DNA of 64,000 nucleotides from Okamejei kenojei (GCA_035221665.1 CM069134.1:104842001-104906000), one strand, 5' to 3'; positions 1 to 64,000 are shown, counted from the stretch's first letter. Numbers and translations are program-made. Notes: a model not told the origin generated them from the letters alone.

Positions 1-1328
1 ATCTGGGCATTAACCAAGGGCACACTGAGGTTGATGCAGTTCTCGGGCGGTTTTATTTTCTCCAAGGTATCATTGAGAACCTGACTCTGAAGTTGGTGCG
101 TAGTCAGGTAATCAATGGTGCCCGCCAATTTATGGTGCAGAGGTTCACCTGTCTGGGTGGTAGCGGCAAACTTACTCACCACTTCCAGCATATCCTCCTT
201 AAGTTCTGGCTCAGCGGTCATTGGCTGTCCCGGGTCATCTTCAAACGCAGTAGCTGGGCAATCACTCATGCTTCTGGCTGGAGACGATGAGATGCTGAAT
301 GGGGTCCTCGCACGGCTAGTGGATGCCCGCGAGTCCCGCTCTTCTCGTTCCCGGTCCCGCTGGAGGAGTTGCTCCACTAAGAGGTCCAACCGCTCAATGC
401 GACCGTCCCTGCTATCTGCAGCGGACAAGCCAACTTCCCCAGGCCCTGCGAATTCACTGGGGCTTCACCATCGGACCACACCCCCTTAGGGTGCTGTCTA
501 GGGTCCAATAGCAGGTTGTCGTGACCTACAGCCCAAATAGGATCATACGACTCCCGCATGGACTCTCCGCTAGCCTGTCTTCTCCCAGACTGTGGCGGCC
601 TACCTGTCTGATATGAAGGCAGGTGCGTTGAATTGGTGCCGGCCCCCGGAGTCCGTGCAGGCTTACCTCCACACTTGCCCATCTTTTGATGTGGAGGCGC
701 ATGGTCGGCCACTCCCAGAGCTGAGCTGACCGACCGCTTCCTGCTGCCACATCCGCCCTTGACCGCAGCCTGACGGGGTGTGTTGTCGGCGGTATCTGCT
801 CCAGCAGGCCTATTCGACGCAGCAGTGGTGTTGCCAGACTGCACTACGGCAGATCTCCCTGGCAGCGGTACGTTATGCACTTTTGCAGGGCTCCCTGTCG
901 TGCAGCTGTCCCCCGGCCCAGCCCCCTCGGGTCTTCTGGAGCTCGGGGAGGGGTTGCTTGTGGAAAGCGAGACCCCTTGCCACGTACCTGTTTTCCCCCT
1001 CTTTTCTTGGGGGAAGGGGGCACGAAGTCTGGATCCGTATCCAGCTCCGGCGCGGTAAACCACTCGGGTGAGTCGGTCCCTGAATCAGCGGGAGCGCCCG
1101 ACTTCCGCAATCCAGCCCCCACATGCCTCGAAGCTGCCGGTATTGCTTGCAGCTCCGGGGACAAGGGCCTTTGGCTGGTCGAGGCTCGGCTCCTCGACAG
1201 CGTCGCCTTCTTCTTGCCCTTGTCCATCCTGTGGAGTAAAAGCAATACTTACCTACCGGCCTTATGAAGGAGCAGGAGGAGAGAGCGCACTCCCATCCCC
1301 CAGCACTCACGTGACTCCGAAGTAAAAT
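1..1328 (-). mobile_element. 5' part (terminus + gag) of a DIRS1-like retrotransposon, second family; runs off window start
   Basis: 1304-1328 CACTCACGTGACTCCGAAGTAAAAT is identical to the terminus of the DIRS at 33956-33980. Minus-strand translation of ~1-150 (TGEPLHHKLAGTIDYLTTHQLQSQVLNDTLEKIKPPENCINLSVPLVNAQI) aligns with that element's gag (TGEPMEDYLATNINYLVSHRLQQSVMQETSNKYKTPVNCASLKVPMVNPAI). Likely gag ATG at 1227 (MDKGKKK). Confidence 0.88.
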
Positions 1329-1589
1329 CACAAAATAAAAGCTTTGGGCCAGTAGCAGAGATGAACTGCCCCTTATCTCCATTTAGTAGATGAGGAAGTG
1401 GACAATTTATTGCTTACAGTGACTATAAAGAAGCTTTCCTCTCTGCTAGAATCTTCGAAGAAGCAACAGTGTTCCTTAGGCAGCAGTGGATAATCACCAA
1501 TTTATAGTGTTCACAGTGGATGCAGCATTCGGAAACAAATGAAGGAGAAGAATGGATACTTTAAGATGCACAAGAGGATGGCTGGCTGC

Positions 1590-2035
1590 ACATTCTTTCA
1601 GAGAAGATTCATTAGGATATCACATGGGATGGAGTGTTTCAATTAAGAGAAGAGACTGAATAGGCCTAGCTTGTTTTCATTGGAGCAAAGGGGAGCTGAG
1701 GCGACTTACTGAGAAGTTGACTGAGAAGGTTTACAATATTATGAGAGCCATAGGTAAAATGGATAATAAACATAGATGTACCTAAAAGAGAGGGCATAGG
1801 TTTAAAGCAATAGGTAGCAGGTAAACTGGGGATCTGATGGCAATTGCTTCACCTAGAGGATGTTTGGGGATGTGGTGGAAGTGGAGACTCTCACAACATT
1901 TAAAAAGTATTTAGACAAGCCCTTGATTCATCAAGGTTTAGAAGGCTGTGGGCTAAGTGTCAGAAAATGGTCTTGGTATTAACAGGAACTTAATGGTCAG
2001 TGGAGACACAGTTGGCCGAAGGGTCTTTTTCATTT
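1590..2035 (+). mobile_element. Degraded CR1 LINE 3' fragment
   Basis: Decayed match to the CR1 ORF2 C-terminus/3'UTR (agaagattcattaggat, gggcataggtttaaag, ttggccgaagggtc); approximate limits. Confidence 0.65.
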
Positions 2036-3190
2036 TTGTATGATTCTCCAGAGATGCTGCTTGTCCCATTGAATTACTCCAGCTTTTTGTGTGTATCATT
2101 TGGACTACTAGGCTATTGGCACAACCACTGTACTCACATACCATGTTTTATTAACTGTGCCTTGAACTTCATCCCTAGTCGGTTCTAATAAATATGCCAT
2201 GCAGTGGTACTTGCACATTGGCCACCAACTCCAAAATAGAGCAGCATAAAACTACTGTAAAACATGTTTTGTGATAATAATTGGGGACAGCTAGACATCA
2301 GCTGCTTTGTATGAACCCACATCCAGCTTGCAATACAGAAGAGAACATCCACAGCCAAAACTTCAAACATTTCTACATATTGTGAAAAACACTTTGGGTA
2401 AATTGCCTGATTTTGTGCTTCGTGTAGGGCAGATTCCACAGAATGAGTACTGATATGAGTAATTAACCCTCTTGCATCATTTCTTGGTACCTTGTCATAT
2501 AGTCCATATGCTGCTGTCTTAAATTATTTAAAGCAGAGGATGTGTTTTCTCAGGTAGAACTGTTGCATTTGTCTCATGCAAAGTGACATTGACATTTAAT
2601 TTTTGCAAATGTCTGAGTGAAAAGGAAGACCCAAAAATGAGCAGTTCAGTGGCAGAAAACCATAGTCTTCTGCAGTGCCATTTCTTGGAATGAGAAAGAT
2701 CGAGATTGTGGTTACTGATGGTAATACCACATATCGGTACATAAATTCTTCATACTTTATACCTGGGCGAACAAATTTTCTGTGCAAAACATTGAGGCAC
2801 ATAGACTCAAGCAGAATTTATTTCTCATTTATTCAAATTATAGAGAAGAACCTGAAGAAACAAGTTAAAAAAATTTTAAATGGACACTGGAATTTTACGA
2901 TAACTGAGTGCTCTTCTTTGAGTTCTCTGTGTCAGTTATGAGTCTTTTGTATTCATCGTCAGTAGGGATGAATTGCACTGATATTCAGAAGACAATGGGC
3001 ACAAATTATTTTATTTATAGGAGAAGATAATATTCTCCTAATTCATAAGAGTTGGTTAAAATAAAAACCATGAGACATGATTCAATATAATTCACACCAA
3101 TTCATCAATGGCAGTAAAACGACAACGGCTGACTGGAAACATTGAAACCGTGCATCAAGTTATGTTCTTCATGTGAAAATATATAACTTA

Positions 3191-4200
3191 CTAAACTGAG
3201 TGGGACACGTTGGGTCCCTTGTTCACACGGGAGGGCTGGTCCCCTAACGCAATATTCCACCTCTCCACCAATTCCAATATTGGTGGCCAGTGGGGCGGGG
3301 TGAGGGGGGGGTGGGGGGGGGGGGGAGGTGGCTTTCTGAAGCGCCAGTATGGGTGTTGTGGGCTGAAGCGACTGGTTTCCAGAGGGCTAGTATAGACATT
3401 GTGGGCCAAATGGATTCTTGAGGTGGCAACTCAGTCACTCAAGCCTGATGTGCTGGTAGCTCACTCATGGCTGGTGGGCTGGCAATTGGCTCATGGCTAT
3501 TCCTTGAAATTCCTTCAAGCAGGGTGCAAGGCCACCAACTTCAAATGCAGTTTCCCACCATTTCAAGCAGGGTGCAAGGCCACCAAATTCAAGTGCAGTT
3601 TCATACCACTTCAAGCAGGGTGCAAGGCCATCAAAATCAGGTGCAGTTTCCTACCACTTCAAGCAGGGTGCAAGGCCACCGAATTCAAGTGCAGTTTCCT
3701 ACTACTTCAAGTAGGGTGCAAGGCCACCGAATTCAAGTGCAGTTTCCACCACCAACCATTTGCTGTGCTTCATTTCAAACCAACCGCCACCAACCATTTG
3801 CTATGCTTTTTCAAACCAACCACATTAAGGGCACTCAAGGTCAGTAAAACCACACTCACAGTTTAGTAGACATGTGTTCAGTGTTATTCACAGCTCAGAC
3901 TGAGAGACGTGACCCTCTCGCTCCCCCATCTTTCAGAGACTGACTGAGGCACTCAACACTTCCGGGTTTTATAGTCCCTCTGGAAGGGGCGTGGCCTTCA
4001 GGAGAGAGAATCTCAACATTTTTTAAACACTAACAACTCTTTTACTTTTCATCGGTGTGAAAAATCCTCTTGTCCTGCGCAGCGGAGGGGGACTCTGAGT
4101 AAGATGGCCAAAAATCACAGCTGTAAGTGCCAGCATTTATTCTAAAATCAATATACAGAACAACAGGAAGTGGTCAAGATCAGACTTTTAGTAATATAGA
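3191..4200 (-). mobile_element. Non-autonomous Helitron
   Basis: Minus strand starts A|TCTATATTACTAAAAG and ends with hairpin GGGACCCAACGTGTCCC then ACTCAGTTTAG|T (CTAG-like end, A|T target). Both ends are homologous to 54671-55784. Confidence 0.8.
3514..3753. repeat. 48-bp minisatellite, 5 units, inside Helitron
   Basis: TTCAAG(C/T)AGGGTGCAAGGCC recurs at 3514, 3562, 3610, 3658 and 3706 (exact 48-bp period). Confidence 0.95.
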
Positions 4201-4879
4201 TTGCACCAAACATTCCCATCACAATTGTTTCAGTTTAATCAAATGTTGAACCCACTCAAAGCTTCTTTGTAAAGTTATGATTCATTGGCACAATTGCTTT
4301 GCAAAACAAAAATAAATTATAAAGGAAACATCTAAGTGGAAGCAAATAAGATAGAAGATAATATTTCCATCATTTTAACATTTACATTTACTTTCTCACT
4401 ACAGGTCTACTACTGATTTTCCAGCAATTGGTGGTCTGACATCCCCTTTAATCCAGACAAAATTATGAGAGCACACTTGAAATTCTCCCCAGATGTCTCC
4501 CCAAAACTGTGGCGCCTCGACTTCATCGTGACTACTGCCAGTGGATTAGTTCCCCTCACCGACTTCCAAGGCCGACTTTCCTGGCCGTTATCTCAGCCTT
4601 GGTGGACTATTCCAGAATGCCCGTATCGAACAGCACGGGCATATATGTGTAAATAGGACTAGCTTGGTTGGGGCATTTTTGTTGGCGTGGATGAGTTAGG
4701 ATGAAAGGCCTTAATCCTTCATGTCTGACACTGTGAATATGAAAATAAAAATGTCTCATTTGGTGCATTGTGCAAATGTATATCGAGGATTCCAGATTTC
4801 AATCCTAAAATGTCAGAACTTGTGGAGAGATGCATGGCTAAGAAATCAAGGATGCAGATTAGAAACAGACTCTTCAGCC

Positions 4880-5185
4880 TACTGTATCCACACTGACCAA
4901 CAACAATGCAACTGTGACAATCCTATTATATTTATTCTCCCTACATTCACGTCAATTCTCTCCAGATTCCACCGTTCACCTATATGCTTGAGGCGATTTA
5001 CAGTGACCAATTACCCATTCAACAAGCATATCTTTGAAATGTGGGAGGAAACTGGAGCACCCAAGTAAATCCGAGGGGTCACATGGAGAATGTGCAAATT
5101 CCACCCAAACAACACAAAAGATCAGGGCTCAACCTGGATCTCTAATGCTGTGAAGTAGCAGCTTAACTATCTCCGTCACTATACG
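4880..5185 (-). mobile_element. Degraded V-SINE/HE1-like tRNA-derived SINE
   Basis: gtgggaggaaactggagcaccc...ggtcacatggagaatgtgcaaattcc resembles the reverse of the V-SINE core; similar relics near 35900, 46150-46620 and 63300-63480. Confidence 0.6.
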
Positions 5186-6484
5186 CACCTGTAAGTCTTT
5201 CAGAGATTTATTTGATGATCAAGTTTGATCAAATGCAGATAATTTCACATGTTCTTGCAAGCAAAATTATGACATCAATGAAAATAGCATGAAGGAATGC
5301 TGAATAATCTCAGCCCATGCAAGGAACCAGCAGGTAGCCTACAGTCAAAGAGCACTAACAAAGGCCAGAACTCCAAATGTGTATGTGAGTGTTGAGTAAG
5401 GTTGTGGGGTAGCGGGGAGATATAATCTGAGCAGTCTCTACCTTCCCTGAGATGTTACCTCAGTTTCAGGGGAAAGAGATGCCATGGGTCTTTCAAATTA
5501 AGTCGGCATGAGCAGAAACGGGAAACTCCAGCAGGGGTCAGCATTGCATAGCATCAACGGGAAAGGTGACGTGACTGTAACTGCATCCTTTGCTTTCCAG
5601 TGCATGATTTATAAGCCATGAAGATGTTGACCTGATAACATGCCAAGTAACAAAATAAGATCTAAATCACTACCTGCAGTTTTTCTTTCGGAAGTGTTTA
5701 TACCACACATTTGGGAGGTGCCTCCTATCTAAAATCATGAAGATTGGATTGAAATTTCAATTTTAAATGGGAACTAAATTAACAAATAAATCACAAAGTG
5801 AGCCCAGTGACTTTGCTGTGAAATATCGCTTTTCATTTCTGTTGCTAATTATCCAGTGGACTGTGTAGATGTTATGAAATAAAAGATAACACAAATTACA
5901 TTGTCTGACCATATGGTTTGAAAAATTGAATGTTTGGATTTTGTAGGTTTTCTTTAATGTAGTAGAAACCACAAACAATCTCTTATGATGGCTGTTTAAA
6001 TAGATGAAAAATCATGAAAAAGAGGGTTCAACCTAGCCTGCTTTGAATATTCGAATTGTAATTTCATCCCCCTGTCACCTAGAAACGGATTAATTCTTAG
6101 TGACATCCTTTATATGACCCATGTTAATGACAGGCTTCCATTATCTCCTTAACACACAGATTCTCATTGTATTGCATTTTGTTCAAAATACTTCTGCAGA
6201 ATCAGGTACTACATCAGATTTTTTCCAGGTGCTCTAAAAATCAAAAATCCTTATAAAATCCAGACAGATGAAGCCGTGATGCTAAAGCTTCTACTGAGTA
6301 GCAACATATACTGTAATCTGTGCCTCAGTAAAACAAATCCTGTCTTTGATTCAATTTAATTTATGGACTCAAGATCAACTCATGATATTTGAACACAAAA
6401 GTCCGTACAGTAAATGAATCACACTGTTTAGGATACACTGTGTCAGGCAATCAGATTGTTTTAATAAATAGGAGTTTAGAAAAC

Positions 6485-7050
6485 ACTTTCAGAAAGCTTT
6501 TGATAAGATCCGACAAGAGGATTGCATGCAAAATTAAAGCACATGGGATTGATGCTGAGGTGCTGATATGGATAGAGAAATAGAAGGCTGACAAGAAACA
6601 AATAGGAGGAATAAGTGGATCAATTTGTGAGTATTAAGCATCTGGGGAACCACAGGGATTGTGTCGGAACTGAACTAAACATGTTCTATATTTATGAATC
6701 AGATGAGGAATTTGTGATTTGGTTTGAATAGCTGAGGGAGTGGACAGCTATATGATAGATGCAAAATGATATGAATATAGGCTAGATTATTCACTTTGGC
6801 GGCAAGAACTAGGAAGTAAGGTTGTTATCTGAGTGTTGATAATTTTGAAAATGGGAGATATGGTGAGACCTATGAGTTCTTCTGCCTCAGTCGCTGAATT
6901 TAAAAGCAGGATCACAAACTAAGGATGAGTAAGTCTGAGATGAGGATGGAGTAGAAAACGCATTGAATTTAGAAAGTTGGCTGAGTATTGAATCTGGACA
7001 ATCAGATCACAAATGGCAGAATAGTTTTGAACTAAGTTCTATTTGTAACT
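6485..7050 (+). mobile_element. Degraded CR1 RT fragment
   Basis: Translates to ...KIKAHGIDAEVLIWIEK, matching KLKAHGIGGSVLMWIEN of the CR1 at 15402. Confidence 0.75.
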
Positions 7051-7606
7051 TGCTTGACAATTGACATCATGGCTGCATGTTTTGTGTAATTTGGGTGCAT
7101 ACCATCCATATGTAAAAACACGGCTGAATGAGCAGTAGGAATGTCGGAAGCATTAAAGTTGCTTGCAGCTCGGTGGCTGCTAGTTGCTTCTCCCATACAT
7201 GTACAATGACTTAATGGGAATGGTAATTAAAAAGTTACTCCAGTTATGTTGCTCCCTTGAATTCAGGTACCGTTCAACATTTTCTTTTAAATACTAATTT
7301 TCCACATTTAATAACAAAGGCAACTGTTCTCAACAGAACATTAAATAAAACAGTGGATTAGAAATTCCATCAAGTGTTGCAATGTTTAAGCAGATAACTT
7401 GAGAAACTCTTAAGAAAAAAGTATATTGGCAATTGTAATCAGGGACTGACTATGGTTTGTGACGTATGCAATATTTCTTTGGACAACTCTGTAATGCCAA
7501 CACGTGGTATGATGCCACCAAAAGTGTGCAATTGGATGTGTGCAATTGAATCCATATCCTGAGTAACTTGGTTTGTCAGAAACGTGGTTTGAGCCAAATA
7601 GACTAA

Positions 7607-7876
7607 TGCCCCTGTCCCACTTAGGAAACCTGAACGGAAACCTCTGGAGACTTTGCGCCCCACCCAAGTTGTCCCCAGAGGTTTATGTCAGTCTCCCTAA
7701 TGGTCGAAAGTGGTTTCCGTTTTAAAAATCGGCAATTTTTTAGTTGAAGCCGGTTGCGATGCTAGTTGAAGGTGGTTGCCGGAGAACAAAAACCTCCGGG
7801 AACCGCACGGAAACCTTGAGTGGGGCGCAAAGTCTCCAGAGGTTTCCGTTCAGGTTTCCTAAGTGGGACAGGGGCA
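7607..7876. mobile_element. PIF/Harbinger-type MITE
   Basis: 62-bp TIRs (7607-7668 / 7815-7876, one mismatch) starting TGCCCCTGTCCCACTTAGG; TAA on both sides (7604-7606, 7877-7879). Confidence 0.92.
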
Positions 7877-8160
7877 TAACACGTGTCCTCCCATGGAATT
7901 GACAACTCATTGACATAACCTAGACTGACAATTCCTTCTATTTGTTTATTTACAAAGATCTACTGAATGCTTAGAGAGACATGGAAGATTTCCCCAGAAA
8001 TGTCACTGGAACAATGCAGATGGTCACCCTCCCTGGCTTGAGAGTGTAATGAGCTGCCTGGGTTCTCCAATTCCCTGTTTTGGTTTAGCTGGGACCCCTC
8101 GACTCTAGACCACATCACAGGTTTAATCCAAAGATAAAAGACCAAATAGCAGATTTACAG

Positions 8161-8247
8161 CAGAACCACCCAAAACATCACCCATTCTTTCTCTCTGGAG
8201 ATGTTGCCTGTCTTGTTGAGATACTCCAGCTTTTTGTGTCAATCTTC
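8161..8247 (+). mobile_element. Short Penelope 3'-terminal fragment
   Basis: Matches the Penelope terminal motif (cccattc..ctggagatgttgcctg..actccagctttttgtgtc); flanked by AGCAGA(T/A)TTACAG at 8148-8160 and 8248-8260. Confidence 0.75.
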
Positions 8248-8298
8248 AGCAGAATTACAGAGATGAGGTGAGAGTGACTATTACATTTTACAGGGCAC

Positions 8299-8400
8299 AC
8301 AAAAAGCTGGAGAAACTCAGCGGGTGCAGCAGCATCTAAGGAGCGAAGGAGATAGGCGACGTTTCGGGTCGAGACCCTTCTTCAGACGCTTTAGGACCTC
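8299..8400 (-). mobile_element. ~100-bp Penelope terminal mini-element with hammerhead core
   Basis: Near-identical to the reverse complement of 13132-13222; 16-bp direct repeat ACATTTTACAGGGCAC at 8283-8298 and 8401-8416. Confidence 0.9.
8358..8385 (-). ncRNA. Minimal hammerhead ribozyme motif (Penelope-associated type)
   Basis: Minus strand CUGAAGA-A-GGGU(CUCG)ACCC-GAAA-CGUC: conserved core, stem II, GUC triplet, palindromic ACGU in place of stem III. Confidence 0.7.
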
Positions 8401-9349
8401 ACATTTTACAGGGCACCTTGATATGACACTTTGATAAATGCTGCCGTTTTGTCTAAAAAAACATGCTTTATCGGCCAAGCATTTAATGAACTTGGACACC
8501 CATTCCCCAACTTTCTTTAAATACACCCTTATAATTTTCTAATTGTTTCAATTAGCAGATCATCAGTTGAATGGATCAGATGTTTTCTTCAAATGAACTG
8601 CACTCCCAACAGTTTTCATCCCTTCTGCTTCTGAGAAAAGAGAATGGAAGGGGTTGGTTAGGCTGCAATTGGCTTTATCCTCTATTTTACAGAATGTGCA
8701 AAGCAATATAGATTTATTCATTTGTTCTGCAGCAATTTCTGACAATCTAGACAGTTTTTACCCAGCAGTAGATAACGGAAAGACATCCTGCAGTGTTTCA
8801 TAAACACAGTTCCATGGCAGGAAGAAGCTATCGCAAATTGAGCTATAATTCAATGAAGGGAAAAAGATTTTGCCTGGTTTGCACAAAACCTACTTAATTT
8901 CCCAAGAAAGCAGAGGTTTGTTTTTTTTTTGGTTCGAGAGAAGGCTGAGAAATTTTATTAACTCCCTCATTTGTGCTTTCATCATGTATTTGAGCTTCTG
9001 CTGAGCCAGAGAAAGTGCAGCAAATAATTAATTACCTTAACTGATTGCTGAATGAGAGTCATATTGGTTATGAAAATGCCAAAATCAGCACCGCATTCAC
9101 ACAGGAACTGGCATAGAGTGACACGGGCACTGAGAGCATGAGAAATCACACAGAGCCTATCATGCACTGTGAATGCTGTAGGCAATTAACCCCTACTTCT
9201 TGGTAGCATTGGCAGCAGCACGCGATAAAGCTATACTCCTACTTATTAAAGTGTCTGCAGCCAGCTCACCTGTGCTTTTCCCTGTGCAGAGTTTTGCTGT
9301 TCCCACTTCAGTGCAGCAGCAAGAAGTGAGCTGAACAATACTCTGCAGA

Positions 9350-9484
9350 GTGTTAACGAAGAAACTGCAGATGCTGGAGAATCGAGGGTTACACAAAAAG
9401 CTGGAGAAACTCAGCGGGTGCAGCAGCATCTAAGGAGCGAAGGAGATAGGCGACGTTTCGGGTCGAGACCCTTCTTCAGACTGA
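9350..9484 (-). mobile_element. Penelope terminal fragment with intact hammerhead core at 9452-9479
   Basis: Reverse complement of ~13131-13262; core gacgtttcgggtcgagacccttcttcag identical to 8358-8385. Confidence 0.88.
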
Positions 9485-10626
9485 GGATTCCTTGCATGCA
9501 AGGAATGGAAATGAGGGAGGAATTTCACTATCCATCATATAAAAGGAAGCCATCTGACACACAGACAGTGGGAGGAGTTGCAAAATAGTTGAAACCTAGG
9601 AGCAATGTCCTAGACGGAATTTGGTAATTTACCAGGTTGTCAAATTAAGAAGGTTGTTCAATTTACTTATTTTCACTGTCACAACTGTCACAAGAGTTCC
9701 CCTCCTCCACTGACCTATTTTTGGTACAACAGATTCCTTGTGATATTATTTACCTTGGCCTCATGCACTTAGAGGGCACAAGGAAATGTCACACTTGCAA
9801 TTGGCATCAAACTTGCAGTGGCAGCTATTGAACCATGACAGCCACATTATCAACATATCTCTCAAGGCTGTCGATATCACAGTTCCTGCTGTCGCACAGG
9901 AGAAAGTGGCGAATAAGACCTGCTAGCAATTCAAGAGCCTTTCACTTTCCAAGTTGCAGCCACTACAGAAAATCTCAAGGATAATAAAAATGCACTTCTA
10001 TGTAGGGTCTTTCACAACCACAAGACATTCAAAATTGTCTTGCACCCAATGAAATGAAATTGAAATGTATTTTCTATTTCAGTATACATGTGGTAGTAAT
10101 TCTGTCAGATGAGAGCTCAATACATCAGAATACATCAACACAGAGAAGTTTTCAAAGTGGAAGTACTGAAACAAAATAGACAATGGGTTATAAAAGAGAA
10201 TATGGAAAAATGTCAAAAATATGCCTGACAATTATGTTACTAGCAAAGGGATAACAAAATAAACAAAAATGTAAAACAGAGTGTAGAAACTAGGAATTGC
10301 AGAGGGTACTCAAAAGGCTGGAGAAACTCAGCGGGTGCAGCAGCATCTAAGGAGCAAAGGAGATAGGCGGTTCGAGTCGAGACCGTTCTTCAGACTGGTC
10401 AGGGATCAGGGAAACGAGAGATATAGACGGTGATGTGGAGAGATAAAGAACAATGAATGAAAGATATGCAAAAAAGTATCGATGATAAAGGGAACAAGCA
10501 TTTGTAAGCTGTTTGTGGTGTGAAAATGAGCTGGTGCGACTAGGGTGGGGGAGGGAGATAGAGAGAGTGGGAATGCCAGGGCCCGAGGGCTGAGGGAGAG
10601 GTGGGAAGGGGAGGAGACAGCAAGGG

Positions 10627-11367
10627 TTAACAGAATTGAGAAAATTCAATGTTCAAGCCCAAAGGATGCAGACTCCCCAAGCGGAATATGAGGTGCTGTT
10701 CCTCCAACTTGCGGTGTTGCTCACTCTGGCCCTGGAGGAGGACCAGGACCGAGTGGTCGGATACGGAATGGGAGGGGGAGTTGAAGTGTTGAGCCACCGG
10801 GAGGTCGGGTTGGTTAATGCGGACCGAGCGGAGGTGTTCGGCGAAACGATCGCCAAGCCTCCGCTTGGTCTCACCGATATAGATCATCTGGCATCTGGAG
10901 CAGCGGATGCAGTAGATGAGGTTGGAGGAGGTGCAGGTGAAGCTCTGTCGGACCTGGAAGGACTGCTTGGGTCCCTGAAAGGAGTGGAGGGGGGAGGTGA
11001 AGGGACAAGTGTAGCATTTCTTGCGGTTGCAAGGGAAAGTGCCCGGGGAAGGGGTAGAGCGGGAGGGAAGGGAAGAATTGACAAGGGAGTTGCGGAGGGA
11101 GCGGTCTTTGCGGAAGGAAGTCAGGGGGGGAGATGGGAAGATGTGGCGAGTGGAGGGGTCACGTTGGAGATGGTGAAACTGGTGGAGGACTATGTGTTGT
11201 ATTTGCCGGCTGGTGGGGTGAAAGGTGAGGACCAGGGGGACTCTGCCCTGTTTGCGAATGGGGGAATGGGGAGAGAGGGCAGTGTTGCGGGGTATGGAGG
11301 AGACCCTGGTGCGAGCCTCATCTATAGTGGGGGAAAGGGATTCCCGTTCTCTGAAGAATGATGCCAT
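10627..11367 (-). pseudogene. Penelope C-terminal region with GIY-YIG endonuclease
   Basis: NLIYCIRCSRCQMIYIGETKRRLGDRFAEH motif, preceded by CNRKKCYTC; separated from the RT by a CR1 insertion. Confidence 0.92.
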
Positions 11368-11383
11368 TTGTGATGACCTTGTG

Positions 11384-11752
11384 AAGGGGTTGGACAGGCT
11401 AGATGCAGGAAGATTGTTCCCGATGTTGGGGAAGTCCAGGACAAGGGGTCACAGTTTAAGGATAAGGGGGAAGTCTTTTAGGACCGAAATGAGAAAATCG
11501 TTTTTCACACAGAGAGTGGTGAATCTGTGGAATTCTCTGCCACAGAAGGTAGTTGAGGCCAGTTCGTTGGCCATATTTAAGAGGGAGTTGGATGTGGCCC
11601 TTGTGGCTGAAGGGATCAGGGGGTATGGAGTGAAGGCAGGTACAGGATACTGAGTTGGATGATCAGCCATGATCATATTGAATGGCGGTGCAGGCTCGAA
11701 GGGCCGAATGGCCTGCTCCTGCACCTAATTTCTATGTTTCTATGTTTCTATG
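11384..11752 (+). mobile_element. CR1 3' fragment inserted in Penelope
   Basis: KGLDRLDAGRLFP...FFTQRVVNLWNSLP, CR1 3'UTR, (TTCTATGT)n tail. Confidence 0.93.
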
Positions 11753-12877
11753 ATCTGGTGTGGAACACCTCATCCTGGGAGCAGATGCGGCGTAGACGGA
11801 GGAATTGGGAATAGGGGATGGAGTCCTTACAGGAAGCAGGATGGGAGGAAGAGTAGTCCAGGTAGCTGTGGGAATCAGTTGGTTTGTAGTGGATGTCGGT
11901 CAGGAGTGTATCACCTGCAATAGAGATGGTGAGGTCAAGGAATGGTAGGGAAATGTCGGAAATGGTCCAAGTGTATTTGAGTGCCTGATGGAAGTTGGTG
12001 GTGAAATGGATGAAGTTCAGTCAGTTGTGTGTGGGTGCAGGTGGTGACACCAAAGCAGTTGTCGATGTAACGGAGGTAGAGGTCGGGGATGGGGCCCTGG
12101 TACATCGAGAACAAGGATTGTTCGACATACCCGACAAAGGGGCAAGCGTAGCTGGGGCCCATGCGTGTGCCCATAGCTACGCCTTGTGTTTGGAGGAAAT
12201 GGGAGGAGTCAAAAGAGAAGTTATTGAGAGTAAGGACCAACTCCGCTAGGCGGAGGAGGGTGTCAGTGGACGGGTATGGGTTGCTCCTCTGGTCGAGGAA
12301 GAACCGGAGGGCTTTGAGACTGTCCTGGTGTGGGATGGAGTTGTAAAGTGACTGGACGTCCATGGTAAAGATGAGAGGATGGGGGCCTGGAGAATGGAAT
12401 GCACGGAGCCAACAGAGAGTGTCTGAGGTGTCTTGAACATAGGTGGGGAGGGATTTAACAAAGGGGGATAGGATGGCGTCGAGGTATGTGGAAATGTGTT
12501 CGGTGGGGCACGAACAGGCAGAGACAATGGGTCTGCCAGGGCAGTCGGGTTTGTGGATTTTGGGGAGAAGGTAAAATCAGGCCATGCGGGGCTGGGAAAC
12601 GATGAGGTTGGAGGCTTGGGGGGGTAGGGAGCCGGAGCTGATGAAGTCGGTTATGGTGCTCGAGATGGTGGCCTGGTGTTTGTCAGTGGGGTCATGGTCC
12701 AGGGGTAAACCAATTGCAGATATTGGTTTACAAAGGAAAGACACAAAATGCTGGAGGATCTTGCAGCATCCCTGGAGAACATGGACGTGTGATGTTTTTC
12801 GTCGAGACCCTTCTGCAGACCGTAAAATTGTTATATTTGTCTAGAGCAATAGAGCAACACGCAACATGTATCTGTAG

Positions 12878-13260
12878 AATGTTTCTCAATTCTGTTAACC
12901 CTTGCTGTCTCCTCCCCTTCCCACCCATCCCTCAGCCCCCGTCCCTAGCATTCCCTCTCTCTCTATCTCCCTCCCCCACCCTAGTCGCACCAGCTTCTCA
13001 TTTTCACACCACAAACAGCTTACAATGGCTTGTTCCCATTATCATCGATACTTTTTTGCATATCTCTCATTCATTGTTCTTTATCTCTCCAAATCACCGT
13101 CTATATCTCTCGTTTCCCTGATCCCTGACCAGTCTGAAGAAGGGTCTCGACCCGAAACGTCGCCTATCTCCTTCGCTCCTTAGATGCTGCTGCACCCGCT
13201 GAGTTTCTCCAGCCTTTTGTGTACCCTCGATTCTCCAACATCTGCAGTTTCTTCTTTAAC
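12878..13260 (+). mobile_element. Solo Penelope terminal repeat (pLTR) insertion
   Basis: Inverted copy of ~10304-10645; 14-bp TSD ACATGTATCTGTAG at 12864-12877 and 13261-13274. Confidence 0.92.
13134..13161 (+). ncRNA. Minimal hammerhead ribozyme motif
   Basis: CTGAAGA AGGGTCTCGACCC GAAAC GTC; predicted cleavage 3' of 13161. Confidence 0.72.
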
Positions 13261-13949
13261 ACATGTATCTGTAGTAGGTTTTCCAACCACACTGGTTTGA
13301 AACAGTCCTTATTTACTGACATTACATCCAGGTTTTGTTAGCCATTTCCTCCTGCCTTGTGTTAATTAAAATTTTAAAAGTCAAATTGCATTCTCTGCCT
13401 CAAGCCTATGACATACACAACCTCACTTGCACTGTAACTGTTTTTCCCCACAGATCTCAGAGCCATGGTTACACTTAGCTGCCCAGTGTCAAGGTTATTG
13501 CTGAGGTCTGTCATATTTCTTCAGAGTCCTGGCCCAAACCATCGCCTATCCATTCCCTCGGCAGATGCTGCCTGACCCATTAGGTTTCTCCAGCACCTTG
13601 CGTTTATCTCACAGCTTGTTGTTTGTTGTTGTATATTGAGGAAGAGAAACCATCTTCTTTTCTTTGAGCTCACAGGAGCAAGCACATCTCCCTGCTTTGT
13701 AGCCTTCCCCACTGTACGGGATGTAGCATGAGAAGAGATGTCAAGTATCCCATCACATTTTAGAAGGATGCCCTGACTCGAAAGATATGCTGGGAACCAT
13801 AAATAAAGAGGTAAAGTGAAGGACTATCAGTTTCTATATGAGGAAATATTTGTCAATCTCTGCCTGGCATACATTCAATAATTTACCTTCACAGCTAGGT
13901 TGAGAATTCTACAGATTCATAGGTTTCTGAAAGAAGGAATACCTCAGAT

Positions 13950-14600
13950 TTACGAGAATGGTGCCAGGACTTGAGGGCCTGGGCGAAAGGGAGAGGTTGA
14001 GCAGGCTTGCTCTTTATTCCTTCAGGCGTAGGAGGATCAGGGGTGATCTTATAGAGGTGTATAAGATCATGAGAGGAATAGATAAGCCAAATGCACATAG
14101 TATTTTACCGAGAGATCTGGAATTAAGAACCAGAGGATGTTGGTTTAAAGTGAGGGACAACGTTTTTACATAAAGGGTGGTAGATATATGGAACGAGCTG
14201 CTGGAGGAGGTAGCTGAGGCAGGTACTATTACAATTAAAGAATCACAATTCACAGGTTAAAAAGTAGAATTAGGCCATTTGGCCGATCGAGTCTACTCTA
14301 CCACTCAATCATGGCTGATCTCTGCCTCCTAATCCTATTTTCTTGGCTTCTCCCCATAACCATTGACACTCATTATAATCAAGAATTTGTCTCTCTGCCT
14401 TAAAACTATGCACTGATGGCCTCCACAGCCCTCTGTGGCAATAAATTCCTCAGATTAATTACCCTCTGACAAAATAAGTCCCTCCTCACCTCCTTTCCAA
14501 AAGAACACCCTTTAATTCTGTGGCTATGACCTCTAAGCCTAGACTCCCCCACCAGTGGAAACATCCTTATCACATCCACTCTACTATCTATGCCTTTCAT
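13950..14600. mobile_element. Two older CR1 3' fragments (13950-14240 plus; 14255-14600 minus)
   Basis: ERLSRLALYS..RGDLIEVYKIMRGID (plus) and MFPLVGESRLRGHSHRIKG (minus). Confidence 0.85.
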
Positions 14601-16305
14601 AGGCAAATCCATTTGATAAGAAAGCAAATGTGTTTCACTTCCACTGTCCTAGATGTTAATTGTGATGGATGATAAAGTCTGATGGGTGCTCAGCTCTAAG
14701 TTAAAGGCGGAAAAGGGACAGGGAACAAATGTGTTATGTTTGGTAAAAATATATTATCTCAGAGTCATGAGGGTCTTGGGCAGGGGTGTGGCAACAAACT
14801 TTCTAGAATATCAAACAATACTGTCAGGGGCATCAGTCGTGACAACCCTGAAAACAACCATTACGAAAGGAAGATCCGGAGTACAGAAATCAGAGAAAAT
14901 ATTTTATTATTCAAATCATTTTGGCATGAATCAATCTCATGTCACATGGGCAATACTGAGTCAAAGTCATGAGTTTTTACAATTTAGATGGTCAGTTAGA
15001 AAAGTGAATGAAATATAAGTCAGAAGTATGCATGCATGTTTAAATAACTCGAGTGCTAATAAAGGTTTAGTTGTCCTCCACCGACACTCCTCGACTTGAC
15101 GGCCCGCAGGCCTAAGGCCTATGCCGCCTTGCCGACCACAACGAGGCCGAGATTGCCACCACACGGAGCAGCACCATCATCCACCGACTCTCCGAACCTC
15201 ACGGCCTTCCCGGTCAAACCCAGGCCCGGACCACCGAAACTGCCGCAGCTGCCGCAGCTGCCGACTCTCACTGCCTCCCTGGGACCACTGCACTGTTGTC
15301 GCTGACCTCCACTGTCTCCCGGAAACTACCGATGCTGTTGCCGCTGACCCATATCTCTACTCCAGCCCCCCACGGGCCTCCACCAGCAACTCCGCCAAGC
15401 CTTGCCTCTCAAAAAGGGAGGGAGAGAGAAAACGGAGAATTACAGACCAGTTGGTCTAACATCGGTGGTGGGGAAAATGCTAGAGTCAGTTATTAAAGAT
15501 GGGATAGCAGCACATTTGGAAACTGGTGAAATCATTGGACAAAGTCAGCATGGATTTACGAAAGGTAAATCATATCTGACGAATCTTATAGAATGTTTCG
15601 ATGATGTAACTAGTAGAGTGGATAAGGGAGAACCAGTGGATGTGTTATATCTGGACTTTCAGAAGGCTTTCGACAAGGTCCCACATAAGAGATTAGTATA
15701 CAAACTTAAAGCACACGGTATTGGGGGTTCAGTATTGATGTGGATAGAGAACTGGCTGGCAGACAGGAAGCAAAGAGTAGGAGTAAACGGGTCATTTTCA
15801 GAATGGCAGGCAATGACTAGTGGGGTACCACAAGGCTCGGTGCTGGGACTCCAGCTATTTACAATATATATTAATGATCTGGATGAGGGAATTGAATGCA
15901 ACATCTCCAAGTTTGCGGATGACACGAAGCTGGGGGGCAGTGTTAGCTGTGAGGACGATGCTAAGAGGATGCAAGGTGACTTGGATCGGTTGGGTGAGTG
16001 GGCAAATGCATGGCAGACGCAGTATAATGTGGATAAATGTGAGGTTATCCACTTTGGTGGCAAAAACAGGAAAGTCGACTATTATCTGAATGGTGGCCGA
16101 TTAGGAAAAGGGGAGATGCAACGAGGCCTGGGTGTCATGGTACACCAGTCATTGAAAGTAGGCATGCAGGTGCAGCAGGCAGTGAAGAAAGCGAATGGCA
16201 TGTTAGCATTCATAGCAAAAGGATTTGAGTATAAGAGCAGGGAGGTTCTACTGCAGTTGTACAGGGTCTTGGTGAGGCCACACCTGGAGTATTGCATACA
16301 GTTTT

Positions 16306-16462
16306 TGTAGATGGTTTATATATGCAACCAATAATATAGTTACCTCAGTACCATTAACCCCGCCTAGTTAACATCAATCATAACGCCTTCCCCTCCCTGG
16401 GTACAGTACAGTAGAAGAATGTAGCCAGTGCTTGATGATGTATGTAACACCTTGTTCCTATC
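16306..16462 (+). repeat. 5' LTR (3'-truncated)
   Basis: Matches 17986-18139; 4 substitutions and one 2-bp indel over the first ~145 bp. Confidence 0.95.
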
Positions 16463-17985
16463 GTGCGCCCCGCTGACCTCCTGTGCTCGCCACCCCTACG
16501 AAACAGAGGACTTGCTCATACTGGCCGTTAATTTTATTCCCACCAAGCAGCTACAGGTTTTGGCCGAGCACACCGCTGCCGATCCAGTTTTGCATCGGCT
16601 TGCCTCAGTGATTAAATCATGGTGGCCAACAAAGCGCTCCGCTGCGCCGTCTGAAACACAGCCTTTCTTCCTGGTCCGCGACGAACTGGTGCTCCAGAAT
16701 GACGTTATCGACAAGGGACATAAAGTTGTAGTCCCGTCCTCCCTATTCGAATTTTACTATTGCGCAGCCCATAGCGGACACCCTGGGGTCGACGCAACAC
16801 TCGCCCACGCTCAGTGCCAATTCTACTGGCCTGGAATGGCCAAATATATCTGCCTGCTCCACATGCAACAGACATGCTCCACACCAGCAGCGACAGCCCC
16901 TGCTGCAACAGCCCGCCCCTGCCTTGGCCTGGTCCTCGTTGGCTGCCGACATCTTCGAGTGGCGTGGTAACCACTACCTTGTCCTGGTCGACTCGTACTC
17001 AAACTGGTTCAAAGTGGATTTACTGACATCCCTCACGTCGGAGATGGTGATCCGAAAACTGCGGAAACACTTCTCCACTTTTGGGTCCCCTGTCAGGCTT
17101 TAGACTGACAACGACAGGCAGTTTACCAGCCGAGAATTCAAACGTTTTGCCGGCAAGTGGAATTTCGTGCATTTCACCAGCAGCCCAGAGTACCCAAAGA
17201 ACAACGGCCTTGCTGAACGGGCCGTCCGCAGCGCCAAGCTTCTGATGGAACAGGCTGTATTTGGATCTCCTGAACCTCAGGAATGTTTCCAGGGATCCGG
17301 CCATGGGGTCACCTGCTCAGCGTCTGATGACCAGAACAACCAGATCTACCATCCAGATTGCCCAGCGCCAGCTGCAACCTCGGGTGCTGGAACCTGCCTC
17401 CGTGCAGAGGCGAATTCAAGAGAAACATGACAGCCAGCGGCGTTCCCACGATCGGTCGTGCAGACCACTCGATCCTCTGTTGCCTGGACAGGTTGTTGGG
17501 TTGCAGACCGACAGTGGTCACTCCCGTCTGGCTACCGTGGTTGGGGTGGCCGACTCACCTCGTTCGTATCTGGTCGACTATGAGGGAACCATCTACCAAA
17601 GTAGCCGACAACACCTGCTTGCGGTTAATGAGCCGAAGCCGCAGACCCCGGGGCCCTATGCCCTGCCACTCTCGTACCAGCAGCCGGCTGCCATCCCAGC
17701 CAGTGTTCCCTGCATGCCTCGATCCCCATATCGAGCGCCCGGTTCCCCTCTGCGCGGGTCACCTGTTGCCGGTCGTGGTTCTCACTCTCCTGTTTCTCCC
17801 ACCCCACCGTCCTTCCCTGGTTCCCCTGCTGCCTCGTGTCCTCCTGTTTCTTCTGCTCTTTCGGGGGAAGGGGGAGACATCCGTAAGCGCTCGGGCCGGA
17901 TTAGTAAGCCACATGTTCGTTATGGCGATTTTGTTTAATTCTGTTGTTGTGACAACAATCTGTTTTGATTTTCTAAGGGGAAGGA

Positions 17986-18187
17986 TGTAGATTGTTTATA
18001 TGCAACCAATAATATAGTTACCTCAGTACCATTAACCCCGCCTAGTTAACATCAATCATAACGCCTTCCCTTCCCTGGGTACAGTTCAGTAGAAGAATGT
18101 AGCCAGTGCTTGATGATGCATGTAACACCCTGTGCTATCTTTAAAAGATGTTGCACACTTTAAGAGTTTGTGAATTGCTTATTTACA
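17986..18187 (+). repeat. 3' LTR (202 bp, complete)
   Basis: Starts TGTAG right after the PPT and ends TTTACA before the TSD. Confidence 0.95.
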
Positions 18188-18870
18188 GTTTTGGACTCCT
18201 AATCTGACGAAAGACATTCTTGCCATAGAAGGAGTACAGAGAAGGTTCACCAGACTGATTCCTGGGATGGCAGGACTTTCATATGAAGAAAGACTGGATA
18301 GACTCGGCTTGTACTCGCTAGAATTTAGATGATTGAGGGGGGATCTTATAGAGACTTACAAACTTCTTAAGGGGTTGGACAGGCTAGATGCAGGAAGATT
18401 GTTCCCGATGTTGGGGAAGTCCAGAACAAGGGGTCACAGTTTAAGGATAAGGGGGAAGTCTTTTAGGATCGAGATGAGAAAATCATTTTTCACACAGAGA
18501 GTAGTGAATCTGTGGAATTCTCTGCCACAGAAGGTAGTTGAGGCCAGTTCATTGGCTACATTTAAGAGGGAGTTAGATGTAGCCCTTGTGGCTAAAGGGA
18601 ACAGGGGGTATGGAGAGAAGGCAGGTACAGGATACTGAGTTGGATGATCAGCCATGATCATATGGAATGGCGGTGCGAGCTGGAAGGGCTGAATGGCCTA
18701 CTCCTGCACCTACTTTCTATGTTTCTATGGTTCCACCGCCCACCAGCAGGCCTCACCTGAGTTCCAGGCTCAGTACCAGGCCCACAACCTCCATGATGCA
18801 GACTCCAACAGCACGTGGTCTGACTCTGCTGGGTCCTACTGCTCCCCCCCCCCTCCTACAGGGAGCTGCA

Positions 18871-19625
18871 TATCAGAATCTGAATCAGAATCAGAATCTC
18901 ACTTTATTCGGCAAGTATATTTTGCAACATACAAGGAATTTCATCGGTCAGTCATACAATTAAAAGTAACAGATCACTCAAAAACACATTTTAACATGAA
19001 CGACCACCACAGTGACTCCTACACATCCTCACTGTGATGGAAGGCGAAATAAAATTCAAGTCCTTAGTCATTAGATCTTCCTCGGTCATGGGCCTCGAGC
19101 CCCTGTTGACAGAATGATCTTGACTCCCGCAGCCGGCAGTGTTCGGGCCATCCACGTCGAGGCGATCTGCTCCTGCATCAGGGGGATGTCAGTTCCCCTG
19201 CGCCGGGCGATTGAACCTCGCGTCGGGGCTGGTCGAACCTTCCGCAACGTTGGAGCTTCCCGACTAGCCTCTCCCGAAGACTGCAAGCCCTTGATGTTGA
19301 AGTCCACGGTGGTCATGGTGGGAGCAATCCCAAGCAAGGGATCATCTCTGATGTTAAGTCCACTACCTGCGGTGGGGTTCACGACAGTCCGAGGAGGCTT
19401 CCAGCTCCATCGATGGAAGACCGCAGAGCCTGGATGAATGTGATCCGAAAATTGATCACATCACCGGGAAGGTAAAAAGCTGAAAAAAAGATTCCCCGAT
19501 CCCCTATCACCTCCCCCCACATAAAACAAACCGAAGAACATTAAAACAAAAACTTTTAACAAACTAAAAAATAACAAAACGAATGAAAAGACGAACAGAC
19601 TGCCGGCAGGGCAGCCATCGTAGTA
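18871..19625 (-). mobile_element. Non-autonomous retroposon with (TGATTC)n tail, family unassigned (possibly Rex1/Babar-related)
   Basis: (GAATCA)n followed by ctttatt (AATAAA + microsatellite tail on minus); body homologous to 56660-56725 + 57752-58290. Confidence 0.6.
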
Positions 19626-19629
19626 GTGA

Positions 19630-21817
19630 TGGGCCTTCCCCCTCGATTAACCAGGTTACCCTGACCACACCCCACCAATACAATAGTCCTCATGCCCCCT
19701 CCTCTCAGAACAACCACCATCCTCCCACCAGACCTCGCCTCGGCCTTTATCCACTACCTGACCTCAACCCCCAACCTTGTCGTGACTTCACCATCCCCCC
19801 TGACCTCTCCCTTTCCGATACTGAACGGTCTGTTCTCAGCAGAGGCCTCACCTTCGTTCCCCTCCGCCCCCACCTCACGAGTTTGTGGTCCGCCATGACA
19901 TTGAGCCTTTCTTCCACGCCTCTACCTCCGTGACGTTTTCTATGAAGGAGTCCTCACCACCCTTCTCCCTCCTCTTGGACTTCCCAGAACAGCCTTCTAC
20001 CCTCTCTAGACTTTATTTCTAATGGCCGGCGTGACATTAACCGTCTCAACTTTTCCAACCCCTAGTATTCAAACCTCACCCCCTCTGAACGTACAGCCCT
20101 CCGCTCACTCTGCAGCAACCCTGACATTATAATCAAACCCGCCAACAGGAGAGGTGCCGTGGTAGGCTGGCTCGCTGATCTCTACCAGGCTGGGGCCAGG
20201 CGACAACTCTCACACACCTCCTCCTACTTATTCTTGGACCATGAACCCACAGACGAGTACCGGGCCTTAACTTCACACACCATTTCTGATTTCATCACTT
20301 CTGGCTGTCTGTCTTCCACAGCCTCCAACCTTATCGTTTCCCAGCCCCGCACAACCTTCTCCACAAAATCCACTAGCACAACTGCCCTGGCAGACCCATA
20401 GTTTCTGCCTGCTCCTGTCCCACGGAAATTATTTCCACGTACCTCGACTCCATCCTATACCCCCTGGTCCAATCTCTCCCGAGGTGTCCAAGATACCTCA
20501 CATGCCCTTTGTCTCTTCAACGATCTCTGCTTTCTGAGCCCCCACTCCCTCATATTTACTGTGGACGTTCAGTCACACTACACCTCCATCCCCCACCAGG
20601 AAGGCCTTAAACCCCTCTGTTTCTTCCTTGACCGCAGAACCATCCAATTTCCCTCAGCTATCACTCAACTCCGCCTAACGGAGCTTGTCCATCTCTCAAC
20701 AACTTCTCCTTGGACACCTCCCACTTCCTCCAAGGCGTAGCTATGGGCCCCAGTTACGCCTGCCTCTTTGTAGGGTACGTTGAATAATCCTTATTCCAGG
20801 CATACACTGGCCCTATCCCTGCACTCTTTCAATTACATTGATGACTGCATCGGTGCTACCTCCTGCACCCATGCAGAACTCATGGACTTCATCAACTTCA
20901 CCACCAATTTTCATCCTGCACGCAAATTGGACTATCTCTGACACCCCTGTCCCCTTTCTTGATTTCACAGTCTCCATCACAGGAAAATAGACTGACGTCT
21001 ATTACAAACCCACTGACTCTCACAACTATCTCGACTACACTTCTTCCCACCCTGCATCCTGCAAAGACTCTATCCCTACTCCCAATTCCTCCATCTGCGC
21101 CGCATCTGCGCCCAAGATGAGTTGTTCCATACCAGGTCATCTAAGATGTCCTCATTCTTAAGGGAACGGGATTCCCATCTCCCATCATAGATGAGGCCTT
21201 GACATGTGTCTCCTTGGTATCCCGCTGCTCCGCCCTTACTACCCCTCTCCCTAGTTGCTTCAGAGACAGAGTCCCCCAAGTCCTTACCTTCCACCCCATC
21301 AGCCGCCGTATACAACACATAATCCGCCGAAATTTCAATGGGATACCACCACTAGCCACATTTTCCCATCTTCCCCCCCCATCCGCCTTCTGCAGAGATC
21401 GTTTCCTCCGCAAATCCCTGGTTAACATCCTTTCCCACCAAAACCACCCCCTCCCCTGGTACCTTCCACTGCAACCGCAGAAGATGCAACACTTGTCGCT
21501 CTACCTCCTCCTTTGACTCTGTCCTGGAACACTGACAGTCCTTTCAGGTTAGGCAGAGATTCACCTGCACCTCCTCCAACCTCATCTACTGTATCTGTTT
21601 TTCAAAATGTCGACTCTTATACATCAGAGAAGACCAAATGTAGACGGGGTGAAACTTTCGCGGAACAACTTCGCTCAGCCCGCCTGAACCTACCTGACAT
21701 CTGTTTGCCGGACACTTTAATTCTCCTTCTCATTCCTACACAGAAATTTCTGTCCTCCGTCTCCTCCATTGTCAGAGTGAGCATAAATGCAAATTGGAGG
21801 AACAGCATCTCATATTT
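19630..21817 (+). mobile_element. Degraded Penelope element; 3' end continues at 24751-24904 and 25544-25630
   Basis: LSDTERSVLSRGLTFVP N-terminal motif, RT remnants (gacgttcagtca, caaggcgtagctatggg, tacattgatgac), GIY-YIG remnant up to EEQHLIF; resumes as gcagcgcaatggtatgaatattga after the CR1. Confidence 0.9.
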
Positions 21818-24750
21818 CATAGAAACATAGAAACATAGATAATAGGTGCAGGAGTAGGCCATTCGGCCCTTTGAGCCAGCACAGCCATTCATTGTGATCA
21901 TGACTGATCGTTCCCTATCAATAACGCGTGCCTGCCTTCTCCCCATATCCCTTGACTCCACTAGCCCCTAGAGCTCTATCTAACTCTCTCTTAAATCCAT
22001 CCAGTGATTTGGCCTCCACTGCCCTCTGTGGCAGGGAATTCCATAAATTCACAACTCTCTGGGTGAAAAAGTTTTTTTCTCACCTCAGTCTTAAATGACC
22101 TCCCCTTTATTCTAAGACTGTGGCCCCTGGTTCTTGACTCGCCCAACATTGGGAACATTTTTCCTGCATCTAGCTTGTCCAGTCCTTTTATAATTTTATA
22201 TGTTTCTATAAGATTCCCCCCTCACCCTTCTAAACTCCAGTGAATACAAGCCTAGTCTTTTCAATCTTTCCTCATATGACCGTTCCGCCATCCCAGGGAT
22301 CAATCTCGTGAATCTACGCTGCACTGCCTCAATCATAAGGATGTCCTTCCTCAAATTAGGAGACAAAACTATACACAATACTCCAGATGTGGTCTCACCA
22401 GAGCCCTACACAACTGCAGAAGAACCTCATTACTCCTGTATTGAAATCCTCTTGTTATGAATGCCAACTTTCTTCACTGCCTGTTGTACCTGTAAGCCAT
22501 CTTTCAATGACCGGTGTACAAGCACGCCCAGGTCTCATTGCACCTCCCCCTTACCTAATCTAACCCCATTGAGATAATAATCTGCCCCCTTGGTTTTACA
22601 ATAAAGTGGATAACCTCATATTTATCTGTATTATACTGCATCTACCACACATCTGCCCACTCACTCAACCTGTCCAGGTCACCCTGCAACCTCCTAACAT
22701 CCTCTTCACAGTTCACACTGACACCCAGCTTTGTGTCATCTGCAAACTTGCTAGTGTTGCTCCTAATTCCCTCTTCCAAATCTTTAATATATATGGTAAA
22801 CAGTTGCGTTCCCAACACCGAGCCTTGCGGCATTCCACTCGCCACTGCCTGCCATTCTGAAAAGGATCCGTTCACTCCTACTCTTTGCTACTGGTCTGCC
22901 AACAAATTTTCTATCCATGTCAACACCCTACCCCGAATACCATGTGCTCTAATTTTAGTCACCAGTCTCCCGTGCAGAACCTTATCAAAGGCTTTCTGAA
23001 AGTCTAGATACACTACATCCACTGGCACCCCTTCATCCATTTTACTTGTCACATCTTCAAAAAAATCCAGAAGATTAGTCAAGCATGATTTCCCTTTCAT
23101 AAATCCATGTTGACTTGGACTAATCCTTTTACTGCTATCCAAATGCCCCATTATTACCTCTTTAATAATTGACTCCAGCATCTTTCCTACCACCGAAGTC
23201 AGGCTAACTGGTCTGTAATTCCCTGTTTTCTCTCTCGCTCCTTTCTTGAAAAGTGGGATAACATTAGCTATCCTCCAATCCACAGGAACTGATCCTGAAT
23301 CTATTGAACATTGGAAAATGATCACCAATGCGTCCACTATTTCTAGAGCCACCTTCCTGAGGACCCTGGGATGCAGACCATCAGGCACAGGGGATTTATC
23401 ATCCTTTAGTCCCATTAGCCTACCCAATACTATTTCTCGCCTAATGAAAATTTCTTTCAGTTCCTCTACCCCCTTAGATCCTCTGTCCTCCAGTACATCT
23501 GGGAGATTGTTTGTGTCTTTCTTAGTGAAGACAGACCCGAAGTACCTATTCAACTCTTCTGCCATTTCCTTGTTGCCCATAATAATTTCACCCATGTCTG
23601 CCTTTAAGGGACCCACATTTGACTTTGCTACCCTTTTTCCCTTAACATATCTAAAGAAGCTTTTACTGTCCTTCTTTATATTCCTGGCCTTAGAAACATA
23701 GAAACGCAGGAGTTTCAGCCCTTCGAGCCTTTCAATATGATCATGGCTGATCATACTCAGTACCCGTACCTGCCTTCTCTCCATACCCTCTGATTCCAAC
23801 TCACTCTTAAATATAGCCAATGAACTTTCTGTGGCAGAGAGTTCCAGAGACTCACCACTTCTTCCCTTCATACTTCATCTTTTCAGCCTATATTGCCCGT
23901 TTTGTTTCCTTCTGTTGTCCTATGAATGTTTCCCAATCCTCTGGCTTCCGACTACTCTTTGCTGTGTTTTACATCTTTTCTTTTAGTTTTATGCTATCCC
24001 TAAATTCTCTTGTCAGCCACGGTTGCCTCCTACTCACCTTAGAATCTTTCTTCCTTTTTGGAATGAAATGATCCTGCGTCTTCCAGATTAAGCCCAGAAA
24101 TTCCTGCCATTGCTGTTCCACCGTCATTCCTGCTAGGATCTCTTTCCAGTCTACATGGCCAGTTCCCCTCTGTTCAACTGCATCACTGCCACTTCCGATT
24201 TAATGTTCACCTTCTCAAACTGCAGATTAAAACTAATCATATTATTATCACTACCTCCAAGGTATCATATTATATTATTATCACTATCTCCTTTACCTCA
24301 TCAGTCCCTATGTCTTCCCTCGCAAGGGACTGAATTCCATCCCTCACAAGCAGAGCTATCACCCCTCCTCTGCCCACCTGCCTGTCCTTTCTATAGGATG
24401 TATAACCTTGAATATTAAGTTCCCAGGCCCGATCCTCCTGCAGCCACGTCTCAGTAATCCCCACAATGAAATATCTACCAACCTCTAACTGAGCCTCAAG
24501 CTCATCTACTTTACTTCTTATACTTCGCACATTCATATACAATACTTTTAATTCCTTACGCATCTCACCTTTCACATCGATCCCCATTACACTTGGCCAT
24601 ACTCTCCTATCCCTTTGTGAGCTTCCTTTCCCGTTAATCCTGGGGTCATTAACTATCCCATTACTCTCTTTCCCTTTAACTCCATCCTCGACTATCCCAT
24701 TTGACACCCCAACCCCCTTATTCAGTTTAAAACCACCCATATAGCAGTAG
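21818..24750 (-). mobile_element. CR1 LINE, near-complete ORF2 with deletions and frameshifts
   Basis: (CATAGAAA)n tail at 21818; RT ORFs 22642-22875 (PQGSVLG, FADD) and 22888-23690; APE endonuclease start LYMNVRSI..GITETWL in ORF 24270-24836. Confidence 0.95.
23691..23860 (-). mobile_element. Short deleted CR1 3' fragment nested in CR1
   Basis: tagaaacatagaaac tail plus 3'UTR pieces interrupting host ttcctggcc|cttcccttcatacttc. Confidence 0.8.
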
Positions 24751-24904
24751 CAACTTGCAGCGCAATGGTATGAATATTGATTCTCGCTATCCCTCCCCCA
24801 CCCAAGTCGGACTAGCTTCTCGATTTCACCCCACAAATAGCTAACAATGGCCTGTTTTGTTTATAATTGTTACTTTTTGCATATCTTTTATACATTGTTC
24901 CTTA

Positions 24905-25543
24905 GGGGCCTGTCCCACTTACATGTCCTTGGCATGCAAATTACATGACCTTGTGGTCACGTTGAGGCATACGGGCATCTTATGGCCGCGCGAGGCCGGT
25001 CCCACTTAGAAGCGTGGAGGGGTATGTAGTTGTGCGCGACATCATGCGGGGCTCAGAAATTTTTGTAGTGAACAAAATCTTCGCGCGCCAACGGCCTGTC
25101 GCGGAACTGAGGGCCAAAGTGGGACAAGCCCAAAACCCTGGCGCGACACAACGTCTCACCTTCAACAGCAGCAGAAGCAGGCAAACGATTGCTGAACTCG
25201 GCCTGGGGATCACTGCCGTTACGGTCCAAAATGCAGGTGTAACTCAGCGGGACCGGCAGCATATCTGGAGAGAAGCAATGGGTGACGTTTCGGGTCAAGA
25301 CCCTACCTTTCAGACTGAAGAAGAGTCTCGACACGAAACATCACTCATTCCTTCTCTCCAGAGATGCTGCCGGTCCTGCTGATTTACTCCAGCTTTGTGT
25401 CCATCTTCAAATGACGTCACGCGCTCCAGATGGCTGTGCGTATGCATGTAATCGAGCCCGACCTTCGCCGGACCATCGCGGCTCAATGTCACCACGAGGT
25501 CGCGTAATTTGCATGCCAAGGACACGTAAGTTGGACAGGCCCT
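24905..25543. mobile_element. PIF/Harbinger-type MITE inserted in a Penelope terminal region
   Basis: ~50-bp TIRs (GGGGCCTGTCCCACTTACATGTCCTTGGCATGCAAATTAC / GTAATTTGCATGCCAAGGACACGTAAGTTGGACAGGCCCT); TTA TSD at 24902-24904 and 25544-25546. Confidence 0.9.
25228..25409. mobile_element. Head-to-head pair of Penelope termini inside the MITE
   Basis: Inverted arms around TCAG-A-CTGA (25310-25318); hammerhead-like core on each strand. Confidence 0.85.
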
Positions 25544-26334
25544 TTACTCTCCACGTCATAGTTTATCTCTCTCATTTCCCTTATCCCTAACCAATCTGAA
25601 GAAGGGTCTTGACCCAAAATGCTACCCATTCCAGGCCTGTATGAAACTTTTCAATAAGAGGGGTGGCATGACAGAATTACAAAAAAAATATGTTAAATAA
25701 TGTGCGCACAGCGCACATCATGAGCGCGAAACCCCTCGCGGCTGGGGTCTAGGGCCTGCTTAAGTGGTTTTAGATGCTCTCTGGTGCATTCAGATCATTA
25801 TTTTGGAGCATTTCTGCACCAAATTTATGACCAATATTTCAGAATAATTTTGGTTGAGTCAAGAGTAACGAGTGAGGGGGAATAGGATGATTGGGGTCAT
25901 TGTTGTATACATTTAAAAAAAATCAGGAATTGAAGTTGTACTTTTGTAAAATGTTATGTAAAATGTTATAAAGGAGCATGCAAAAACTGCAAGTAAAATA
26001 CTGTAAGTTATGTAGTAAAGAAAACCTTTTTTAGAAAATGTTTTGTGTGTTGATTTGATTGCCTGTTACTGTTAGACTATGTTAGTGTGTGCAGTGCACT
26101 ATTAATGGTCCTCCTGACCTATCAACTTCACATCACATGCAACATTTAGTTCTACTTCTATTTCCATGAAATTGTGCATGACATTACTATGATTGCTTTC
26201 AAACTAACCTATTTTATTGTCATACTATTATAACAAATTCTAGTTCCATGATGACTCATAAACAAGATCACAAATCACAAACAGCCCAACAAACCAGACC
26301 ACACATCCATTAGGGTTGCTTTAGCGTCTTGCAA

Positions 26335-27180
26335 GTTGTAAGATATGATACGATACAATGGCACTTTATTATAAGCCCGAGGTCTGAAATTTGTTTTTGC
26401 ATACAGCCATACAGTAAAATAAAGAACACAACACACAATAGAGTCCAACATAAAACATCCCCACACAGCAGAATTGAAAAGTTTCCTACTGTGAGGGAAG
26501 GCACCAAAGTCAGTCATCTTCCTCTGATGTTCACCCGTGCTCGGGGCCTCCGTAGCCCGCCGCAGTCGCCGCTACGAGCAGCCCGCCGCTGTCGCCCACT
26601 TGCTGGGATGATGGAACTCCGGCGTCGGAACAGGAGGCCTACCTCAGCGGCTTGGACCTACGAATCGGCCGCTTCCCACCGGAGAACGTGGCTCCCGACA
26701 TCCCCAGGCCGTACTGGGTGCAGATTCAACGCTGGGTCCTTTGGCAAAGGGCCCCAGGGACTCCGCAATGTTGGAGTCAGCGCCGCCCGCGTTGGGAGCT
26801 CTGCGAACCAGAGCTCCGCGATGTTGGACCAGCGGGCCCAATGCTCCTGAGCTCCAAACGACGATCCAGGTAGGTATCGCCCGCTCCACGGTGAATCCAG
26901 TGCCGCGCCGCCGCTGCCAAAGCTCTGGTCCAGTCCCCGGTCTCCGGTAGGAAAGGCCGCTCTGATCCAGTTGTAGGCCGCGTGGAAGGGGGGCAAGGAC
27001 ACGACTCAGAGAAATAGTCGCACAACCGCCAAGAAGCGACTGGGAAACGGTTCCCCCCTCCCCCACATAGAAAAACTAAAGAATCCCTAAAACAAACTGT
27101 TTAGACAAACTAAAATTCAAAAAAAGATAGGAAAATTGGACAGGCTGCAGGCAGAGGTTGCTAGCAGTGCAGTGCCCCGT
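26335..27180 (-). mobile_element. Non-autonomous retroposon with (GATAC)n-type tail
   Basis: gatacgatacaatggcactttatt tail, GC-rich body and A-rich end, arranged like 18871-19625. Confidence 0.5.
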
Positions 27181-29328
27181 ACATATTGTACAAAACTGAT
27201 TCAGTTATCATCACCGTCCATTTCATAGGCTGATATAACCAACAACGTATTCAGTAAAATGCTAAATACATACTCTCCCCCCCCCCCCTCAAGAACAACA
27301 GGTAAATCTATAAGATATGCCATCCCCCGCCCCCCCCCTTCCAGTTTTACACAAGATCAACGGATACACCGCGCTCCTTGATTAATTCCATCTCCACTGA
27401 TAGTTTACTGGAAGTTTATACACGTTCCCCATCCACAACAGGCGTTCTGTGATAGCTGATTTGTGTTAAGAGATATTGTCTCCAGAGATGCTGCCTGTCC
27501 CGCTGAGTTATTCCAGATTTTTGTGTATATCTTTAGTTGTACTGAACCTTGGTTTAGCATATTCTTGCTCAGTTCATCAGTAGATATCTATCAATAGGAT
27601 CAACAAGGAATTCGGAGACTGCCACTCATACCCTTACAGGGAACCTTCCTGACAAATAACTACAGGGAGGTGCTTGACTGTAACCCAGGAAACTCTCAGT
27701 GGGCTTCATGCACATGAATCATTCACATTATCTCGGCAGGATGGACAGAATTTTCAATCAATGTCTCATGTCCCGAAGGATGGCAAGTGAAACAAAGCAG
27801 CATTGATCCTAAACTGCTCTTTGTAGCTAATGGAGATTTTAAATATTGAACTGTGGGGTGAATTAAAATGAATGACAGCATGTTATAAATCCACCCTTTG
27901 GTGCTTAAATCATGGACGGGGAATTAGGGAAATGTTTGTATCAGGAAGCAAATTCATTGTTACTTACTGTGAACCATTGCTTAAGACAAACTTCAACCTT
28001 AACATGCCAAAACAGCCATACATGAGCATAGATTTGGAGATAAAGGTATATACCATTAAATAGAAGCAACGGGGAACATTGATAACAAAGACAAAGTTTC
28101 ACACAGTTTCAGTTGTATACTTCAGATGGCAAACACAACATGGAGAGATAGACCTTATGGTGTACTTTAATCAGCTTGCCTAACATCCTGACTTTTGTCT
28201 TTTTCAAAATTATCAAGTATCCATGCAAATAAAAATACAATGTCCCAAATGTAAGGACTCAATAATATATATTGACATGTGTAGAAAGACAATTAGCAGG
28301 TATCGTCTGATTCCTTCTTCAGTTCTTGAGTCTGCTGAACATAATAAATGTGCAATATCACAACTTCCAGTCAGATTAGTTTCTTTCCTTAGAAGTGCCC
28401 AGAGCTAATTTAATAAAGTGTTCTCATGTACTACTGGAAAATTACAGCATTAGTTCATAAGGTACAATAACAACGGAGACACATTGCCTCAAAAGCATGA
28501 AGACTCATTCAGTGTAATTATGTGGCAACATGTGCCAGGAGGCCGTTTCGAAAGACAGCTTCTCAAACTGTTGGTTTACCAGTCTTGTATATAACACCGC
28601 AGAGTACTCAGTGCAGAGTCAGCAGTCGAAGGCAGTCATTTAGTCATTGATCAGCCAGCTATTTGGGAAAATAAAGAATAAATACTGACCATATACCCAA
28701 TAGAGGTGAAACGAGGTTGTATTATATGGAAAATATGCGTAACTAACACCAGATTCAACCATTCTTTATAATCTTAGAAGTGCCTATAAGGAAAGGTGAG
28801 ACCCAGCAACCATCAAAGACAGTGCTGTTCTGCTAAAGCAGGAAATAATTACCAGAATAATTGTATCACTGACTGTAGTCTTTGTCAAGTGAAATTATTT
28901 TTCAGTGTGTGAACAATGTCTTTAGTGTTGGATATTGCACTTTGGATTGTCAAGGAATATGGCAGAATGGAACCATAGAAGTTGATTGAATGAGTTTGAA
29001 ATTCAAGTCATCTTTCTGTTCTAAAACTGCAGGCAAATTTGTAAAATGGGATTGTTTCTGTTAACCTAATTAAATCTGATGAAACATATCACAATATAAT
29101 AAATTAGTAAGATTAAATGAGACCTTACCAGTTCAAAGTTTGATCCTTATTTTATGAGGAGTGACGTTGAGGGATTACGTGAAGAAGCCCCGCCAGGCGC
29201 ATGCGCGTCATACTTCAAAGCAGCGGCGTGAAAACACAGAAAACAAATAGCCAAAGTAACATAGTAAGGCTCATAGAAGACTAGAACTACCAGATGATCT
29301 CTTAGATTATGAAGGTGGGAGCGGAGGG

Positions 29329-29441
29329 CACGTAATCCCTCAACGTCACTCCTCATAAAATAAGGATCAAACTTCGAACTGGTAAGTTCGCGTTTAATCT
29401 TACTATTTTACTTCGGAGTCACATGAGTGACTACGTGAAGA
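29329..29441. other. DIRS internal complementary region (ICR)
   Basis: 29329-29405 is the reverse complement of 29105-29181; 29405-29441 is the reverse complement of 33944-33980 (1 mismatch). Confidence 0.95.
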
Positions 29442-29640
29442 TTTCAAAGCTCTGTGTTTGCATGCCGCAGATGCACTCCATACGACAAGCTGCTTTGGTT
29501 GACACAGTAGTAAAATAAAGAAGATATTGAACATTGCATGAATAATTCAATAACGATTTTAATAATAACAAACAGAGTAATGACCCCTCTGTCCCAGGGG
29601 GAAATTACAAACAATAATTGATATAAACAAAGCAATAAAA

Positions 29641-30570
29641 TTAAATGGAACCCAAAACAGTAGGCCCAAACCGTGGCACTGCCTGAACAGGTTTATCATA
29701 AAAATGAGAAAAAGTTGACTCTCTAGACCACCTTACGGCCAAGATGATTTGATCTAGCGGCATGTCCTGAGCCTTCGCCGCGGATGTAGACGCCCCCCTG
29801 GTGGAGTGAGATTTAAACACATCAGTGTCGATTCCCGCAGAACTGAGAATCTGTTTCAACCATCTAGAAATAGTTTGTAGTGACACTTGCTTACATGGCT
29901 TTTTGTGACTAATGAGCAGTCCTGTCTCAGAACCTCTCAGACTCCTTGTTAACGCAATATATTGGGTTAAATGTTAAACTACACATAACAGTTGGTCAAC
30001 AGGATATGCTTTAAACGTCACCTTGATTCCTGACCTTCCTGGTCTACTTTGTTTGATTAAATCACAGACATAAAATGTAATATCATCTTGAGAGAAATGC
30101 ATATAATCTATTCTTAACAAGTGCAATGTTTGTTCACGTTGTGCTGAAACCAACGCCATTAACATAACCACTTTAAGAGTCAATTTTTGCAAAGATAATG
30201 ACGCAATTGGTGCCCATTGCCGAAGCAGTGTGAGAACTATACTGATATCCCAGATTGCTGTGTATCTGGGTTGAGGAGGGTTTTTGTTAAAAATTCCTCT
30301 CATAAACCTGGATACCAATGGATGAGACCCGATAGGTTGTCGTGCTGAAGACTGCCCTAAATAAGAGGACAAAGCACTGCGAGCAGTGTTAATAGCACTA
30401 TAACTAAGATGCTCATCAAAATGTAAAGTAGCAAGGAACTCCAACACATCACGTACACTAGCAGTATCATATGATATATTAGATTGTACACAGAACAGTT
30501 CCCATTTCTTAATGTGCACGAGGTATTGTTTTTTAGTGCTAGTTCTCCAGCCTGCAGTCATAACCTCCAT
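29641..30570 (-). pseudogene. DIRS tyrosine recombinase (split)
   Basis: WRTSTKKQY, YSAINTARSAL, HPLV.RF, ALVSAQR, HSTRGASTS, WS..STF..FY across ORFs 29974-30570 and 29641-29886. Confidence 0.93.
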
Positions 30571-30608
30571 GGTCCTGTTCGATAAACCAAGCCCTTGGAA
30601 TGGTCTGG

Positions 30609-31369
30609 TCAGAACCTGCAGACCAATAAATTGATACGGTCATGTAATGGGTGACTTTCTCCTGTAACCGGATGCACCAACAAATGACTGCCGCTGGGAA
30701 TCCTCATGAATGGCTGTGCCATCATTTTCAGTACCAATGGGAACCATGATTGTGTTGGCCAATCTGGGACCACCAAAACACCTGTGGTGGAGTCACGCTC
30801 TATTTTGGTGAGACATTTTGCAATCAGGCAGAATGGAGGAAACGCATAAAAGAATGAGTGTCCCCAGTGTAACGAGAATGCATCCACAGCTACTGTACCT
30901 GAATCTGACTCCCAGGAGACATATTTAGGCATCTGGTGATTCAGTCTGGATGCAAAGAGATCAATATCTGGCAATCCAAATCGAGTAACAATGGTTTGAA
31001 ATATGCTGACATTCAACATCCATTCTATATTGTCATTAAACTTTCTCGACCTAAGGTCAGCTACCACATTATCTATACCTGGTAGATAGATGGCTGAAAC
31101 CCAGGTGTTCCGCGAAATACGCCAATGCCAGATAGTATTAGCCAAGTTATCACATAACACAGATCTAGCTCCTCCTATATGATTAATATATGCCACAGCT
31201 GTGGTGTTATCAATCTGGAGTTGAACGTGGAAATCAGACATTATGGAGAAATATGCTTTTAACCCATAAAAAGCACCCAATAATTCCAGATAATTAATAC
31301 CATGTGTGTGAAGAAGCAAGTCCTCTTGCTCAGTCCATCTACCCCCACAGCTAGACTCTGTGTCTGTAG

Positions 31370-31401
<32 letters not shown>

Positions 31402-31636
31402 ATCCGAGAGCGCTAACATCAGTCTGTAAAATCACTGAATGTTCGTCCACCAAAATGTGATTGGTGGCTTGGCTAACATTAACAATCCACCACTGCAATT
31501 CTGCCAGAGCCGTGGTGGGTAACTGCATAAGCCGATCAAAATGGCCTGCATTGTGTTTCAATGCTTGTTCTCTTGCTCTTTGCAAATGTTGATAATGCAA
31601 AGGCCCAAACTGTACTGCAGGAAAGGCTGCTACCAA
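30609..31636 (-). pseudogene. DIRS RNase H + N6-adenine methyltransferase-like domain
   Basis: TDVS..GWG, INYLEL, DNTT, N..AD..SR (RNase H); DLFAS, VDAF, YAFPPF, VVPDWPTQSWF (MT); frameshift at a G32 run. Confidence 0.92.
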
Positions 31637-31703
31637 TTTCCCAATGACCTTTGCAACGTCTCGGATGGAAGGATAAAGATTTTGTGTAATACCAATAGAG
31701 ACA

Positions 31704-32500
31704 TTAACAATATCTACTACCTTGGCTGATGGTAATGTAATCTGTCATATGAACTGAATCAAGAAGAAACCCCAAATACTCAATCTGTTGGGTTGGCTGT
31801 AACTTGGACTTAAGTGGATGGACCAAAAATCCCAATGATTCAAAGAGATTCTTGGTTGCTGTAACAGAGTCTGCAGCTGACTCTTTAGTGTTGCCGACAA
31901 TTAAGATATCATCTAAATAGGCCATAACAATGTGATTGTGGGCCCTCAATTGCCCCAGCACAGTTTCACCAATTTAGTAAATAACCTAGGTGCAGAACTT
32001 AATCCATTACGCAATGCTCTATATTGCCACAGCTGTCCCATCCAATTAAATTTCAAGTACCTACGATAATCAACATGAATTGGCACTGAATAATAAGCAT
32101 CTTGTAAATCAATGGTGGCTATATAACAACCCTGGGACATCAGCTGTTTTGCAGTAACGAATGTGTCCATTTTAAAATGCCTCTAGAGAACTGAAGTATT
32201 CAATTGAGTGAGATCCAGAATTACTCTACAACCACCATCAAATTGTTGAGGATGATGAACTGCTTTTTCAATCACACCTTTACGGGACAAATTCTGAATC
32301 TCCACATTGACTTGCTCAGTCTCGTGAACAGAAGACACCAACACTTTACAAGGCTTATGCTGGTGAGGTGGATCTATCCCTGAGATAAACTCAATGATGG
32401 ACCCCGACATTTAGAATAAACATATCAGACGTTATACAGCACCATTCCTGATAAAACAATTGTAATCGACCTCCAATAGGAGGTTGCACACCAGAATTTG
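31704..32500 (-). pseudogene. DIRS reverse transcriptase (frameshifted)
   Basis: GGRLQLF, RVILDL..LN, IDLQDAYY, GLSSAPRLFTK, YLDD, YLG. Confidence 0.93.
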
Positions 32501-32549
32501 TAACCTGAACACAAAGTCCCTGTACCTCTGCTGGTGGTTTGGAAAACTG

Positions 32550-33782
32550 TTGTGTGACTGTGTTGGGCTTATAGGCAACGTGACGTGGTGGATACCCTCG
32601 TTGCCACCCTGGCCTCCCTCTGCTGGGCCCAGCACCTGGATCGGACCTCCGGTAAACGACCCCAGGCTTCGGAATAAACGGGCGAGCTGTGGCTGGCTTC
32701 ATTAGACCCATGGTTTTCGCCTCTTCGTCAATATCCCAAATTTGTTTTACGAGATCGGAACCAAAGAGGAGTTCAGGCGATTGGACGTTGGTCGCCTTAC
32801 AGAGCGCAGCAAATTTTTGGTTCAGGGTCGGCTTGATGGCAATTTTCCGAATGCAGTTGATCTCGAAAAAGACGTTACAGATCATACCCAACATGTCTTT
32901 ATGTAACGGAGTTAACACAGTCCCTCAGACCATGGTGCCAAATGCAGTGATCGTAGCCGCCACCAATTTGAGGACGTGCTGATAACGAACCTCCTGCCCC
33001 CTCATGGAAGGACTCTTATGGGTGCCCATATAGCTGGGTTCACCATTGGCACTTTTAACGATGCACAGTTTACAGGTGTTTTATATTTATTACTTGTCTC
33101 TTGCATGACCGATTGTTGTAGCCGGTGAGAAACTAAGTAATTGATATTAGTTGCTAGGTAGTCCTCCATCGGCTCACCAGTTCCCTCTGGAATAGCAAAA
33201 GTCATTGCTATGTCCGGTACACCCGGAGCAAGGCTCTTGTGCTCTGGTGTTTGCACATAAGCAGGGACACCAGACATAGGGTCAGCTGCATCCTGCCCCA
33301 CATCTCCCATTTGATAATCAAGGGAGGCATCCCCCAGTCCTATAATAGGTGCTGGAAGGAATTCCCCACGGCGGTATTCAAGGTAATCCTCTTCATAAGG
33401 TCCCTGCTGCAACGGCCTGAGGAATCACTGTGGCCTTAGCCCCTTGCTGTATTAGAACCTGGAGCATATTTTCCATTTGCTGCATTCTGCCCCACATCTT
33501 TTTATTAACTGGGGGAGAATCACCACCGTCATCAGAGTCATCAGACAATACTGGCCTGTTGGTTTTCCTTTTGGCCTTCCTGTGGCTCTCAGCAGCCTCA
33601 GCCTGTTGAGTTTCAGGCACTGTCCTGGAACAACTTTCAACAGGTTCCACCGGTGAAACGGCACCCGGTATCGGAACCAGAGGTCCCGTTGTTATCTCCC
33701 GACCTGATCGAGAATGCGATTCTTCGCAAGACACACACTTAGAACGCACCCTCCGTCCGGGCTGATCCATCTCCAACTTCAA
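32550..33782 (-). pseudogene. DIRS gag-like ORF1 (frameshifted)
   Basis: Lies upstream of pol; P.NC..L.VP.VN..IW and LLFGSDL motifs; homologous to 1-490. Confidence 0.8.
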
Positions 33783-35269
33783 CTGACTTCACGAGCCAGC
33801 TTTACGGAGCTAAATACCCTGCAGGAAAAGTTGTTTAACACTTACCTGCAAAGTTTCTACTTACCCGCTGGTGGAGCTGTGCCCTCCAGCCCGTTCAGTG
33901 CGACATGCGCGGATGTAATGATCCGCATGAGCCTGGCGGGGCTTCTTCACGTAGTCACTCACGTGACTCCGAAGTAAAATCCAGCTAGAGCTCCATTCCC
34001 CACACCACCCACCCTGGACATCCTGAATAAATCATGGGAGAGGTGCTGAGATCACCTTTGTTTTTAACACACACTGCTGCTGGCTGCTCGCAAGTAAGAA
34101 ACCATGAAAAGTGCTTCTTCCTTGAAGATCTCTTCAGTATGTCTGCAATTTGTAAAAGGAAGATATCATTATATTTAACAAACAGGAACGCTTGGTGAAA
34201 ATGTAATTAAACTCAAGTGCTTACATCCGGATTTTCCAGCACCGCTGCATCACACAATTTAATTTGTTTGTACAGTATTTGGGATGGTTCATTAAAATCC
34301 ATTCATTACTGAAGGAGAAATATAGTGCATATATAGTTGCAGCATTCACTGTGGATTTGGCTATTTTTCAAGTTTGGGTCCTTGCAGTCAGTTTCGGGTT
34401 CCAATAATTCCATAAATATTGACACTGTTCTCATTCACACTTTAAAGCCTCAAATTGAGCTTAAATTTACAAGGAATTCTAATTTTTATTGGACGTGCTT
34501 AATGCTTTTCACCCCTGCTAAGTTTTTCCACATTATCTGTTTTCCCCATTCTTCTATCAGCACCGGAGGTTACACACATTCCATTATGGCTGCAGTCTGT
34601 ATCCCCCAAAGGTTCATGCAGCTATAGGGATTTCAGTAATTGCTTGTGCCTGTGCATATATTTTACTCATGCATTAACCCATGCTTAAGCATCTTGGCAT
34701 TTCACAGAATTTTCATGAGAGTGCCTAATGTATTCCAGAATTTATAATTTATCTTTAATATTTGCAGCTCTGCATACCAACAGTCTAAAAATATTTATAA
34801 TACATGACAGATTTGCATACATTGTGGGAGATATCCCATGAGATGCATTCAGTCTTGGATTGACAGCAGTCATGGAGGGTCACTTTGAAAGCTACACTTT
34901 ACCAAAGACTGTCAAAGTGACAACCATCCCTCAATGTCTAGGACTCTAATCCGTTTAAGGGCATTGTCAGGATGGCATGTCTGTTGTGCATGAATGCACA
35001 GGGTTGGTAAATGATAGCATGTTTGCCAGGACAGGCAATTATTTTAAAAATGCTTAAACTGAGGGAGGTCAAAATGAATGGACACTTGGAGGCTCTGCCA
35101 GGCACCCCTAAGATGCAGAGTGTTATCGACTACAAGCGTTTGCCAAAACACTCATGTGCAGCAAGAAATCATTGCACTTTTTCTAAGGATTTCTCCATTT
35201 TGCAATCCTTGTGATTTGAGCAGAGGTAAGGGCCAAATTATCTTTGTCTTGGTCCTGCCCTTTGGGGAC

Positions 35270-35720
35270 CAGGAAGCCTCCATAGTAGACTGTCACCTGT
35301 AAAGTGTCATCAAGCCATAAAGCAGCATGTAGGATGATGAGAGTGGGAAGGAATGGATTCAAATGGATTGAACAGACTTCCAATTTCATGTTGCCTCCAC
35401 CTCATCCCTCCAATGTCAGCTCGATGATGTCCTGCAAGCAGTGGGATATTGAGCAATTTCCTGTTGAAACATGAGGCAATGAAGGGCCTGCATGCATATA
35501 TATGCTTGCCATGTTAACTCATCTGGTCACTCTTCCATAGATAAAAGCATCATCACAGATACTTCCAAGATTATGCTGGAGATGGATTCTTGCAGTCTCT
35601 CAGTCAGTTGACAGGGCTGGCTTCCAGCATCCTGTTTATTAAAATACTTTGGAAGTAGCCTGTTCTTCAATGGCTGCAGTATCTTCATCCAACTCCAACA
35701 AAACATCACCTAATTTTACA
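35270..35720 (-). mobile_element. Highly decayed Gypsy-like RT remnant
   Basis: Frameshifted SKVF/KQDAGS and ICDDAFIYG resemble Gypsy RT motifs; weak. Confidence 0.35.
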
Positions 35721-36619
35721 GTCCCTTCAGTGTGAAATCCCACTACTCCCAGAATCTCACATTTCTCTATGACACAGATGGAGGTCCCAGACCAGATTCC
35801 ATACTAATGCACAGACCAGGCCCACAAGTTCCACTCCCATAACTCTATCCCTGCAGCATATTTTCTCTCAGATACCCATCAACTCCATTTTCCTACCATC
35901 CATCTACACCGGGGAAAATCTGCATTTACCAAATAATCAATGTGGTCACTTGGAAAATGTACAATTTCCACATCAAACACAGGTTTCTGGAGCTGTGAGG
36001 CAGCTGCACCACTTGCTGCACTGCTGTGCCACCCATACTCTCCTCTTCTTCATTAAATTGATTTCCTAAGCTTTGAGTTACTGAGTTGGCATATGTTCAA
36101 CATGATTCTAGTGATGGTGCATCATCGTAGTGAATGTTTCCATCTTGTGCTGTCTAAGCCGGGATTGGAAAAAAATCCAGGAGAAATTAAAAATTCAGCC
36201 CTTCTCGAGCCTGCACCGGATCAGAAATTTATTCCCCTTAGCAAGATCCAACTCACTCTTAATATAGCCAGCCAACATGTGAATATTTACAGTTATCTTG
36301 TTTTTGCATAATCTTTTCATTTTCACAGGCGTGTATAACTTATATATAATTGATGGTTTTGTTTGTCCTGTGATGTTGATGAAAGCAAGGTTTTCTTTGT
36401 ACCTCTACATCACTTGTGCATATGATAATATGACAATAAATTAGACTTGATTTGACTTGGCTTTCTCTTTACAGGTGCTGCCTGACTTGCTGAGTATTTC
36501 CAGCACTCTCTGTTTTTATTTCAGACATCCACTATCTGCAAAGTGTTGCTTGGGTTTTTTAGGTTACTGCTAGTAATGCTACAGCTACAAAAAAACACTA
36601 ACTTCAAAATCTTTATCTC

Positions 36620-37110
36620 ATATAAATGTAAGAAGCAGGTTCATAGTTGATCCAATCTTGATCCTGCCATCACTTTCTTGGACTCTCCACATAATCCGAG
36701 GGTTCCTTGTAGTTTAAATGATTGTCAATCTCTGCCTAGCAGACATTCAATAATTTACTTACCTTCACAGCTCTCTAGGTTGAGAATTCAAAAGATTCTT
36801 CAGTCTCTGAAAGAAGGAATACCTCATTGCCCCTTTATCTGAAATATTGTCTCCTAGTTTTGCACAATCCATTCCTCAATTTACCCTCTCAGCATTCATC
36901 CTATTAATTCCCTCAGAATCTTAATGTTTCACTGAAATCATTTCTTATTTTTTATATACTCTAATAGGTTTAGGCCCAATCTGTCCAACTTTCTTCATTG
37001 ATCAGCCCAGGAATCAACCCAGTGAACTTTTTCTGTGCTGCCTCTAGGGCAAACACATCCTCTCTTAAATATGAAGACCAAAATTGTACACAGCACTCAC
37101 TGTTCCCGCA
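36620..37110 (-). mobile_element. Old CR1 3' fragment
   Basis: ccaggaatcaacccagtgaac, gaccaaaattgtacacagcactc (reverse of EYCVQFWS region). Confidence 0.7.
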
Positions 37111-37281
37111 TACATCATTGCTTCATATCCTTTTCCACATATTTCATTTTTTTCTTGCTCTTCCTTACTTTCACTGATGGATATCTATCATTAAATATCA
37201 CCATAATCTTTCCACTGCTGCTGTCAAGTAGGAGGTACAGAGCCCCAAGTCCCACATCATTAGGTTCAGGAACACATAAAG

Positions 37282-37489
37282 AGAAGATAGACACAAAAAG
37301 CTGGAGTAACTCAGCGGGACAGGCAACATCTCTGGAGAGAAGGAATGGGTGATGTTTCGAGTCGGGACCCTTCTTCAGACTGTCAGGGGAGAGGGACTAG
37401 AGATATGGAAGGGTAAGGTCTGAAAACCACAGATCAAAGTTTACGATGACCAAGGGAAGGCAGAATGGCTCGCTTCAAGATGACAACAC
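37282..37489 (-). mobile_element. Penelope terminal fragment with hammerhead-like core at 37351-37378
   Basis: Minus CTGAAGAAGGGTCCCGACTCGAAACATC; flanking repeat TTCA(G/A)GAACACATAAAG at 37265-37281 and 37490-37506. Confidence 0.85.
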
Positions 37490-37801
37490 TTCAAGAACAC
37501 ATAAAGTCCTACAACAGTCAGGTTCTTGAACTGACCTGCACAACCCTTATCCTATCTCAGCATGACCTTGTATATACATGGACTTGTTTTCTAATTGTGT
37601 TTTGCACTAATGTCTTGTCTTACTTTTGAACAATCTTTCAAACTGGCATGTAGATTTTACGTATAATTAATGGTTTGTGTGTGCTGCCTAAGATTGTGAT
37701 GCTGCTGCAAGCAAACTTTTAATTGTACCAGTGCAGCACCTAACTTGTGCAAATGCCGATAAATGTAACGACTTGGAAATGTCAAATGTAACTGTCAAAA
37801 A

Positions 37802-38180
37802 CAGATTCAGATTCAGATTCAGATTCCTTTATTGTCATTCACCTTTCGGTCTGAACGAAAATTTGTTACCTTGCAGTCATAACATGTAATAAATTAAAAC
37901 AAAAACACTAAACACATATTTAACATCCACCACAGTGAGTTCACCAGGCACCTCCTCACTGAGGTGCAAAAGTCTTAAAGTCTTTGTCACATGTTCCCTG
38001 TACTGAGGCAATCCAGGCCTCCGATGTCATCGTCCGAGCCTCCGAAGCCAGGCCGTCACGGCCGCCGTTGCTCCCAATCAGGATCGACCACGAGAACGCT
38101 GCTCTGAAGCCGGGTCGCCGCTGGAGCACCGCTGGAGAGCCGCCGGAGCGCCGAAGCCGGCCGCTGCTGTGGACGATCCA
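37802..38180 (-). mobile_element. Retroposon 3' fragment with (CAGATT)n tail
   Basis: (CAGATT)4 + ctttattg; acatccaccacagtga shared with the 18871 family. Confidence 0.6.
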
Positions 38181-39792
38181 ATTCAAATTGGATTGGAGGT
38201 TGAAAAATCAAATACTAAATTTGCAGATGTGAGAAATCTGAACAAAGGACAAAGAAAATTTGGGAAACACTCAGCAGGAGAGACAACATCCCAGGAAACA
38301 GAAAATAAAGGTCCTTTGTCAGACCGAATGTCATCGATCTGAAATGCTGACATTGTTTCTCTTTCCACAGATGTTGCCTAAGTGGATTAATGGACTGCCT
38401 GGGGAAGTATCAAACTTATGAGCACTTTTCATTTGTGGTTCTGCCAGACCACCTATGGTATATATAAATGATACAAACAAATGGGTGGGAGAGAGAAACC
38501 TGTGAATAAGCGATCTGCAATAAATGGTAAGGGAGGGCCAATTGTTCTGGGCAGGAGCTGCAACTTGAACAATTTCAATTAAAATTGAGTTTGTTCATGG
38601 GAAATTATTGATTGCCGTTATCGATAGTTCTTTACCTGCTGGTACAAATGTTTCTTAAAAGATTAAATAAACTTATAATCTTATAACCAATATGATGTTT
38701 CCTGCAGCTCTGCAGCTTCACCAATGCCCCTGATTTACATGTTCCTAAATATAACTTGAAGTAATAAATGATGCAATCTTGTTTTATTAAATGGCCAATC
38801 TATGTCTTATAAATATACATTTTAATTTGCATTTTTTGCCATCAGCTGACAGAATCTCTTGCAACACTTTGAAACATATTGATGAATTTTGCAGGTAAAT
38901 CATATCTGTGCACCCAGATTGTTCAGCTGCTTTAATGTTCACTATGTTATCATTAGATGCCTCAATTTGTGGTGCATGCAGTGCAATAAAACTAACCATG
39001 TGACTGTTGATTTGCAACAAATTATGGTGAATTAGTTTGATAATATGATTGACTGGAACAAGCTTTGCAATATTAATATATTAATCACTCCTCAATCTAA
39101 AAAGTGCCAAGCGTTCAAAATGAGCAATTACTTTATTTCTCAAGAGATGCAGTTCTAATTATGAGTCAGGGAGATAGTGCTAATTATATACAAATGTAAA
39201 TACCAAGTCTCAGATCAGTGTACATAATCACATGATTTGTAATTTAATATGTACTGCATGACAGTTTTTTTATTCTAATCTGCTCCGATATGTTATACAA
39301 CCCATCTTATCCATTTTATTAGAGGCTGTAAAATGTGGCAAATGGTACGCATAAAATTGGATTAATATATTCAAATATACAAACTTCCTGCTCTGCATTA
39401 AAATTATTTGCTAGAAATATATATTTTTTAATGTTCTTAGATATTTAGATGTTGCTCTAATCTATAAAAAAAAGAAACTTTTACTAGATCCCGTCTGTCA
39501 CGTGACTAAATGCTAATCTGAAAAAAAAATCCCAGTGGGATTACAAAGGACTACACTAGCATGATTATATATATATTTTCTACAATACAGTTACTGGTTA
39601 TTAATGTCAATTTTGTCTGCAACTCTTTATCACCCCTGTTTTGCAATATAGAGGTGATAAAGAATTGCTGACCTAATTGACCAATTCTCCCACCTAAACT
39701 GCAATCTAGTGTAAACCGGATGAAGCAGCATGCTACCTTAACTAGATCTTTGCAATATTTATGTACATATTGTATTCACGTCACTAGTTACA

Positions 39793-41025
39793 TGTGAGAT
39801 ATGCAATGTGCTCACAATCACTACTCAAAGACTAAATCTTGGAAGCAAGAGATTCTTTATTTTCGAGTCTGCAGAATCGGGTGCCTCTCCAAGTTGAGAC
39901 ACACCAAAGTCAGAAGAGTCATCCCCCTTTATACACACAATTCTACATCCAACCTCCCCTCCTTGGACCCACTCCAATCAGACACTGAGGTGGACAACCT
40001 GTAGGTACTTCCCCCAGTACCTCCCTCATCATACATCGCATGTTCATGGTAATGAGCAGTTTCTTGATCAGGGGTGTGTTGTAATATTCATTTATTTATT
40101 AAGCATGCTCAGTTGTTCATGACCTATCCTAGTTTTACTCACCTCCAAGTGAACTCTCTCAGTCCTCCTATATCAGCACTAAAGCTAAGCTATAGTGACA
40201 AGGGTCCCATCGATCACCCCATTCTACTGATAGGGAGCTATCTGCATCACTCCCTTATACAATGCTATCACTTCTTACTCAAGGATGGGTCTGGTAACTT
40301 TTATACACAGCTGTGTCAGAACCCTCTCCCTGGCCCCTATCGGTTTGAATCCTCTTTAAAGCCCCTTACAATAGTGGGGTTTAATCACTTTATCTCTCAC
40401 ATACATGTCAAACTACCTCCTTCTGTCTGGTTTGCTATGGACAGAGCAAGCAACTGGAGAAGAACACTGGCCATGGTTTTGGGTGCTAGAAGACCAATAT
40501 TACGGTGACCTGACCGTCAGCCTGGCAGTACAAGGAATGAGTTGTTAACTACATGGTGGTGCCCAGGTTATTGGTGCGAAGATAGGGAGAGCAATCCTAC
40601 ACGAATAATTTAAAACTTACTTCTTCCATATTTCTCTCATTTAAATCGTTGCCCACCGTAAACCATTTACAGATTATGCACCGTGTATGCTCTGACCTGT
40701 TATACCCTAAAATAGGAGTTGGATTGATAGAATCTCAATTGGTGCAATAAAAAGGGCCCCACTGTTTAGAACAAGGAGAGGGTGCTTGTGTGTCTCCCAG
40801 CAGACCCTCATGTAAACTTACTTCTTCCTAAGGAGTACTTTGGGATTCAGGGTGGCTTACCTTCACACTGGCTTTGAGGGTTCTGAAATTACTGATAAGG
40901 CGGCAAATATGCAAACTACAAAGCTTTCCATAGATTTCCATAGATGAGTTAAGTAGTGGCCAAGGGATTAGTTGGTTGGTGTAGTTTGTGAGGAGGGCTG
41001 CTTTTCTGCCGATCACCTCCAGGCT
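39793..41025 (-). mobile_element. Candidate retroviral-type LTR
   Basis: On minus: TATAAA (39933-39928), hairpin (39905-39880), AATAAA (39861-39856), end ..CTCACA at 39793; upstream limit uncertain (abuts CR1). Confidence 0.45.
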
Positions 41026-41027
41026 TC

Positions 41028-41250
41028 TTTGTGGAATTCCCTGCCACAGAGGGCAGTGGAGGCCAAAACACTGGATGGATTTAAGAGTGGGTTGGATAGA
41101 GCTCTAGGGGCTAGTGGAGTCAAGGGATATGGGGAGAAGGCAGGCACGGGTTATTGATAGCAGACGATCAGCCATGATCATATTGAATGGCGGTGCTGGC
41201 TCGAAGGGCCGAATGGCCTCCTCCTGCACCTATTTTCTATGTTTCTATTT
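41028..41250 (+). mobile_element. CR1 3' end
   Basis: LWNSLPQRAVEA..GYGEKAGTGY, 3'UTR, ttctatgtttcta tail. Confidence 0.92.
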
Positions 41251-41269
41251 TTCTCTGCAACTTGCACTT

Positions 41270-41410
41270 AATGCCAGTTCTCCACTTTGAATGGTAATGG
41301 GAAAGAGATTCCCAGGAGTCGGTGACGATGTTACATTTCTTCAAGGAGGCTTTGAGCACATCTTTGAATCCCTTTTTCTGCCTTTCTGGTAACTTCTTCC
41401 CATGACAGAT
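41270..41410 (-). mobile_element. RTE (BovB-like) LINE C-terminal relic
   Basis: Minus translation RQKKGFKDVLKASLKKCNIVTDSWESL resembles the RTE C-terminus. Confidence 0.6.
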
Positions 41411-41429
41411 ATGATATCACATCCATAAC

Positions 41430-41645
41430 ATCAACCCTCAGCCATGCATTCCAAGGAATAAAGTCCTAGCCTGTCCAATCTCTCCCTATAGCTAAAGCCC
41501 TCGACTCCTGGCAACATCCTCATAAATCTTCTCTGCACCATTTCCTGCTTAATTACATCTGTTTGGCAGCAAGGTGACCAAAACTGAACACAATACTCCA
41601 AATGTAGCCTCATCAACATCTTGCACAACTGTAACAATTTCTATA
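41430..41645 (-). mobile_element. CR1 fragment
   Basis: HLEYCVQFWSP..RRFMRMLPG. Confidence 0.85.
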
Positions 41646-42639
41646 CTAAATTTCCTGACAGTTGCAGGTCAATCTTCCCCACTGCCCTCGCTCTCCACCC
41701 TCCTTCAACCACACCCCCCCCCTTCCTCCACCAAAAGTCAGCTAACTAGTTCCACAGTTAGCACCCTCTTGGGCTGACACCTGTCTCCAGCCAACAGTCA
41801 GCCTATCAGGGCACCTCCTTTCCTGAGGTCATCTGTTACCAGCCCCAATTTGTCCTCTTTTTTCTTCAGTTCCTGTCCCACTCTCTCTCTCCTAGAATCA
41901 GTCCAAAGAAGGGTCTTGGCCTGAAATGTCACCTGTCCATTTTCTCCAGAGATGGTGCCTGACCAGCTGAGTTACTCCAGCATTTTAAGTCTATCTTTGG
42001 GATAGCATCAGCACATAATTTTCATTATATTTATTTTGCTACCAAAAGCCTTCTTTATCCAGTCAACTTGTAACCACTTTCAGAGAAGTATGTACTTTTA
42101 CTCCTTGATCTTTCTGCTTTACAACACTCCCTGGGTCTTCACATGAAGATATTGCCCTGGTTTGGCTTCCAAAATTATCTTTTTGAATTAAACTCCTTTA
42201 GCCATTCTTCAGCCCACTTGCCTGGCTAATCAAGCTCTCACTGTAACTCTTGATAACTATCGTCATTGTCTACTATACCACCTGCTCTGCAAACTTACTA
42301 ATCATGCCTTGTACATTCTCAACCAATTAAATATGATTTGCTTCTATAACAATGTTCAAATAGAATTTATCATTCATTCATATTTCATTTTTACATATGT
42401 CTAACAGTTTTACTGTAACTCTCTCAGACTATCTGGGAATGTGCTTATTTACTAATATTTCAAGCTTTTGGAACTGAGTGACCTGCTTAGAATGTAGGAA
42501 TAAATTTATGACTTAGAAGGAAAATATAACTCATGTCTAGGTTTTGCCACAATCAAAAGAAAAGGAATATAAGGAATATACGCAGTACAGGTTATCCTTT
42601 TTGAATTCTATAATAAGTAAAAAAGTAGGAAGGTTAAAA

Positions 42640-43340
42640 ATAGATGATTGATTCATCTACAGGATGATTGAGTACAGGAGGAGATCAATAATCTGGTTGA
42701 GTCATGCCAGAACAAGATTCCTACTCTCAACATTAGCAAGATCGAGCTAATTCTTGACCAGGAAAAGAAAGCTAAGACTCCAAGAAACTGTCTTCATTGA
42801 TGCAATGGTGGTGGAGAGAGTCGATAGCTTCATGTTCCTGGGCATGTATATTTCTGAATGTCATTAGCCCAGCACATTAATGCAATCACAAAGCTCATCA
42901 ATTCCTCTACTTCCTTAGAATATTTAGGAGATTTGGTATGAAAGTGAACATTATATCAAATTTCTACAGGTGTACACTGGAGAGCATACCAGCTGGATAC
43001 ATTGTTGCTTGGTTCGGTAACCTAGATGCCCAGGAATGAAGGAGGCTGCAGAAAGTCTTAGACATTGTACGGTCCATTATGGGTCCTGACCTCCCCAAAA
43101 TCGAAGGGATCTACAGAAGGTGCTGCCTCAAAACAGGAGTTAATATTGTCTAAGACCCACACCAGCTTGGCCATGTTCTCATCCCGCTTCGACAATCAGG
43201 AAGAAAGCAGAGGAGCCTGAGAACCGTGACCTCTATGATCAATAACAGCTTCTTCCCAGCAATCTTCAGACTCATGAACACTGCACGACACTAACCACAA
43301 TCCTACCTCAGCAACAATGATCTACTATGGACATTGTTTT
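42640..43340 (+). mobile_element. Degraded Rex1/Babar-type LINE 3' half
   Basis: EYRR..NLVE, LNISK, VVERVDSFMFLG, FYRCTLESI, NSFFP motifs with frameshifts. Confidence 0.7.
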
Positions 43341-43345
43341 GCTTA

Positions 43346-43480
43346 ACCATATAACAACCATATAACAATTACAGCATGGAAACAGGCCCTCTCGGCCCTT
43401 CCAGTCCGTGCCGACCATTTGTTTTCCCCTAGTCCCATCTACCTGCACTCAGACCATACCCCTCCATTCCCTTCACGTCT
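43346..43480 (-). mobile_element. Short 3' end of the young CR1 subfamily
   Basis: Near-identical to 59558-59690, including the (ACCATATA)n tail. Confidence 0.92.
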
Positions 43481-43649
43481 ATCTTAAGATTATCCTATCT
43501 TATCCAGAGCCCTGTGCAAGACCTGCGAGCAACAACTGTCAGACAATGACACCCACATTGTGATGATAATGTCAATAGATAATAGACAATAGGTGCAGGA
43601 GTAGGCCATTCAGCCCTTCGAGCCAGCACCGCCATTCAATTCCCACCTT

Positions 43650-44800
43650 ACCACTGAATGCCTGGATGACATGGCTGCACAGACAGCAGTCAATGACACC
43701 CTACAGTCCCTGTCTTCGATTATCTGGCATGGCTGGCCGGATAAGCAACACAGGGTACCAGTTGTTATTCACCTTTATTCAGGTCCACGATGAGCTTGTG
43801 CTCCAGGACGGTGTGATTGTCAAGGGACACGAGGCGGTCATTCCAACTGCCTTACGGGTTAAATACTTTGACTCTGTCCACGGGGGACATCCCTGCATCG
43901 AGGCAACCATTCTTCGAGCCAAGAGCTTGTTTCTCTGGCCCGGTATGACCAAGTTCACACGGGAGAAGGTGGAAGCTTGTGCGATCTACAACAGCCTGGT
44001 GCCCCATCAACCCAAGCAGCCGCTTCTCTCCCACTCAGTTCCTGCCTTGCCATGGTCCACAGTAGCAACTGACATTTTTGAATGGCGTGGTAAGCAATAC
44101 CAGGTTCTTGTTGACTCATACTCGGGCTGGTTTGAGATTGTCCTGCTTCCCAGCCCCATTTCAGTGGTAGTGGTTCAAAAGCTAGCACGCCACTTTTCAG
44201 TTAACGGGGTGCCCTCGATACTCCTGTCTGACAACAGAAGCCAGTTCACCAGCCAGTGTTTCAAGAATTTTGCCCAACAATTGGACTTCCATCACATTAC
44301 CAGCAGTCTGGAGTTCCCTCAATCGAACAGGCTGGCCGAGTGGGTGGTCCGGAGTGCCAAACAGGTGATGAAAAGGTCACATTTGGCAAAATCGGATGTT
44401 TACCTGGTCTTGCTCAACTTAAGAAACATTGCTGCGACCCAGTGCTAGGGTCTCCTGCCAAACGTCTCATGTCAAGGCAGACCCGTACCATGCTGCCCGT
44501 ACCCAAGCAACTACTGCAGCCACAAATTCACAAGCCTTCAGTAATTCAAGCACAGCTTCAGCACAAGCGTGAGATCCAGAAATGTTACAATAAAACAAGC
44601 AGGCCACTCAAGCCTCTGGCGAGTGGTCAAGTTGTATGACTTCAGACTGACAAGGGCCATGGTCGCCTTGGTTTAATCCGCAGCCCTGCACCGGAACCAC
44701 GTTCGTACATGGTCGATTCGAATGGAGGGACCTACCGGCGAAACCGTCAGCACCTTCTACCAGTGAAGGAACCACAACCCACGATCCCATATCTAGATGT
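43650..44800 (+). pseudogene. Gypsy integrase fragment, no LTRs seen
   Basis: HGGHP..FLWPGM..CAIY, TDIFEWRG..LVDSYSGW, SDN, SNRLAE; same clade as 16470-17938. Confidence 0.9.
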
Positions 44801-46229
44801 TCCTGGACTGTTTAACCGAATGACTGACGCACTTTCTTCCCCGGAACCTGTTGGATCTTTACTTTGAGTATGTGTCAGTTGCTCTACATTCTACTCTCCT
44901 TTTTTCCTGTTGCATTTGGACTGCTGCCTCTTAGTACTGTCCTTGTTTTGATTGAGCAGATGAGACTGCCACAGTCATGAACTGCTTCATGGTCAGTGTC
45001 GATGCCAATCTTGTAAACAACCAGAAGAAGGTGCACATCTGCGGTGCTGGATTTATCTTGACAGATTCTCTGGCTTTGGTCCTGACTTTGTGAATAAGGC
45101 TGCCGACTCTTGGAATCATAGGGTCATGTAAGCCTCTTCACCACGACGAAGTAACTGGTCCGAAGAGGAGGTAAGATTATAAAGTTTCTCAAAGCTAAAC
45201 TTTGATCACTGCATGATGTTGGAGAATCTTGGACTCACTATTAGATTTAACTCTCATTAGTCAGATTTAAAATGTTGGAAGTGCCAGGAAGAAGAACAAT
45301 CTCAGAGACTGCACCTCAGAAGCAACAGGCCTGCTGCAATTTCCTCCCTGCCTCCAGTTTAATGTGGAAAAGCCTGTAATCACTTCTATTTCACCACCTC
45401 CTTACCTTGCAAAGAATGGCTATCTGTTACAATTAATGTATTTTTTAATATTATCATGCCATAATTCACATCCTTAAATACGTTTTGATAATCTCAAAAG
45501 GGCACTCCTAAAATATATACCAGGCAGGGGTTTGAAATTGCATATCTTGTCAAATAGTGTTGAGTTGTTCATAATGATTAAATAAATTATCGCTTGATCT
45601 GAACTTAAATAATGTCATATTTGAAATTCGAGGGTTCTACAGTCGATTGATTGAAAAAAAAACATACATCGAGTGATGTGAGAGGAATTGTGATTTTTAT
45701 TGCAATGATAAATGTGTGTGTGCTGAACCTAGCAGAGCTAGTCACTCGGGCTTCCATTAGCAGAGTCCAGAGTCCATGTTTCCTCTGCACTGGAGAGCAT
45801 GTGAACCCGGGCAATGTAATAACATCATACTTCAATTTTATTTTGTGTATGGGATACTATGCAGCTGCATACTGTATTGTCTATTCTTAACTCGCTGCAA
45901 ATGTTAAGGATGACGTGCAGCCATACGTTGATTTATTTCACAAATTATTTATCTTAGGAGAATATGAGTCATGGAGAAATATAGCAATGAAATAGGTCAT
46001 TCAGTCCGTCAAGGTCCAACCATGCTGTCTGTACCTGTTTTTACATGAATTCCAACCTAAACCACTATATTTTCACCACATTCCCATGAATTGCTCTCCC
46101 CCTCCCTCCCCACCCCGCCCCCAGATTCTATCACTCATCTATTCAGCAGAGGCAATTTACAACGGCCAATGAACCTACCAAGCTGAACATTTTTGAGATG
46201 CGGGAGGAAACCTGCATAATCACAGGGTG

Positions 46230-46522
46230 AATAAAGAGGAGGTCATTTAAGACTGAGCTAAGAAAAAACTTTTTTACCCAGAGAGTTGTGAATTTATGGA
46301 ATTCCCTGCCACAGAGGGCAGTGGAGGCCAAATCACTGGATGGATTTAAGGGAGAGTTGGATAGAGCTTTAGGGGCTAGTGGAGTCATGGAATATGGGGA
46401 GAAGGCAGGCACGGGTTATTGATAGCGGACGATCAGCCATGATCACAATGAATGGCAGTGCTGGCTCGAAGGGCTGAATGGCCTCCTCCTGCACCTATTT
46501 TCTATGTTTCTATGTTTCTATG
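46230..46522 (+). mobile_element. CR1 3' end inserted into a V-SINE relic
   Basis: FFTQRVVNLWNSLP region with (TTCTATGT)3 tail; SINE continues gaatgtgcaagctccacacagacagcacc. Confidence 0.9.
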
Positions 46523-47282
46523 AATGTGCAAGCTCCACACAGACAGCACCAGAGGTCAGGATTGAATCTGAATCACTGGAATGGTGAGGTAACAACTTTT
46601 CTTGCTGCACCACATTGCCGTCCATTGGAAATGTATAAATTCCAGCATGCCAAAGAACATAAAAGCCTTGTATCCTTGTTCAAATGAATGAGTGGATACT
46701 TACATAACTGTTCACAGTTTCTGTCATTATTGTTACCAAACATTGAAAACATACTAATAAACCATACTCACCAACATACTCTGTGAAGAAAGAAGGCCAT
46801 AACTGACCTGAAGCCCTTTGTTCCTTTCTGAATGATGTGGATTGAATCCCAGTGTTTCTGCCTTGACCGTGAACCTTCTCCAGTATGAGGGGTGTAAGTA
46901 TGTTGCTGTTTAGTTAGTTCCATTCTCATCACTTAGATGGGAATATTAAATATAGATCATTACAAAATTAACTACAATAGTTCTCAATTGTGTTTAGTGA
47001 CCTTCTTTGTATTAAAGGTGATGAGGTATCAAAGAAAGAGTAATGTTGAGGTGGCTGATTCATTTGGTATGGCAATTAATGGGATGAAATTGTTTCACGA
47101 AATGTACCAAAATTACTGCTGATGAATCACACCTCTTTAACAATAGCCAATCTTTAACAGTAGCCATTATGTTTCTTATTCTATTGATTTCAACAAAAAA
47201 ACAATTGCCACCCCCTCAAGTCTGTCACTTCAATCTCTGGTTACATCCTTGGCTAGTTCTAAACTCATATTCTCTTTTCCCC

Positions 47283-47375
47283 TGAAGATAGACACAAAAA
47301 GCTGGAGTAACTCAGCGGGACAGGCAGCATCTCTGGAGAGAAGGAATGGGTGACGTTTCGGGTCGTGACCCTTCG
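47283..47375 (-). mobile_element. Penelope terminal fragment, hammerhead truncated before CUGA
   Basis: gaagatagacacaaaaagctggagtaactcagcggg..gacgtttcgggtcgtgacccttc. Confidence 0.85.
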
Positions 47376-48351
47376 TGAGACACAGATTCAGTGCCAGCCT
47401 TCAACAGCACTCAACCCTTTACATCCGCATTTTCCAAATTCTCACTTTTCAAGTCTCGGCAAATTCATTAGAACATCCCTACAGCTGTTATCTGCTAAAT
47501 CAAAAATAGTCTCCCAATCCTCACACATGGATGGAAGATTTCAATGGGTTAGATGGCATCTATAGAGAGAAATAGTCCAGCCTAGATGAAGGGTCTTGAC
47601 CAAAAACACCTCTTGTCATCATCTTCCTCAAATAAACATTGTTAACTTTGTATTTACCAAGACCATCATGCTTTCTCACTCATGACATACTGCTCAATTT
47701 CACATTATTAAATACAAGAGTCGTAGATTTGAAAGACTAACCATCCATTTCTGGGTATGGCTAGGCTATATTAAGTACTGTTAAAATTGATTACTATTCA
47801 AACGGGATAATGGAAAGATAATCCCTGGCTGCTGTTTCCTATCACTGAACTCCTTCTGAACCTCTGCTACCTTCTTCACTGCCAACAAGTACAAGGGTTC
47901 ATAAATTATTTTGTCTCAGTGATCCAGACTATTTGTTCATTTGTTGATTTTGTTTCTTTCTTTTTCCCCTTCCCTACTGGACTAAACCCTGCAAATGAAA
48001 ATCAAGAAAACTGCAGATATGGGAAACCTGAAGAATAACTTGAAACAGAAAATGCTGGGAACATTCAATAGGTCAGGCAGCGTCTGTGGGAACGTAAACT
48101 GTGTTAACATTTCAGGTTAAAGAATCTTTGTCTGAACTGGGGAACCTCCTGTCAAAGGATGTTCAGCCATAAATATATGGGTTGCCTTAACGGCCGGAAC
48201 TGGGTTTCGGAGAAAGGTTTTTTTTGCAGCTGGAGCTAGGGTCAGGGATAAGTTTGGGGTCAGGAATACTGGGATTCAGGAATTTGGAGAGGCTTGACGC
48301 CAGAACTAGGGTCAGAAACATGAGTAATTGGGCTCACAATTCTGTTCTTTG

Positions 48352-49730
48352 CTGAAGATAGATACAAAGTGCTGGAGCAACTCAATGGGTCAGGCAGCAT
48401 CTCTGGCGAAAAAGGATGAGTGACGTTGCGGGTTGCAACCATTTGTCAGACTTCAGAACTAGAAGAAGGGTCCCGACCTAAAACATCATCCTTCTTCTCC
48501 ACAGATGCTGCCTGACCTGCTGAGCTATTTGACCGCAGAACCAACCAATCCCCGTCTACTGATACTCTCCTCCTCCTAGGGGAGCTGGTCCTTACCCTTA
48601 TTGTTTTCATTTGACTGCTCCCATTTCCTCCAAAAACAAAGGATGCTCATGGGCCCTAGCTATGCCTGCCTCTTTGTAGGGTACGTCGAACAATCTTTAT
48701 TTGAGGCGTACTGTGGACCTATCCCTGAACTCGACTTCCGCTACATCGACGACTGCGTTGGTGCTACCTCCTGCACCCACACACAACTCACTGACTTCAT
48801 CCATTTCACCACTAACTTCCATCTTGCACTCAAATACACCTGGAACATTTCCGACATTTCCCTACCATTTCTTGACCTCACTATCTCCATCACAGGCGAT
48901 AGACTACTGACCGACATCCACTATAAACCCACTGACTCGCATGGCTATCTGGATTACACTTCTTCCCACCCTGCTTTGTGTAAGGACTCCATCCCCTACT
49001 CCGCATTCCTCCGTCTATGCCGCATCTGCACCCAGGAAGAGTTGTACTTCACCAGGGCATCGGAGTTGTCCTCATTCTTCAGGGAACAGGGGTTCCCCTC
49101 TTCTGCTATAGATGAGGCTCTCACCCGGGTCTCCTCTGTACCCCGTGACTCTGCTCTCACTCCCCATCCCCCCACTCATAACAAGGGCAGAGTGCCCTTC
49201 TCCTCACCTTCCACCCTACCAGCCGCCACATACAACATATAATCCTCCGACATTTTCAACACCTCCAATGTGATCCCACCACTTGCCACATCTTTCTATC
49301 TCCATCCCCCCGTCTGCTTTCCACAGAGACTGCTCCCTCCGTAACTCCCTTGTCAATTCGTCCCCTCCCACCCGAACCACCCCCTCTCCGGGCACTTTCC
49401 CTTGCAACGACAGGAAATGCTGCACTTGTCACTTTTCCTCCCCCCTTGACTCCATTCAAGGACCCAAGCAATCTTTCCAGATGCGGCAGAGGTTCACCTG
49501 CACCTCCTCCAACCTCATCTATTTCACCGCTGCTCTAGATGTCAGCTGCTCTACATCGGTGAGACTAAGCGTTGGCTTGGCGTTCGCTTCGCCGAACACC
49601 TCCACTCGGTTCGCAATAAACAACCTGATCTCCCGGTGGCTCAGCACTTCAACTGCTCCTCCCATTCTGAATCCGACCTTTCTGTCCTGGGCCTCCTCCA
49701 TGGCCAGAGTGAGGACCACAGTAAATTGGA
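48352..49730 (+). mobile_element. Penelope fragment (RT + GIY-YIG) preceded by an inverted pair of termini
   Basis: MGPSYA, FRYIDD, FLD (48601-49242); CNDRKCCTC, tacatcggtgagact (YIGET); inverted termini at 48352-48530. Confidence 0.92.
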
Positions 49731-49747
49731 CAAAATGCTTTCTGGCA

Positions 49748-50779
49748 ATGTTACAAGATTTTGAGATTTTAAAAATCAAGTCTGCAATTTATCCCATTAG
49801 ATAAAGCATAAAAAGAAGTTTAATTTGACACCTAATTCACTTTCATATCTTCAGTATTAACCAAGTTATGGCCATTTTCATACTCTGAAATTAGCATCTT
49901 GTTCCCCATTGCCTTTCCATTGACTTAACTCTAAAGCTGTGATCGAGGACCGTCAAAAGCCCATAATTTTCTTAAAAATTAAGAGAACACAATGAAACTT
50001 TCAGTTATTATAGATTGAAGCATTCTGAAACAAATATGAAACAATCTTACTTGGATGACCTGAAATTAAAGCATATAATTAGTTAGTTACCTGATTTTAG
50101 CTAATTACAAAATTCAATTACTAGATCTAAACATCTATCCATTTCTTAAGAAAAGATAAACATTTTTTAATTGCCTAAGTGTACAAATATCATTCACACA
50201 ATAATTCACAATATAGCATGATTTTTAAATCTCATTTTCATGAATTTATAGGCCAAATGGAAGGAATTTAGTGTTTAATTCCAGTAAATTAATGGCCATT
50301 TAAATCAACTTGCGAGTGGGTTTTAGTGTAGCGTGGTGGATTGGAATGTTGCGTTTGCGGTGAATTTAACCTACAGTCGGCAGGAAAAATACTGCCAGTT
50401 CGTATATATTTTTTGTCCCCTTTTCGCAACGTAAAAATTTGATTAAAGGCTTCCTAGGAACCACGTTTTTATGTAAAAATAAACTGCGTACCTTCTTTTA
50501 TCCCCTATATAAAATCCTTCCTGTTGTCGGCGTTCACGGCTTTAGAAGATGATTTTTAAATTACTCTTGCTAATAAGTGATCTAGTGTAGATTAAAAATA
50601 CCTCATAAAACAAATGTCAGAGCGATTTATCTTTAGCAACGAAATCCCCTGGGATGGATCGATTTGAACTGTCTGGAGAAAAATGGCATTTTAAACCCTC
50701 CCCCCTCTGAAAGGTGCCAAAGTCGCGCACACGGGGAGTGGCAGAACTGCAGCGCCGCTGAAGGTAAGTTTTGTAACAT
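49748..50779. mobile_element. Unclassified AT-rich element with short inverted ends
   Basis: ATGTTACAA at 49748 and TTGTAACAT at 50771-50779; follows the abrupt end of the Penelope; no clear TSD. Confidence 0.4.
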
Positions 50780-50824
50780 ACCTATGCTTTGTTTTGCAGC
50801 TATTTAATGAAATCAATAGTACCA

Positions 50825-52055
50825 TCTATCTATGCAATAACTAAAACTCTCATCTTGTCCTCTTCCGGTTTGTGATGTTCTTAAATTTGTGCAAAATGGT
50901 ACCTGATAGCGCTACGATCTTTAGCCACATTACCCACCGTTTTCCTGTGTTCCAAGCCAATCAAATTTTCTTCTGATCGGTGGAAACATACAAAAGTTAC
51001 GAAGGTTTAAAAAATCGTAAGATCAGCAGATTCGTCTTCTCTCCTGTCAGTCACCAGGACGGCAGCTCCCCTTCCGGCACCCGCTGTCAATCACCGGGGA
51101 GCGGAGAATGAAGCCCCAGAGGCCGAGAGTGAGTGCAGAAAGTCGTGAGTCGGTCAGTGAGTCCAGAAAGCCGTGACTCGGCCAGTGAGCCCAGAAAGCC
51201 GTGATTCGGCAAGTGAGTCCAGAAAACCGTGATTTGGCCAGTGTGTCCAGAAAGCCGCGATTGAGTCCGGAAAGCCGCGAGTGAGCCCGGAAAGCCGCCA
51301 GTGAGTCCGGAATGCCGCCAGTGAGTCCGGAAAGCCACGAGTGAGTGCGAAAAGCCGTGAGTGAGTCCAGAAAGCCTTGAGTCAGTGAGTGTCCAGAAAG
51401 CCGTGATTCCAGAAAGCCATGAGTGCGTCAAGAAAATCGTGAGCGAGTCTGGAAAGTCGTGAGTCAGGGAGTGTCCAGAAAACCGTGAGTTCTGAAAACC
51501 ATGAGCGAGTCTGGAAAGCCGTGCGTGTGTCCAGAAAGCCGTGCGTCAGTGAGTCCAGAAAGCCGTGCGTCAGTGAGTCCAGAAAGCCGTGAGTCAGTGA
51601 GTCGGGAAAGCCGTGAGTCTGTGAGCAAGTACAGAAAACCGTGAGTCAGTGAATGAGTCCAGAAAGCCTTGAGTCAGTGAGCGAGTCCAAAACCGTGAGT
51701 AAGCGAGCAGTCCAGAAAGCCGTGAGTCCGTGAGGGAGTCCAAAGCCGTGAGTCAGTGAGTGTCCAGAAAGCCGCGAGCATGTCCAGAAAGCCGTGAGCC
51801 CAGAAAGCCGTGCGTCAATGAGTGAGTCCAGAAAGCCTTGAGTCAGTGAGTGTCCAGAAAGCCTTGAGTGAGTCCAGAAAGCCACGAGTGAATCTGAAGA
51901 AGGGTCTCAACCCGGAAAGTTGCCTATTTCCTTCTCTCCATAGATGCTGCCACACCCGCTGAGTTTCTCCAGCATTTTTGTCTACCTATTTTCCAGCATC
52001 TGCAGTTCCTTCTTAAACAGTGAGTCCAGAAAGCCGTGCATCCGTGAGTGAGTCT
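50825..52055 (+). mobile_element. Helitron 5' portion carrying a minisatellite
   Basis: A|TCTAT..ACTAAAACTCTCATCTTG start shared with 55785; no 3' hairpin/CTAG found. Confidence 0.6.
51125..52053. repeat. Degenerate minisatellite, ~20-28-bp unit (GTGAGTCCAGAAAGCCGTGAGTCA)
   Basis: Dozens of AGAAAGCCG/GTGAGT copies; interrupted by a Penelope terminus at ~51893-52018. Confidence 0.95.
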
Positions 52056-53559
52056 CTCATATGCGGCTCACCATCCTATAACTGGCTACTCTCCAAGTCG
52101 CTGGGGCTTCACCTGTGGCTAGAGAGGACCCTGAACAAGAGCCCTGAATTGGAGGGCAGGATGCAGGACTAAGAAGATATGTAAATAAAGAAAAGTTGAA
52201 TGTAAGAATGAGAATCTTAACTTTGGGTGCTGCAGCCTAAAATGTGGGAGAAGTTTGTTTTAATAGGCATTGCCCATTTGATCTCCCAACATTAAATCAA
52301 TTGAAAGAGTTGCAGACCATAGGGATGTTAGTGGTCTTGTTGGGGTAGACAATTTCATGACACAAACTTGTGAACTTTTGTCGTAGCTTCAGCCCCAATT
52401 TTTTTTAAATAAGATAAGACATAGAAGCAGAATTAGGCCATTCAACCCATTAAGTCTACTCCATTTAATCCTGGCTGATCTCCTTTGCCTCTCAACCCCA
52501 TTCTCTTGTCTTCACACTGTAACCTATGACACCCTTCCAAGTCAAGAAATATCAATTCCGTCTTAAAAACTTTTGCAAATTAATTGAATGGAAACATGAA
52601 CTGGTAAAGATAGAATGAAGAAAATGGGACCGCAGGGGCATTTGTGAATAATGGGACAAATATTGTAATTTCATAACTATTGGAATATATTGACTGAGCG
52701 AGATAGAGAGAAAGGGAGCAGAAACAGGCTGAATTTGAGAAAGCAAATTGAAGTGAAACTCAAAAAACCAGGAAAGAGAGTAAAAGGGAGATTTAAAAAC
52801 TGACAAAAATTCTAAACCTCATTTTGGATTAATTCTCTGAGAACAAATAATGACTCAAGAAATAAGATTTCATGTTGGTTCCCTTTCTGGGTCAAAGAGG
52901 TTAATTGCTATAGCATTAACAATTACCAGATTTTTGAAAGGGCACATTTTGTCTTATTATTCATGGTTTAACTTTCTGGTGTGAGATTAATGGGACATTT
53001 ATGTATAAGTCAGTAGGTTCTTAAACAAAATAGGGAGGCCAAGGGCTGGATGATGTTAGTTTGTGCAACAAGGCAGTATAATTATACCAGCAAGTTGTGG
53101 CGATAAATAACTCAAGATATATATATTTTTGTTCTCTCTACTTATTACCTTTTTGCATATTAATAGAATCTGCATTGTGGACATATTATTATCTTTATTG
53201 GAAGATCCATCTTATATTCTTAATGCCCAAGAGTGAACAGTCCACAGAATAACTTTGTTTGCTTTTTTTCAGGGAATCAATAGAATGATGCAGTAATTCA
53301 ACCCTTTCCCTGACCCAGTCAGATTAGTTGTTTGACAAATTGTCATAACTGCCCTGTATTAATAGGAAATGTGTATTGGCACATTGCTATTGTTATACCT
53401 TGAGTTCCACAATGTTATTTTGTGAATGTGTTAGGGTGGGAGAGGATGGGGTCTAGATCCCTTCATCTCACGTTATAAATGTGTTCGAAGATGAGAGTTA
53501 ATTGCTGATCTAAAAAAGCGGAGGGGTGAACAGAACCCTATTTTATTTTTTTTTAATCA

Positions 53560-54500
53560 TAAGAATCATGTTGCAGTTTCCCAAAACTTTGGCTAGGCTA
53601 CGTTTGGAGTATTGTGTCCTGTTCTGGTCACCCCATTACATGAAGTATGTGGAGGCTTTGGAGAGTGTCCAGAAAAGGTTGCTGCCTGGGTTAGAACATA
53701 TCATCTATAAGTAGAAGTTGGACAAATTTGCATTATTTTCTTTGGAGAGTCAAAGGCTGAGGGAGGACCTGATAAAAGTGTAGAAAATTATGAGAGACAT
53801 AGACAAGATAGATAGTCAGATCCTTTTACTCAGTGTGGATATGCCATAACCAAAGGGCATAGCTTTAAGGTGAGAGCAGAACATTTTAAAGGAGATGTGT
53901 GGGACAAGTAATTTACACAGAGGGTGATAGGTGTCTGGAACATACTGCCAGGAGTGGTAATGGAAACAGATATCATTGTGGCATTTAAGAAGCAATGATT
54001 CATCAACAAAACTGCTGTGGAGATGGTCAACTGTTTCAAGTTCCTAGGCATTTCTATCACCAGCAACATAACATGGTCCCTTCACACAGATGCACTGATC
54101 AAAAAAACATATCTTTGTATTTACTTTCTTTAGCATCTGAGAAGATTTGGAGCCCCATGAGAATTCCTTCAAACATCTACAGATGCACTACGGGAAGTAT
54201 TCTGATGGGATGCATGTCAGCTTGGTATGACAAGTGCTCTGTTCTTGACTGACTGAACCAGCCAAGAGTGGTGAAAACAACCCAGTTCGTCACAAGCTCA
54301 TCACTTGTTTCCATCCAGTTCATCTTCATGGTCGGTTGCATCAAAAAGGCTGGAAGTATTATCAAGGGTGCCTGTGAACTTGACCATTCCCTTTTCTTTC
54401 TTTCACTTTCTGGGGGAAGATACAGGAGCTTGAATGCCTAGCTGTCCAGACTTAGAAACAGTTTCATCCCCATTGCCATCATAGTGCTAAATACAGTATC
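53560..54500 (+). mobile_element. Old CR1 3' fragment (53560-53995) followed by a Rex1/Babar-type fragment (53995-54500)
   Basis: RLEYCVLFWSPHY..; then ttcaagttcctaggc (FKFLG), IYRCTTGSILMGCMSAWY. Confidence 0.72.
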
Positions 54501-54670
54501 TTCGATGTTTACACAATCTGTTGTGCTGCTGCAAGTAGTTGCCCCACACGTCTCCTTTAAAATGCTCCACTCTCACCTTAAAGCTAAGCCCTTTGGTGTT
54601 CACATATCCACACTGAGAATATGGTTCAGATTATCTGTTTTCCGATGTTTTCTTTTTGGACATCTACCTA

Positions 54671-55784
54671 TCTATATAACCAAACGTCTCATCATGACCA
54701 CTTCCTGTCTGCACTCTATATTGATTTTAGAAAAAACGCTACCATATATTGCTATGATTTTTGGCCATCTTACTCTGAGTCCTCCCCCGCTGAAGCAGCC
54801 CCAAGGAAGTTTCCGATCAATGAAAAAAAAAGTTATGAATGTTTTAAAAATCTTGAGATCAGCTGATTGGTCCTCTCACCTGTCAATCACCATGATGAAG
54901 GTAACGCCCCTTCTAGGGGGGCAGGACTATAAAACCTCAGATGCCTGGACATGAGTCAGTCACTCTGGAAGATCGCGAGGGAGAGGCCACAAGTGTGATT
55001 CTGCTGTGAGTCTACTGTACTGTGAGTCTACCCTTTATGTGGTTAAGTGGGTTATGTGGTTATGTACTTTATGTGGTTAACCCTTTATGTGCTTGCAATA
55101 AATGATTTGTTAGCCAGCAATGTGCTTGCAATGAATGATGATTTGTTAACCTGTAATGTACTTGCAATAAATGATTTGTTAGCCCTTAATGAAATGAAAT
55201 GAATTATTTGGCCTGCCCTGTGCTTGAAATTGAAATGGAAATGGAAATTAAATGAAATGAATTGTTTGGCCTGCCCTGTGCTTTTGCTTTTGCTTTGCCT
55301 TTGTTTTGCTTGAGCTCACGCAAAATGAAAACAAATGGATTGTATTGTTGGCTGGGCCCCCCTGCCCTGTGCTTTTGCTTTGCCTTTGTTTTGCTTGAGC
55401 TCACCCAAAATGAAAACAAATGGATTGTATTGTTGGCTGGGCCCGCCTGCCCTGTGCTTTTGCTTTTGCTTTGCCTTTGCTGCGCTTGACCTCACCTGAG
55501 ATGAAAGCAAATGGATTGTTGGCTGGCCTCACCTGCCCTGTGCTTGACTTGATGACTTGAAATGGATTGACTTGACATGAAATGGATTGAAATGGATTGT
55601 TGGCCCAACACTTAATTTGCTTGACTTGACTTGACCCACAACACCCATGCTAGTGCTCAAGAACCACCCCCACCCCCCCACCCCCACCCCACCAATATTG
55701 GAATTGGTGGAGAGGTGGAATATTGCATTGGAGGATCAGCCTTCCTGTGTGAACCTAGGACCCAACAGGTCCCACTTAGTTTAG
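54671..55784 (+). mobile_element. Non-autonomous Helitron
   Basis: A|TCTATATAAC start; ends GGACCCAACAGGTCCC ACTTAGTTTAG|T; homologous to 3191-4200; internal repeat of mostly 85-91 bp (CCTGCCCTGTGCTT at 55212, 55270, 55361, 55446, 55532). Confidence 0.8.
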
Positions 55785-56503
55785 TATATTACTAAAACTC
55801 TCATCTTGTTTCTATGCGTGTGTGCGTGTGTGTCTGTAATTGTGATCCAGCACCTATGCCAAAATGGTATTAAATAGCACTACCATTTTTGCACCACCTC
55901 ACTCACCATTGTCCTGTGGTCATTTGTGTCACGTTTCTTTCAGATTGTTGTTATATTTCACAAGTTATTGACATTTAAAAATGTACAAAACCCCACTTTG
56001 AGAAGGATTTCTTAAAATCTGACCTGGCAGTTACCAGCTATGATGTCACAATTCAATGTTGCTAACTGAGGACATTGAGTCCTTGACAGCAAATGTCCTT
56101 CAGGGGAAGAATCTGTCAGCCCAGAACATATGTGATTGCAAAGCCACAGCAAAGTTTAATGGCCTTGTTGGTGGCACCTACACTAAAGAATCACTCTAAA
56201 GAATAACAAAATGTTAGTGCAATTGCATTTTTTTTGTTTAAAATGAGGGAGGTTGAAAAAATGAGCCGACCTGCACAGTTGGGGTCTATGGGTGGGTGGG
56301 GGAATATTGCATTCGGGGAACAGGCTGCGTTGGGGAAACGGTTGAGTGGTGAAATCGTACGTTGGGGAACGGGTTGCATTGGGGGACCGGGCCTCCCATG
56401 GGGGCTATAGGTGAGTGGTCTAATATTGCATAGGGGGAACGGGTTGTGTTGGGGGACCTGGCCTCCCATGTGACAGGGACACAACGGGTTCCACTTGGTC
56501 GAG
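55785..56503 (+). mobile_element. Second Helitron unit, head-to-tail
   Basis: Begins TATATTACTAAAACTCTCATCTTG directly after TTAG; ends GGGACACAACGGGTTCC ACTTGGTCGAG|T. Confidence 0.72.
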
Positions 56504-56725
56504 TATGACAATAAGAACACTTGACGTTTAACTCCCTGTCTCTACATAGTTGATTCATATTGTTAGCTATCCTGGAATATATCTTGGGAAGAAAGATACT
56601 GAGACATCAGAATTACTGGAGCATATGAGAAATTTAATTTGCCAAGTCAGTCATAACGGAACACTCAAAACACATTTTAACATAAACATCCATCACAGTG
56701 ACTCCTCCACATTTCTCCCTGTGAT

Positions 56726-57753
56726 ATAACCATATAACCATATAACCATATAACAATTACAGCACGGAAACAGGCCCTCTCGGCCCTTCCAGTCCGTGCC
56801 GACCATTTGCTTTCCCCTAGTCCCATCTACCTGCACTCAGACCATACCCCTCCATTCCCTTCACGTCCATATACCTATCCACTTTACTCTTAAATGTTAA
56901 AATCGATCCTGCCTCCACCACTTCTGCTGGAAGCTGATTCCACACAGCCACCACCCTCTGAGTAAAGAAGTTCCCCCTCACGTTACCCCAAAACCTCTGT
57001 CCCTTAATTCTCATGTCATGCCCTCTTGTTTGAATCTTCCCTACCCTCAATGGGAAAAACTTATCCACGTCAACTCTGTCTATCCCTTTCATCATTTTAA
57101 AGACCTCAATCAAGTCCCCCCTTAACCTTCTGCGCTCCAAAGAATAAAGACCTAACTTGTTCAACCTTTCTCTGTAACATAGTTGCTGGAACCCTGGCAA
57201 CATTCTAGTAAATCTCCTCTGTACTCTCTCTATTTTGTTGACATCCTTCCTATAACTAGGCGACCAAAATTGTACACCATACTCCAGAATTGGTCTTACC
57301 AATGCCTTGTACAATTTTAACATTACTTCCCTACTCCTATATTCAATGCTCTGATTTATAAAGGCCAGCACACCAAAGGCTTTCTTTACCACCCTATCTA
57401 CATGCGATTCCACCTTCAGGGAACTATGCACAGTTATTCCTAGATCCCTCTGTTCCACAGCATTCCTCAATTCCCTACCATTTACCATGTACGTCCTATT
57501 TTGATTTGTCCTGCCAAGATGTAGCACTTCACACTTATCAGCATTAAACTCCATCTGCCATCTTTCAGCCCACTTTTCCAAATGGCCCAAATCTCTCTGT
57601 AGATTTTGAAAATCTACTTCATTATCCACAACACCACCTATCTTAGTATCATCTGCATACTTACTTATCCAATTTTCCACCCCATCATCCAGATCATTGA
57701 TGTACATGACAAACAACAGTGGACCCAACACAGATCCCTGAGGCACCCCACTG
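56726..57753 (-). mobile_element. Young 5'-truncated CR1 (open 309-aa frame)
   Basis: PQGSVLGP, YADD through ..GRWD; (ACCATATA)n tail; splits the retroposon at ctgtgat|..|tgatggaagg. Confidence 0.97.
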
Positions 57754-58290
57754 ATGGAAGGTGAAAAAAGTTAAATCTCTTCCCTTTGCTCTCTCGCGGT
57801 CGGTGGCCTCGAGCTCTCCATTAACGGGGTGATCTTGACCTGTAGCCGGCGGTGAGCCGTCCACGTCAAGATGATCAGTTCCTACATTGGGGGGATGTCA
57901 GTTCCCTTGTGCCGGACGATCGAACCCCGCATCGGGGCTGGTCAAACCTTCTGCGACTTTGGAACTCCCGACATCCTTGGCCTCTCCCGAGACTGTGAGC
58001 TCCCGATATAAAGTCCGTAGGCCGTGATTGGAGTGATCCCAGGCAATGGATCGACTTTGACGTTAAGTCCATGCCTCTGCGCTGGGGCCCTAGGTCAGTC
58101 CGAGGAGGCCTCCAGCTCCATCGATGGTAGGACGCAGAGCGATCGGAGAATGAGATCCAAAAATTAATCGCATCTCCGGTAAGGTAAGAAACTGAAAAAA
58201 AAGTTTCCCTGACCCCTTCCCCTCCCACCACATAAAACAAACTGGAGCACATTTACATAGACTTTGAACACACACTACAAATTTAAAAAA
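57752..58290 (-). mobile_element. Retroposon of the 18871 family; rest at ~56660-56725
   Basis: Colinear with 19035-19570 (ggggatgtcagttccc, gtccgaggaggc.tccagctccatcgatgg). Confidence 0.75.
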
Positions 58291-59557
58291 TGAGGCATTA
58301 TTGATTCCACCATTCCTAAGGTCATCTGCTGCCAGTCCAGATTGTTCCTGTCTTTTCTCGCTTTAAGTCCAATCCACCCCACCTCTATCATTCAGTCTGA
58401 AGAAAGGTTCCGATCTAATATGTCACCAAGTCCTTCTCTCCAGAGATGCTGTCTGATCCACGGAGTTACTCCAGCATATTTTTGTCTGACTTATATATAT
58501 GTTGTATGTTTGTCTTTTTCTTTTGCTTTTCTCCATTAAAGAGGGAAGATAACATAAATTACATATTTAAAATTGGGTTGGCGCCACTTTTAAGTATCAT
58601 GTAATCAATACTGCCTGTGATATTATTGCAACCATGTTAAAGATAGTACATTCCAGCCAATCTCTGTCTGTATATGCGTTGGGAATCTGCCTACATATGG
58701 GTTGATTATTTTCCTTATCTATTCCTATTATAAGATACCTTTATTGTTAATTTAAAACCAAATTATCCTTTATCACCCTACTGAGTGAACCAAAGTAAGA
58801 CACTAGATATCCTTTGAAAATTTAGAACTGTACTGTTTGGAAATATGTGAGCTTTTGGAAGAGTGCAGTGTTAGTCACAGTAAACTGGTAGTTTAAGTCC
58901 TGAAGGAAATAGTTCTCTTGAGAGCAATATCCAGTTGAGTACATTATTGAGAAGGTCTACAATAATAGTGATGAAGACCATTAACCAGCACAATGGAGCT
59001 TATTCATGACTTACCTGGTCAATTTCTAATGCACCATTGCCTGCAGTTCAAATTGTTCAATGTGAAAATTCTTCTCAAAGTGAGCCAGGAAATAAGGCAC
59101 CTTAAAATCATCCAAACGTATAAGATAATATTATATCATAATCAGCATTGCAAATCTTCATTCTTGCTGTTTCCTGAAAGGAAAGAAATGGCTAAAGAAA
59201 TAATCAGTATGATGTTGGTTTGCACCCGGGTCAAAAACTATGAAAGTAGTTGGAGATTCTGAACCATATTATGGCTCGATTTTTCTTGTGGAATTTGGTG
59301 ACTCCGAGTCATCTTTTGTTTACTGAGAAACTACACACCACCCATAAATATGTTACTAAAGTAACTCTGTTGAATCTCAGCATTCAAGTAACACTGAGCG
59401 TGTAGTAATCACTCAGTCATGGATGAGCTAGTCATTGAGGCTGGATGGTCAAGACAGCTTTCAGCACAGTGGCCTTCATCAATCAGAGTGTTGAGTATAG
59501 AAGTTTGGGGGTCCAGTTGCAGTTTTATAGGATATTGGTGAGGCCACATTTAGAATA

Positions 59558-62301
59558 ATAACCATATAACCATATAACAATTACAGCACGGAGACAGGCC
59601 CTCTCGGCCCTTCCAGTCCGTGCCGACCATTTGTTTTCCCCTAGTCCCATCTACCTGCACTCAGACCATACCCCTCCATTCCCTTCACGTCCATATACCT
59701 ATCCACTTTACTTTTAAATGTTAAAATCGATCCTGCCTCCACCACCTCTGCTGGAAGCTCATTCCACACAGCCACCACCCTCTGAGTAAAGAAGTTCCCC
59801 CTCACGTTACCCCTAAACTTCTGTCCCTTAATTCTCATGTCATGCCCTCTTGTTTGAATCTTCCCTACCCTCAATGGGAAAAGCTTATCCACGTCAACTC
59901 TGTTTATCCCTTTCATCATTTTAAAGACCTCAATCAAGCCCCCCCTTAACCTTCTGCGCTCCAAAGAATAAAGACCTAACTTGTTCAACCTTTCTCTGTA
60001 ACATAGTTGCTGGAACCCTGGCAACATTCTAGTAAATCTCCTCTGTACTCTCTCTATTTTGTTGACATCCTTCCTATAACTAGGCGACCAAAATTGTACA
60101 CCATACTCCAGAATTGGTCTTACCAATGCCTTGTACAATTTTAACATTACTTCCCTACTCCTACATTCAATGCTCTGATTTATAAAGGCCAGCACACCAA
60201 AGGCTTTCTTTACCACCCTATCTACATGCGATTCCACCTTCAGGGAACTATGCACAGTTATTCCTAGATCCCTCTGTTCCACAGCATTCCTCAATTCCCT
60301 ACCATTTACCATGTACGTCCTATTTTGATTTGTCCTGCCAAGATGTAGCACTTCACACTTATCAGCATTAAACTCCATCTGCCATCTTTCAGCCCACGTT
60401 TCCAAATGGCCCAAATCTCTCTGTAGACTTTGAGAATCTACTTCATTATCCACAATACCACCTATCTTAGTATCATCTGCATACTTACTTATCCAATTTT
60501 CCACCCCATCATCCAGATAATTGATGTACATGACAAACAACAGTGGACCCAACACAGATCCCTGAGGCACCCCACTGGTCACCGGCTTCCAACCTGACAA
60601 ACAGCCATCCACCATTACTCTCTGACATCTCCCATTCAGCCACTGTTGAATCCATCTTGCTACTCCGCCATTAACACCCAAAGATTGAACCTTCTGAACC
60701 AACCTTCCATGGGGAACCTTGTCAAAGGCCTTACTGAAATCCATATAGACAACATCCACTGCTTTACCCTCATCAATTTCCCTAGTTACCGCTTCAAAAA
60801 ATTCAAGAAGGTTTGTCAAACATGACCTTCCAGGCACAAATCCATGTTGACTGTTCCTGATCAGACCCTGTTTATCCAGATGCTTATATATATTATCTCT
60901 AAGTATCCTTTCCATTAATTTGCCCACCACTGACGTCAAACTAATAGGTCTATAATTGCTAGGTTTATTCTTTGAACCCTTTTTAAACAATGGAACAACA
61001 TGCGCAGTACGCCAATCCTCCGGCACTATTCCCGTTTCTAATGACCTTTGAAATATTTCTGTCATAGCTCCTGCTATTTCTACACTAACTTCCCTCAATG
61101 TCCTAGGGAATATCCTGTCAGGACCTGGAGACTTATCCACCTTTATATTTTTTAAAAGTGTCAGTACTTCCTCCTCTTTGAATCTCATAGTTTCCATAGC
61201 TACTCTACTTTTTTCCCTTACCTCACAGAGTTCAATATCCTTCTCCTTGGTGAATACTGAAGAAAAGAAATTGTTCAATATCTCCCCCATCTCTTTTGGC
61301 TCTGCAGATAGCTGTCCATTCTGGTTCTCTAATGGTCCAATTTTATCCCTCGTTATCCTTTTGCTATTAATATAGCTGTAGAAACCCTTTGCATTTACTT
61401 TCACCTTTCTTGCCAAAGCAACCTCATATCTTCTTTTAGCCTTCCTAATTTCTTTCTTAAGATTCTTTTTACATTCTTTATACTCCTCCAGCACCTCATT
61501 TACTCCATGCCTCCTATAATTATTGTAGATATCTCTCTTTTTTTGAAACAAGTGTCTAATTTCCCTTGAAAACCATGGCTCTTTCCAATTTTTACTATTT
61601 CCTTTCAACCTAACAGGGACATAAAGATTCTGTACTCTTACAATTTCCCCTTTAAATGTCCTCCATTTCTCTTCTACATCCTTCCCATGAAACAAAGTGT
61701 CCCAATTCACTCCTTTAAAATCCTCACGCATTCCCTCAAAGTTAGCCTTTCTCCAATCAAAAATATCCACTTTAGGTCCTGTTCTGACTTGCTCCATAAT
61801 TATATTGAAGCTAATGGTATTGTGATCACTGGTCCCGAAGTGCTCACCAACGCATACGTCCGTCACCTGTCCTGCCTCATTTCCTAACAGGAGGTCCAGC
61901 ACTGCCCCTTCTCTGGTCGGTACCTCTATGTACTGCTGCAAAAAACTATCCTGCACACATTTTACAAACTCCAAACCATCCAGACCATTTACAGAATGTG
62001 TTTCCCAGTCTATTTTTGGGAAATTGAAATCTCCCACAATCACTACCTTGTGCTTACTACTAATATCTGCTATCTCCTTACATATTTGCTCTTCCAATTC
62101 TCGCTCCCCATTTGGCGGTCTATAGTACACCCCTAAAAGTGTTGCTACACCGTTCCCACTTCTCAGTTCCACCCAAATAGCCTCCCTAGACGAACCCTCT
62201 AATCTATCCTGCCAAAGCACTGCTGTAATATCCTCTCTGACAAGCAATGCAACACCTCCACCTCTGGTCCCTCCAATTCTATCACCCCTGAAGCAACGAA
62301 A
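59558..62301 (-). mobile_element. Young CR1 LINE, truncated within the endonuclease
   Basis: (ACCATATA)n tail, 3'UTR, uninterrupted ORF2. Confidence 0.97.
59641..62247 (-). CDS. CR1 ORF2 (partial APE endonuclease + RT), 868 aa open
   Basis: YYRPP, GDFN, LDL, SDH (endonuclease); KSPGPD, NYRPISLTS, GVPQGSVLGP, YADD (RT); no stops; N-terminus missing. Confidence 0.95.
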   Translation of the reverse strand: MLVREDITAVLWQDRLEGSSREAIWVELRSGNGVATLLGVYYRPPNGERELEEQICKEIADISSKHKVVIVGDFNFPKIDWETHSVNGLDGLEFVKCVQDSFLQQYIEVPTREGAVLDLLLGNEAGQVTDVCVGEHFGTSDHNTISFNIIMEQVRTGPKVDIFDWRKANFEGMREDFKGVNWDTLFHGKDVEEKWRTFKGEIVRVQNLYVPVRLKGNSKNWKEPWFSREIRHLFQKKRDIYNNYRRHGVNEVLEEYKECKKNLKKEIRKAKRRYEVALARKVKVNAKGFYSYINSKRITRDKIGPLENQNGQLSAEPKEMGEILNNFFSSVFTKEKDIELCEVREKSRVAMETMRFKEEEVLTLLKNIKVDKSPGPDRIFPRTLREVSVEIAGAMTEIFQRSLETGIVPEDWRTAHVVPLFKKGSKNKPSNYRPISLTSVVGKLMERILRDNIYKHLDKQGLIRNSQHGFVPGRSCLTNLLEFFEAVTREIDEGKAVDVVYMDFSKAFDKVPHGRLVQKVQSLGVNGGVARWIQQWLNGRCQRVMVDGCLSGWKPVTSGVPQGSVLGPLLFVMYINYLDDGVENWISKYADDTKIGGIVDNEVDSQSLQRDLGHLETWAERWQMEFNADKCEVLHLGRTNQNRTYMVNGRELRNAVEQRDLGITVHSSLKVESHVDRVVKKAFGVLAFINQSIECRSREVMLKLYKALVRPILEYGVQFWSPSYRKDVNKIERVQRRFTRMLPGFQQLCYRERLNKLGLYSLERRRLRGGLIEVFKMMKGINRVDVDKLFPLRVGKIQTRGHDMRIKGQKFRGNVRGNFFTQRVVAVWNELPAEVVEAGSILTFKSKVDRYMDVKGMEGYGLSAGRWD

Positions 62302-63620
62302 TTGTGTTCGGTTTTGAGCATCCTCTTATAAGAAAGATGGTGACAAGCTGGAAAAATGTAGAGAAGATTTATGAGGATGTTTCCAGGACTCGAAGACCTG
62401 AGCTAAAGGGAGAGATTAAGCAGGCTAGGACTATTCCTTGGAGTGCAGGAGGATGAGGGGTGATCTTATAGAGGTGTATAATATATTGAAAGGAATAGAT
62501 CGGGTAAACACACAGAGTCTCTTGCCCATAGTAGGGGAATTGAGGGCCAGAGGATACATTTAACGTGAGGGGGGAAAGATTTAAGAGGAACCTGAGGGGT
62601 ACCTTTTTTACACAAAGGGTGATGGGTGTATGGAATGAGTTGCCAGAGGAGATAGTTGAGGCAGGTGCTATCACAACTTTTAAGAAACATTCAGACAGGT
62701 ACATGGATAGGATAGGCTTAGAGTGATATTGGCCAATGCAGGTAGGTGGGACTAATGTTGGCAGGACATGTTGGTCACCGTCGGCAGGTTGGGCTGGAAG
62801 GCCTGTTTCCATGCTGTATGCAAACAGGTTTCCATGCTCTATGACTCTATCAGAGTCATGCAAATCATAGATCAATATTACTACTTATTCCATTACTGCA
62901 GCAAAAAGAGAACCCAGGTCATTACTATTCTGAATTCTGGCAAGTGTGGCAGGAAGCAAACCTCATCCGCTTCAAAGCAATTGCGTTGATATAATTTTTA
63001 TAACGTTAATATTAAACTATCTCATTATGCACTCTTGCACATTTATGACTTTTTGATTAACATTGAACACATTTGCTTATTGTGTAATTTTGGTTCTATT
63101 CAACATTTCACTGCAATTTCTAACTTGAAATGGATGAATTCATATTTTGAGCAAAATGTTTTTATATTTATACGTCCATACAACATAAGAGGCCATTTGG
63201 CCAACAGAATCTGTGCAGATTCACAGAGGAAACCCATCAATCCCCTTCCCTCACCTATTTCCTTGTTATACCATTGTATGTGATGGTTAATTCATCTTTA
63301 TTCTCCAATCACCCACCTAAACTATGGGCAATTTACAATCATAACCAGTTAACCTACCTACCAGCATGTCTTTAGGATAGGGGTAGAAAGCAAAAATTCA
63401 GTGAAAACATGAAGAATGTATAATCTCCACACGGGCAGTGCCTGGGCTGTGAAGCACCTGCACTACCTGCTACATCACTGTTGAACTTGTATTGACTATG
63501 CAAAACATGGCTACTGCAGAGAGGGCAGTCAAAGCTATAATGTAGTTGCTATGGATGATTATATAATGCTGGTATAACAACGTTTTCCTGAGTTGTGTTA
63601 TGGCTTTTGTAAAATACTAA

Positions 63621-64000
63621 TGGGCCTGTCCCACTTGGGTGACATTTCAGTCAGCTGCAGGAGACTATGCAGTCGCCACATGGTCGCCACATGTTCATGG
63701 GTAGTTGCCGGGTAGACGCCTTCATGGTCGTGAGGAGTTCCCGCATTCTGGGAACAAGTCACGGCCTCATTATGGTCGCCACAAATATTTCAACATGTTG
63801 AAAAATTAGCGGCGACCAGAATGAAGCCGCCATGGAGAGTAGCGAGAATTCTCGTGCCATAGGTGGGTTGCAAGGAGGTCCTAGTGGATTGCCAGGAGGT
63901 CGAAGGTTCTCTTAGGTTGTAGCCTATGAATTTCATTGGGGAAAAAAAATTAAGCAGTAGTTTTCAGAACCAAGGATAACTGACCGGTAACGTTAACGTC
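63621..64000. mobile_element. Harbinger-type MITE, left end; runs off window
   Basis: TAA + TGGGCCTGTCCCACTT, the same TIR core as 7607 and 24905. Confidence 0.75.

Follow-up and report, generated by a model that had tools for sequence, protein, structure and literature searches.

Predicted hammerhead core as a preferred 5' boundary of short Penelope-like element termini in a 64-kb chondrichthyan window

The 64-kb window (the whole stretch of DNA that was analysed) holds about one hammerhead-bearing terminus of a Penelope-like element (PLE) per 3 kb, and the 5' ends of these termini proved not to be randomly placed, in keeping with what an earlier note on this DNA had anticipated. Among 20 events taken from this one window, with boundaries assigned by eye and the copy at 48118 excluded for its ambiguous 5' context, 7 (6 by a strict count), belonging to two subfamilies, begin within a 6-nt zone at -4 to +1 of the first base of the core, and 13 begin elsewhere. 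Random truncation alone does not explain all of these 5' ends.

An identical 28-nt motif was present at three sites, all exact, as the earlier note had recorded (8358-8385 and 9452-9479 on the minus strand, 13134-13161 on the plus strand), and three further copies carried 3 mismatches, none being expected from 100 shuffles. A generic minimal-hammerhead descriptor returned these same three 28-mers as the only intact motifs in the window, compared with a mean of 0.07 matches over 60 Markov sequences. A profile made from 13 motif copies gave 25 matches in the window at E<=1 (21 of them at E<1e-4) and none in the reversed window, and it recovered every variant position that had been named in that note. 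Rfam covariance models reported no hammerhead at E<=1 in the window or at E<=10 in 13090-13270, a null that carries no information because these are minimal hammerhead variants. The motif was absent from the bacterial and archaeal genomes covered by two exact-pattern scans.

Judged by its sequence, the motif represents the minimal hammerhead known from PLEs, as had been proposed before, and self-cleavage is predicted. It sits in the 3' pseudo-LTR (pLTR) of a probably Neptune-type PLE. The copy at 13134-13161 consists of CUGAAGA, one extra base before G10.1, a 4-bp stem II with a 4-nt loop, GAAA, a palindromic ACGU stem III and C17, and cleavage is predicted 3' of 13161 (+28). The core CUGANGA / GAAA / UH, stem II and the G10.1-C11.1 pair are intact in three copies according to the descriptor, all 13 scored core positions are kept in 5 of 15 aligned copies, and stem II pairing across copies reaches 91.7%. 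Both the extra base between 9 and 10.1 and the palindromic 15.2-16.2 are present, as in PLE minimal hammerheads. Stem I has only 2 bp (U-A in family B, U-G in family A) and not 4-5 bp, which bears out an earlier caveat. Families A and B differ at 1 of 28 motif positions and at 11 of 54 positions downstream (p=0.036). Covariation did not exceed that of shuffles (67/500), folding z-scores were unremarkable, and inserted copies decay at the same rate in the catalytic core and outside it (5/116 vs 20/482).

Comparison of the copies showed directly that the termini are identical with the 3' ends of copies bearing RT and GIY-YIG sequences. To judge from an RT remnant and a GIY-YIG-type motif, the parent is an EN+ PLE, and it displays the pLTR traits of such elements, namely an optional tail, inverted copies, 5' truncation and TSDs of variable length. 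The RT remnant (11938-12576) matched cartilaginous-fish RTs at 64-73% identity, its RVT_1 match being weak and under the curated cut-off. A YCI..C..C..IYIGET motif was found in the translation of 10627-11448 (minus strand), an ORF for which the Pfam search returned no family, and a Cys-rich motif, PC....C..C, was seen by eye in the translation between RT and EN. Zinc-finger-like linkers of this kind are common to Neptune and Nematis; Neptune is the likely clade label. The long element at 10304-12711 lies in the tail of an older terminus, flanked by a 9-bp TSD (10295-10303/12712-12720); its hammerhead at 10393 is damaged and a CR1-like fragment (~11380-11750) interrupts it. An ATG at +50/+51 is kept across subfamilies, and the differences between subfamilies in the first ten codons alter amino acids. 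This ATG may be the ORF start; the named relatives stop short of the N-terminus. A separate search with a peptide from a different frame returned 2 unnamed matches among 4 candidates.

Table 1. Coordinates of the features, counted from the first base of the window
Feature	Coordinates	Strand	Remarks
87-bp older terminus, begins within stem II	8161-8247	+	TSD 8148-8160/8248-8260, 13 bp, 1 mismatch
102-bp tail-less solo terminus	8299-8400	-	16-bp exact TSD 8283-8298/8401-8416; 13 extra bases, then element sequence from -2 of core
132-bp solo terminus with tail, begins at -4	9352-9483	-	no TSD; palindromes at both junctions
5'-truncated broken Neptune-type (likely) PLE	10304-12711	-	RT, Cys-rich linker, GIY-YIG, 3' pLTR
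Older degenerate solo terminus, begins at -2	12712-12820	-	remaining tail at 10281-10294, on the far side of the long PLE insertion
383-bp 5'-truncated family-A copy	12878-13260	+	14-bp exact TSD 12864-12877/13261-13274; last ~7 ORF codons, pyrimidine-rich 3' UTR, hammerhead, downstream stem-loop domain, tail
Preferred 5' boundary zone, quasi-palindrome CAG-T-CTG	13129-13136	+	-4 to +1 around core start
Minimal type I hammerhead motif (predicted)	13134-13161	+	from sequence, descriptor and comparison with PMC4209133
Optional 38-nt tail	13223-13260	+	in 13134, 9479 and 51894; missing from 8385
Old long PLE remnant	19630-25632	+	3' pLTR with hammerhead variant at 25596; split by CR1-like (~21817-24749) and MITE-like (~24905-25541) inserts
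ORF-free head-to-head terminus pair inside MITE-like element	25226-25409	.	one axis base (25314) in CAG-W-CTG
208-bp family-B terminus, 111 nt upstream sequence	37282-37489	-	TSD 37265-37281/37490-37506, 17 bp, 1 mismatch
Third-subfamily terminus	41814-41998	+	~90 nt upstream common to 58397 copy
98-bp family-B solo terminus, begins at -2	47284-47381	-	closest relative 37378, but without its upstream sequence
Composite	48354-49730	.	inverted terminus 48354-48453 (-), terminus 48460-48529 (+), RT-EN remnant
Family-A-like solo terminus with tail, in satellite array	51891-52018	+	5' end at -3 to +1 (microhomology to the satellite array unit)
Third-subfamily terminus	58307-58485	+	upstream sequence common to 41903

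The statement that several carriers lack coding sequence held for a number of solo copies and not for the motifs at 10393, 25596 and 48460, which belong to longer copies: the first is the end of a 2.4-kb ORF-bearing copy, the second the end of a long disrupted copy, and the third stands at the head of an RT-EN remnant. The four TSDs reported earlier are real, and together with the PLE-type 3' ends they uphold the view that short copies were inserted by the PLE machinery. Among 21 copies checked, 4 had a TSD of at least 13 bp, the chance level being 2.2% of 1000 random positions for at least 13 bp with at most 1 mismatch, and TSDs across copies ranged from 9 to 17 bp. A 9-bp repeat lying 578 nt upstream of the copy at 47379 was not taken as a TSD, since the chance level at 9 bp or more with 1 mismatch is 25.6%. 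The TSD-flanked inserts form a length series of 87, 102, 208, 383 and 2408 bp. There are two fixed 3' ends, between which lies the 38-nt tail, itself able to pair with an upstream AGAUGCUG box. Over 89 nt, the two youngest mini copies, at 8385 and 9479, do not differ from each other and show 1 difference from the ORF-linked copy at 13134.

Within family A, in which the copies at 10393 and 13134 supply the upstream sequence, 3 of 6 events begin at -4 to +1. For the 6 strict events, the probability of such clustering in a fixed 6-nt window is 6e-7 to 8e-5, depending on the mean length assumed, and in any window it runs from 5e-5 (mean length 300 nt) to 0.058 (60 nt). The boundary zone is initiator-like as well as acceptor-like (CAG/T), and it doubles as the 5' strand of stem I. 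None of the 20 events begins at the cleavage site (+28/+29); five old copies begin at about +38 to +46. A count of ~10 core-start copies obtained by single-query BLAST was discarded once subfamily-specific upstream sequence appeared; homology between subfamilies starts exactly at the core, and this inflates the apparent clustering of old copies. The third-subfamily copies at 41903 and 58397 have common upstream sequence, and hence neither begins at the core. Of the 7 core-start events, just one has a clear TSD. Sequences 5' of the junctions vary from copy to copy, and a search of the window found no source for them, PLE sequence included. An A at -3, as expected from full run-off to an initiator A, occurs in only 3 of 6 single junctions.

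Two clear and two weak inverted pairs were detected in the window, and the junctions of two head-to-head pairs pivot within the -4 to +1 zone. In the composite locus, the plus-strand terminus extends from the core start to about +70; this is an ORF-bearing insertion whose 5' pLTR also begins at the core.

The account that we consider probable, by a modest degree, is that the units are pLTR termini made straight from the RNA of autonomous Neptune-type PLE families, solo copies and inversions arising by an internal start of RT followed by run-off. The GIY-YIG domain would nick the target DNA, and RT would begin at an internal position of the RNA, 89 or 127 nt downstream from the first base of the core. 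Part of the cDNAs would end at scattered points, as in ordinary truncation, and a large share would end by run-off at -4 to +1 after ~90-130 nt, since the template RNA most likely begins there, at an initiator-like start in the pLTR. A short cDNA joined to the target alone would yield a solo mini copy; alternatively, its end might anneal via CAG-W-CTG to a second cDNA, or fold back, to yield a head-to-head pair. A duplex calculation for the proposed pairing of cDNA ends returned another pairing and hence gave no support. The boundaries would not be set by ribozyme cleavage, and the inserted mini copies would be dead ends undergoing neutral decay, usable as landing sites. More tentatively, and in our estimate doubtful, the 5' edge of the ribozyme could be the true 5' end of the template RNA and the mini copies 'strong-stop' cDNAs that became integrated. 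A dimeric PLE protein would prime a pair of them from both strands of a break, and the pair would anneal head to head through the conserved CAG-W-CTG quasi-palindrome. Were the 'strong-stop' proposal true, head-to-head pLTRs would form from sense templates and would need no self-priming on an antisense template, the earlier proposal, and solo mini copies would serve as landing pads that rebuild pLTR-ORF-pLTR for expression (cf. 10304-12820).

Random 5' truncation, with the peak produced by the edge of inter-subfamily homology, microhomologies and small numbers, is unlikely. 5' truncation is the rule among PLEs, which scatter single minimal hammerheads over the genome (accessible text of PMC4209133 and others), two apparent core starts in our set are artefacts, and the 13 events beginning elsewhere, like the any-window value at a mean length of 60 nt, fit truncation; the family-A events and the two inversion junctions pivoting in the zone do not, and with 6 of 20 events reaching at least 89 nt upstream of the core, a mean of 60 nt is unlikely. 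Unlikely too, and slightly less probable, is a 3' splice site (pyrimidine tract plus CAG/T) with spliced RNA as template, in which homology would stop at the acceptor because the template is joined there to the element's own first exon or to a host exon. Of 6 copies with native upstream sequence, drawn from three subfamilies, 5 have CAG before the T at -1; the 256 nt upstream in family A contain just 6 AG dinucleotides; and 5 of the 6 single junctions carry G at -2, as the exon-end consensus would have it. In Drosophila virilis, Penelope RNA is described as starting upstream by 46 nt and a 75-nt intron; that intron ends at the 5' end of helix I (PMC4209133, accessible text), which favours a splice-related reading of the core-start position. 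Against splicing, the pyrimidine tract is ordinary (58% of 20-mers in the region have at least 15 pyrimidines), the sequences 5' of the junctions vary from copy to copy and find no counterpart among the PLE sequences of the window, the element at 51894 adjoins the satellite directly, and intron retention is known in PLEs.

Post-insertion DNA recombination between two pLTRs, as in solo LTRs, would make the 5' end that of the full-length element and would account for a fixed 5' end together with a TSD, and recombination or deletion has been proposed for rotifer solo pLTRs (PMC3846280, accessible text). We hold it very improbable: with 0 differences between them, the copies at 8385 and 9479 are very young, the common repeat spans only ~90-130 nt, and neither the ORF-free head-to-head pairs nor the TSD-flanked length series fits. 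No better placed is the SINE/retrozyme-like class suggested by the earlier note, non-autonomous units that have source genes of their own, undergo ribozyme processing and move in trans, which we likewise regard as very improbable. In its favour, the fixed 5' and 3' ends define uniform units of 90-130 nt in which the ribozyme motif is intact, the density of about one copy in 3 kb resembles that of SINEs, and PLE-derived retrozymes and non-autonomous PLEs are described in the literature available to us; moreover, one base is common to 8385 and 9479 and missing in both longer family-A copies, but it is also found in family B and may be ancestral. However, tandem arrays are absent (0 of 30 TRF rows in the window contain the unit), no 5' end lies at the +28/+29 boundary, the short copies lie 0-1 nt from the ORF-bearing family, no tRNA gene or Rfam match at gathering level marks a Pol III head, and the TSD-flanked copies form a continuous length series. 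Core-start copies, which require at least 2 label changes along starred branches, were monophyletic in 0% of 200 bootstrap trees; they form no single clade.

Solo termini, single-motif minimal hammerheads and inverted pairs are already known for PLEs. The metazoan hammerheads of PMC4209133, as far as its accessible text describes them, resemble those found here in the core, the extra base 9/10.1, G10.1-C11.1 and the palindromic 15.2-16.2, and are mostly single motifs tied to truncated PLEs, with nearby opposite-strand pairs and examples in fish Neptune elements. Helix I is 2 bp here vs 4-5 bp typically, the D. virilis hammerhead also having 2 bp, and helix II is 4 bp vs 7-8 bp in Schistosoma; that text reports no preferred 5' breakpoint, and one of its supplements, which was searched, has no shark or skate entry. 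A fixed 5' breakpoint had no prior report in the open literature searched; subscription papers, repeat databases and supplements may describe one. In Poseidon of Anolis carolinensis (PMC11167929, accessible text), RT begins 111-118 nt beyond the start of stem II, with the tail between two RT starts, and insertion persists in ribozyme mutants. The geometry agrees with ours, the longer 3' end lying 118 nt after the stem II start; common to both are a hammerhead ~120 nt from the 3' end, two 3' ends around a 30-40-nt tail and insertion into the own pLTR. Poseidon belongs to another clade than the elements here, with their Neptune-type linker; its ORF begins at stem II. Adineta vaga Penelope (PMC3846280, accessible text; TSDs 8-10 bp) likewise has solo pLTRs, head-to-head pLTRs with palindromic junctions and tails, and self-priming on an antisense template was proposed for its inverted pLTRs; its pLTRs are 193-218 bp and rare, whereas ours are 90-130 bp, abundant, and pivot at the 5' edge of the ribozyme. 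Non-LTR retrozymes (PMC7229834; 10.64898/2026.07.22.740005; accessible text) are, like the present termini, non-coding, PLE-derived dispersed monomers with a type I hammerhead and larger TSDs; one chondrichthyan carries them. Retrozymes are defined in these sources by head-to-tail tandem units giving circular RNA, and this window contains no such tandem units.

As a catalogue entry the find is of modest value: a chondrichthyan PLE family that carries the minimal hammerhead one would expect and has numerous solo ends. The useful part is the fixed 5' breakpoint, which bears on how pLTRs and head-to-head inversions form; at about one terminus per 3 kb the genome should hold very many junctions, so that the question of pLTR formation is testable computationally. 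A uniform, 'SINE-like' ribozyme repeat can arise directly from an autonomous element, and this affects repeat annotation and counts of retrozyme monomers.

The 28-nt motif was found in identical form at 8358-8385(-), 9452-9479(-) and 13134-13161(+), as the earlier note had reported, and a further three copies carry three mismatches each, where 100 shuffles gave an expectation of zero. A profile of 13 aligned copies, which themselves match by construction, identified 25 matches in the window at E<=1, of which 21 have E<1e-4, whereas the reversed window gave no match; every variant position that had been listed is among the 25. Target-site duplications (TSDs) of at least 13 bp were located where they had been described in 4 of the 21 copies examined, the chance level being 2.2% (1000 random positions). 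The observation of motif, variants and TSDs is confirmed.

The motif possesses the features of the metazoan minimal hammerhead of Penelope-like elements (PLEs) given in PMC4209133: the core, an extra base between positions 9 and 10.1, the G10.1-C11.1 pair and a palindromic 15.2-16.2. A generic hammerhead descriptor detected three intact motifs in the window versus 0.07 in 60 controls, and none of the Rfam hammerhead models matched the motif. The caution voiced previously over stem I was justified; at 2 bp it is shorter than is typical of PLEs, though equal to that of D. virilis (PMC4209133). Families A and B differ at 1/28 motif positions versus 11/54 downstream (p=0.036), a contrast in sequence that is weak evidence of selection in active lineages. 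Covariation showed no excess over shuffles, and in individual copies decay was equal within the core and beyond it (5/116 inside, 20/482 outside). Published minimal hammerheads cleave poorly (PMC4209133), and the Anolis hammerhead depends on protein but is not required for in vitro insertion (PMC11167929).

At 10304-12711(-), a disrupted RT/GIY-YIG reading frame has its stop codon about 230 nt upstream of the motif. Its RT best matches Chiloscyllium, Mobula, Stegostoma and Amblyraja (64-73% identity), pointing most probably to a cartilaginous-fish host; a Cys-rich linker in the translation, judged by eye, points to the Neptune type of PLE. Of the three PLE ORF remnants observed, one starts with a hammerhead-bearing terminus (48460) and two finish with one, namely 10393 and, if a CR1-like and a MITE-like insert are disregarded, 25596. 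At least three PLE subfamilies are present, with upstream sequences unrelated to each other. At 10281-12820(-), an older solo terminus carries in its tail a long family-A copy of the same orientation, flanked by a 9-bp TSD that ends in ATT, indicating that solo ends are able to be re-targeted; a similar re-targeting is proposed for Poseidon (PMC11167929). This nesting rebuilds the pLTR-ORF-pLTR layout (pLTR, pseudo-LTR) out of two unrelated copies. A MITE-like element with inverted ends of ~60 bp (~24905-25541) contains the head-to-head pair with its axis at 25314 and interrupts an older pLTR. Other elements of the window are listed below.

Other transposable-element features of the window
Feature	Position	Strand	Remark
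CR1-like open frame, 894 codons, AP-endonuclease and RT domains	59641-62325	-	apparently recent
Disrupted frames containing RT-like and integrase SAM-like segments	29641-33788	-	consistent with a DIRS-type element
Broken LTR-retrotransposon-like integrase remnants	16425-17990 and 43579-44639	+	Pfam on 43579-44445 only

The 25 matches represent 21 events, each of four inverted pairs being counted once; 48118 was left out owing to its ambiguous 5' context, and the 5' boundaries of the 20 events analysed were judged by eye. Counting from the first base of the core, 6/20 reach at least 89 nt into native upstream sequence, 7/20 begin within the unit at +10 to +46, and 7/20 begin at -4 to +1 (8385, 9479, 51894, 47379, 12818 and the pairs 25314 and 48455). 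Six of these seven are strict, in that the upstream sequence of the subfamily is known or the inversion fixes the junction. A larger core-start cluster from the first single-query search was overstated; 41903 and 58397 have common upstream sequence. No event (0/20) starts at +29, the predicted end of the cleavage product. Five old termini (2045, 27476, 36461, 47572 and 38296) begin at ~+38 to +46, 10-18 nt beyond the predicted cleavage site; they could be trimmed cleavage products, and their starts may form a second, weaker cluster.

A clear TSD accompanies only one of the seven core-start events. The 9479 mini, a short end devoid of an ORF, has no TSD; a perfect 20-bp palindrome lies close to its 5' junction (9487-9506) and a near-perfect 18-bp palindrome overlaps its 3' end (~9337-9354), suggesting hairpin or fold-back repair. 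The 13 bases between TSD and element of 8385, at 8388-8400(-), have no source within the window. The 51894 mini is hosted by a degenerate satellite array of 20-28-bp units (51128-52050). A 9-bp direct repeat (47275-47283/47962-47970), within chance range, would place 47379 in a putative insert of 678 bp, in which the 578 nt on the 5' side of the copy do not belong to the element.

The earlier proposal of a SINE/retrozyme-like class mobilised by Penelope RT/GIY-YIG was not borne out. Minis 8385 and 9479 show no differences over 89 nt and are each 1 nt from the ORF-linked 13134, while 47379 is closest to 37378, a copy with upstream sequence. On well-supported branches, the core-start copies imply a minimum of two label changes, and 0/200 bootstrap trees showed them as monophyletic. 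Neither a tandem array of the unit nor a tRNA-like head was found in the window, and TSD-flanked inserts are graded by length (87, 102, 208, 383 and 2408 bp). The sequence relationships therefore suggest that the 5' boundary reflects the element's own copying, rather than a single source gene.

In the simplest reading, the template RNA would begin at the core-start spot, and an RT that starts within the 5' pLTR, 89-127 nt past this spot, would run off the template end. Family-A 3' ends lie at +89 or +127, the longer being 118 nt past the start of stem II, where in Anolis Poseidon RT starts 111-118 nt past that point (PMC11167929); a 38-nt tail accounts for the gap and is predicted to pair with a box at +48 to +55 in 3/5 copies folded. 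We infer that the domain downstream of the hammerhead is the RT start signal. The composite at 48354-49730, an ORF-bearing insertion with a 5' terminus beginning at the core and an inverted copy before it, fits run-off. Head-to-head pairs would form by annealing of two cDNA ends or fold-back of one; the native sequence at the spot is a quasi-palindrome, CAG-T-CTG, and in pair 25314 exactly its middle base is common to both arms, as expected from either route. A duplex calculation for cDNA-end pairing did not support annealing. An ATG at ~+50 (13184(+) and equivalents), followed by 15-30 open codons, is conserved across subfamilies; it may be the ORF start or a by-product of the RNA stem.

Plain truncation is a possible source of the cluster. 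Under an exponential model of truncation, 6/20 events in the fixed -4 to +1 window has P <=8e-5; in any 6-nt window, P is 0.058 for a mean length of 60 nt, 0.008 for 100 nt, 0.002 for 150 nt and 5e-5 for 300 nt. Recombination between pLTRs after insertion is likewise possible. The spot is also acceptor-like, as a 3' splice site would be: CAG occupies -4 to -2 in 5/6 native copies, and the Penelope intron of D. virilis terminates at helix I (PMC4209133), but pyrimidines upstream are not enriched over the surroundings and bases 5' of the junctions have no relevant match within the window. The acceptor and start-site readings use the exon-end and initiator consensus sequences.

A 2014 study described minimal hammerheads that occur singly in truncated PLEs, and also pairs on opposite strands (PMC4209133). 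Solo pLTRs and palindromic head-to-head junctions are known from rotifers (PMC3846280), and a 2026 preprint (bioRxiv 10.64898/2026.07.22.740005) traces animal retrozymes to pLTRs, with solo monomers counted and one chondrichthyan included. In the parts of open-access papers that were consulted, we found no earlier description of 5' breakpoints favouring the edge of the ribozyme. The hammerhead-bearing solo termini are real, and the fixed 5' breakpoint is the one feature worth pursuing.
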